Source of the DNA: Takakia lepidozioides
Taxonomy: Eukaryota; Plantae; Bryophyta
Length of the DNA stretch: 64,000 nt
Direction of reading: 5' to 3'
Assembly: GCA_030704615.1 (NCBI GenBank)
Contig: CM060734.1
Span: forward strand, 28,706,001 to 28,770,000
Numbering within the stretch: position 1 is the first letter of the stretch; every line of letters starts with the position of its first letter. Below are positions 1 through 64,000 of this stretch, piece after piece. Below the pieces are notes generated by a model. It saw only the letters and a program-made list of their open reading frames with translations. It was not told where the DNA came from and searched no databases. The position numbers and the translations under genes are program-made.

Positions 1-3000
1 GGGCGTCCGAAATCGGAAGGCACTCAACACCAGGCTCTTGGAGCTAGAGCAGTACTTCCGGGCGGCCAAGTTGAGTGACGAGGATCGGGTGGAAGTGGCT
101 CCCACCTATTTGAGGGGCTATGCTCAACAATGGTGGCAGAAACGCCTTCACGACGAGGTCCAAGTCCGGAAACCTTGAACTGGAGTGGGTTCAAGGAATT
201 GATGAAGAGACAGTTTGTGCCCCTCAACGCGTCCTGGCTTGCCCAGGACAAGATGAGGAATTTGAAGCAAACAGATGACATTCGGGGGTATGTCCAGGCT
301 TTCAATGTGCTGTTGCTCGAAGTCGCGGACATGGCAGAACCAGAAATGGTCTTCAACTTTGTGGCGAGACTGGACCCATGGGCCAGGCGGAAGTTGGAGG
401 AGAAGCCACCCAAGACTTTGAACGAGGCAATTGAGAGGGCTGAATGTTTCTCGGATGTCCCTAGGGGTGAGAGACAAGGCCGTACGGAGCTGAACCACAA
501 GAAGACCCGGCGGGAAGGTGACTCCTTCCGACCGGAAAGAAGTGGGATAGGCCACGCGGCGATAATGGCACGTGGAAATCGAAGGGATGGCCTTCACACG
601 TCAAGGCGGCACCCGGTGCTTTGAAAGGAAAAGCGGGTGGAGCGGCTTATGGCGGACAGAAGGCAACCTTTGATGGAGTGTGTTTCAATTGCGGGGAGCC
701 CGGGCACATGGCCAAGAAGTGCACAAAACCTCGACAATTGAACATGACTCGGGCAACCACGGAGCTGTCGGAAGATACATCAGTCGCTTGGTGGAAGCGG
801 TGGTCGCCAGACTTGCAAGGTAGGCAACTATTCTTGTGAGTTGTATCAGGAAACTGGCGCCCTGCGTAAAGGGAGTCAGTTATTGTTCGTGGATGGGATA
901 ATATCCGGAACTAACGTGTCGTTGTTGGTGGACACAGGAGCGTCGCACTCCTTCATGATGCCGGCGGCGGCGCGAAAGTTGGGACTCCCGACAAGTGACG
1001 TGGGGGCCTCTATTGAGGTGCGCTCTGCCAAAGGAGAACCTCAGTTGGCGACAAGGTTGGCGTTTGATGTTCCTCTTCAACTGGGGAGTTGGGAGGGACG
1101 TGAGAACTTCACTATCTGCGAGATCGATGGAGTGGATCTCATTTTGGGGATGACCTTTTTGAGCAAATCCGGAGCGGTCATAGATGGCCGCAAGAGAGTA
1201 GTCACGCTGCCATGTGGGATGGTGGCGAGGTTTACGAGTGTCGGAAACGCCCAAATCCGTGGGAGGGCGAATAAACCTTCTGTCAGCAAAGGAGTGGGCC
1301 GTGGAGGAGGCACACGAGTCCCAGTTTTTGCTTTACATTAGAGAAGTGAAAGGAGAAGGCGATGGGGAGCCGAGCCCAGATTGAATCAAGGGGATTTTGG
1401 AGAAATACCAGGATGTGATGCCGGAGGATTTACCAAGCGGCTTGCCACCGCGAAGAGGAGTTGACCACAAGATTGAGGTGATACCGGGATCGGAACCGCC
1501 TGCCAAGGCGCCCTACCGGTTGAGCCACGGAGAGTTGGTCGAGCTGAAGACTCAGCTCAAGGATCTAATGTCAAAGGGGTACATCCGGCCGAGTAAGTCA
1601 CCTTACGGAGCCCCGGTGCTATTCGCAGACAAGAAGGATGGGACGCTGCGGATGTGTGTCGATTACAGGGCTTTGAATAAGGTGACTATTAAAAACCGGT
1701 ACCCTTTGCCAAGGATCGACGACCTTTTCGACCGGTTGGCAGGAGCGAAGTATTTCAGCCGGATCGACTTGCGCTCCGGCTATCATCAAATTCGGGTGGC
1801 GGAAGGAGATGAGGAGAAGACCGCGTGCAGGACAAGGTATGGTTCATATGAGTTCTTGGTGATGCCTTTTGGCTCACTAATGCACCGGCGACCTTTAGCA
1901 CGCTGATGAACAACCTTTTTCAGGAGTGGTTGGATGACTTTGTGATCGTGTACATCGACGACATCTTGGTGTACTCGAAAACAAAGGAGGAACACCTGGA
2001 GCACCTCAAAAGGGTGTTCCAAAAGTTGCGGGAAGGGAAGCTGTACGCCAAAGCTTCAAAATGCGAATTCGGGGTCACGAAAGTGGAGTTCTTGGGGCAT
2101 GTGATTACACAGGATGGGATCGAAATGGATGACAGAAAGGTGAGGGCGATCTTGGACTGGGAGCCTCCGACTTCGGTCCCGGGAGTGCGATCCTTCCTAG
2201 GACTCGCCTCCTATTACGGGAAGTATGTGAGAAATTTCGCCAAGATCGCGGGGCCGCTGTCGGACCTTCTGTGTAAATCCAAAGTCTGGGTATGGAACAC
2301 ATTTTGTGGCCAAGCTTTTGCTGAATTGAAGTAGCGGATGGCGGAAGCTCCAGTCTTGAAAATCCCGGAGTTCGATCGTCCATTTGAGATTCATACAGAT
2401 GCGTCGGACTTCGCGATTGGGGGTGTACTTATGCAAGATGAACGTCCAGTGGCTTACGAAAGTAAGAAACTGAATGAAGTGGAGCGACGGTGGCCGACGC
2501 ACGAAAAAGAGATGAAGGCGGTGGTGCACTGTCTTGAGCTTTGGCGCCACTATGTTGGTTCCAACCCAGTGAAGGTGTTCACGGACAATGTCACGGTGAA
2601 GTATTTTGCCACGCAGCCCAAGTTGTCCCCAAAACAACTTAGGTGGCAAGATACTTTGGCAGTGTTCGACGTGGATATCCAGTACAAACCGGGACGAGAC
2701 AACGTGGTGGCCGATGCTTTAAGTAGAAAGCAGCAGCTCTTGTTGGTGTACAAGGCGAGACGGTGCTCCAAAGGAAGATCCGGAAGGCTTACCGGAAGGA
2801 TGAGCTGGCGAAGTCCGTGATGCAGGACTTGAGGATGGGGTTTAAATCGCAGTTCCACTTGCAAAATGGATTGCTCCAGTATAAGCAAAAACGTCTCTAC
2901 GTGCCAAAGGGAGCGATCAGAGATAGCCTCTTGAGAGAATGCCATGATAGCCCGCTTGCGGGCCACGGCGGAGCCAAGCGCACTGCGGCACTCTTGAAGA

Positions 3001-4216
3001 AAGAGTATTTCTGGCCCAAACTGAGGGAGGAGGCAGAGGAGTATGTCAAGACATGCACCACATGCCAACAAAACGGAGCGAGTACAAAAAGCAAGCGGGG
3101 CTGTTACAACCCTTGCCGATTCCAGAGGGGACTTGGGAAAGCGTCTCGATGGATTTCATGACTACTATGCCGCTGTCAAAAGGATTCGATGCAATCATGG
3201 TGGTGGTAGATAGGTTCAGTAAAATGGGCCATTTCATCCCCACCAAGGAGACGGCAACGGCGCAAGAGACAGGGCGACTTTACTTCGCCCACGTCTTAAA
3301 GCATCATGGAGTCAAGAAGGATATTGTCTCGAATCGCGATCCAAAGTTTACGAGTAAATTTTGGAGGATACTTTGGAAGAAAATGGGGACGAGGCTGAAG
3401 ATGAGCACCGCCTTCCGACCTACGACGGACGGCCAAACGGAAAGAGTGAATTCCGTAGTGAAGCAATTCTTGCGGAATTACGTGTCGGCAGACCAATCAG
3501 AGTGGATGGAACACTTAGACGCGGCAGAGTTCTGCTATAATAACACAGAACACTCCGCAACGGGAGTTTCCCCTTTTGTATTGGTCTATGGAAAAGCACC
3601 TCTGGTGCCGACAAGTTGGGCCGCCCAGGACGTTGAGGAACCGGCAGTAGCGGCGGTACTGGAAGAACGCGAGCGTTTGTTGAAGCTCGCAAAGTACAAC
3701 ATTGCTAAAGCTAGGAAACGGTATGAAAGGCAGGCGAATCGGAAGCGGAGGGAAGTGAAGTTTGAGGCAGGCACAGAGGTCTGGTTGAACATCAAGAATT
3801 TCCGACTACCTCCGGAAGTGAGTCCGAAGTTCGTACCTCCGTATGCGGGACCCTTTCGCATTCGGAAGGTTATGAATGAGGATGTGTATGAATTGGAGCT
3901 GCAAGCAAACAGCAAGGTGCACCCAGTATTCCATGTCTCCCTTTTGAAGCCTTACTTCAAAGATGAAGCGCGTCCGAATCGACATCAAGTGTTGCGTCCG
4001 CCACCTATGCTGTTGGATCATGAAAATGAACCTGAGTACGAGGTGGAGGCAATACTTAAGTCAAGGAGGTTCAAGAACCGAGAAACGGAGTATCTCGTCA
4101 AATGGAAGGGCTATCATCATGTGGAGGCATCTTGGGTGCGTGCCTCAGAAATGGGAAACGCATCCGAGGCGGTTGCAGCTTTCGAAGGGCGACCTCAAAA
4201 GCGGAAGAAACGTTGA
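1..4216 (+). pseudogene. gag-pol of the chromovirus, broken by several frameshifts and stops
   Basis: Consecutive ORF pieces 130-624, 621-839, 841-1341, 1397-1906, 1906-2334, 2338-2820, 2763-3161, 3053-4216 carry successive domains in changing frames. Confidence 0.92.
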
Positions 4217-4250
4217 TGGGGACATCAACCTTGGAGCGTGGGGGAGGAAA

Positions 4251-5836
4251 TGCATGCTTAGCCCGGCGTAGCTAGCTTAGGAATCCGATTACAAAAACTT
4301 GTATTGTACAAAAAATTTGTTATAAAGGAACTGGGTTCCAAATGTTGTGCGTCCTATTTTGTTTGGAATGGTGATGCATGGTATGGTTGGCTAGTGTGTA
4401 GAATGCATGCTAGCTTATAAAAGTGGGAGAGGTAAATTGGGTTAATCGTGTGTTTGCGTAGTGCCGAAATCGGGTGACCCCCATCCAAGGGGCAAGGAAA
4501 CTTGCGACTTCTTTGGGAGTTCACGTGCTAGTGCGCACCTGGCGCATGCGCGTACTATAATTGCACTACTGAGGGGGTTGCCTTGTAGTGCGGGCTAACG
4601 CGGAAGCTACGTGCTTCCGTTCACGTACTATAATCGTGTAGCCTCGGGACGAAGTCGTAGTGCGGCTTCGGCGTGTTCCCGTACCTCAGGCCAGCATTCC
4701 AAGGCGGACCCAATCGTAGTGATTGGGGCGTATGGTTGGTTCAAGGTTATCTTCCTAGTCAAAGAGGGTTCCAGGTGAACCCTTGCTCAAGGTGATGCAA
4801 AAGCGGCATCATGAGCAGTCGCAAGCAATGTTGTTGCAGTAAGGCGATTCGATCCTCAAGGCCTTCCTTGGCCTTGAAGTAGGCCAAGAAGACTGCACTG
4901 GGAGGAGCTTGAAAGGCTCCACCCTTGGCCGGGACTTGGAGGAAGTCGGCCGAACTAGCTAGTGGAGAGTAGAGTCAAGTGTGGGGTTTGGTTCTTTGCC
5001 ATGGGACGCCATGGTACGGAAACAAACTCCTTGATGTGGGACGCCACAACTTGGATGTTCGTTTCTACAAAATGGACAAGTCGATGAGGACATCGACTCC
5101 CTGTTGGTAGGGGTGTGTGTCGCGGCCCTTTGCCTTGAGGGCAGGGGGTCGGGACACATGAGGGGCTGCCCCTGTGGTGGGGGCAGCGGCAGCGATAGGT
5201 ATGGGGGCTGAAGCACCCTTGAGTGCCCAAGGCACTCAAGGAGGCGGAGGCGCTCACTAGGTGGAGCCCCGCACACCGGGTTGCGGTGGGGGTGGCTCCA
5301 CAAGGGGTGGTGGTAGCTTAGCGGGACTTAGTGGGGGTGGCATAGGACTCACCATGGGGGCGGAGACCTCGTGGTGGGAGTCGTGGGGAGTCTTGGGACT
5401 CATCACGGTCCATAGGGGCCGTGGTGAGTGGGCCAACTCACCGCGACTCATCACCGGAGTCGAGGGTTTTCGTGGTGGTTCGCCATAAAATGGCATGGCT
5501 GGTTGTGAAACCCCGCGGACAGCTACAGAAGTATATATAGGGAGTAGTAACCCCGAGAACGGTGCAAGCCCGTTGGTGACCAAAACTAGTGAGTAAGCGA
5601 GCGAGCCGGAAAGCGACCAAAGAGTGGGGAGCTGTTCCGGACTGCCATCTACCAAAGGGAATTCTCCTAGTCCCAAATAGGTGGAGGGTTTAGAGGGAAG
5701 CGAAGGGGACCGTTATGTCCCGGTGAGCAGCCGAAGCTCCAAGTTGGCCCGGGCGGCCAGGTTGGGAGTCAGGCGCGCGCATCAAAGCGAGTAACTATGA
5801 TTTGAAGGGGAGCTTACCGAATTGAGGTGCGCGACA
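4251..5836 (+). repeat. 3' LTR of the chromovirus (~1.6 kb)
   Basis: Starts TG right after purine tract GGGGGAGGAAA (4240-4250); ends GCGCGACA at the point where unrelated Mutator sequence begins. No partner LTR in the window to confirm it. Confidence 0.65.
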
Positions 5837-7832
5837 CACTTTGGATTTCTCATAACAGAGCTTATCAAGCCTCCAGATTCCTCGTAAGAGGCAAAAACAA
5901 TGCAGAACAACTGAATGTCTGCATTGACATTCAGCAAAATGAGTGAGGAACTCACTTACCTCTATGGACATACAATTTACATACTCTGAGGACCTCTCAA
6001 CAACTCCGTATGTGATGTCGTCAACGCCATTCAAGACATTATCAATTCTAATCAGGGACAATATAATTGCACCCTTAGATCCTAACCAGTGGAATTCATA
6101 TACTCGCTTAAGAATGACTCAGACAAAGAAGTGAATGTCGTCAACGACATTCAATCTGGATCTAAGATTGCAATCCATATGAAACCACATTTTTTCCCAA
6201 AAAAAACAATAGAGTTTCAAGTATGACATTGCACATGTACACAACTCGCATCATGGCCCACTCTCCTCCAACCTGACTGTCAAAGTCGTTGGACCGTAAA
6301 ATGTTTCCCATCTTTGGAGAACTCCGGAAAAACAGTATCTCCAGGTGAGACCTCTCCACTTCCTTATGTATGCCTCCAATGACATTTGGGAGGGGAAACA
6401 ATCGAAATGTTCAGGTCCTTCAAAGTCTGATTCAGCACAATGACGGCGCGCTTTTCGAGCTGCAAATAGTATATTTGTCAGAATTGCAAATAAGATACTC
6501 ATCACATACTTGAAGAGAAGAAAACAGCATGTTTGAATACACACCTGACTCCAAAATGTAGCCTAACACCAAATCACTGATTCCTTCCACCTTTGTGCCA
6601 GGCTGTATGGTGCTCTTTGGAACTGATTCAAGTCCTTTACTGTTTGATCTGAGTTCCATAATCTCCAGCCACCTTATTTTTGTTTGTGGGTCGACCATCG
6701 ATATGGCCAGCCGGTGCAGTTCTCCTGCTGCATCTCAGGATGCACATGCTTGTCATAGTGTTTTGATCTGCCTGAAGGAACTCAGGACCAAGTCCAGGAT
6801 CTACTATTCTAAGCTGCTTTCCGAAGGCGGACATCAAATTCGGTTCTTCGCATTTCAAACTCCTTCTTTATTGCAGCTTCCACACCCTTTGATGTCCTTA
6901 GTTCTTCTTCTGGTGTAGTGCGGTAATATTCGGATTTTCCCTTCTCAGCTGCCTCTGCCAGTTCTTTTGCTGCATTGATTCAAGTAGTGATTAGCTGGCT
7001 ACAAACATGTATTCGAAAAGTAAACAGAGTACAGACTCGGCTTACCGCATACATGTACTCCAGAAACGCCTCTCGTGTCAAAGAATACCAAGTGCCTGCA
7101 GCTCTTCCTGTTTCGCACTTCTTGATGATATTGGGTGGTAGTACTGTCCGAAAATCATCCAGTTTCATCAGACCAATCCTCTGAATTCGGAATAGTGTGT
7201 GAACTAAGCTTGTTGTCACATGCGATTTCTCTGTCGATCTGCAAAAACATTGGAAACATTGCATTCCTTAACACTGTTTTTTGAGGATTAATAAGACACT
7301 ACAGACGGAATGAAATCTCCTGGATGACTTACTTGTTCACGTCGTGCATAGCTGTAAGAAGCCTAGCGATGTCGTTTCCAGGATCCAAAACCATTGCCTC
7401 CACAGCAACATGCTTGTTTTTGTCTTTCGAATGGTGTTTCTGAATGTATCCCATCCATGCCAGCAATCGGTGGTTGCCGTCCCAGACGTAGAACATGTGG
7501 TTGCAGAATTGTTGGGTGTTCTTTCCCATCATGAGGCCCAGCTCGAACTCCTCATTGGCATCTTTCCAGCACTCATCCCAGTTATCACTGATCTCTGGAG
7601 ACACTAATGTGCTTTTCCCATTTATATCCGTCAGTGACACATAAAAAACTTGTGCACCAAGTCTATATCCATGCACAAAATCACTCTCCAATTTTGTTAT
7701 ATCATGGGAAAGAGGTGGACGCACAACAGGCATTGATATCATCCAGCACAGAGGTATGTCCAGACGCCCTCCAGATACGAGCATGTCCCTTATAACCTCC
7801 TGAGAGTTTACCTTCTGGAATGACATGAGTTC
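5837..7832 (-). pseudogene. Fragment (copy alpha) of the ParB-like/methyltransferase gene of the Mutator-like element, including the ParB/Srx-like exon
   Basis: Near-identical to 46161-47384; ORF 7329-7838 contains FYVWDGNHRLLAW; retains ~790 bp of exons and introns (~6507-7295) that are deleted in the 46-47 kb copy. Confidence 0.85.
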
Positions 7833-8189
7833 TGTCAAGTTAAATAAGCACAGTGTGAAAACAGCTAGAATAAAACTAGTTATTTGTATTTAACACTTGG
7901 ATTTAGGTCAAGTGTTAAATCAGGTGTCAAGTTTAGTTTGACACCTGGTCCGTCTTATCTTCACGAGAGCGGCAGTCGCGCAGCTCATCTCTCTCGAGTT
8001 GAGCCTGCGCGACCGAGCTCCTTCATCGATTCAGATATGAGTGTGCTTATGATGGGAGTGTAGGTTGTTGTGGGGTGGAGTCCCCATAGCTTGGGGTGCC
8101 CCTGGCTCGACTTCTGTTTCAATGAGTGATAGTGATGGATTTCATATTTCTTGTGTTGGGAGTGTGTGTCCTTCTTAGCTTGTTTATCA
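7833..8189 (+). repeat. Terminal repeat A1 (paired with A2 at 19261-19620)
   Basis: First ~185 bp nearly identical to 19261 onward, 3' half patchily diverged; both end TTATCA; contains several hairpins. Confidence 0.92.
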
Positions 8190-8205
8190 CTCGAGAGAGA
8201 TGAGC
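8190..8205 (+). promoter_or_regulatory. Self-complementary primer-binding site (pairs with 7983-7998)
   Basis: CTCGAGAGAGATGAGC is the exact reverse complement of GCTCATCTCTCTCGAG inside A1; no TGG tRNA-type PBS. Confidence 0.8.
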
Positions 8206-8360
8206 GTTATCTAGTGTGCTGGTGCTAAGCTAGATACAATGTTTGTTTTTAGCACTATTATAATAATATTTTGGGGCAGGAGTCCATCTGGCCCTGCTGT
8301 TGCCATGGGCTGTGCGCGCAGATTTAGTTGTCGTCTTGCGCGTGAGTTTGAAAACCAAGA

Positions 8361-8785
<425 letters not shown>

Positions 8786-10020
8786 TAACCGAATTTGTGG
8801 CCGCTTGAGCAGGAAGTAGGGAATAATCAGGTGTACAAGTCATGTGGGGCCTCTCTGTTTCGAGAGAGACGTCTTCAAGATCAACACTCGCTTGTGAGGG
8901 AGCGGGAGCCAGCGCAAGGCAGGGGAGGTGAATCAATCCAGAGACGGCGTTCTCTGAGAGGTGAATGCCATCGGAGATACACTGTCCACAAACTGCATCC
9001 TGAAGAGATTGTCTGCCCAGAACGTAGCGGTAAATTGCGAGCTGGGTTGCAGTGTTAGGCAACTCGATGTCGGGGGCTGCTGCAGAGCGGCAGAGCGGCA
9101 GATGCACTCCAAAGTAGTGGTTTGCAGGAAGAGAAGTAGCAGCTCATGTGGTTTGAGGGTCAGGCCCGCAAGAAGACTTACAGTTATCTAGTTATAACGT
9201 TCTGAATCACATGTCCGTCTGCACCATGGGGAGTCCGGTCTCATTAAGGGGGCCAGCTTGAAGCGCAGGTCACTGGGCTGTGTGTGTGCCATCCATTACT
9301 TAGGTATGTGGGCCTCAGGAACAAACAGCAGGGTGAAGCGTGGCGATTTCTCATGCTCCCCTTTCCATCGCGTCCCGGCCTCAGCCCACAACGGTGGTGG
9401 TGAGAGCTGTGGCAGCTAGTGCGGAAGTACAGAAGAAAGTGGGAAAGTTTGGATGGTGACATAGACTACCTTACCAGGTCTACGAGACTTGTCCAGTGGT
9501 ATCTGGGCACATTGCCAAAGCGGAAAGATCAATCAAGGAGCTATAAGATCAAAGCCTTGCGGATGTTGGGGTGCCGTGCTGGCTTGTGTCGCTAGCAAGA
9601 AAGCCCTGGTGTTTATGCTGGGAGGCGAATACACCCTGATACAGTGTCTGCCACAGGCACTTGAGAGTGAGCGTGCATCCCTTAGAGAACCCCCAGAACT
9701 TCCAGAATGGTCAAACTGATGGTGAGAGTCCATAACCACGCCATCTGCAGATGCTCGTGATACATCACCTGTCTCTACTCATCTGCTCCTTGAGTTCCTC
9801 TGTCACCTCCATGACAGCTAAAACAGGATCTCTAATCACCTACATTGAAGAGGCTGAGTTGACAGTCCGTGCCGGATCTATCCCTTGGCTGGTTAAAGAT
9901 GTTCAAGCCTCCAAGGGCACTATGAAATCTCACTGCGAGGTCCTGTGGGGGGAGGGGAACGGCCTCGGGAACCGTAGATAACCTGGGAACAGGTTGTACC
10001 GGCGAGAACGTTTTGGTGTT

Positions 10021-10068
10021 AAAAAAAAAATTAAAAAAAAAAAAAAGAAAAAAAAAAAAAAAAAAAAA
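10021..10068 (+). repeat. Poly(A)-like tract within the retrotransposon 5' region
   Basis: ~48 nt almost pure A. Confidence 0.9.
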
Positions 10069-11327
10069 TGTTTATGTTTAAAGAGCCTGGTTGGTCATAT
10101 CTTTGTCAAATGGACTCTGTTTGACCCAGTTTTTGAGGGGATAGCTGCAGAAAGGGGAAATCTACCAATCTAGACCTGGTTTTGTTTTTGGGACTCTGCT
10201 AAAAATCTATGGAATTTTTAGAGTGTGAGTGTGCCATGAAAGATCCACAATTCTGTTTCTAGAACCTGTGCTGGTCTATATGAGAGACAAATTGGTGGAT
10301 GTACTCCTTGCATGGCTGGGGGAAATGAGGACGTAATTGAAGGGCAGGTCTCTTCTCTTAGTCTGTGCACACAAGGGGACAGGATTTATGTTTCCCAAGG
10401 AACTCAGACTGATTTGAGTGGAGAACAGTTGGACGAGTTGATTGCATACTGGGAGTCAGGCATAGCAGCAGTAGACAACAGACTGCTGTAGTTGGCATTG
10501 AGGGCCTCAATATCGCCTTGGACAGTCAGAACTCTGTTGGAGCCAGCAGTTCTGCAGCTGTAGGTGAAATACCAAAGTGGGTGAAAGCTAGGCTTGGAAC
10601 ACAGCCAAAGACAGCCCGGGGACCAAGGTGTTCAGCCACAAGGCCGTGGTGTACTGGAGCAGAGGAGCAGGAGCTACACAGTTTGTGCAATCAGACATGG
10701 TTGCAGCCGGATACGCTCTGCACAGGGCAACCACGAGCGGGGGTTCATCAGCAATGACATGTTTGTTGTGTGTGAAGGAGATGCAGTCATTCGCAATGAG
10801 GACACCCGCAACCGTCTCAAAGCTTTCGAGTTGAGAGACTATCAGACCCTACCTTTGTTTTCTTTAGTGTTCAGTGAGCGGGAGATAGGGAGTATTGCTT
10901 TGTCTCTACCTGGCAGAAAGAGGAGGAGGGTTGGTTAGAGCGAGCTACTGTAGCTTGGGACAAGGTTAGTGGCAGGTTTCTGGACATAGATATACCTCCT
11001 ACACCTTACCATCATGCAGAGCGAGGCACTTTGAGAGAAGTCTGGCAGTTGATAGCATAGATCAGGATTAGATCTTGCTTGGTCGGGCTTCTATTCTTCC
11101 CTCCATCTCTGTACTATTTTCATTACCTTGTACTTGTAGTTGCCAAAGCCTCTCTTGGTGGAGGCCAGTCAGTCCGGGGTTTTGGGCTGGGCTATTCTGC
11201 AGGATCAGCATTGCAGCTGGATTTTGGTGTGGGGGTGTTGATGTTTTGATTTCTTGTGTTTGGATCCCCCCCAACACCTGCATGCTTGACTGTGCGCCAT
11301 GTTGTTTTGTGTGGGCGCTTGCTTTCA

Positions 11328-11462
11328 TAGGGATTAGGCCGGATTTGATCACCGGTCAATCCTAGAGTATGCTGTCGGTGGTGAGGCTGGAGTGATGACC
11401 AGCAAGACCACCAGTGTTTCTTCTATGGTGAGGCTGGGTTGATGACCAGCCAACCATAGGAG
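11328..11462 (+). promoter_or_regulatory. Three tandem conserved stem-loops upstream of gag (putative packaging/dimerisation signal)
   Basis: Hairpins with loops ATTTGATCA, AGTGATGA and GTTGATGA; conserved with a compensatory change at 38369-38502. Confidence 0.6.
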
Positions 11463-11577
11463 TTCTTGCGGTGGATGCAGGTGCAGGTGCCCTGAGCCAT
11501 TGGGATATGACCCTTAAACTGCAACAGGTGCCCACCCGTGTCACTATTAGATTAGTACTAGAGCCTTATAGTGTCAC

Positions 11578-14500
11578 GTGGAGGAGGTGCACATTGTGAG
11601 TGTCATTACGGAGTTACCCAAGGGTTTTGAGGGGAGTACGGCTACAGGCAGTAACAGTGAGAGTGGGTTCACAAGACGAGGTATTCGGTTCAGACCACCT
11701 TCACCGCCACCCTCAATTACTGTAGAGTCAGACACAGACTCGGAGGCTTCATCAACAGGTGTGCACTTTCATTCGCCATTGTTGTGGGACGACATGGAGG
11801 AGATGTATGGAGCTACCAAGGGGCCTCGTAGGTACTCTGGAGCTGTGGGCACAATCGAGTTGGATGACTTTATCCAGGAGTTCGACAGCTGGTGTGATTT
11901 GCAGCAGATGCGCAATCCACAGCTATTCACCCCATTCATGGCGTGGAAGGGACTGTTCCAGCATTTGGAAGGCCCGCCTATGGACGATTACCACGAGTTC
12001 AGGCGAGGACATGAAGCAGAGATTGAGGAGTGGAGGATGTATTGGTCACCTGACTACGTCTCCATTACTCGAGGCACGACGCGACCAGTAGCTGCATCAG
12101 TACCAATAGCTCCCACTGCCAGCACTAGTAGTGGAGCAAGTAGTGCTGGTACTTCTGCAGGTGGTACCAGTTCAAAAGGTGCTACTACTCCTCCTGCCAC
12201 GACTACAACACATGTGCCTAGATTCAACCCGGTGGTGGAGTTCTTCCAGGAGTTGCGGAGGAACTACCAAGGTGTACGGACAGAGAAGCTGCGAAGTTTG
12301 CAAGACTTCCAGCGCAAACCCAGTGAGAGCCTGCGAGAGGCGTACACTCGTATGAGGCGCTTGATAAGTGTGACCCAAGGGGTTACTGAAGCTCAGGCAA
12401 TCCAGTTTTGGTATGGAATTCTGGACAAGGAGCTCAAGAGAAGGGTGCGAGATGCAACCCTGTTACAAGCAGCCCAACCCACATTAGCAGATGTGTTTCT
12501 GCTGGCTGAGCGGATTGAGCTCAACATGGTGGAGGAGCGAGTTGTTACAATTGGATTTGGCAAGGACATGCCTGCACGAGGGGCAGCTGCCAGCCCACAG
12601 GCACAAGGGACTGCCCAACAGCGTGGTCAGGGGGGCAAGGTTGCCCAGCCCAAGTTCCATGGAGCTTACAGGGGACCTCAGGTGCAGAGGCCCGTGGCAT
12701 CTTTTGCAGGCCAACAGCAACCAGGGGTGATATGTTGGACATGTGGAGGACCCCATGTCAAGAGAGATTGCCCAGAGAGTGGCAAAGGCCGGCACAAGCA
12801 CAGCCTGCACAGTTGCAGTGTGGGCATTGTGGCAAGTATGGGCATGGAGATGCCCAGTGTTATGACTTGCATCCTGAGTTGCGCCCAGGCCAGTTCCAAG
12901 GGAACAATGGTGGCCGGGGGCGAGGTGGACCAGCCCAAAGAGGACGAGGTGGTCGGGCACGAGGTGCAGGCCAAGGGCAAGCTCCACATGGCCAAGGACG
13001 CGGAGGTCAGGGTGTTGACCAAGGCATGGCCAATCGGCTTCAGCAGCTAGAGCAGAGGCTCGCTGCCATGGCTATAGCTCAGGCGGTACCGGCTCCCAGG
13101 CGGGATGGTCCACCTCCTGCTCCTGAGGGAGGAGATATGGGAGGCATGGGATTCATGTGCGGAGCAGCACTACCACTAGAGCAGGTGGAGTCTGCTGCAG
13201 CCGTGACTCGAGGAGCAGCACGAGTTCCTGAGCCACGAGGTGCAGAGGTGGAATTGGATCCACAGCGTGGGGAGGCAAGCCGTCAGGCAAGGCTTCCTCA
13301 GTCATTCACATTGGCGGAGACTGTGTCGACGCCATCCATGGCACCTAGTTCTCGCCCGACTGTTACCGAGGCGGAGGTTACTATGCCATTGGGGAGAGCT
13401 ACACGTGCAGCACTGACTCCTGCTGCCAAGGCTAGTGCGGCCGGTGTGTTATTGGGGGCAGCCACCTCTGTGTGTCAAGGCCCCACTGTTCTCGGCAACA
13501 ATGATTGCGACGCCGGGGGTGAGACCAGCTGCAGTGTTCAGACTAGCAGCAACACTCTGTGAGAGTGGGGAGGTCACTTCATCTTCTGCGGAGTTAGTGG
13601 AAGGTGTAGTGGCAGAGGGATCCTCGGATTTGAGGGTCAAGACTGCCACGGCTGCGCCATGGCAAGTTGCAGCTGCCAGGTTGACGGAGCTGCCAGCTAG
13701 GCCAGCCATTGAGCGCGCCATGGTGACACCTGGAGTTGTCTTGTTAGACAACCAGGGAGGCATTTTCACTTTGAGTGGACCGGCAGGCAAGAAGTACCGG
13801 CCACTGCGGGTCTTGTTGGACTCAGGAGCTCAGCCACTGATGTTGGGCAGAGCTGCTATTGCAGGTTTGGGCCTCATGGAGGCGGATATGGAGCCTTGTC
13901 CTTTCCAGATACAGACATCTCTGGGAGGATCAGAGCAGGCTCGCGGCATGACACGGCATCAGTTGGCTATTAGACTGCAGCCGGATCATCCTGTAGATGG
14001 CTCAGTGATGCGAGCCAAGGCCATTGTGACAGACGCGGTCTCTTACGATGTCCTCGTTGGTGGGGCAGTGTTATACCCCATGGGCTTCACCCTGGATTTC
14101 TGGGAGGAGTCAGCATCCTACAGGCCTGGATGGCAGTCAGGGGATGGTCGCCGTGCACAGCTCCCTGTGACATTCATTGGGGGTATTGCAGCTGCCCAGC
14201 GGGGCAAGATGCCAACACTAGCCGCCTTCACAGCTGCAGTTAGTTGGCCTGGAGAGTTGCTGGAAGGCAATGCCCATGCAGAGGATGTGCCACCTCCAGC
14301 AGAGCAGGATGACATGCATGGTACGGCGGAGTTGCCTGCCATGGTTGCTCACACTCCGTTGTGGGGTACGAGCAAGGATTTGCAGCAAGCTGCTGATGGA
14401 CGGGTGCAACAAGCTTGGGAAGAAGCTTTTGTACCGTCAGGAGAGGAGGAGAGTGCGGTGATTGCACCAGGGCCACCTCAGTTGTCGCCATTGGACACCA

Positions 14501-15779
14501 CACCTCTTGTGTGGCAGCGGCCGGATGAAGGCATTTGCCTTCTGGACTTGTTTGGCGGGATCAGCACCGGATTGGCTGCTGTGCTACAGGCAGGTGTGCG
14601 GGTAAGGCGTTACCTGTATGTGGAGAGGGATGAGACTGCACGACGCGTCTCACTGCGCCATGTGGCTCAGTTGGTACAGCAGTACCCTGACTTGTTGCCT
14701 GTGTCTGCAGTTCGTGGATACCAACAAGCCTTGCCAGCAGACATTTCCTTGTTGGGGGCGCAAGATTTGGAGCAGGTTGGCTCCATTGATCTGATAGTGG
14801 CAGGTTGCCCTGCCAAGGGCATTCATCAGCCGGGCATGGCAATGGATTGCGAGACTCGAGGACGGGTCTGTTTTGGGAGATGGTGCGGATTTTGCGCTGC
14901 TTGCAGCTTCATCAAGCTGTATCTCCAGCATACATCTTGGAGAATGTACCACTGATGGGTGATTCTCGGGCCAGGGTGATGGCCAGTGTGCATCAAGTCC
15001 GGTCGTGGCTTGGGTCAGCAGTGTTGCTGGATGCAGCTGCAGTGGGGTCACGGGCTCATCGTCCACGACTATGGTGGACTAACTTGATGCCACCCGCACT
15101 GCTCAAGCGTGCATTTGATGGGGTGCAGCGGCCAGCACACCTCACCGTGGATGGCATTTTGGACACAGGAAGGCAGTCTCAACGTGTGAGACACGATGAC
15201 CGTTCGCCTTTGGCAGTGGTCAACAGGGTGGGTCAACCACGAGCAGCATTACCTACACTGCTCAGCTTCCCAGGATCCCATGCTTTTCGGGATGGTGGAC
15301 CTGGCCTCCTGTGGGATGCTCAGTTGCAGCAGTTAGTGGAGCCTAATGCCGACGAGCGAGAGCGGGCTATGGGGTTTTCCACTGGGACCACGGCGGTGCC
15401 TTCTCTTTCTGAGGCATCACGTCGTCAGGTGTTGGGGCAAGCAATGGATCTCAATTGCTTGACCTGGATTGTCAGCTTGGCTATGGCTGAGCAACGTAGA
15501 GTGCGGAGTGCACTTCCCTTGACGGTCTCTCTGCCTACCGAGACGGTACAGGCAGCGAGTGGGGGCGAGCCGGTGAGGACCACGAGGTGTAGACATCCAT
15601 GGCACATGTGGGAGGTGCTCGAGGTTCAGAGGGAGTTGGCAGCGAAGGCAGCTGTGATGGATGAGGTTGGGGATTCTTCTCGGGATGAGGAGGTTCTCAA
15701 TGATGAGATGATGGGGCAGGATGAGGCCTTGTCATTGACTGAGCAGGAAGGGGGTACTGCTCAAGAGGTTGCAGCATAG
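11578..15779 (+). pseudogene. gag-protease-C5 DNA methyltransferase (DNMT3-like) polyprotein, with three single-base frameshifts (~12790, ~13478, ~14806)
   Basis: CWTCGGPHVKRDC and CGHCGKYGHGDAQC knuckles; LLDSGAQ; DNMT motifs LDLFGGI (I), G(W)PCQG (IV), ILENV (VI), AHRPRLWWTN (VIII), ERERAMGF (IX), RRQVLGQAM (X) at ~14533-15490. Confidence 0.92.
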
Positions 15780-18700
15780 CAACCACGGGACGCGTCCTCT
15801 ACCTCTAAGCCCACTGGACTTAAGGTTGCAGTTACGGAGGACAATTGGGAGCCTGACATTGGACCCATTGTCACCGGAGGAGAGAGACGACGTATACGGC
15901 GGTTCCTGAGGGCTTATAGGAATTGCTTTGCCTTCAGTTTGAAGGACTTGGGAGCACTGAAGGGTCAAGAGATCCGTATTGAGTTGGCCACTGACACGCC
16001 AATCTTTCGGAGACCCTATAGATACAGTGACATGGAGAGGTCTTTGATTCAGATGAGGACTCAAGATCTCTGGGAGGCAGGTTTGGTGGAGCTCTCTGGT
16101 GGAGAGTATGCTTCAGCCACAGTGATGCCAGCTAAGAAGGATGTCTATGGCAATTGGACGGAGAGACGTATGTGCGGTGATTACCGGCCTGTAAATCGTC
16201 AGACCAAGTCCGATAGGTATGCCATGCCAACACCAGAGGAGATCTTTGATGCCATTGGGCATTCCAAGGTCTTTAGCACGTTGGATTTACGATCCGGATA
16301 TCACCAGTTGCCGATCAAGGAGGCGGATAAGCAAAAGACGGCATTCTGGGGGATCAATGAGCACGGGAAGGATTGCCTATACCAGTGGCGGTTCTTACCA
16401 TTTGGGCTTAAAAACGCTCCCGCTGAGTTTCAAAGAGTCATGGACAGGATTCTAGCAGGGGTGGAGTTTGCTCGGTGCTACATAGATGACATCATCATCT
16501 TTAGTGCTACGGTGGAGGAGCATGAGAGACACCTTCAGGGGGTATTTGAGCGCTTGAGGACGCACGGATTGAAGTTACATCCGGGCAAGTGCAAGTTTTT
16601 CCACAACCAGATTGAGTATCTGGGTCACATGATATATCCTGGAGGATTGGGGGTACAGCAGACTAAGGTAGAGTCCATTGCACAGGTTCCACGCCCCACG
16701 GATGTGAGCCGAGTTCGAGCTTTCATGGGGTTAGCAAACTATTACAGACGGTTTGTTAAGGGATTTAGTGCCATTGCAAAGGCTCTAACCAAGCTGACCA
16801 AGGTGGACCAGGAGTGGCAGTGGGAAGATGAGCAAGAACAAGCTTTTCAAGAGCTCAAGGCGAGGTTGACCTCGGCGCCCATCTTGAGACGACCTATCAG
16901 GGGGCGTCCTTTTCAGCTGCATACAGATTGGAGCATGCTGGGGCTTGGAGCGGTGCTCACACAGGTGGATGATGAGGGAAGAGAGTTCGTAGTGGCTTAT
17001 GCTAGCCGCTCGAACAATGCTGCAGAGTCTAAGTATAGCTCATATGAGGGAGAATGCTTAGCTGCAGTGTGGGCCGTGGCACACTTCAGGTGCTATCTAT
17101 ACGGCAATCTCTTCACCCTTGTCACGGATCACCAACCACTCAAGTGGTTGATGGAGTCAGACAAGCTTACGGGGAAGCTTGCACGGTGGGCACTCATCCT
17201 TCAAGAGTATGACTTTCAGGTGGTGCATCGACCGGGTTTGGTCAATCGAAATGCAGATGGGTTGAGTCGCAATCCATGCACGAGCCAGCAGGATGACACT
17301 GGAGCTCGGTGGCATGGTGAGACGGACGAGGAGATGGTGCCCGGATGGCATGCATCTGCATTTCTGTGTATCTTGGCAGCGGAAGGCCAGGTTGGACCTA
17401 CAACAGGGATGACTGTAGATCAAGTGTCTGAGGACCCTGAGGCCAGCAATGAGCAGGGTGGCGCCAAAGATATACATGAGGATTCAGTTGTGTTGGACTA
17501 CCTCCGCAGTGGAGACACGGCAGCCACTATGACTGCCAAGGAGAGGGATCGGATCCTACAACGAGCCAAGAGGTTCAGGTGGGAGGGGACACACCTGCTC
17601 CGAGTGTGGGAGGATGGTCGAGTGAGGATTGTGCCTCACCCAACACAGCGGGCACGGTTAGTGCGGCATGCCCATGAGGAGTTGGGGCATTTTGGGGTGC
17701 GACGCACTCATAGTCTACTGAAGGGGCAGTATTGGTGGCGTGGTATGCACACAGAGGTGCAACAATTTGTGGCTAGGTGCATGGTGTGTGACAGGGTGCG
17801 TGCTTCATTCAACGCCCCTACTCCACAATTGCACCCTCTTCCGATCATGGGATTGGGCTACAGGTGGAGTCTTGACTTCGCAGGGCCGTTGCCACTGACC
17901 ATGCGCCACAACAAGTACGTGTTGGTGATGGTGGAGCACTTCTCCAAGTGGATTGAATTGGTTCCATTGCCTGATAAGGCTAGTGAGGGAGCTGCGTATG
18001 CATTCCTGGATTGTGTGCTTAGCCGATTCGGTGCTCCAGCTGAGGTACTCACGGACCAAGGGAGAGAGTTCTTGGGGGAGTTTCAGGCTTTGTGTGACAA
18101 GGCCTTGATAGACCACCGCACCACTTCCGGGATCATCCTGAAGCCGATGGCTTGGCAGAGAGAGTTGTTCAGACAGTAAAGAGGGGTTTGCGCAAGTATG
18201 GCTTGCAGAAGGGACACCTAGGAGATTGGGACCTTCAGTTACCCTGGTTAGCCATGGGCTACAGGTTCAGCAAGCAAGCATCACTTGCCTCCTTCTCACC
18301 ATACTTTCTTCTCTTTGGCCGAGAGCCGGATTTGCCTACATCCATTCGCAGAGAAGCTGCTACAGTTCTTAACCTTGACGATCCGGACGTGTGGGCACGT
18401 GCATGTGAGCAGCGTGCAGAGTTGTTCAAGAGAGTCATGCCCATGGCTTTCGAGAACCTTGCCATTGCACAACACCGTGATACGTTGAGGTATGCTACCA
18501 TACGTGGTGGGGGCTATCGTCCTGGGGTTCGGAGATTCAACCCTGGTGACTATGTCTATCTGCAGCAGACTGCTCCTACGACCCTGGATGTGACTGCAGG
18601 ACGTGTTATTTTGAGGGTTCGAGAGGTCTTGCCCTCAGGCGTCTTGGTCTTGGAGGGTCGGGATGGCATAACTTGGAAGGACCATGTGCGTAATTGTGCG

Positions 18701-18913
18701 CCATGTCACCTTCCGAATGTCGATGGCAGGATTGACCCAAACCTGGCAGTGGTATCTGCAGGTTTGAGGTGCATGTTGTGTGGGTCTGCTAAAGGGGCAG
18801 CCACCATGCTGGTGTGTGATCGATGCTCTAGAGGTTGGCATATGGGGTGCTTGACTCCACCTCTTGAGATGGTTCCAGATGGGGATTGGTTATGTCCACA
18901 ATGCATTGGATAG
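15780..18913 (+). pseudogene. RT - RNase H - integrase - PHD finger, in frame after the TAG at 15777-15779; one frameshift at ~18125
   Basis: [30 protein letters not shown]..CxxC zinc-binding domain, LDFAGP/TDQG/AER catalytic triad, C4HC3 PHD CMLC..CDRC..HMGC..WLCPQC. Confidence 0.93.
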
Positions 18914-19173
18914 TGGGAGTGGATACAACCATGGGAGGCTAACAAGCAACGCAAGGTCCAGCTACTAGGAGACCTTGAACACACGAGGTCCTGGCTCAAG
19001 TTCACAGATTGCAAGATGGCGACTAACGATGGGGCTACTCTTGTACCCGGCCTCTTGGTCTATAGAGTTTGAGTACAATAGGGACAGTGATAGAGGACTT
19101 AGTACGGCTGTGGCTATTACATCTTGTAGCTATCTGGAGGTAGAGGGACCTATCCACCAGCTAGGGAGGCGAT

Positions 19174-19706
19174 TGTGGCAGACTACTTTATTGTGCATAT
19201 ATGTGTGGTGTGGTTTGGACAGCGATGTAGTTGTGTAGCGATATGTATGCGCACGACAGCTGTCAAGTTAAATAAGCACAGTGTGAAAACAGCTAGAATA
19301 AAACTAGTTATTTGTATTTAACACTTGGATTTAGGTCAAGTGTTAAATCAGGTGTCAAGTTTAGTTTGACACCTGGTCCGTCTTATCTTCACGAGAGCGG
19401 CAGTCGCGCGGCTCATCTTTCTCGAGTTGAGCCTGCGCGACCGAGCTCCTGTGTGCGTTTAGATCTGAGTGTACTCATGATGGGAGTGTAGGTTGTTGTG
19501 GGGTGGAGTCCCCATAGCTTGGGGTGCCCCTGGCTCGACTACTGTTTTAAAGAGTGATGGTTTTGGATTTCACATTGTTTCTTGTGTGGAGAGCAGTGTC
19601 ATTTGTTAGCTTTCTTATCATTGTGGCAGACTACTTTATTGTGCATATATGTGTGGTGTGGTTTGGACAGCGATGTAGTTGTGTAGCGATATGTATGCGC
19701 ACGACA
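19174..19706 (+). repeat. B1 (19174-19258) - GC - A2 (19261-19620) - T - B2 (19622-19706) terminal repeat block, preceded by a PPT-like tract (AGGGAGG, ~19163-19169)
   Basis: B1 and B2 are identical 85-bp repeats; A2 matches A1; the B1/A2 joint is the palindrome GACAGCTGTC. Confidence 0.93.
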
Positions 19707-19995
19707 AGTCGTTGAAACGACTTGCTAGTTATTTTTAAACTAGTGGTTAGTGCTCATATAGTACGAGATCGTAACTATTCAGCAGCGTGAAGCAACGCGG
19801 CTACGGCGCGTGTCCTGCCTCCAAGAGAACACGTGGAGTTTTTACACTGAGCCACGCGGCTGTATTCCCGGCGTGCACACGGTGGGGAAGTCGGAACCCG
19901 CCGGTCAAAAATCCACTGTGGTCAAGGTCCAAGATTCAGTCAATGCCGCGCGTGGCGATGCCACGTACACCTTAAAAATTACCCTGCAGTTGGCA

Positions 19996-21922
19996 TCACG
20001 ACTGACTGGAACGACTCTGACCACGTAATGACCGGAATGACTGGGCTATTTGATAGGTCTTGTCCTTTCGGACTCGTAGTCGCCCAATCGTTTTTTGACT
20101 GAAACGACCGGATTTCCAGTCATTTTTTGAGTCGTTATTTTGGCGATTCCTTGTAGTGAAAGCAGTCTGGTGGATGGGAGTATGCTGGACGAGAGTTTGG
20201 TAGATGGGAGTACTATGCTGGACAAGACTGTGCTGACTGTGAGTCTGCTGGCCAAGACTGTACTGGATGGGAGTCTGGTGGGCAAGAGTCTGCTGGATGC
20301 CAGATTGGATGGGCTCTGTATCCACCGAGACTGCAGTCAGTATGGTGTTGACCGAAGAATTGGCGCGTGCTTTGTCTGCAGAGTCCAGTGCTGCTATGGC
20401 GTCTACTGAGCCATGATACTTGAACAAGATGTACTCCCGCACCCGCTCCACTTCCCGACGCATCGCATTCACTCCTAAAGGAGGGTCAGAGCTCACTGTC
20501 TGCCAAGCACACATGGCCTCCCGAATACTGGCTCGTTCATTCTGGTATATGACAGAAAACCCTCAGCAGCAGACTCACGACATCAGACTCACCAACAGAC
20601 TCACCAGCATCGTGGCACAGAACAAATGAACCAGCGGACTCTAGCAGACTCAACGGCAAGAGACACGTGCGCACGTACAGTAGATTGAACCAGCAGACTC
20701 TATGATAACAGACACATGCGCACCTACAGTGGACTGCAGGAGGGGACTGTACTACTGGACTCAGGAAGCAAGACGAGCAAACTCATGGGACTGACCAGCA
20801 AGTCCACAAGCAGATTGATGCAGCAGACCGAGCAGGTAGACTACCAACTGTGGGGACAGACTGGGCATTACCTCATTGTCTTCGTCGACACAGACGTCCT
20901 CCTCATCTTCAAGGGAGCTCAACCAATTTTCCTCCGCTGCTCGGATGGTTCTGCTGAGCTGTCCGGACTGGGCAAAACTGTAGAAAAAACGGAAGAACTT
21001 TGGATCGTCCACTGGTGGGCACACCGATGGGAGAAGCCCAAATGGTATCAGGCGCAATGTGGCAGTCTGCTGAGCCGTCTGCAGACATCATCGGAATGAT
21101 GAATTCGCAGGACTGGGAGGGGTCTCATCTCCCGTCGACATTGTCTTGCCTGACCAGTCGAGGGTTCATGTGGACGAAGTCCAGTCGAAAGAGACTAGAA
21201 GTGGAGTCTGTCGTAGACCGTCTCCCTGGCATAGTCCGTGACACTTCCCGATTGTCTTGGGGGCGAGTCTGCTGTTGAGATTTTGCCCTCGCCTCCCGAC
21301 CAGACCTTGCAGTTTTTTCTCTTTCCTTCTTCTGGGCCCCATCACTAAGTTTCCTTTTTCTGGGAGCCATAGGCGATGGCGATGTCAGGTCATGCACATC
21401 TTGCATTGAAACAGTAGAACCCACCCCATACCGTGTGCGCACTTCCGCCAAAGTGCGGGCCTTTGGGTTTGCGCCGCGGAGTCTGGTAGGGGCCGTATTC
21501 ACCACCCTCATTGAACTTTGAACTGGCCACGGCTTGAAGCCAGGTGGGATGTGGCGTTTATTTTTGCAACCCATGTCAACACAATGGCGGTTTAGCTGCA
21601 CTTTGTCCTTGATAATTTCACTACAGAAGGGACAATGGAGCTTATCCTTCTGCTAGTTGGAGTCTGCAAGCTTGATTGCGCGGAGGTCTAAGAATGCTTT
21701 GACTATTTTCGCATCATACTCCTCAGGTGAGTACCAGTACCTTTGCTCCTTTAGCCTGGACTTGTGCACGAAATGCAACCAGTCTGCTCCACCCTTTTCA
21801 CAAGCATCCTCCATGGCTACAGAATCAGACAAGAGATGCAGCGGCAATGAGCGACAGGTCCAGACTAGGAATAAGAAAGCTAAGAAGACCGGAAAAGAGA
21901 GTGAAAAGAAACCAAAGCACAA
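19996..21922 (-). other. Unclassified decayed coding-like segment (CPFC..HC zinc-finger-like piece and a ~30-bp tandem repeat at ~20160-20310) in a CAGACT-rich region
   Basis: ORF 21653-21922 continues past a stop into LHCPFCSEIIKDKVQLNRHC; QHTPIHQTL-like repeats; no recognisable family. Confidence 0.3.
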
Positions 21923-24318
21923 AGAAGAAAGCTCACCGGGCGTGTTGCGGAGGCGACGGTTGTTGCGACGATTTGGTGCTCACGCGACTGTCTGTGCCTC
22001 GAAAAGCTAACACGCACAAAGGAAAGCGGGCTCGCACAAATAGGAGGTGGACGGGCCTAAAACGAAACAGTGCGAAAGAAGTCCAGCGGTAAGTAGAGAA
22101 CATGTATAACCCTGCATGCCGACACATGCCGCGGAGTGACGTGGTGAGATTTCATTGGCGCCCCTTTTTGGCCACCATCGCATTCAATAGTTGCAGACCC
22201 CTCACACGTGTTGTCGGTATGCCACTGCACGGACAGTCCAGCAGACGGAAGGTTCAACAGAATGAAGAAGAGACTGAGGCAGACGGGATGAGTGGGACTC
22301 TCGTCAGTCTGCCGTCGCCGCATTCATTAAGTCCAGCAGACTTACTCCTGATGACAAAGACGGTTGAGCAGACCCAGTACAGTCGACAACAGACTCATAT
22401 GCCACTGCAAGGACAGACTGACAGACCGGAAGGTTCAACAGACTGACGAAGAGACTGGCGCAGAGTAATTTGCGCGACAACAGACTGATTTCTAACAGAC
22501 TAATATCCCAAAAGACATAGTATCCCCTAGGCGGCCGGGTGATACGGGAGTAGAGGTTGAACCATAAACCGCACTTTCTGTCCGAGTTCGGACGCGGCGC
22601 GAGATCACTGGCGCCCCTTCCCGCCGTCGTTGCATTAATAGGTCCAACAGACTTACACGTGATCATAATGACGGCTCAACAGACCCAACGCAAACAGACT
22701 TGCGCCACAGCAGACTGACTTCGTGATAGTCTAGCTGACTGATATTAGAAGAGACCGACAGACCAGCAGTCCGACGGCTCAGCAGACTCACGACAATGCG
22801 GATAATTAAAAGGTAGTAGTTAAACGGAATCATATCCGAAGAGACGGACTTCCAGCTGATCGTCGGCTCAACAGACTGACGAGAGAAGAGACTTTGGGGA
22901 TAAGACGAGAGAAGAGACTTCGCAATTCGGCAGGCAGTGACGGCCCAGTAGTCCACTGAAGAACATACTCGCGCCATACCAGACTGATATCCCTACAGAC
23001 CAACAGTCCAGCAGACCAGACTGATATCCCATCAGAACCACGCTGACGTCGCCATCATGCCGTGGTTGCATTTCATACGTCCAACAGACTTGCATATGGC
23101 CATACTCATGGCACAACACACTACTTAGAGAAAGTACTGACAAAGACGCAGTCGAAGAGTCTGTTGATCCACGTGCATTTGCAGTCATAAGGACCTCGAA
23201 CATCCACAAGCAACGTGAATCCACATCTCTTAGGCTACGTCTCTTTTCCCATTGTCCAATTTGCAAGGAGACGGTAGAGATTCAGGAGGTGCATCTGGAT
23301 GTTTGAGGACCTTTGGATAGGATCCTGTTCCGTTCACACTCTCCGCAGTTCCCAGACATGTGGTGGCAGAGACGTCCTCCCCTGAACAATCTCATCGGTG
23401 GACATAAATTCTGCAATGTATACATGCCCCCACGTGCATATGCTTCCGCGATTTCCGCTATCGTGTTACCAATGGTTTCCTGCTCCATACGAAGGAGCTC
23501 GGACTCGGACACACACCACAAACCGTAAATGCATGCAATTTTTCCACATATCGTCCTAAAAAATAACCACGTCAACACAAAACGAAGGCGAAAATAGTAG
23601 AAGCATATGCATGATGGTGGCTGTAGAGCCCCGCCAACCCTCTCATGTTCAGGCACACCCTTCATCGTCATTAAAATTGCCCTAAACAAGAAGAACAGCC
23701 GCGTGTGTGCAAAGTCAGCTCCGCAACATTGGACAACAAAGAGCCGCAAGAACGAGACAACAAGAACGAGTGGCCGAGTTCGTGGCAGGATGTTGCGATT
23801 TTCCATGCCCTAAACATGGATGGCGCGGATGGGTTTCTCAGAATGGACGATCCAGATCCTTTGGCCGGCGCGGACTGGCAGACTGGCAGACTGGGGGCAG
23901 ACGGGCACAACGGACTATTGGGTGGACTTGCGGGGACTGGCGTGCACAGCGGACTGGCGGACGGACTGGTTGCCGCGGACCGGGGCGGGGCTGCCGTGGG
24001 CGCGGCTGCTGGGCCGCTGCAGCAGCGGGCGCGGCTGGGCGACCGCGTGCAGCGACGGGCGGGGGTTCCGGGTGGGGGAGCCTGGCGTCCATGCGCAGGG
24101 CCCACCGGTCAGCTTGCGCATGCGCCATAACGTCCCAATTATTGTAAAATGAGAGGCTTTACCCTCCATGTTATTGTTTTTGGGACCTTAAAAAGAATCC
24201 ATTTTTAATGAAATTGCTCTACCTATTCCCTGCTATTAGTTCAGTTCTTCTCATTTACTTGCGGCTTTCGCTGTCTCCGCTCTTCTTCTTGCAGTTTTAA
24301 GTTATAGGTGTCGGATGA

Positions 24319-26176
<1,858 letters not shown>

Positions 26177-27078
26177 TTTTGCCATCCTCTGGGTTGGAAT
26201 TCAGATAACAGAATCCTCTTTTTGGAGGTATGGAGCTGACAATTTTCTTTTCCTGCACTGTAGACGCAAGAGAAATAGTGACCATCCTTTCCATTTGTGG
26301 TATCAAATTGTATGGCTGTTAATGTTATGCTGCAATGCAAGGGTTAGTTTGGTTGGTGTTGCTTCATGGTCTCTTCTGAAGGTCTCCACCCAAAGTCCAG
26401 GTTGGAATGTACGGGGGAAGCCTTTGAGAAAGTCTGTACCTGTGGTGCAATTGTCAGTGGGTGAGCAGAGGAGCAAAGTGAAGGCTTCAACATTTGCAAA
26501 TTGGCAATGGGATGGTTTTCAACAAGAACCTGTGCGTTGATATGTCCCCTTCGTCCCCTTGGTGTTTTCGCTTGCAAGTTGTATCGTGTTTCTGTTGTCC
26601 TTACTGGGTGGCAATTTTGGTTTCAGAAGTTCAAACATGTTGTGATAGGCTGATGTTGTGATGCTGCCAGTGTTTGTAGGTGAAGGACCCCCAGGATTGA
26701 GTTCTGCACAGTGGAAGGCAAACTTGGTTTGAGGTTTTATAGTCTAGAAATGTTGTAACATATGTACCAATGAACTTTGATGTGAAAATTGCTATCTTTG
26801 TCTTCATGACATGTAGCATCATTTTAGCACTCTCACATGGGATTTGTATTTTGTTTTTCTTTGAAGGGACACTTTCTTTTTTAGCATCCTTTGGGAAACA
26901 GTGTGTGGGGATTGTCCTTTGGTCAATCCATCTAACTCTGTGGAAAGCCCTTTCAATAGGCAACTCATGTAACTATATGGCAGAAAGCCCTTTCCCAGTG
27001 ACCAAAGAGTCAAATTCCAATTCCAAAATCCTAGGCTATCAATAGAGACCCCTGCTCTCTGCCTTCAGCTGCCTCTCA

Positions 27079-30000
27079 ATGCGGATTGACCTACACTCCT
27101 GGAACATCAGAGGTCTGGGCTCTGACCCTGCCTCTCTTAAGAGAGTTAGGATTAAAAACTGGCTCTCTCCCGTTCTTCAGAAAGACGTAGTGGTATTCAT
27201 CCAGGAACACAAACTCGACCTTCCTAAAATTGCTCCTCTCACAGATCACTTATGGCCTTTATCTTCAGCTCTCTGGAAACCTACATCCTCTGGCTCAAGG
27301 GAGGGACCTCCATTCTTAGACAACACCGGCTCAATAGGATTTATAAAATATCTACGCTCCCAATTGTCCTCTGGAACGAAAGGACTTCTGGGCAGCTGCT
27401 AGACTCCAAGATGAAAGGGGAACCCAATATAGATAGCTGGCTTTTAGGCGGTGACTTTAACATGGTGGAATCGCAGGATGATAGAAGGGGAACTGGGAGT
27501 TTCAACCCTAACCTGGAAGAGATGGATCAATGGATGGCTGGAGTCCAAAACCATAATCTGGTAGAATCTTCCTCCGTCTTTCCAATTGCCTCCCATCTCT
27601 CTTTCACCTGGACCAACAACAGAGACCTTCAGAATTTACAAATGGCACGTATAGACAGAGTGTACGTCTCTTTGAACATGGTGCAATGGACCAAAAGAGA
27701 AATCCAAGAACCTATTCCTCTCAGATTTGACCACGCCCCTATTTTTGCTTCTATCACCATCCCATCAGTGCAGCGCAGGGGTAGAGGCATGTTCAAGCTA
27801 AACAACCTTCTCCTAAAATCTCCAGTATTTAAACAGTCTGTGGTGTCAGCATGGTCCCAGGCCGGTTCTGCCATTCAGAACCCCACTGACAGATTTCTGG
27901 CTAAGTTGAAAGCAGTTAATATAGTCAGCCAAAAGCTTAGTCAGGAAATGGCAGAGGCTCGCAAGTGTAAGGTTAATGCACTTACAAAATGCTGAGAATC
28001 TGCCCAACCCGTTTGGAATCCACAGGATGCGATGAGGCCACCTACATAACATACCTCGAAGCTAGGCAGAACCTAGATCTTTCAAGACCTGCAAGACCGC
28101 AAAATGAAGCTGCAGGCAGGGATCAACTGGTCAACAAAGGGGGGGGGTAATGACGAAGTATTTCTTCGATAAAACCGGACTCAGAAGGGCCTCGCAAAAC
28201 ATATCAGAACTAATAGACCAGTCCTCTGGCACTTCTGTATCATCCCCCAAAGCTCTGGCTGATATGGCAGCCTCTCATTTTAAATCCTTGTTCCGCTCAG
28301 ACCTCCCTGATCTCACCCTTACTACTCTGCAATCCTCCTGCCTCAGCCACACAGCTGCCTCAGTGCTGCAAGGTGAATTTACTGACATGGAATTGGAGAA
28401 TGCCCTAGACAAGCTCCAAAACAACAAATCTCCCGGAATTGATGGTCTCTCGGTAGAATTTTACAAAGCACTATGGGTTGACATCTCGCAAGACCACTGA
28501 TATGGCCAACCATCTCTTCACCCTTCAAGCTATGCCAGCCAGTATGTCCCATTGGGTCATCACCCTTATCCACAAAAAGGGGGACAGATCTAATGTCTCT
28601 AACTACAGACCCATAACCCTGCTCAATGTAGCGTATAAAATCATAGCTAAAGCGCTGGCCCTCCGCCTGCAACCCCATTATCCTCCTTAATCAGACCAAA
28701 CCAAACTGGCTTCATCAAAGGTAGATACATTTTGGACAATCTCCTATTGGCGCAAGAAATTCCATTCTTTGCCACCCAGACTAACCAAGCTATTGCTCTC
28801 CTCCTACTGAACTTTGAGAAAGCTTGTGATAGAGTCGAATGGCCCTTTCTTCTGGGAGCATTGTCCAAAATCGGCTTCCCTGAGTCCTTCTGTCATTGGG
28901 TTAAGGTTCTTCTCCTTTCATCTACTAATAGAGTCATCATAAATGGAGCCCTCTCCAAACCCTTCGCTCTCCAGAGGTCAGTTAGGCAAGGGTGTCCCTT
29001 AGCTCCTTTCCTTTTCCTTGTGGTCGCCGACACCCTTGGTTACATGCTTTAAAACAACCCAGCCATCAAAGGGCTCAGAGTGACCAACTTCTATACTCAG
29101 CATCCAACCCAAATAGTAGACTCTATGTTCTCATCATAAATAATGATGATATATATATATTTTTTCATAAAGCCAATATCTTTTTTTCGCGCACACTATG
29201 TAATGTGTGCAAAATGTTTACACAACGTTAAGATCTGTAATGGTTACATCCTTCGACGCAGAAAATAAAAAATTTGCTTAAAAAATGGTTAACTAATTAC
29301 CCTACTCACGGATGGAGAGGAATTCGAACCCCCCGTATTCTCGATACTTCGGTTTTCAAGACTGACTCTTTCAACCGCTCACACATCCATCCATCCTTAC
29401 CTCAATAAGATCATCAGCTCAGAGTAACCAATACTCGACCTAATATTTACTATGTAAATTAAGGTGAGCCGATTATCTTGTGCTTGAACCCCTGAACAGT
29501 CCATCTGAGAGAAGGGTTCCATCTAGCACTCAATAGATAATCGGCTCCATGGTGAAGCAGGCATGATGTGATTTCCACCAGCCATCCTCCGGTCCGAGAA
29601 AACGAGGAACCCACTTGCCTAGAAGGGCCGTTATCTGAGTTTCTGGATCCAGTACTCCCAACCCTCCCATCTTTTTGGGTAAACATATTTGTTTCCAGGC
29701 AACCTGAGGCTTTTTCCTCTGCCCCGAAGTTTCTGCACCCCAGATATAGTTCCTTAGAAGGCGAGTAACCTCTCTGATATGATTGGGATCAGGTCTCCAT
29801 GAAGAGGCGTAATACCAAATGCCTGCCGACAGGATCTGGTTAGCTGTGAGAGCCCTTCCAAAGATGGTCAGATGCTTTGATCCCCAATAGGTCAATTGAC
29901 GCTTCAGACTGGCCAGGATAGGGACGAATCTCTGCTGGTCGGAAAGACCAATTCCAAATGTGTAATTCTCCTGGCTGTAGCCATTTTAGACCGTGATGAG

Positions 30001-31650
30001 TTCCCCAGGAAGGGGAATGACCCATGGCTGTAGCAGAGAGGTCTCCCACTAGAAAAGCCGCGGTTTTGCTCCAATTTACTTTGAACCCCGAGGCTGAGCA
30101 AAAGGTGTTCAAGGTCTGAGCCGTCGAGTCCAGATTGGCGGTACTAGCTTGTAGCATCAGAAAGGTGTTCATTCAAAAAGCCAGGGTCTTCAGCCTTCGG
30201 CGTTTAGCCTGGTAGCCTCTGCCTTTGGCAGTGGACAGTAGCCTGAAAAGCTTGGGGAAAGCTTGACCCAGTAGGGCAGCGCATTAGTCGTCGCCCCCTT
30301 TTCGGCTTGGCTCAGGGCGAAGCCGCTGTGGACCACCATCTGGAAAGCCTGGGCCTGCAAACTCAGAAAATTCCTCAAAAAGTCTTGGGCACTTATGGGG
30401 CAATGGGGATTGGAAGACTTTGGACACAATCTCTGCGATGGTGGGAAAAGCAAGAGCCATCAAGGGGTACGAAGAAATCAAACGATCTATTCATGCTCCC
30501 TGGCTAGCTAAACTTCAGTTTGGACTGCAGTTGCAACAGCGCAATTTTTGGGCTCTATCTATCTTTCATGGTCGTCTATCTATCCTCTTTGTGCAACACA
30601 GACAGGCTTCACTCTATCTTCCCATTCTCCATGGACCCATCAACAATGTCGCTTCGGCTCCTCTCTGAACATGTTTTGAGCATACCTCTGACCCCTCTGA
30701 CCCCGGTCAGGGTCTGTGGATGGACCTTGGCCTCAAAAGAAATGAACCCCATTCCGCCACCTTTGACTTCTCTTCCTGCTTGGTTAAAGATGAATAGATT
30801 ATTCTGGGTCTTGGGTAGGCCCCTGGCTGAACTCCCCCTGGACCCAGACGAGTGGTCATGGAACTTTCCCAGGGGCCCTCACCCCTTCTTCACCTACACA
30901 ACTAAGAAAGGTTACAAATCCCTCCTAAATGCCCAACCATTGCAGTCAAAATGGGACTCCAGATGGTAGCACCATGGATTCTTTAATGAGAAGTGGTCAA
31001 TCATCTAGGGATCAGTCTGGATTAAGACTCGTCCAGCCAAGGTGGCGGCCTTCCTTTGGCAGATAGCAAACAGAGTGCTCAAGGTAGGTGAGTGGCTTCA
31101 ATTTCACCCATCCATTCTCTGTGTGTGTTGCCCATCAGGTATTTTAGAAACCATCGAACACGCACTTCTCTTCTGTCTGGCTCCAAGAACTATCTGGCCT
31201 TTCATTAAGGACTTTTATCGTCATTGGAGCCCTACGCAACTATCTGTTACAGACCTCCTACTCAACTATGATCCCCAAACCAAACAAAAATCTCTTACCT
31301 GCCCTGTGTTTGAAACCCTCAGGGGCTCAGTCCTATGGCATCTCTGGAAGGCCAGATGCTCCAAAACATTCTCACATTAACACCCAGATAACACCAGTTC
31401 CATTTCTGCTATCCTAGCTCTCATATTCTATGATCTCAATATTGAATCTCGCAAAGCTTGGGCCAAACTTTGTGCCGATATGCAACGAAACTCACAAGTA
31501 GCAGCTGCCATCTACGAGGTCTTCAGAAGCACCTGGGCCTGTCACAGGCTTATCTGTGTCACCATATCGGAGGACTCCTGTTCTTGGCCAGACCTTCCGC
31601 CCATACAATGGCGCAACAAGCGCTCATCAGTCCACAGTATCCCTAGAGTT
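27079..31650 (+). mobile_element. Decayed L1-clade LINE ORF2 (APE endonuclease - RT - C-terminal zinc finger) with an internal inversion (~29460-30175)
   Basis: SWNIRGL, GGDFN, RIDR, DHAP; KSPGIDG, YRPITLLN, RQGCPLAP; the distal RT and WKQICLPKKMGGLG segment lies on the minus strand; CVCC..ETIEHALLFC on plus. Confidence 0.9.
29309..29392 (-). tRNA. trnS: Mitochondrial-type tRNA-Ser(UGA), nuclear copy (NUMT), probably nonfunctional
   Basis: Reverse complement GGATGGATGTGTGAGCGGTTGAAAGAGTCAGTCTTGAAAACCGAAGTAT...GGTTCGAATTCCTCTCCATCCG matches plant mitochondrial trnS(UGA) as I recall it; long variable arm; mismatch in the anticodon stem. Confidence 0.85.
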
Positions 31651-34600
31651 TGACCGGGAGGTTAATTAGAAACATCTAAAGACCTCGGCGAAGGCTTTGA
31701 GGCTTAATTACCGTTGAATACTAATAAATCCAGGGTTAGTAGATCGTTGCTAATCCCTAGGGCTCCTTTTTGTCGGATGCAGCTTTTAATGGCTAAACAT
31801 TAGTCTTAGTCATCTTGGTCTGGTCCCCATAGAATTTTGTGTGTCATCATCGTCCCTGTCATTGGGGATGGGAACGGTTCATCCTCCTGCCAAGTTCTCC
31901 CTTCACTGAATACGGTGTGTGTGCCTTACGGCGTCTAAGGGGTTTTAATTTGTTTTCCCCGAATAATCCCAAGTAACTTGTAAGGGCTTCGTCCCACCAA
32001 AAATATTTTATAAATAAAGTTAACCAGGGCTGTAATCCCCCTGTTAACCAAAGAAAAATAAAATAAAAATGTGTGGCAAATTCTTGATGAGTTGTTTGTC
32101 AATAAGTGGCAATCCTTATTATTTGTGTCATATACCCAGTTTTGTTTATTCCATTTATTTTGTTTGTTATTCGTTTTACTGACTACCAGCAAGGTCATTA
32201 ACCCTTGAAGCGACTACCACCATTTTGGTGGGCCAGCCCAAAAATGCTATATAATGGCATGGATGATGCCATAACTTCCTACCCTGAAGCATCCACAGAA
32301 ACTAAGCAAAAATGTCCCTACTTATTACACCCATATGCCCCTGAATTCACACAAACTTTCACCGTTAAATTTTCAAACATGCATTATGATGTATAATAAT
32401 AAAAAAATGGACCGATGATTGATAAAAGTAAAACAACATAAAAATATCACCCATGAAAATTCAAGTTTAATGCATTGTAAAAAAATTTGAAAACAACATG
32501 GAGCCAATTTTTAATAATTCCAAGTGTCAAAGTGGGAACATTAATCCCCATTGAATTGAAATTCAGAACAATAACATGACCTATTATAAAGTGTTAAATA
32601 ATACTAGTATTGTCATATTAGTCACTTTGCTACAGTTGAATCTTTGAGATTTGACTGTGTGCAATATGTGACCACAGCTATTAGAGATCGTTCAAATGGC
32701 CGGTGTTCATGGGACATCATGCAAAGAAAGACAATTTAGAGCCCTTGATCTCTCAACAAAGCACGTTTGCTATTACTAGTGTTAACTTGTTATGGGTAGA
32801 GACTTGAGTGTTTTGTAGTGACATCATTAATATGTGTCTAGCCTCACTCAGATTACTAGCTAGTAACCTTTACCCCAAATATTATATTGGAACATTATAA
32901 GCAAATGAGTTCAAGTCATGTAAAAACTTTACGAGTTTTATTTTCAACAAAAAAAAAACCACTTTTGAGTCCATTTAGATGTGAGAAAGTTGTAGGAAGC
33001 ACTTTGTAGTAACACAATGATATATTCAAACCCCAATGTTGTAGGTTCATTCCACGTGGTGATTGATAGTTTATAACTTTGAAATGATGTAGGAAGAGAC
33101 AAAAAATCACAAAACGAATGAGCAAGAAAAAAGATTGGGAGATTATAATGATGAATACAAAGATACAATGCAACTAGATGCAACAGAAGCACCCTTGCAA
33201 AAAATGTGGCGAAGCTTAAATACCCATTGTCAAAAACCCGGGAACAATTTGTTGGTATTTTTCAGAGTAGGTAAAAAAATGACATGTCAACAAACCAAAT
33301 ACAAAAACATGACAAGATGGTTGAATCATTTTAGTCTATTCCTTTATACACCAAAAAATCTTTCAGATAGTCAAAAAATCAAGAGTTGGAAACTATTAAA
33401 TACTGTTTAACTCGTCCGAACATTATGCAATGATATCAAAAGTAATGGTAGTCATTGATATTCGTAGTCAGCAGTAGTAAGGAGAATGAGAAATTCTTCA
33501 TCAGCATCATAGTTTTGTCAAAAATGAAAATGAACAAGTATAACCATTGTAGAGATATTGTAAAATCTTGATCAATGTTCATCTCAGGGTGCGAGAACAT
33601 TGATCAGTTTGCAAATTTGACACTTAGACATGACGACATTCAAGAATTGTGTAGACAACCACAATTGTAACATCATGAATGCATGGTATCCATGCAATTG
33701 TAAGAGAAAACAATAAATTTGTTTGTTGATTGTTTTCTGTTGTCAACAAATAATCTTTGGAAGTAATACGTAACTGCTCTAAGCTTTAATGTATTTAAGT
33801 ATGTTAGAGATGGAAAGCCACTATGTTCTACTGCTATGTTGATGAAAAATTAAAACCTATGACGAATCGTCTTTTGACTAAATACATTTGCATCAAATGA
33901 GGTTCCAAACAATGAACGAGCATACATCCCACAACTGATAAATTTCCATAATTTTAGTGACGTCAGAGAGAGTTTCAAGCTGAAGAGAAGGTGCAGAGCA
34001 TGAGAGAAAATGAAGAGCACGAACGAACATACTTTGAGCTTGAACTAGCCATTCCGAATGTCGAATTTGGCAGTGTGACTACGCCTCTGGCTCAGATCGA
34101 GTCTCTGCCACAATACTTGCCTCCGCCTCCTCCTCAGCACTCAGCCCTTAGCTTCACATTTTCACAGCCTCACTGCCTCTCCTCTCAGCCTGTCACAGAG
34201 CCCACCACCTCTATCATCCAAAATGCCTAACTCCTTCAAGCCAGAAAATCTCTGCTTAAAGCCTAAACTTTTTCAGACCTCACCAACCCCTCTAAACCAC
34301 GCCTTTGACTCAATACCTGCCCCCCATTCCTCCTCACCCCTCAGCCCCCAAACCTTAGAGACAATCACGGCCTCACAGACCACACATCCCCATACCCCTC
34401 ATTCACAGCCTCGCTTCACTCTTTCACGCCTCACAAAGCCCTGTGAAAAATTGTGCAGGGCTTCGCCGTAGTGTGGGGAGTGAAATGAGGCCCTTAAAGA
34501 GAAATGAAGGCCTTTTATATCCTCTCCGCAAGCCCATGCGATGGCCATTCCATGGATGCACGTGGCCCCTTCGCCATGATGATCCCATCGCCTTGCATAT

Positions 34601-34689
34601 TTGTTCAGCCACGCGGCATCCATGTAGTGGAGACACCGCCGGCATCATATTTAATTTGATCCGTCCTAAGCCGTCCGTGCGTGTGTATG

Positions 34690-35110
34690 GTGGCGCATAG
34701 TAGCCACCTCACACGCGCCGCCTGCCATCGTGTGCAGCGTTATCCCCCCCTCCCCACCACCACCACCACCACCACATCTGCCTCGTGCGGCAACTTCATG
34801 CCTGCCCGTCTGCCATCGCGTCCGACTGCCCACCCACCCGATCCGATCTGCCACTGAGCCCTCCATGTGCATGGCGGCGCATAGTGGCCACCCCACACAC
34901 GCCGCCTGCCATCTTGTGCAGCGTTATCCCCCCCCCCCCATCCATCCCCCCGCCTGCCATACGTTTGCCATCGAGCCCATTGTTGCCTGCCATCTGGCTC
35001 GTGTGGGTTTATTCGCGCCCCCCATCTGCCTTGTGCGACTCCTTCATGCCCGCCCGTCTGCCACGCGCTTGCCATCGGGTCCGTCCGCCTGCTCGATCCG
35101 ATCTGCCACG
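34690..35110. repeat. GC-rich imperfect tandem duplication (~185-250 bp unit)
   Basis: GGCGCATAGT.GCCAC..CACACG..GCCGCCTGCCATC..GTGCAGCGTTATCCCCCC at ~34692 and ~34876; GCCCGTCTGCCA..CGATCCGATCTGCCA twice. Confidence 0.7.
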
Positions 35111-35621
35111 CGCGCGAGAATATGATGGCCGCGCATGGCGAGCTATCCGCCACATTGAACCCCATCAAATTTCCGGTGCCAGACGTTGGCGAGATGCCAG
35201 GGAACGGCTACGCATTTATGGAGTACAAGAGACCCCCCATGCCTATCATGTAGGGTTGTTCATCCAATGATTAGCTCGTCTGCATGTTAATCAGATATAT
35301 TCATCGGCTGTCGTTCCCATGTTTTTTTTTCGTTAAATTAATTAATTAATTATTTTTTTATAAATAAAAAAAAAACACACACACACACACATACACACAT
35401 ACACACCAAGAAATGAGGTCAATGAGCTATATAGTTTACTTGGGTTTGCTCCTTACTTATTTCAATTCTTACAACAACGTGGGGAGAGTCTGAGAAGCTG
35501 GGGAAGAGCCCATGGATGCGTATCGGAGAGACTAGAAACTAGAGTAGATGTCTGGATGCAGCAGCCTCTTTCTTAGCATCAAATTCGGTAGTAATTCGCA
35601 GCACATAGACTGCTTGCACCC

Positions 35622-38600
35622 TGTCATGGTTTTAGTCATGGTTAACTAGAATTACCTACTTCTAGTTAACTAGGACATTTTAGATATTTATATTTATATT
35701 TAGTGTGTTGGGACTTCATATGCCAAGTGAGGTATCAAGCCTCACTTGGGACATGGGGATGGGTTTTCCCCTTGTGAGGGTTGAGGAGGGCTCATCTTCT
35801 TGTAGTTGAGCCTCCATGAGCCTCTCCCACCTCCATAGCTCTAGGTATTGAGAGAGTGTGTGGTGAGGGCTTTGTAGGGTGGATTCCTTTAGCAAAGGTA
35901 CCCTTGGCTTGACTTAGTTTATGTGATTGAGTGGATTCATGAGTGGAGGGATTCCATTGTGCACTTTTCATTATCACTACAAGAAGATGACCTTATGCTT
36001 GTGAGTGCGGAGTGTAAGGATTAGTTTAACACTTGTGTTGGTGTACACCAAGGAGTGAGAGAGCTAGGAAAAGCTCAAGTATCTCACAAGGCTTGCAAGG
36101 TGTTGCAAGGGAGAGTGTGTTTGCATTGCATCAAGGAGGTGGAGAGCTCTTGAGTTACAAGACTTTGCAAGTATTGCAAGGAGAAAGTCTTGTGTGTGGG
36201 GAAGCAAAAGGTTTGAAAGTTTGAGAAGAAAGAGCGTCATCTCTTGTATCTCAAATGTTGTGACCATCATTTGTCAATGAAGTGGCTTCTATGGTGAAAA
36301 GAATGCATTGAGGGTTTGTAGAAGCATTATTGTGTACCAAGGGTTTAAGAGCTTGGAAAAGAGCTCTTGCATCACAAGAGAAGCGTCTTGTGTGTGGAGA
36401 AGATAGACACTAGGGTTTCAAGAGGAAGCTCTAGTTGTTCATGGTGTGAAAGAGAAGCCAAAGAGCGGCACCTGCTTGGGTTGGAAACACCATAGAAGGA
36501 GTACAACAAAGGTAACTTGAGGAGCATAGAGTAGCTCAAGAGAAGCTAAGAAGTGGTTGTTTATCCATGGTGAAATGAAGCCAAGTGGGGTTTCATTTGG
36601 TTGACAAACAAGCAAGTTAAGGCGCTAGAAGGGAGTGCTTTTGCTAGTTCTATGAGTTCTTGGATTGCTCTTGGTGAAACAAGTGGTTGACCAAGCAAGT
36701 GCCACATGTGTGGAGCATGCTTTCCAAGTGCGGCTTCCAACTTTAAGCTTGAGGAGAGCTAGAAGGTGAAGGGAACAAGTTCATTCCTTTGTGTATGAGG
36801 TGATGCTTATGTGGAGCATGTTTTCAGCCCATTGAGGCTTCTATTTTCAAACCTTGGAGAGCAAGAAGGAAGGAAAATGGCTGGTTTCCACTTAGGTGAA
36901 GGAAAAGCACTTGTAGAGCATATGTTTGAGTTGGGGTTTCAACCTTAAGCTTGAGGAGAGCACGACTCTTGAGGTAGCAAGTGAAGGGACTTGAATCTTC
37001 CTCTTTGCATGAGATGGAGATGTATTGATGCTTGGAGAAGCAACACATAGAAGCCAAGAGTAGAGCATGTGTGTGGATGGCCAAAGAAGAACACATGAAT
37101 GAGTGCAAGACTTGGTTGCTTGTCAAATGAGGTAAAAAGCTTGATTCTTGAGCTCCAAAGAGAAGTGAAGCTTGTTGTGTGGCAAATGCATTGCTAGGTG
37201 AGATGGAACCAAGCTTGGTTGTGGCTTGAGGTGAAGAAGATCAAGGTAGTTTGCCTCAGTATCTCATAGAAGTCATGGATGCTTGAGGAGAGCAAGCATG
37301 AAGCTCAAGAAAGCCCAAACCCTAGCTTGGAATGCACAAACCCTAGCATGAGATGCACGTGAAACCCCATGTTCATGGGAACGGTCACTATAGTATAGGA
37401 ACAATAATTATAGGTTAGGAACCGTCACTATAGGTTGGGAACAGTAACTATAGGTTGAGAACTGTCACTATAGATTGGGAACAGTAACTATAGTATAGGA
37501 ACAGTAACTATCCGATAGGAACGGTCAGTGTAGGCTGGGAACATAGTGACATATAAAGACAATATATGGCTTTTGGAGGATTTTCAAGGGCATTTGGAGG
37601 ATTGTTTGGGGGATCTTTGGGGTCCTTTGAGGAGCTTTTGGAAAACACTTTGAGGAGCTTTTGTAAGCCACTTTGAAGAGCTCTTGAAGAGGTATCTGGA
37701 TGACTGTTTGGAGGACTATTTGCGGTCCTTGAAGGCCAAGTTTTGGCAAGTTTTTGGAGCCTTTGGAGGGCTATGTGGAGGACCATTTGGGGTCTTTGAA
37801 GGCCAATATTTGGCAAGTTTTTGGAGCCTTTGGAAGGCTGTTTGGAGGGCTATTTGGGGTCCTTGGAGGCCGATATTTGGCGAGCTTGAGGAGTCTTTGG
37901 CGACTTGTTGAAGGACTATTTGGGATCCTTGAGGGCCAAGATTTGGCAGGCTCTTGGGGCCTTGGTGTACTGTTTGGAGTACCATTGTCCAAGCTTTGGG
38001 AGCCTTAGTGAGATTGTTTGAGTAACATCTTGAGGGCTCTTAGAGAGTTATTTGAGAGATCCTTGAAAGGTCTTGTCTATTGTTTAAGCAAGAGAGTGTG
38101 GAGATAGGGTAGTGGGATGAGAGCATGTTGTGATAGGAATTGCTTTAGTCTCTCTTCCTTGTAGTCTTCCACCCTCTCTGTAGGCCAAAACCTTTCCGTA
38201 AGTGGAGGCAAGAGTAAGTCCGGGTTTGGGCTGGGGTGTCGTGCAGGAGCGACACTGTGAAGTGTTTTTGGTGTGGGGGAGTTACTGTTTTGACTTGTGT
38301 TTGAATCCCCTCCACACCTGCATGCTTGACTGTGTGCCATGTCAGTTTTGTGTGGGCGCTTGTTTTCATAGGAGGTTGGTCCGGATTTGATCACCGGCCA
38401 ATCCTAGAGCGTGGTGTCGGTGGTGAGGCTAGGGTGATGACCAGTCAGACCATCATTGTTTTCTTATGGTGAGGTTGGGTTGATGACCAACAGACCATAG
38501 GAGTGTTTGCGGTGGATGCAGGTGCAGGTGCAGGTCTATGTTATGAACCTAGTAGAGCAAGCCATTAGCTGCAACAGGTTCTCTACCCGGTTACCTTGTG

Positions 38601-41600
38601 GAAAGGGGGATTAGAGACAGGTTTGTACAACTGGTGAGGTTGTGAGTTTTCATCATGGAGGTGCCACTAGTTGCTGAGGGAAGTGCCGATACGAGCACTA
38701 GCGATACTAGTGGATACATGAGACGAGGTGTGCGGTTTAGGCCACCTTCACCTTCTGTGTCTTCTGAGGATGGTTCTGGTTCAGACTCTGAGAGATCCAC
38801 GCCGCAGGTGCAAGCTATTTCCTTGCCATTGTTGTGGGACACGATGGAGAAAATGTATGGAGCTACCAAGGGGCCACGTCGGTACTGTGGAGCTGTGGGC
38901 ACCATCAAGCTTGATGATTTCATACAGGAGTTTGATAGTTGGTGTGATTTGCAGCAGATGCGCAATCCACAACTGTTTATGCCTTTTATGGCTTGGAAGG
39001 GGCTGTTTCAGCACCTTGAGGGGCCGCCAATGGGCGATTACCATGAGTTTAGGCGGGGACATGAGGTGGAGATTGAGGAATGGCGGGAGTATTGGTCACC
39101 TGACTATATCTCCATCACCAAAGGCACAAGAGCAGCGGCGACACCAGCAGCTACACCAACATCCCCAACTGCAAGCACTAGTAGTGGGACAAGTGGTACA
39201 TGAGCTGGGAAATCCACTCAAGTTTCTGTTGCATCACCAGCATCCGTGCCTGTCTTTAACCCAGTTGTGGAGTTCTTCGAGGAGTTGAGGAGAAACTACC
39301 AGGGGATAAGGACAGAGAAGTTGCGCACAGAGCTTGCAAGAGTTCCAACGGAGGCCTACTGAGAGTTTGAGGGAGGCTTACACGTGCATGAGACGCTTGA
39401 TAAATGTAGCCCAAGGGGTTACGGAAGCTCAGGCAGTCCAATTCTGGTATGGGATATTGGACAAGGAGTTGAGGAGAAGGGTGCGGGATGCAACTCTCAT
39501 ACAAGTGGCCCAACCCACCCTAGCAAATGTATTTTTGCTAACAGAGCGGATAGAGCTCAACATGATGGAGGAGCGAGTGGTTATGGTGGGGTTTGGCAAG
39601 GAGACACAAAGAAGTGGGGTTCCTAGCCAACAACAATAAACCCCCCAACGTGCTCAAGGCAACAAGGGGGCTCAGACGAAGCCCAGGGAAGGTCAGAGGG
39701 GATCTCAGATGCAAAGGTCTCTTCCTTCATTCTCAGGCCAACAACAGACGAGTGTGTCATGTTGGGATTATGGATGACCATATGTGAAGAAGGATTGCCC
39801 AGAGAGAGGCAAAGGGTCGGCACCTGCAAACCTACACAATTACAATGTGGGAATTGTGGCAAGTATGGGCATGAGGAGGCCCATTGTTATGATTTGCATC
39901 TTGAGCTCCGGCCAGGCCAGTTCCAAGGGAACAATGGTGGCCGAGGACGAGGCAACGTAGTCCAGAGAGGTAGAGGAGGCAGAGGTCGTGGTGGAGGTCG
40001 TAACCAAAACCAAGGAGCACATGGCTAAGGTCAAGGTCATGACCAAGCTAACATGGTGGATAGGCTTGCCCAACTAGAGCAACGTCTTGCTGCCATGGCC
40101 ACTACTCATAATGCGCGAGCTCCAAGGCCTGAGGTTCAAGCCCCACCTGCACAACCTCCTATGCCTAGGGAAGATCAAATTGGTATGGGCTTCATGTGTG
40201 GAGCCGCACTTGCAGGGCCATTGCATGTACTGGACTCTGCTGCTGCTGTCACTCGAGCAGCAACGCGTGCTCCTGAACCAAGAAGAGCGGATGTGGATTT
40301 TGATCCACAAAGGGGGGAAGCAAGTCGTCAGACAAGGCTTCCACAGTCATTTACATTGGATGAGACAGTGTCACCTATGCCATCAATGGCACCCGCTCGC
40401 CCAAGTGTGTCAGAGATAGAGCCACGAGTGTCATTGGGGAGAGTTGGTGTGGCTCGGGAAATACCAGTGGGTGGTGCTGCAAAGCAAGGTGTAGCCAGTA
40501 CATTGTTGGGGGCGGCTAGGGCGGTTTGCCAAGCTCCATTGTTTTCTGCAATGATCATTGCAATGCCGGGGATTCAGCCAGCTGTTGTGTTCAGACTAGC
40601 AGCTAGACTCTGTGAGAGTGGTGATGCATCGGCACTATCTGCGGGGATAGCAGATAAGGTACAGTCTATGGATGCCCTGGATTTGAGGGTGAAGTCAGCC
40701 ACAGCTGCGCCATGGCAAACGGCAGCTGCAAGGTTTTAGGAGTTGCCAGCTAGGCCAGCCATTGAGCGCAACATGGTGACTCCTGGGGTAGTCGTGGTGG
40801 ACAATCAGGATGCAGTGTCTCAATTGAGTGGCCCAGCTGGGAGGAAGTATAGGCCACTATGGGTTTTGTTGGACTCGGGAGCACAACCATTGATGTTGGG
40901 GAAAGCAGCAGTTGCAGGCTTGGGCCTTACAGAGGCGGATTTGGAGCCTTGCCCTTTTCAAATTCAGACATCTTTGGGTGGTTCAGAGAAGGTGCGGGGG
41001 ATTACACGCCATGAGCTCTACATTCGATTGCAGCCAGATCATCCTACGGATGGCTCAGTCACAAGAGCTAAAGCCATTGTTACGGACGCGATGTCCTATG
41101 ATGTGCTTGTTGGTGGGGCTGTGTTATACCCAATGGGATTTACTCTGGACTTTTCGGAGGAAACGACGTCCTATAGGCCGGAGTGGCAGTCAGGGGATGG
41201 CCGACGTGCACTACTCCTAGTGCGGTTTATTGGGAATGTAGCGGTGGATCATAGGAACATGATGCCAACATTGGCTGCATTCTTAGGTGTGGTGGCTTGG
41301 AGGTGGTGAGCTCTTGGAGGGCAATAGCCATGCAGATGATAGACCACCACCTGATGGGGACGAGCAATTGGCATACAAGGCTGAGTTGCTTCATCATGTT
41401 CCTGTGCATAGCTCACTGTGGGGTACAGTTGGGGATTTGTAGCGAGTGGCAAGCCAGTGTGTGCAACAAGCATGACATGAGGCATTTCCATCGGTAGGTG
41501 AGGGGAGTTTAGTGACATCACCTGGACCTCCTCAGTTAGCTCCATTGGACACAGTGTCTATTATCTGGTAACCACCTGATTCAGGCATTTGTTTGTTGGA

Positions 41601-42720
41601 CCTGTTTGGAGGCATAAACACTGGGCTTGCAGGAGTGTTGCAAGCAGGAATCAAAGTACGCAAGTACTTGTATGTGGAGAAGGATGAGATTGCTCGGCGT
41701 GTTTCCATGCGCCATGTTGCCTACGTATCAGTATCCTGAGTTGTTGTCTCTCTCAGCAATTCAAGGGTACCAAAATGCCTTGCCAGCAGACATTACCATG
41801 ATGGGGGCGGAGGATTTGGATCGGCATGGTCCCATTGACTTGGTGATAGCAGGGTGGCCTTGCCAAGGACATTCTCTCGCAGGTCATGGTAATGGTTTGC
41901 ATGATGCATGATCGCATTTGTTTTGGGAGATGTTGCGAGTGTTGCATGACTTGCTGACGAGGCAAGTGCAACCTGTAGCCTATATCTTGGAGAATGTTCC
42001 TCTTATGGGGGATTCTCGGGCCAGGGTTATGGCCAGTGTGCATCAGGTGCGGTTGTGGATTGGATCGGCGGTGCTATTGGATGCAGCAGCGGTGGGATCA
42101 CGTGTGTATCGACCTCGATTGTGGTGGACCAATCTTGCACCACCATAGCTGCTCAAGAGAGCATACAATTCCATTCAATGGCCACCCAATCTCACGGTTG
42201 AGGGCATTTTGGACCAAGGGAGGCAACCGGGGTGCGACATGATGACCATCCACCTTTGGCGGTGGTCAATCAAGCGGGGCAGCCGTACGGCCTTGCCTAC
42301 GCTCATGAGCTTTCCCTCGTCTCATGCTTTTTGAGACAATGGTCCTGGGTTGATTTGGGATAGTGTGCTACAACAATTGGTGGAGCCCAATGGGGATGAG
42401 CGAGAGCGGGTAATGGGGTTTGTCACGGGCGCTACAGTTGTGCCAGCTTTGTCAGAGGCATCACGCCGACATGTGTTGGGTCAAGCAATGGATCTAAATT
42501 GCTTGACATGGGTCATTGGCTTGTGCATGACTGAGCAATGGAGATTGCAAGCAGTGGTGGCTACTTCGGCACTCCCATTGGATAGTGCATCTTCCCTGCC
42601 AACCGGGACGGTTGAGGCAGTGAGTAGGGGCGAGCACAGGATCGTGGCAGATGTGGGATGAGATGCGGAGAGAGAGAGAGAGTCATTGGATCTCTCAAGG
42701 AGCAATATGAGGAGTGGGGA
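35622..42720 (+). mobile_element. Diverged relative of the DNMT-Gypsy family, copy 3 (A repeat 35622-35976, gag-PR-DNMT pseudogene ~38655-42660), 3' part lost at a Mutator-like end
   Basis: Starts TGTCA; TTATCA plus self-complementary PBS; MEKMYGATKGPRRY, LLDSGAQ, GWPCQG, ILENV, LGQAMDLN; many stops and frameshifts. Confidence 0.9.
37378..38060. repeat. Minisatellites in the 5' leader of copy 3: ~20-21 bp unit (GGAACAGTAACTATAG..) at ~37378-37545, then ~60-66 bp TTTGGAG-rich units
   Basis: Directly visible tandem units. Confidence 0.8.
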
Positions 42721-43699
42721 GAGCAGGGATGCCTCGGCGTGAGCCTGGTCACGTGAGCGCGTGAGCGCAACTGCGCTCACGCCACGTCACCTTGCGCAAA
42801 TGCCACGTCACGGGGCTCACTCCACGTCATCACACGTGAAGGCCTCGTCACCACGCGCCCAGAAAGAAGTGGAGTGTATTCCCGCGGATTGGCACCCTTT
42901 ACCGCGGAAACAAGCTGGACGACATAATGAAAGGCATTGAATAAAGGATGGATGAATGTACAGTTGGATGATAAACAGATGGATGAGTGTGAAAAATGAA
43001 TGTAGATGGATGAATGAGGGATGGATAAGAGTAAAATGGATGAATGTATAATGGATGTTGAGCAATGACAAAAATTCATGACAGGAAGATGCATGACCAA
43101 ATCTTTTGACGAATGCACAACGTATATGAAATGAGTGTGGAAGGTTTGTGGGGTGGATTAAAGAGTACAGAGGATGAATGTACAATGGATGTTGTACAAA
43201 GGAAAAAATTCATGAATGGAGCACGCATGAATACAGTGTAGATGAATGCACAATGGATATGAGAAGAGTCAGGGAGGTTTGTGAGATGGATTCATACATA
43301 TTGCAATTTAAACGAAAGTTGATTCTGTGATTATTATTTGTTCTAAAGGAACAACTACGGTGGAGGAAGGGGATTCAACGTTTTCCAGATAATATGAAAA
43401 TGAATATTAAAAGAATATAGTTCAGTCTGACTCAGAGTCAGTACAATGTATCCCCGCTTCCTCTGCATCTAAGTCTAAGTATTTTAGAACACCGGATCCA
43501 CGCTGGATACACCTACGGCTGGCCACTAAAAAGTCAGGGGATAGGGACTCGGCCGCGTGAAGTGCCATTGCTTCGGCATAAACAGGAAGCAGAAAATTGG
43601 AAAGGGGGCTGTCGAAAACAGACTCGCCAGAAATGACTGTATCTCCTGAAGATCCACCGCTGCCTTTCCTGAAAGACAGCCTGAAAAAATTATTACTGT

Positions 43700-46600
43700 A
43701 ACTTTGATGTTATCGAGAAATTGAGTATGACTCCCAAAGAGGGTTTAGCACTTACTCACATGAAAAGTCGTTGTCGACCTGCTTATCTTCGGGATCGTCA
43801 TCATTTCGAATTTGAATCCGATCAGTCTATGTGCCTGAAGTGGAGCCAGACAAAAGGGGGAGGAGCACTGTGTTGTAGAGGTCAGAATCACCCTCCATGC
43901 CAAAAAGGCTTCTTCCGCCTGCCTTGCATGCATGGTAAGTTGCTCCTGCACCAGACAGGAGAACATGAACAGTTTGGAGGGGGGGATTTAAGCAGATGAA
44001 ACTGTTGAAAGGAAACCAATTCGGAAGGGAAAAAACAAACCTGTGGACACAGAAAGATCGACCACCCGTGCAGAGCGGTGGCTGCATGACTCCAGCAGTA
44101 TTTGCATGAACGCTGGTGACTTTTTCTTTGCACCTCTCCAGGGAGTGCCATCTGGTCTCTTCAGAGTCTGACTGGACTGCATGAAGTTGTACAAAATGTC
44201 ATCGACATGGGGCTCATAGGGGGGGTTGACGAAACAACCCTGGTCAGAAATCCCAAGCTGCGGATGGAGGATGGTGTCTTTGAGGTGCGAATCCTCCGCA
44301 GGCAGATCGCCTCGAATATCCTCTTCTGCCAAAGATAGCAGGTTAGTGTGGTAAACACAATCTATAGTGGAAGTGTGTACATCGGCTATTCAGAACTCAG
44401 ACACCAAAAAATCATGAATCGGTGATGATCGGTGTCGATCATAACACATTCTACTAGAGTGGAGCTGCAGAGAAAATTGAAACTCGTGATCAAAGCACAA
44501 GCAGAAGGGAGACGGCATACCAGCTGACCAGGGAAACCCCCTTTCACAAGGTAGAGGCTGTTCACACAATTCCATGTGCGCAAAACTTCAAACCCTGAAG
44601 ACTTGAGGTATGATGCCAATGCCCGACGACTATCATTGTCACATGACTGAAAAAGCAGAAGTGTCCCTGCATCAGAGAGGAAGTTGTTACAGAACCCGAA
44701 CACCCAACTCCAGTAGTTGTCCTCGAATTTGTTCCAGCCTGGCGTCTTGCCCTTTGGAAGAACTTCTGGCACAGCCTGGCCATCCGGGATGTCGAGAATG
44801 ACAATGTCGGCCGCATAAGTTTTCTGCACACCGCTCACGAAGGTGGGACCTGTGCTCACCTGCAATAGACATCTTTTTTATAAGAACGATGGCAAGATTG
44901 TTTTCAAAGAACGAGACTGAAATACTGCCAACGAAACTTTCAGAGAAAAAGGAAAGAAACTAGAATTCTCACCAGATTGAGGAATGAGATTATATTGTCC
45001 CAGGTAGGGGATGGCACCCCAGTGTAACCTTTCTTTCGACTCTGCATCATCGAAAGCCAACCCTCATTAACAATTTTCATCTCTCCTGCTGAATCAGAAC
45101 GGGAAGGGTGTGGCTTGGCATCGAACACGCACTGAAGAGTGCGGGTATATCTTCCAGCAGTAAAGTCCTGCCCACTCTCCATCTCCTTTTCATTCTCCTT
45201 CCCCTTGTCATTTTCCTTCTCTTTGGACTTGTCTTTGTCCTTTGGCTTTGCTGGTGAGGTTGGCTATGACATCAACAGCCTTGTCTTTTGGTTTGCGGCC
45301 CGCCTTCTTTCCCTTCTGCAGCGTTCCCTGAGCATCAAGCTCCTTGGCAGCCAATGTTGCTATGTTTCGTTGATACTCTTCGTCAGTCAAAGGCGCCAGC
45401 ATCTCAGCGTTATTGTTCAAGTATTTCATATGCTGTTCTTGAAAGGTCGTGTGCTCAGGTGGGCAGTCAAGGTACCACCCACAGTCTCTGAAGTGAGAAG
45501 GACTCCAGTCCTTCAATATCCCTGCAGTATACATGGTTGGATCGTTTGCAGGGTTCGACCACATGTCAAGATAGTCGGGAATTCCGCTCAGGTGATTTCC
45601 TTCCATAAGCACATATTTCGTGTACCTGAAAAAAGGAGATAAATCCCAACCCACAAAAGCGCTCAGTGCGTAAGATGCAAGTAGAACAGAATAAAAAAAA
45701 CATAGATTGAAATGGCTCTGAGAACTGCTCCAAAGACCTTTCAGGACCACACTACTGCTCCAGATATGAATGTCGTCAACGCCATTCAGAACATTCCATT
45801 CAATGATACTGTAAATACACCCTAATCCAGGTGAATGCAAATTATCGTTTAGGAATGACACAGACATAGAAGTGAATGTCGTCAACGACATTCACTAATG
45901 AAGCCAAATTATTACTTAAATGAAGCAAAATCACAGGATGGAAATCAAAAAATCGAGTAAGGAACCCTCCAAGAAAACTCAATGCACATTCATAACGAAC
46001 ATATCACTGAGGACCTCACAACATCACTGTATGTGAATGGCGTCAACGCCATTCAGAAAAATACCAAAAAGAAACCAATTACTTAGCTCCCAATCCATGT
46101 AAATTCAATTTGTCGCTGTTGAATAATACAGACACAGCAGTGAATGTCGTCAACGACATTCACTTTGGATTTCTCATAACAGAGCTTATCAAGCCTCTAG
46201 ATTCCTCGCAAGAGGCAAAAACAATGCAGAACAACTGAATGTCTGCATTGACATTCAGCAAAATGAAGTGAGGAACCCTCACTGTAACCTCTATGGACAT
46301 TACAAAAATTTACATAACTCTGAGGACCTCTCAACAACTCCGTATGTGAATGTCGTCAACGCCATTCAAGGACATTATCAATTCTAATCAGGGACAATAT
46401 AATTGCACCCTTAGATCCTAACCAGGTGAATTCATATACTTGCTTAAGAATGACTCAGACAAAGAAGTGAATGTCGTCAACGACATTCAATCTGGATCTA
46501 AGATTGCAATCCATATGAAGCCACATTTTTTCCCAAAAAAAACAGTAGAGTTTCAAGTATGACATTGCACCTGTACACAACTCGCATCATGGCCCACTCT

Positions 46601-48523
46601 CCTCCAACCTGACCGTCAAAGTCGTTGGACCGTAAAATGTTACCATCTTTGGAGAACTCCCGGAAAAAACAGTATCTCCAGGTGAGACCTCTCCACTTCC
46701 TTATGTATGCCTCCAATGACATTTGGGGAGGGGAAACAATCGAAATGTTCAGGTCCTTTAAAGTCTGATCCAGCACAATGACGGCGCGCTTTTCGAGCTG
46801 CAAATAGTATATTTGTCAGAATTGCAAATAAGATACTCATCACATAGACACTACAGACGGAATGAAATCTCCTGGATGACTTACTTGTTCACGTCGTGCA
46901 TAGCTGTAAGAAGCCTAGCGATGTCGTTTCCAGGATCCAAAACCATTACCTCCACAACACCATGCTTGTCTTTGTCTTTCGAATGGTGTTTCTGAATGTA
47001 TCCCATCCATGCCAGCAATCGGTGGTTGCCGTCCTAGACGTAGAACATGTGGTTGCAGAATTGTTGGGTGTTCTTTCCCATCATGAGGCCCAGCTCGAAC
47101 TCCTCATTGGCATCTTTTCAGCACTCATCCCAGTTATCACTGATCTCTGGAGACACTAATGTGCTTTTCCCATTTATATCCGTCAGTGACACATTAAAAA
47201 CTTGTGCACCAAGTCTATATCCATGCACAAAATCACTCTCCAATTTTGTTATGTCATGGGAAAGAGGTGGACGCACAACAGGCATTGATATCATCCGGCA
47301 CAGAGGTATGTCCAGACGCCCTCCAGATACGAGCATGTCCCTTATAACCTCCTGAGAGTTTACCTTCTGGAATGACATGAGTTCTTTCACCTTGTCAAGG
47401 TAGTGCACTTCGGATTCATCTGCTTCATCTGTATTCTCTAAGCTTTTTGCGGACTCGTCCCCGTCTCCAGATCCTTTCCCCTCTGATCCTGTAGGCTTCG
47501 ACCTCACAGTTTTCTGCACGATGCCATTCAGTTCTGACTGAGTGATTTGCAAATAGTGAATGGCGGTAACAACCATCACTCTGTCTCAAGGAAACTCACC
47601 ATGAATGGTGTGAAAGAATTCAGCACAATCTACACAAGCAAAGCTGAGACTGTCGTATTCAAAACAAAAGCGAGAGCGATAGCGAACGGCGTTAACGACA
47701 ATCACAAAAGATAACGACCTGCCGGATCGGTGTTGTGTAATGACATACATGTGCAACTGATTGGCGGCAACGACATTCAGTGTAGTTTAGGGCGGATAGT
47801 AAGTGCAGACTCTCTCTTCAAACACATAGGTACATAAATCTCATGAGGAGAATCGAATGGCGTTAACGACGCTCGCAATTCAGTAGTTCCTGCTAAAGAA
47901 GGGAAGAGGAAGGACTCCTTGAAAGGCAATCAGACAGATTGTATGATCTGAACACCAGTGAATGACTCTACCGATAGTCACCAACTCATTGTGCTGTAAA
48001 CCCTTCGCAGAGAAGTAGAAAGCAAATCACCTTTGTGATGGTCGGTAGCGACAATCCCTGTCTGGGACATTCCACTCAATCTCTACGCATATCTTCAACA
48101 ATGAAATGTAAGTTAGATAAAACTTACTGGCACCTTCTTAGGTTTTGAAATTTGATCCCCTTCTGCAGCTTTCCTCTTCTCTCTCACATCTGCTGGAATT
48201 TCTGTCTGCGCTAGGGTTTCTTGACCTTCTCCCGGTTCGGCGTTCCGCGTGCTTCCACCTCCTTCAGTGTCCCTGCGAATCATCTCTGCCTCCACAGGCT
48301 GGCGCACTCTTATCGCCGACTGTGTCACAGCCGCTGCCTCAGTCTCTGTCTGCTCTTGTAAATCAGTCTCCGCGTTCACCTGCTGCCTTGGCCCTGTGTT
48401 CTCCAACAAACAACGCCTCGTCATTTTCTCTCTTGCTCTGCGTCTCTCTCTAAGGGAAGTAAAATAAAGAGACTTTCTTCTCTTTCGTATTCTAGAAGGA
48501 ACCCTCTCCAGCTTGACTACCAC
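43700..48523 (-). pseudogene. Multi-exon gene: acidic N-terminus - ParB/Srx-like domain - helical region - beta-class N4C/N6A DNA methyltransferase-like domain (damaged; ~790 bp deletion at ~46846); boundaries approximate
   Basis: DGNHR motif at ~47030; ADIVILDIPDG (DPPY position) ~44800; PWRGAKKKSPAFMQILLESCS..VVDLSVSTG ~44040-44150; ACKAGGRSLFGMEGD ~43900; GT-AG exon borders such as VNK/GTAAG. Confidence 0.7.
45767..46489. repeat. Intronic array of seven ~22-26 bp palindromes, consensus TGAATGTCGT-CA-ACGACATTCA
   Basis: Sites at 45767, 45871, 46034, 46139, 46235, 46347 and 46468; four degenerate sites at 47555, 47683, 47757 and 47854. Confidence 0.9.
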
Positions 48524-48743
48524 TCTCCCTCTAAGCGCGAAAAGTAGAAAAACGCAGTGACTCCCGATTTCTTGCGGGATTGCCTGCGTTCTTGCGTGTC
48601 TCTAGAAGCATCGGATTCCCTCCCGCGTGACCGTTACACATAGTCATTCCCTTATTAGTGCACATGCCAGCAATTGGTGTACAGCTGTTCGTATTCAGTT
48701 ATGGATGTCTGACGTGTGTCGCCCAAACACTGCCCCACCAAAA

Positions 48744-51700
48744 TGTGTCAACGCCATCCATGGCACCTAGTTCTCGCCCGACTGTTACCGAGGCGGAGGT
48801 TTCTATGCCATTGGGGAGAGCTACACGTGCAGCACTGACACCTGCTGCCAAGGCTAGTGCGGCCGGTGTGTTATTGGGGGCAGCCACCTCTGTGTGTCAG
48901 GCCCCACTGTTCTCGGCAACAATGATTGCGACGCCGGGGGTGAGACCAGCTGTAGTGTTCCGACTAGCAGCAACACTCTGTGAGAGTGGGGAGGTCACTT
49001 CATCTTCTGCGGAGTTAGTGGAAGGTGTAGTGGCAGAGGGATCCTCGGATTTGAGGGTCAAGACTGCCACGGCTGCGCCCTGGCAAGCTGCAGCTGTCAG
49101 GTTGACGGAGCTGCCGGCTAGGCCAGCCTTTGAGCGCGCCATGGTGACACCTGGAGTTGTCTTGTTAGACAACCAGGGAGACATTTTCACTTTGAGTGGA
49201 CCGGCAGGCAAGAAGTACCGGCCACTGCGGGTCTTGTTGGACTCGGGAGCTCAGCCACTGATGTTGGGCAGAGCTGCTATTGCAGGTTTGGGCCTCATGG
49301 AGGCGGATATGGAGCCTTGTCCTTTCCAGATACAGACATCTCTGGGAGGATCAGAGCAGGCTCGGGGCATGACACGGCATCAGTTGGCCATTAGACTGCA
49401 GCCGGATCATCCTATCGATGGCTCAGCAATGCGAGCCAAGGCCATTGTGACAGACGCAGTCTCTTACGATGTCCTCGTTGGTGGGGCAGTGTTATACCCC
49501 ATGGGCTTCACCCTGGATTTTTGGGAGGAGTCAGCATCCTACAGGCCTGGATGGCAGTCAGGCGATGGTCGCCGTGCACAGCTCCCTATGACATTCATTG
49601 GGGGTATAGCGGCTGCCTAGCGGGGCAAGATGCCAACACTAACCGCCTTTACAGCTGCAGTTAGTTGGCCTGGAGAGTTGTTGGAAGGCAATGCCCATGC
49701 AGAGGATGTGCCACCTCCAGCAGAGCAGGATGACATGCATGGTATGGTGGAGTTGCCTGCCATGGTTGCTCACACTCCATTGTGGGGTACGAGCAAGGAT
49801 TTGCAGCAGGCTGCTGATCAACGGGTGCAACAAGCCTGGGTAGAGGCTTTTGTTCCGTCAGGAGAGGAGGAGAGTGCGGGTATTGCACCAAGACCACCTC
49901 AGTTGTCACCATTGGATACCACACCTATTGTGTGGCAGTATCCAGATGAAGGCATTTGCCTTCTGGACTTGTTTGGCGGGGTCAGCACCGGATTGGCTGC
50001 TGTGCTACAGGCAGGTGTACGAGTTTGACGTTACCTGTATGTGGAGAGGGATGAGACTGCACGACACGTCTCACTGCGCCATGTTGCTCAGTTGGTACAG
50101 CAATACCCTGACTTGTTGCCAGTGTCTGCAGTTCGTGGATACCAACAAGCCTTGCCAGCAGACATTTCTTTGCTGGGGGCGCAGGATTTGGAGCAGGTTG
50201 GCTCCATTGAACTGGTAGTGGCAGGTTGGCCCTGCCAAGGGCATTCATCAGCCGGGCATGGCAATGGATTGCGAGACTCAAGGACGGGTCTGTTTTGGGA
50301 GATGGTGCGGATTTTGCGCTGCTTGCAGCTTCATCAAGCTATATCTCCAGCATACATCTTGGAGAATGTACCACTGATGGGTGATTCTCGGGCCAGGGTG
50401 ATGGCCAGTGTGCATCAAGTCCGGTCGTGGCTTGGGTCAGCAGTGTTGCTGGATGCAGCTGCAGTGGGGTCTTGAGCTCATCGTCCACGGCTTTGGTGGA
50501 CTAACTTGATGCCACCCGCACTACTCAAGCGTGCATTTGATGGGGTGCAGCGGCCAGCACACCTCACCGTGGATGGCATTTTGGACACAGGGAGACAGTC
50601 TCAACGTGTGAGACACGATGACCGTTCGCCTTTGGCAGTGGTCAACAGGGTGGGTCAACCACGAGCAGCATTACCTACACTGCTCAGCTTCCCAGGATCT
50701 CATGCTTTTCGGGATGGTGGACCTGGCCTCCTGTGGGATGCTCAGTTGCAGCAGTTAGTGGAGCCTAATGCCGACGAGCGAGAGCGGGCTATGGGATTTT
50801 CCACTGGGACCACGGCGGTGCCTTCTCTTTCTGAGGCATCACGGCGTCAGGTGTTGGGGCAAGCAATGGATCTCAATTGCTTGACTTGGATTATCAGCTT
50901 GGCTATGGCTGAGCAACGTAGAGTGCGGAGTGCACTCCCCTTCATGGTCTCTCTGCCTACCGAGACGGTACAGGCAGCGAGTGGGGGCGAGCCGGTGAGG
51001 ACCACGGGGTGTAGACATCCACGGCACACGTGGGAGGTGCTCGAGGTCCAAAGGGAGTTGGCAGCCAAGGTAGCTGTGATGGATGAGGTTGGGGATTTTT
51101 CTCGGGTTGAGGAGGTTCTCAATGATGAGATGATGGGGCAGGATGAGGCCTTGTCATTGACTGAGCAGGAAGGGGGTACTGCTCAAGAGGTTGCAGCATA
51201 GCAACCACGGGACGCGTCCTCTACCTCTAAGCCCACTGGACTTAAGGTTGCAGTTACGGAGGACAATTGGGAGCCTGACATTGGATCCATTGTCACCGGA
51301 GGAGAGAGACGACGTATACGGCGGTTCCTGAGGGCTTACAGGAATTGCTTTGCCTTCAGTTTGAAGGACTTGGGAGCACTGAAGGGTCAAGAGATCCGTA
51401 TTGAGTTGGCCACTGACACGCCAATCTTTCGGAGACCCTATAGATATAGTGACATGGAGAGGTCTTTGATTCAGATGAGGACTCAAGATCTCTGGGAGGC
51501 AGGTTTGGTGGAGCTCTCTGGTGGAGAGTATGCTTCAGCCACAGTGATGCCAGCTAAGAAGGATGTCTATGGCAATTGGACGGAGAGACGTATGTGCGGT
51601 GATTACCGGCCTGTAAATCGTCAGACCAAGTCCGATAGGTATGCCATGCCAACACCAGAGGAGATCTTTGATGCCATTGGGCATTCCAAGGTCTTTAGCA

Positions 51701-54666
51701 CGTTGGATTTACGATCCGGATATCACCAGTTGCCGATCAAGGAGGCGGATAAGCAAAAGACGGCATTCTGGGGGATCAATGAGCACGGGAAGGATTGCCT
51801 ATACCAGTGGCGGTTCTTACCATTTGGGCTTAAAAACGCTCCCGTTGAGTTTCAAAGAGTCATGGACAGGATTCTAGCAGGGGTGGAGTTTGCTCGGTGC
51901 TACATAGATGACATCATCATCTTTAGTGCTACGGTGGAGGAGCATGAGAGACACCTTCAGGGGGTATTTGAGTGCTTAAGGACGCACGGATTGAAGTTAC
52001 ATCCGGGCAAGTGCAAGTTTTTCCACAACCAGATTGAGTATCTGGGTCACATGATATATCCTGGAGGATTGGGGGTACAGCAGACTAAGGTAGAGTCCAT
52101 TGCACAGGTTCCACGCCCCACGGATGTGAGCCGAGTTCGAGCTTTCATGAGGTTAGCAAACTATTACAGACGGTTTGTTAAGGGATTCAGTGCCATTGCA
52201 AAGGCTCTAACCAAGCTGACCAAGGTGGACCAGGAGTGGCAGTGGGAAGATGAGCAAGAACAAGCTTTTCAAGAGCTCAAGGCGAGGTTAACCTCGGCGC
52301 CCATCTTGAGACGACCTATCAGGGGGCATCCTTTTCAGCTGCATACAGATTGGAGCATGCTGGGGCTTGGAGCGGTGCTCACACAGGTGGATGATGAGGG
52401 AAGAGAGTTCGTAGTGGCTTATGCTAGCCGCTCGAACAATGCTGCAGAGTCTAAGTATAGCTCATATCAGGGAGAATGCTTAGCTGCAGTGTGGGCCGTG
52501 GCACACTTCAGGTGCTATCTATATGGCAATCTCTTCACCCTTGTCACGGATCACCAACCACTCAAGTGGTTGATGGAGTCAGACAAGCTTACGGGGAAGC
52601 TTGCACGGTGGGCACTCATCCTTCAAGAGTATGACTTCCAGGTGGTGCATCGACCGTGTTTGGTCAATCGCAATGCAGATGGGTTGAGTCGCAATCCATG
52701 CACGAGCCAGCAGGATGACACTGGAGCTCGGTGGCATGGTGAGACGGACGAGGAGATGGTGCCCGGATGGCATGCATCTGCATTTCTGTGTATTTTGGCA
52801 GCGGAAGGCCAGGTTGGACCTGCAACAGGGATGACTATAGATCAAGTGTCTGAGGACCCTGAGGCCAGCAATGAGCAAGGTGGCACCAAAGATATACATG
52901 AGGATTCAGTTGTGTTGGACTACCTCCGCACTGGAGACACGACAGCCACTATGACTGCCAAGGAGAGGGATCAGATCCTACAACGAGCCAAGAGGTTCAA
53001 GTGGGAGGGGACACACCTGCTCCGAGTGTGGGAGGATGGTCGAGTGAGGATTGTGCCTCACCCAACACAGCGGGCACGGTTAGTGCGCCATGCCCATGAG
53101 GAGTTGGGGCATTTTGGGGTGCGACGCACTCATAGTCTACTGCAGGGGCAGTATTGGTGGCGTGGTATGCACACAGAGGTGCAACAATTTGTGGCTAGGT
53201 GCATGGTGTGTGACAGGGTGCGTGCTTCATTCAACGCCCCTACTTCACAATTGCACCCTCTTCCGATCATGGGATTGGGCTACAGATGGAGTCTTGACTT
53301 CGCAGGACCGTTGCCACTGACCATGCGCCACAACAAGTACGTGTTGGTGATGGTGGAGCACTTCTCCAAGTGGATTGAATTGGTTCCATTGCCTGATAAG
53401 GCTAGTGAGGGAGCTGCGTATGCATTCCTGGATTGTGTGCTTAGCCAATTGGTGCTCCAGCTGAGGTACTCACGGACCAAGGGAGAGAGTTCTTGGGGGA
53501 GTTTCAGGCTTTGTGTGACAAGGCCTTGATAGACCACCGCACCACTTCTCGGGATCATCCTGAGGCCGATGGCTTGGCAGAGAGAGTTGTTCAGACAGTA
53601 AAGAGGGGTTTGCGCAAGTATGGCTTGCAGAAGGGACACCTAGGAGATTGGGACCTTCAGTTACCCTGGTTAGCCATGGGCTACAGGTTCAGCAAGCAAG
53701 CATCACTTGCCTCCTTCTCACCATACTTTCTTCTCTTTGGCCGAGAGCCGGATTTGCCTACATCCATTCGCAGAGAAGCTGCTACAGTTCTTAACCTTGA
53801 CGATCCGGACGCGTGGGCACGTGCATGTGAGCAGCGTGCAGAGTTGTTCAAGAGAGTCATGCCCATGGCTTTCGAGAACCTTGCCATTGCACAACAGGTA
53901 TGCTACCATACGTGGTGGGGGCTATCGTCCTGGGGTTCGGAGATTCAACCCTGGTGACTATGTCTATCTGCAGCAGACTGCTCCTACGACCCTGGATGTG
54001 ACTGCAGGACGTGTTATTTTGAGGGTTCGAGAGGTCTTGCCCTCAGGCGTCTTGGTCTTGGAGGGTCGGGATGGCATAACTTGGAAGGACCATGTGCGTA
54101 ATTGTGCGTCATGTCACCTTCCGAATGTCGATGGCAGGATTGACCCAAACCTGGTAGTGATATCTGCAGGTTTGAGGTGCATGTTGTGTGGGTCTGCTAA
54201 AGGGGCAGCCACCATGCTGGTGTGCGATCGATGCTCTAGAGGTTGGCATATGGGATGCTTGACTCCACCTCTTGAGATGGTTCCGGATGGGGATTGGTTA
54301 TGTCCACATTGCATTGGATAGTGGGAGTGGATACAACCATGGAAGGCTAACAAGAAACGCAAGGCCCAGCTACTAGGAGACCTTGAACACACGAGGTCCT
54401 GGCTCAAGTTCACAGATTGCAAGATGGCGACTAACGATGGGGCTATTCTTGTACCCGGCCTCTTGGTCTATAGAGTTTGAGTACAATAGGGACAGTGATA
54501 GAGGACTTAGTACGGTTGTGGCTATTACATCTTGTAGCTATCTGGAGGTAGAGGGACCTATCCACCAGCTAGGGGGGCGCTTGTGGCAGACTACTTTATT
54601 GTGCATATATGTGTGGTGTGGTTTGGACAGCGATGTAGTTGTGTAGCGATATGTATGCGCACGACA
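48744..54666 (+). mobile_element. DNMT-Gypsy copy 2, 5'-truncated (begins at the position equivalent to 13322), ends in a single B repeat (54582-54666) followed by GTTC
   Basis: Highly similar to 13322-19258; extra stops at ~49618, 50026 and 50473; same TAG-CAA-CCA at 51199; PHD at the end. Confidence 0.95.
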
Positions 54667-57600
54667 GTTCTTTCACCTTGTCAAGGTGGTGCACTTCGGA
54701 TTCATCTGCTTCATCTGTATTCTCTGAACTTTTTGCGGACTCGTCCCCATCTCCAGATCCTTTCCCCTCTGATCCTGTAGGCTTCGACCTCACAGTTTTC
54801 TGCACGATGCCATTCAGTTCTGACTGAGTGATTTGCAAATAGTGAATGGCGGTAACGACCATCACTCTGTCTCAAGGAAACTCACCATGAATGGTGTGAA
54901 AGAATTCAGCACAATCTACACAAGCAAAGCTGAGACTGCCGTATTCAAAACAAAAGCGAGAGCGATAGCGAACGGCGTTAACGACAATCACAAAAGATAA
55001 CGACCTGCCGGATCGGTGTTGTGTAATGACATACATGTGCAACTGATTGGCGGCAACGACATTCAGTGTAGTTTAGGGCGGATAGTAAGTGCAGACTCTC
55101 TCTTCAAACACATAGGTACATAAATCTCATGAGGAGAATCGAATGGCGTTAACGACACTCGCAATTCAGTAGTTCCTGCTAAAGAAGGGAAGATGAAGGA
55201 CTCCTTGAAAGGCAATCAGACAGACTGTATGATCTGAACACCAGTGAATGACTGTACCGATAGTCACCAACTCATTGTGCTGTAAACCCTTCGCAGAGAA
55301 GTAGAAAGCAAATCACCTTTGTGATGGTCGGTAGCGACAATCCCTGTCTGGGACATTCCACTCAATCTCTATGCATATCTTCAACAATGAAATGTAAGTT
55401 AGATAAAAATTACTGGCACATTCTTAGGTTTTGAAATTTGATCCCCTTCTGCAGCTTTCCTCTTCCCTCTCACATCTGCTCGAATTTCTGTCTGCGCTAG
55501 GGTTTCTTGACCTTCTCCCGGTTCGGCGTTCCGCGTGCTTCCACCTCCTTCAGTGTCCCTGCGAATCATCTCTGCCTCCACAGGCTGGCGCACTCTTATC
55601 GCCGACTGTGTCACAGCCGCTGCCTCAGTCTCCGTCTGCTCTTGTGAATCAGTCTCCGCGTTCACCTGCTGCCTTGGCCCTGTGTTCTCCAACAAACGAC
55701 GCCTCGTCATTTTCTCTCTTGCTCTGCGTCTCTGTCTAAGGGAAGTAAAATAAAGAGACTTTCTTCTCTTTCGTATTCTAGAAGGAACCCTCTCCAGCTT
55801 GACTACCACTCTCCTTCTAAGAGCGAAAAGTAGAAAAACGCAGTGACTCCCGATTTCTTCCGGGATTGCCTGCGTTCTTGCGTGTCTCTAGAAGCATCAG
55901 ATTCCCTCCCGCATGACCGTTACACATAGTCGTTCCCTTATTAGTGCACATGCCAGCAATTGGTGTACAGCTGTTCGTATTCAGTTATGGATGTCTGACG
56001 TGTGTCGCCCAAAAAAAACGGCGTGTTCTTTATTAGAACGGTTTCAATATTTAAAAATAACAGCGAATCCCAGAAATTTTGGCGCAGTCTTACACAAATA
56101 AATGTAAATGAACGAGAGATTGATGACAAATTGGAATATCATACACGGTCATCCTTGTTAGCCAAACCCCACATTCGTTTCACATTTGGAACTTTCCAGG
56201 TGCGCATGATCATTGGTAGTAGTATATAGATACATTTACTTAATCTGCAATCCCATTCTCAGATCCTGTGGCATGCTTCCAGGAAGTCGGCTTTGTTTTT
56301 GGGTTTATTGATGAGGTTCTGGTTAACGGTTTTACAACTGCCGACACTGCACCTAGGGATACTCTGACCACTGGGCCCACAAGAAAAGTAATTAAAATGG
56401 ACGGCTGCATATCTGGAAAGAATAACATAATATGCACAGTCGTTATCTGAGCTTCCTCCGCCATATTCTCTGCTCATTCTTCAACTGTGTTCTGGAAACA
56501 TCAGTAAACCGATTTACACTAGATCTGCGATAGCAAGGTACAAACGTACGCGAGGAAGGAAGATGGCTTCCTCTGAAGCGGAGTTCTTCTCTGACGACAA
56601 ACCAGTGCCGTTCTCCCAGGAAGTCCTTGACAATGGATTTGCAATTGTTCTGGAACATGTCTTGGCTACCCGTTTTCAGCTGCAGAATGGCTCCATCTTT
56701 TTGGAGAAAGAGGTGTACGATCTTAAAGGGAAGTTGGTGAAATATTCTTTCCAAAACCATGATGAGACGGCTCATATCAGCCAGTGGAGAGTGCGTCCTG
56801 GTCAATACAGAGTACTTGGAGAGCCTCGGCGAAAGTCCCTTGGGTCATATGTGACGCCCGGGACTGCTGCTTCGGTCGTTGAAGACAAGAGGGAGGTGGT
56901 GGTGAAAAAAGAACAGACGTCCTCCACTCCAATCGTTGAGCTTTCGGATTCTTCCGATGATGACATAAGTGAAATTCCAAATCCAGTCCTTCCTACTGTG
57001 GTTGGAGAAGTTGATGAAGAAGAGATTTGTAGTGTCATTCCAAAATTGCGGGCGATGGGAGGAATGGCTGGATTCAAAAGTGAGTTGCGGGGAATTGATT
57101 GGGAATCTTTGAAGCAGGTGCCTGTGAAGTTCTTGCCGGAGACTTTTGATGGCGATATCCTATTCGAGCTGCCTCCTCCTCCGCGAGTTGGAGGTGTAAC
57201 AATCATGATGCATGGAATGGACAAGAAACACGACGGGCACCCGTGGTGCAGAACAAAAACATCCAATATTCAGAATGATGACAAGCTTGTTTTCAGGAGG
57301 ACAGTTTGCAATGGACACCTTAGGTGTGATAATTTGAATTGCAGACACTTTCTTCAGTCTGGGGTTCATAATCAAAGCGAATGGGAGGGTCTGGCGGAAA
57401 ATCCATTTCAGCTTGGGACTGCCCCTCCACCGACAAACACTTTCGTCTGCAAATTCTGCAAACTTGTGCCATCCTGTTTATCCTGTTTGGCGCTCTGCGG
57501 AGCAAGAATGTACTATGTTGTCCACCGTTTGAATACAATGACGAGAGCTTGTGTGCATTTTGGATTCCATAACCATCCTGTCTCGAAGGGGGATTACAGG

Positions 57601-60600
57601 GAGAGTGTTGAGACAGTATCGAGGTTGATCAAACAGGAGTTCGGGAGAAACCCATCCGCAACAACATCTGCAATTGCTCTTGGCGCAAGCAAGTCCTTCT
57701 TGGAAAGCCATATTTTGATTGAAGGAGATTCTGTGGGGACTAAACTTGACGGTGCAGCATTGGACCTGGGATCATTTCTCCACTTTAAGTTCACCTAACA
57801 TTCGGCATCAGATCAATGCATTGAGAATGGGCTCTGGGATCAGAGGCTACATAGACAATATTTTGGAATTGAAACGAGTGAGCAAGTACGATTACATCCA
57901 GGACAATGTATTCCCAGGTCAAGGTGCCATCAAAGTTTTTCTTTTCAAAATGTCGACTGTTGGGGAGGGTAGTGGGGTTAGCCTCGTGAAGCGGATGCAG
58001 AAGACTGGGGACTTGCAGAACTGCTTTCTTATGTTTGATCATGTGAAACGAGTGAAGGATTGGACGACAATGGCTTGTCATGTCTACGATCCAGTGTACC
58101 AACGAGTTATGACAATTGCAGTTTGTGACATGCAATCCGAGGATACGGAATCCCAGAAGCTCATGTGGAATTCCCTGATACGTGTCATGGGCTGCCATGG
58201 GCTGCCATCTCCAAATTTCGCAGGTTTCATGGCGGATAGTGCTCAAGCAAATTTCAATGCTATTCGTATTGTCTTCGGATCGGGCGACCCAAAAGTGCCT
58301 ATGCCAGGAAGAGAGCGTACATGTCTATTCCATTGGACACAATCTCTGGAAAAACATACAAAGTCGGACATCAAACCAGAGATGCAGACTCAGCACCGTA
58401 AATTGTGCAAAGAGTACAAAGATGCTAGAACAATGAAGGAGGCGGACACTTTGTTCCAGACAATTCGTGCATGGTGGTTCTCTTCTGGAGCTGCATCACT
58501 TGAGAGTATGAGAGCATTGGAAGATTGGCTGGCGTTTTGGCACTTCCGGTATAGACAGTGGGGAGCAGCCATGACAATGGTACGAGGCTTCTATTTCATG
58601 CTTTATTCATACATTTGCTTTCAATATTTTTGACTCATTGCTTTCTTTATGTTGTTTCCTGTGCACTGTTCTGAAGTGTGGTTATCCTCTTTGCAGAACA
58701 TGTCCATTGAGGAAATGGCGGACATGCCATCTCGCAATTTGGCAGAAACTGTGCACAACGCATGGTTGCAGCAGTCTGGGAAACGAGGTCGGGATTTGTA
58801 TGTGGCAACAACAGATGATTTGATACGTGCCTTGCAACAACAAACCCGATACCGTGATTTCTTACGAGGTGGGGTTGGTGGCAAGGGTCCGGACAAATGG
58901 GAGTTGATGTTGCGTGCTGCAAACAGATCTGGGGATCCAATCAAGATAGCACGGGCGGTGAGCATGTATGCCCAGGGAACGCCACTTGTTTCTAGAGTTC
59001 CACATCTTGAAGGGGAGGAGAGATTCGGCTCCTGTAAGAGGAAATTGAACACTCCACCTGGTTTGGATTCAGATTCCCACAGGGCAGACTGTGATAACTT
59101 CTCGAAGCCTCGTGTTCCCCTGCATGACAGCTCCATGTCCGGAACCTCCATTGTGGAGGAACCTCCAACACGATGGCAAGCTCCAGCATCAAACAGTGCC
59201 ACTGAAATGGTGCAGGAGAGAAACAACCCCCTTGATATGCTTGAGTCCGCATGCCCCGACCACGTTTGGCACATAGAACGCACAAGTGTAGGGTCTCGTG
59301 TGAAATGTACAGCGATCAGGGCAACTAATTTCGAGAAGTGCACTTCATCTATATCCAGAGGTGGTGCCCGAACTCCTGCTCCGACTTTCACGGGCTTGAT
59401 GCGTCCATACGGTCAACCAGAAGCCAAGAACCACAAGTTCTGGTTCTGCGCAGATGATTGTGCCAGATGTGTGCATGGAACTGTGCGTCCTTCCGTAGTG
59501 ATGAAGCCAACTCCTCCAACCGTTTGGCCCGTGAAGGTGGGAACACATCTCAGCTTTCAGGAGATTGAAATGCTGGAGGAGGCAGGTTTTTCCCTTGCAA
59601 GACAACCCCAACTCCATGCATGTGCTACTACTTCTGCGTCCTCCCGGGTCGCCCCGGCAAATCCTGACTTGTGGCCAACCAAACGAGATGGAAAGCTCGT
59701 TCGGCGTTTCCCTCCAACCGCTGAACACTTTGGCAAAGTGGAGTCCGCAAGAATGCTCCAAGTTCGTGTTGGAAGCACCACGGAAGTACCCGATCCAGGA
59801 TATGGTCGGGTATTCACAATCATCACTTCCACATCTGCTGTTCATGACAGGACCTACGACATCACGGTTTCCAATTTCCCCAATTGCACATGTCCTGATT
59901 TTGTGAATATGCTATCAACCAGTTTGGGCAAGAGAGGTAAATTCATACCCTGCAAACATTTGTATTTCATATTTTTGAGGAGGATGGTTTGCGATCCCAA
60001 ACGTAACAACTTCATTCACCAGGCCACTATGAGTTTCAACGAGGTCGATACTCTTTTGCAGCGGGATACAACACATGGGTAGCATGAACTATGTAATGTG
60101 GTATGTGGATGACCATGATTTGAAATGTGTATTTCACATCAATTCGTCGGCTGTGCAATGATATGGCCTCCAACTATACGGAGTGAGCTCTGAGTGACAA
60201 CTTTTAGGTAGTGCACATTTGTCATTGCACCGTTCGAAGTCTACATGTCTTGCTGTCGCTATGCACTACAATCATCTTTTGAAGATGATCCTAACTCTCA
60301 TTGTTATTTGAGGAGGGAGGAAGATCTTCCCGTGGCAGCCTTTATGGCGCACACTTTGTGAGGACATTTTGTCGTCCTCGTAATTGTAAAAGTGAAACAA
60401 GCATTTGTAATTGCACAATGTTGGATGCTGCAATTGTAGGCCTCAATGCTCGTCTTGATTCTATTTAGGCAAGATTCCCTGCATTAATTCCACGGTCATA
60501 GGACCATCCACGGTTATAGGCGGCGCATGTTAATGGTGACGTGGCAGATGACGGACAGTGCCATGTCATCATTTACCGCCACATCAGCATGCTGACATGA

Positions 60601-60714
60601 CGCTCACGCCACGTCAGCGTGTGTGCAGGCTCACGCCACGTCAGCTGGCATGAGCGTACGCTCACGCCACGTCACTCCTGCGTGAGCGTACGCTCACGCC
60701 ATTGCGTCGTTGCT
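54667..60714. mobile_element. Mutator-like DNA transposon, copy alpha right part: 5' exons of the ParB/MTase gene (-), intergenic promoter region, transposase (+), right end
   Basis: Resumes exactly at the GTTC left at 7829-7832; subterminal GCTCACGCCACGTCA x3 at ~60601-60675; imperfect TIR. Confidence 0.82.
56563..60082 (+). pseudogene. Mutator/IS256-superfamily transposase with N-terminal GCM/WRKY-like zinc domain and C-terminal SWIM finger; intron 58580-58696; one frameshift at ~57767
   Basis: CNGHLRCDNLNC..CKFC..C..HFGFHNHP; LMFDHVK (D), FMADSAQA (D), TCLFHW (CxxH), NLAETVHN (E); NCTCPDF..PCKHL (SWIM); phase-0 GT..AG intron joins the ORFs. Confidence 0.85.
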
Positions 60715-62407
60715 ATGAGTCTGTTGGGGGTACGTGGCTTTTTAGGGGGGGCATCTTTGAGGTAGCGTTCTACCAACCAGCATATTTCGGTGGTGAAGTC
60801 TTGCTTGGGGGGTTGTAGGATGTGTGAATGGGGGTAGGAGGTAGAGTATCTGCCCCAGAGCTAGGTGAGCCTGTCCTTGGGGATGAGACCAATAAAGCGC
60901 CCCTTATGGGCATAAACATGAGAGAGACGGGGGCCAATATGAACCAGAGGGGAGGTATGATCAATGTCTTTGTCCGGGTTACATTTGGCCGTGCTTATGA
61001 GTATATTGGGGGCCGATAACGGACTATGTATGTAGCGGTTGTCAACTAGTTGTGTGGGGGATGCATGTTGGTGATGAATGTGTTGGAGGTAGTTGGTATT
61101 TGTGAGTTTGTGGAAGGCAGTGAGGAGGGAGAGGTTATGGTCAAGGTCACAATCATTGTGTGCCCCAAAGAGATCGTCCTCGATTTGCCAGGTGTTAGCG
61201 CTAGATGGGTAGCCGGCCCATTTACAATAGTAAAAGGTGTCGATACATGTGGCCCCAAATTGGTCAATTGACGTTTGGGTTTTAGTACCTAGAATAGCTT
61301 CAATGACAAAGGCATTGGGGTTGTCTGGGTCACTTGGGGGTGATAGCAGGGCAGGCGGGGGGTGAGTAGGGCTGTCCGGTGTGTCGGTGGGTGAAGGGGG
61401 ATGGTTATAGTAGATTGGGGCCTGACATGGGGAGGGTGGCTGAGAGGCTGGGTGGGAGGCGGTGTGTGTGGGAGGGTTGTAGGAGGTTTTAAGCATCTGG
61501 AGGATAGAGGCAACAGGAGCAGACCTGTATTGTGGTAACAAGTCTTGGGGTGTGTGGGGGAAATGTACGCATGGGATGTCACAGTCAAGGGTGCACGATG
61601 TGGATGGGTGACAGAATAGAGTGCGAAGATAGAGTAAGAAGCGACTTGTTTTGACTGTAGATCTTGAGTGTTTAAGGGTGAATTCCGTTGGTGATAGGAG
61701 TCAATGTCCAGTGGCTGTAGTGAGTTGAGTAAGAGTTGTGATGCGGCGGGTTTTTAAGTAAGTAAGGACGGGGATTCTTTGTTTAGGGTGAGAGATTTCA
61801 AATTGCGAAAGGAAGGGGCTGGTGAGCCAGGCGCGTTCTAGTGCAGAGGAGGTGTTAGGATAGTCAGGGAGGTCGGTTTGTATGCTGATTTTCATTTGTC
61901 GTAGAATGAGGAGAGTGCGGGCTGTAGGGGAGTGGAGGCATGCTTGTGGTACCTATAAAGCCAATAAGGAGTACAACCCGTTGTATTTAAGGGCAAGGTG
62001 GTATGACGGAGGGTGGTGTTGCGAGTGTTTAGAGACGGAGGGAAAATGGCAGTAGCGGCCGTGTGGGCAGTGGGTAACAAGGTAGGTTTTGGGGGTGCAG
62101 TATGGGGGTGTGTGTGTGGGGTGGGCGTTGGGGAAGTGTGCTCGGAGGGTGTGGGGAGGCAGAAGAATATTGGCGTGGGTTTGGGTAGAACTGGTTTGTG
62201 TGGAGTGGGTGGGGGAGTCTGTTTTCGGGTAGGGGTTGAGTATGAGGTGGATGACATAGGGGGGAGTATTCTGGAGTAGGAGTGAGTGGACAAAGGGATG
62301 GAGTTTGCAGGGATTGTGGCGGTAGGGGCGGGATAGAAGGGTAGGGATCTTGGATGGATGTCTGCAAGCCACTGGATGTAAGGCATATTTCGTGGATGAG
62401 AGGCATG
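60715..62407 (-). mobile_element. Decayed element with a chromodomain (~61170-61313); class uncertain, possibly a non-LTR retroelement
   Basis: FVIEAILG...YYCKWAGYPSSANTWQIEDDL in ORF 60861-61541; strong C/A-rich strand skew. Confidence 0.5.
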
Positions 62408-63515
62408 TAGGGAATTCCAAAAAGGCCTTGATGTGCAATGCATCGCAATTCACTTGATCACCCCCTAAAAGTGCGCAATTCAATTGAATTGCAAGAGCAA
62501 TTCAATTGAACTAACCCTAATTTGCAATTCAATTGAATTGTCGGCACACACTATTCAATTGAATCGCTAGTTGGCAATTCAATTGAATTGTTGACTACAA
62601 TTCAATTGAATTGTAATCTATAATTTTTAACTTATTTCTGTATATAATATATATATATGTATATATTTAAATTATACATATATATATACACAGGTATAAG
62701 CTATAAATACATGTTGCCCGTCTATTCTTGCTGTCCGTCTGTCAATCCTTTGCCCGTGGTAAGGCTTGAGCCCAAGATAAGCCTAAGGGAGAGCGAGAGA
62801 GGGAGAGAGAGAGAGAGAGGAAGTCACGAAGCGCTTGTAAAAGCGGGATTGTCTCTTTTTGTGGATGTTGGTGCCAATATATGGCTATGTACTTATACCA
62901 AACATGATACCAATGTAAGAGTATCAACGTGTAAGAGTTTGATATATTAAACTTATATAGAACACACATCCCAACTTCAACATGATACCTTTGTAAGGGT
63001 ATCGAAATTTTTGATAATTCTCAAGATGAACATATTTTTTGTTTTCTTTGTCCTGGGCCAGATACTAGTGTTAGGGGACTACATGGTGATGCAGGGGAAG
63101 CCTTTCATCAATTGTCAGGTTTGATTTTGTCTGTTTTTTTCGGAGCCAGCCATGTTTCTTTTGCCAGTGAATCACATGAAGCTGCTGATCCGTCTCCGTC
63201 TCTGGCTCTCCCTTTCTCGCTGAGGCTGAGGGTGGCTTCACAACTCCACAATTTCCTCAAGGGCACAAGAAAGAGGGCCAGCAAGAATAGACGGGCAACA
63301 TGTATTTTTAGCTTATACTCTTATATGTGTATAAATATAATTTGAATATATACATGTACATATATATTATATATTATATACAAAAATAAGTTAAAAATTA
63401 TAGATTACAATTCAATTGAATCGCTAGTTGGCAATTCAATTGAATTGCGCACTTTTAGGGGGTGATCAAGTGAATTGCGATGCATTTCACATCAAGGCCT
63501 TTTTGGAATTCCCTG
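62408..63515. mobile_element. Non-autonomous foldback/MITE-type DNA transposon with long terminal inverted repeats
   Basis: AGGGAATTCCAAAAAGGCCTTGATGTG..CACCCCCTAAAAGTGCGCAATTCAATTGAATTG is mirrored at ~63430-63514; inverted AT-rich blocks further in; GGCATG flanks both ends. Confidence 0.88.
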
Positions 63516-64000
63516 GGCATGACATGGGCAGGGGAGGTGGGGGAGGGTGGAGGGGTTGGTACTGGCTGAGTGTGAGCACATGGCGGCAGTGGTAGGTGGG
63601 GGTGTGGGAAGGACGGATGTAGCAGCACGAGGGGGCGGCAGGCTGTGGTTGGCGCTCTGGCGTTGTCGGGAGGCCCACGTTTGGTGAGTGCCAGGGTAGG
63701 TAGGTTTTGGATTTGATTTTGGGGGGTAATAGCCACGGTCGATATTCCGTGTAAATGGCGGAGGCCAATGAGTGGCGGTGAACAGGCTGCGGGCGAGCCA
63801 ATCGGCGACGGGGTGCTGGACGTCCACGTGGGCAGGGGTTGGTAAGGGTTGAGGCAATGGTGGTGAGGGGGGAGGTTGAGGACTGACGGGGGGGGGGGTG
63901 GGGTTAGCAGTAGCCGGGTGGGGGCATGGGGCGTGGTTACGCCGCGTGGGCAGGGAGGTGGCAGGGTAGAAGTGGCTGTTAGGCGAGCCGTTGGGGAGTG

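Follow-up and report, generated by a model that had tools for sequence, protein, structure and literature searches.

The Element and Its Copies

The window, by which we mean the whole 64-kb stretch of DNA analysed, contains a Ty3/Gypsy retrotransposon that carries a DNMT3-like C5 cytosine methyltransferase (DNMT) and is present in three copies, each of them broken (Table 1). ORFs and Pfam profiles give the domain order gag, protease (PR), C5 methyltransferase, reverse transcriptase (RT), RNase H (RH), DDE integrase (IN) and PHD finger, which includes the gag-PR-RT-RNase H-integrase order of Ty3/Gypsy elements, and the D,D(35)E of the integrase is legible in copy 3 (ORFs 51202 and 53445). No tyrosine recombinase matched any element ORF of at least 100 aa, and the DIRS/PAT/Ngaro combination of such a recombinase with neither protease nor DDE integrase is not what the element has. 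Among the non-chromovirus clades Phygy and Selgy, Phygy has an NCGN target preference; no such preference is seen in the four bases next to each of 18 5′ ends of the present family.

An earlier note on this DNA had set the limits of the element at 13435..18913, whereas its actual span is larger (7833-19706). The same note had the domain lying between PR and RT in three copies; PR is indeed upstream in all three, and RT, RNase H and integrase follow downstream in copies 1 and 3, but copy 2 stops near 42,635 with RT missing, so that this placement is valid for two copies of the three. All three window copies are dead. Over the probable nested insertion (8270..10070), contig depth is ~1000-fold lower than in the coding region (three DNA runs). 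Two gag stretches are 76-78% identical to Marchantia P0003. A further, fourth DNMT fragment near 45.2 kb was judged a chance match.

Table 1. Features of the element in the window (positions in the window; domains and repeats are those of copy 1).
Feature	Position	Strand	Remarks
Copy 1, whole	7833-19706	+	larger than in the earlier note
Target duplication GTTC, 5′ half	7829..7832	+	4 bp; 3′ half at 54667-54670; empty site copy 47381-47384
Repeat A1	7833..8189	+	TGTC...TATCA; 5′ end of copy 1; U3-R-U5-like
Self-primer stretch in A1	7983..7999	+	complementary to primer-binding site; predicted RNA 5′ end
Predicted primer-binding site	8189..8205	+	directly behind A1
Probable nested insertion	8270..10070	.	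peculiar to copy 1; poly(A) run at end; limits approximate
gag	11794..13560	+	two CCHC knuckles; copy 1 frameshifts near 12.8 and 13.5 kb; PF03732 weak
Aspartic protease	13735..14170	+	LLDSGAQ; PF13650 weak in copy 2
C5 cytosine methyltransferase, DNMT3-like	14530..15500	+	profile, fold, motifs; copy 1 frameshift just before motif IV
Methyltransferase motifs, copy 1	I 14545, IV 14808, VI 14940, VIII 15060, IX 15354, X 15435	+	motif reading
Conserved in-frame stop TAG, then CAACCA	15777..15785	+	CARYYA readthrough context
Reverse transcriptase and RNase H	15855..17280	+	YIDD; PF00078, PF17917, PF17919
DDE integrase, H2C2 zinc finger	17610..18730	+	PF17921, PF00665; frameshift near 18.1 kb
C-terminal PHD finger and stop	18770..18913	+	PF00628 E 3e-11
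Polypurine tract	19163..19172	+	directly before B1; same position in relatives
Repeat B1	19173..19258	+	TTGTGG...CACGACA
B1/A2 junction palindrome	19255..19264	.	GACAGCTGTC: element end, 2 nt, element start; predicted integrase cut site
Repeat A2	19261..19620	+	repeat comparison
Repeat B2	19621..19706	+	3′ end of copy 1; identical to B1
Copy 2	38179..42635	+	diverged (71%); 5′ leader-gag-PR-DNMT, without RT
Copy 3	48744..54666	+	5′-truncated; 97% identical to copy 1; PR-DNMT-stop(51199)-RT-RH-IN-PHD; single B at end
Copy 3 premature stops	49618, 50026, 50473	+	sequence

The Methyltransferase Domain

The motifs stand in unpermuted order in all three copies (I DLFGG, IV PCQG, VI ENV, VIII RPRLWWTNL, IX and X GQAMD), which bears out the motifs named previously. 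The description of a complete C5-MTase holds for these motifs, but an intact enzyme is encoded by none of the three copies: the frame of copy 1 shifts directly ahead of motif IV, copy 2 carries one frameshift and several stops, and copy 3 has a single frame with two stops within the domain. The PF00145 match exceeds the cut-off in copies 1 and 3. As a side observation, an Atlas search returned PF00145 clusters only. The domain scored 88 bits against the profile of DNMT3A, compared to 50 for DRM and 36 for M.HhaI; its predicted fold (pLDDT 92.5) resembles the catalytic domains of DNMT3 (TM 0.66-0.71), and among the matches listed every top one was DNMT3A, DNMT3B or DNMT3C. The unpermuted motifs, with DNMT3 as nearest profile and nearest fold, are those of the DNMT3 family, and the profiles and the modelled fold support a DNMT3-like domain rather than a DRM, MET1 or bacterial one, in agreement with the resemblance noted earlier.

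The dN/dS of the domain is 0.10 between copies 3 and 1 (CI 0.04-0.24), far from 1, as expected of the long-retained trait that had been proposed; it is 0.15 against copy 2 (0.10-0.22) and 0.09-0.11 against five related loci, where dS is close to saturation. Values for RT, RNase H and integrase are similar (0.05-0.11), unlike those of the linkers (0.47-1.47). These ratios support a long retention of the methyltransferase by purifying selection.

A Conserved Stop Codon between the Methyltransferase and RT

The domain had been described as lying within the polyprotein. Instead, the enzyme ends ORF1 (Gag-PR-DNMT) ahead of a conserved TAG at 15777, which has its in-frame match in copy 3 at 51199. 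The stop plus CAA occupies one shared position in 46 of 59 related loci and in both window copies carrying RT, a third subfamily has TAA CAA TTA at the same boundary, and 23 of 87 long proteins consist of gag-PR-DNMT and then end. A shared C-to-T decay as the origin of the TAG was excluded, since the stop lies at the same place in these 46 loci and in subfamilies with unalignable linkers. As the stop that follows the methyltransferase is in frame and of the readthrough type, the enzyme likely accompanies Gag, not Pol, and the stop suggests that it is wanted in bulk within the particle. In the main related subfamily the context is CAACCC, an incomplete CARYYA, and reinitiation would be possible instead at an ATG that lies two codons past the stop; the window has CGG there. 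In Closterium P0197, as in several further relatives, the frame continues into and through RT without a stop.

Split Repeats and Predicted Self-Priming

The ends of the element are not ordinary LTRs. Rather than two like LTRs around the coding region, its family has split repeats, arranged A-coding-B-A-B or A-coding-B and joined via a GACA-NN-TGTC palindrome, so that elements begin with TGTC and end with GACA. Such permuted ends would hide these elements from LTR finders, and suggest that DDE integration takes another route here than in retroviruses and ordinary LTR elements. Target duplications of 4 bp flank six of six loci with both ends (five distinct insertions), and these duplications and the TG...CA ends are within the Ty3/Gypsy norm (4-5 bp). 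The junction with a 2-nt spacer was found in 7/16 informative 3′ ends, in the exact form GACAGCTGTC in two, and B was upstream of A at none of 18 5′ ends (no A-B-A-coding-B). Two joints look like end-joining, namely an irregular A2/B2 joint with filler (L051) and an A-end followed by a remnant of the tract and by B (run X2), and the A-coding-B forms may reflect B1xB2 recombination or assembly collapse.

As in Ty3/Gypsy elements, a predicted primer site follows the 5′ repeat and a purine tract precedes the 3′ repeat. The priming pair matches at 17/17 positions in the window, which 0/200 shuffles attained, and likewise at 17/17 in loci L001 and L075, despite 11/17 positions being different. At least 10 of the first 12 pairs form in 9/15 A1 copies; six fail, four of them through deletion. 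No tRNA priming was seen for the element. The one tRNA gene of the window (Ser) is located outside the element. In Tf1-type self-priming, the RNA 5′ end is complementary to a site behind the 5′ repeat, as is the predicted RNA 5′ end here.

Relatives and Known Systems

Homologues 58-75% identical were found in Marchantia, Calypogeia, Riccia and Sphagnum, and more distant ones in Closterium and chlorophytes; judged by these matches, the family is far wider than the three window copies. Its domain order is borne out in 87 long proteins and in 80 metagenome loci, the latter mostly of one subfamily and so not independent. The RT and DNMT trees are congruent (r 0.70; 0/999 permutations), which, together with a range extending from chlorophytes to mosses, favours a single ancient capture over a Klebsormidium oddity; a DNMT tree confined to retroelement domains is unrooted and has an unresolved backbone. 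The Klebsormidium nitens protein GAQ93235.1 has the same gag-PR-DNMT order and 38% identity over 322 aa (E 2e-61), in keeping with the link to Klebsormidium retrotransposon DNMTs proposed earlier, and this identity, compared to ~20% to DNMT3A, points to a grouping with the K. nitens enzymes. Sequence similarity thus supports kinship with KnitGypsy-Dnmt3 of K. nitens, so that this kind of element is already known.

According to the available text on KnitGypsy-Dnmt3 (PMC5890265), the two share the Gypsy domain set, an unpermuted Dnmt3-related domain, DIRS-like A-coding-B-A-B repeats and a Ka/Ks under 0.2 (0.09-0.15 for our DNMT). That account differs in giving a single acquisition "in the K. nitens lineage", whereas the present family spans bryophytes, Closterium and chlorophytes, and in placing the domain in the ORF of RT; in the window the two lie in the same frame but are split by the conserved stop. 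The text available makes no mention of priming, target duplication, a junction palindrome or a PHD finger. SymbioDIRS-Dnmt3 of Symbiodinium, in the same source, is likewise a retroelement with a Dnmt3 domain and with repeats in the order A-coding-B-A-B, and methylates CG de novo in yeast, but it is a tyrosine-recombinase element, whereas the window element has a protease, a DDE integrase and target duplications of 4 bp. Self-primed Ty3/Gypsy elements (Tf1/sushi group, plant Tcn1 clade; Neumann et al. 2019, PMC6317226) likewise have no tRNA primer site, but differ in having ordinary LTRs, chromodomains and, in the survey as available, neither methyltransferase nor PHD. A PHD-bearing LTR element, REM1, is known from Chlamydomonas (cited in PMC6673714).

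Host DNMT3 enzymes (human DNMT3A/B, PpDNMT3b) share the unpermuted motifs, the RxxWxNL of motif VIII and the fold, but the window domain is ~20% identical to them, without PWWP/ADD or the plant N-terminal part. Its target-recognition region is longer, so that specificity is not transferable from enzymes such as PpDNMT3b, which is described as methylating CG and CHH de novo (PMC6453930).

The literature searched describes no land-plant DNMT-Gypsy family, and the earlier note knew of none either; Repbase, the Marchantia genome paper and the figures and supplements of the 2018 paper lay outside this search and may include bryophyte members. A 2026 preprint and PMC12344493 speak, in the parts available, of "streptophytes", citing the 2018 paper.

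A Proposed Replication Route and Its Alternatives

We consider it rather probable that this element of the KnitGypsy-Dnmt3 lineage packages a DNMT made at Gag level, which would methylate the element's own cDNA, with RT, RNase H and integrase likely being made via readthrough. The basis is the observed structure, gag-PR-DNMT-stop-RT-RH-IN-PHD with A-coding-B-A-B or A-coding-B ends and 4-bp target duplications. The RNA would begin inside A1, and its 5′ end would pair behind A1 and prime minus-strand DNA without a tRNA; plus-strand synthesis would start from the polypurine tract that precedes B1, so that the linear cDNA would be B-A-coding-B-A. Since the Tf1-like pairing and the polypurine tract delimit a true LTR of B+A, the inserted form would be a permutation of the cDNA. 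The DDE integrase would then cut the internal B/A palindrome, not the cDNA tips, in a circular or linear substrate: a one-LTR circle or a double cut would give A-coding-B, and cutting the left palindrome while joining the tips would give A-coding-B-A-B. This step needs an unexplained bias, because B was never upstream at the 5′ ends. Simple random cutting of a two-LTR circle was rejected, as it predicts A-B-A-coding-B (0/18 found) as often as A-coding-B-A-B; a rough Fisher test on a hand-entered table (7/17 vs 0/16) gave p 0.007. In the last and weakest step, the methyltransferase would modify the double-stranded cDNA within the particle, with CG as its most likely target, and new copies would thus arrive pre-marked, and the PHD finger may steer integration by reading histone H3.

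At IS3/IS30-type circle junctions, a DDE enzyme cuts a palindromic end-to-end junction, giving integration-ready ends. Foamy virus integrase likewise cleaves the LTR-LTR palindrome of two-LTR circles (PMC1180852), as the proposed cut would do, but there the palindrome arises where the cDNA tips meet, whereas ours is internal to the repeat and at a distance from the tips that priming defines, and for this reason the window provirus would be permuted.

The one-sided end forms would also follow from a DIRS/PAT-like replication with Gypsy enzymes, in which the RNA would start inside A1 and extend into B2, the ends it lacks would be copied from A2 and B1, and the integrase would cut the new B2/A1 junction of a circle, yielding A-coding-B-A-B only. 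The authors of PMC5890265 compare the KnitGypsy-Dnmt3 repeats to those of DIRS, and A1 and A2 of copy 1, 91% identical overall, are identical over the first 148 nt and differ beyond. However, copy 1 is, judged from its flanks, a chimera of two insertions, which explains this mismatch. In relatives, the differences between A1 and A2 are spread evenly over the repeat and the two do not group apart, with three weak but no clear diagnostic columns for a separate inheritance, and the primer site behind A1 and the purine tract before B1 fit an LTR of B+A. We hold this route to be unlikely.

A role of the methyltransferase after the same replication, either on the insertion site or host chromatin under guidance of the PHD finger, or in marking the B/A junction and so steering the integrase, seems quite improbable to us. 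It would suit the PHD finger on the integrase, the domain's place between RNase H and integrase in chlorophyte-type relatives, and the CG beside the terminal GACA (CACGACA), which is kept between the window and relatives with otherwise unlike A repeats; the position before the stop, however, ties the enzyme to the abundance of Gag, beyond the need of one integration event. It is very unlikely that the domain is kept for a structural or a DNA- or RNA-binding role in the particle and transfers methyl groups little or not at all, although the Klebsormidium enzyme was inactive in yeast, a result that its authors call inconclusive (de Mendoza et al. 2018, PMC5890265), and many distant members have GWECQ at motif IV (90 vs 119 GWPCQ): the catalytic Cys, ENV and the SAM-binding motif are conserved throughout the family, dN/dS is ~0.1 over the whole domain, and the DNMT3 fold is predicted with confidence.

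Going back to the Gag-level enzyme acting on cDNA, we put forward, tentatively and as less probable than not, a green-plant-wide Gypsy clade with many copies in model bryophytes and without normal LTR ends that self-primes, cuts a palindrome inside its repeat in the way that some bacterial IS elements cut circle junctions, and loads every particle with a DNMT3 that methylates its cDNA, possibly deciding the junction cut and the silencing of the new copy. If this is true, many gene models annotated as "DNMT" in bryophytes would in fact belong to transposons and might supply de novo methylation. In dinoflagellates and Klebsormidium, the role of retrotransposon-borne DNMTs, a question dating from 2018, was untestable; Marchantia polymorpha carries full-length Gag-PR-DNMT frames (Mp4g09160), which bring the question into a model plant with methylation mutants.

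In favour of the main reading, CG at the codon junctions of copy 3 is at 0.34 of expected, compared to 0.75-0.96 in five of six stretches of a chromovirus in the window, and CHG shows no depletion. This CG loss is unspecific, a LINE stretch and the chromovirus gag being likewise at 0.34-0.37. Between copies 1 and 3, transitions affect 6.0% of CG and 4.9% of CHG, compared to 1.9% of CHH; raised CG and CHG transitions are the pattern that host silencing would give, which would count against a reading as self-methylation.

A DNMT3-like Methyltransferase in Three Damaged Copies

Self-BLAST found three copies of one Ty3/Gypsy retrotransposon inside the 64-kb window, and Pfam placed a C5 methyltransferase domain (PF00145; DNMT) 3′ of the protease (PR) and 5′ of the reverse transcriptase (RT), RNase H (RH), DDE integrase (IN) and a C-terminal PHD finger. 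The earlier note had set the DNMT between PR and RT in every copy, which agrees with the Pfam order and fails for copy 2, where RT is absent. Motifs I, IV, VI, VIII, IX and X were indeed seen unpermuted in all three copies, but the enzyme it called complete is damaged in each: by a frame change directly 5′ of motif IV in copy 1, by a frame change and stops in copy 2 and by two stops in copy 3. None of the three copies is intact. The kind is already known from KnitGypsy-Dnmt3, an element of Klebsormidium nitens.

A methyltransferase profile built from 32 family members scored 88 bits for DNMT3A and 80 for DNMT3B, compared to 40–50 for DRM and 36 for M.HhaI. The structure model of copy 3, with stops entered as X, was confident (pLDDT 92.5), and all 33 structural matches listed for it were DNMT3A/B/C entries (~20% identity). 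Judged by profile and model, the element's methyltransferase is DNMT3-like rather than DRM-like, as first proposed. Pairwise dN/dS of the DNMT was 0.10 for copy 3 versus copy 1, the comparison suggested in the earlier note, and so not near 1; it was 0.15 versus copy 2 and 0.09–0.11 versus five related loci, where synonymous sites are near saturation. These values resemble those of RT, RH and IN and differ from those of the linkers. Motif IV reads GWECQ in 90 relatives versus GWPCQ in 119 (proteins P0037–P0375).

Features of the window
Feature	Position	Strand	Remarks
Element copy 1	7833–19706		reference for identities
Element copy 2	38179–42635		71% identical
Element copy 3	48744–54666		97% identical
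Chromovirus-type Ty3/Gypsy	79–5700	+	gag, PR, RT, RH, IN, SH3, chromodomain; frameshifts; control element
MYST histone acetyltransferase gene	24466–25524	+	Tudor-knot, zf-MYST, MOZ/SAS; first exon unusually long (~340 codons)
Decayed LINE-like element	27046–29052	+	endonuclease, RT
tRNA-Ser(TGA)	29308–29393	-	3′ of LINE-like element
Three long overlapping ORFs	56431–60082	+	last with weak SWIM finger, MULE-like
Chromodomain ORF	60861–61700	-	
20-bp and 67-bp tandem arrays; nested inverted repeats	37376–37963; 62409–63514		

Abundance and Relatives

In three DNA runs, possibly including the window's own sample, contig depth over the coding region exceeded that over the copy-specific stretch (8.6–9.8 kb) roughly a thousandfold, and 31 contigs exit the B end into dissimilar flanks. 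The element is a large family in this organism, contig depth not being copy number.

Searches with the C-terminal part recovered 60 relatives that are longer and 302 of similar length, those named being from Calypogeia, Marchantia, Riccia and Sphagnum (main matches 58–75%); a search started from a distant member also found Closterium, Monoraphidium and Haematococcus. At an E-value of 1e-30 or lower, a profile search returned 607 clusters, and another retroelement domain was present in 96 of its 136 newly listed clusters. Among the profile matches is the K. nitens protein GAQ93235.1, which has the order gag-PR-DNMT and shares 38% identity with copy 3. In a set of 87 proteins of at least 900 aa, some of them partial gene calls, three layouts are seen: 23 terminate after gag-PR-DNMT, some (Closterium among them) continue from DNMT into RT in an open frame, and 20, Monoraphidium included, read RT-RH-DNMT-IN-PHD. 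The window's RT and DNMT both cluster with Marchantia and Sphagnum-like loci (SH-aLRT 99 and 100; further tree 100/99), and RT and DNMT distances are correlated (r 0.70, 0/999 permutations). Such relatives suggest a land-plant host of bryophyte grade. In metagenome loci L059, L062, L064 and L074, a diverged subfamily is present as inverted pieces arranged head to head, where DNMT-RT adjoins PR-DNMT and RH-IN in reverse orientation.

Within an incomplete literature coverage, we found no published account of the bryophyte-wide presence, the Gag-linked stop, or the proposed self-priming and internal-palindrome integration.

CG Loss

At codon junctions, copy 3 has 37 CG against 109 expected, more loss than in most of the neighbouring chromovirus (0.75–0.96 in five of six stretches); CHG is not depleted, and a LINE stretch has CG as low as copy 3. 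Sites at which copies 1 and 3 differ are enriched at both CG and CHG, as host silencing gives. Yeast experiments in PMC5890265 showed CG methylation by related dinoflagellate DIRS enzymes and none by the Klebsormidium enzyme. The CG pattern hints that the methyltransferase might mark the cDNA at CG.

A Stop Codon between DNMT and RT

In copies 1 and 3, TAG CAA CCA separates DNMT from RT in one frame. Among 59 loci with the DNMT end and RT start near each other, 46 have TAG or TAA followed by CAA at one fixed in-frame position, and TAR-CAR occurs within 135 nt in 50 of them; in a third subfamily the context is TAA CAA TTA. In plant viruses, tobacco mosaic virus among them, CARYYA is the readthrough context (PMC4132726). 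The main related subfamily has CAACCC after the stop and an ATG two codons downstream, so reinitiation there could replace readthrough, but the corresponding ATG is absent from the window copies. The Marchantia proteins Mp4g09160 and Mp8g17980 are uninterrupted Gag-PR-DNMT proteins terminating at the corresponding place. With readthrough, the methyltransferase would be produced at the Gag level and the RT-integrase part at a few percent.

Ends, Predicted Self-Priming and Proposed Integration

Copy 1 runs A1 (7833–8189), coding region, purine tract, B1, GC, A2, B2, where A and B are split terminal repeats, the same arrangement as that described for KnitGypsy-Dnmt3 in PMC5890265. The element starts with TGTC and ends with GACA, B1 and A2 meet in the palindrome GACAGCTGTC, and relatives with unrelated A sequence share this end plan. 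Among 16 informative 3′ ends, seven have B-NN-A and nine pass from B directly into the flank; 4-bp target duplications flank all six loci having both ends (five distinct insertions).

The 17 nt 3′ of A1 pair fully with A1 positions 151–167 (0/200 shuffles). In relatives the pair is maintained although 11 of 17 positions differ, and a TATA-like box is located ~25–30 nt upstream. At least 10 of the first 12 pairs are kept in 9 of 15 A1 copies; in four of the 15 (L013, L015, L019, L051) the partner is deleted, exactly over the predicted self-primer (A1 positions ~145–185), perhaps as traces left when the primer was cleaved and the strand transferred.

The predicted primer site behind A and the purine tract before B would give a B-A-coding-B-A cDNA, of which the genomic forms would be permutations opened at the B/A palindrome. 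Foamy-virus integrase is reported (PMC1180852) to cut a palindromic circle junction, and one relative (L051) has filler at the A2/B2 joint resembling what end-joining would leave. The A-B-A-coding-B form occurs in none of 18 5′ ends, which speaks against a simple palindrome-cutting version; either a left-palindrome bias or a DIRS-like route would have to be invoked. Element ORFs of at least 100 aa gave no tyrosine recombinase match.

The GTTC target duplication at the 5′ side of copy 1 has its partner at the far end of copy 3, and the site is found empty at 47381; hence, either two insertions are fused into a chimera in copy 1, or the region was rearranged. A host segment is repeated at 95–98% around the elements (5832–7837, 46154–48727, 54667–56013), with the insertion site empty once, which points to ectopic recombination, segmental duplication or an assembly chimera. 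The flank 3′ of B2 (19705–19724) holds a short hairpin, AAGTCGTT GA AACGACTT.
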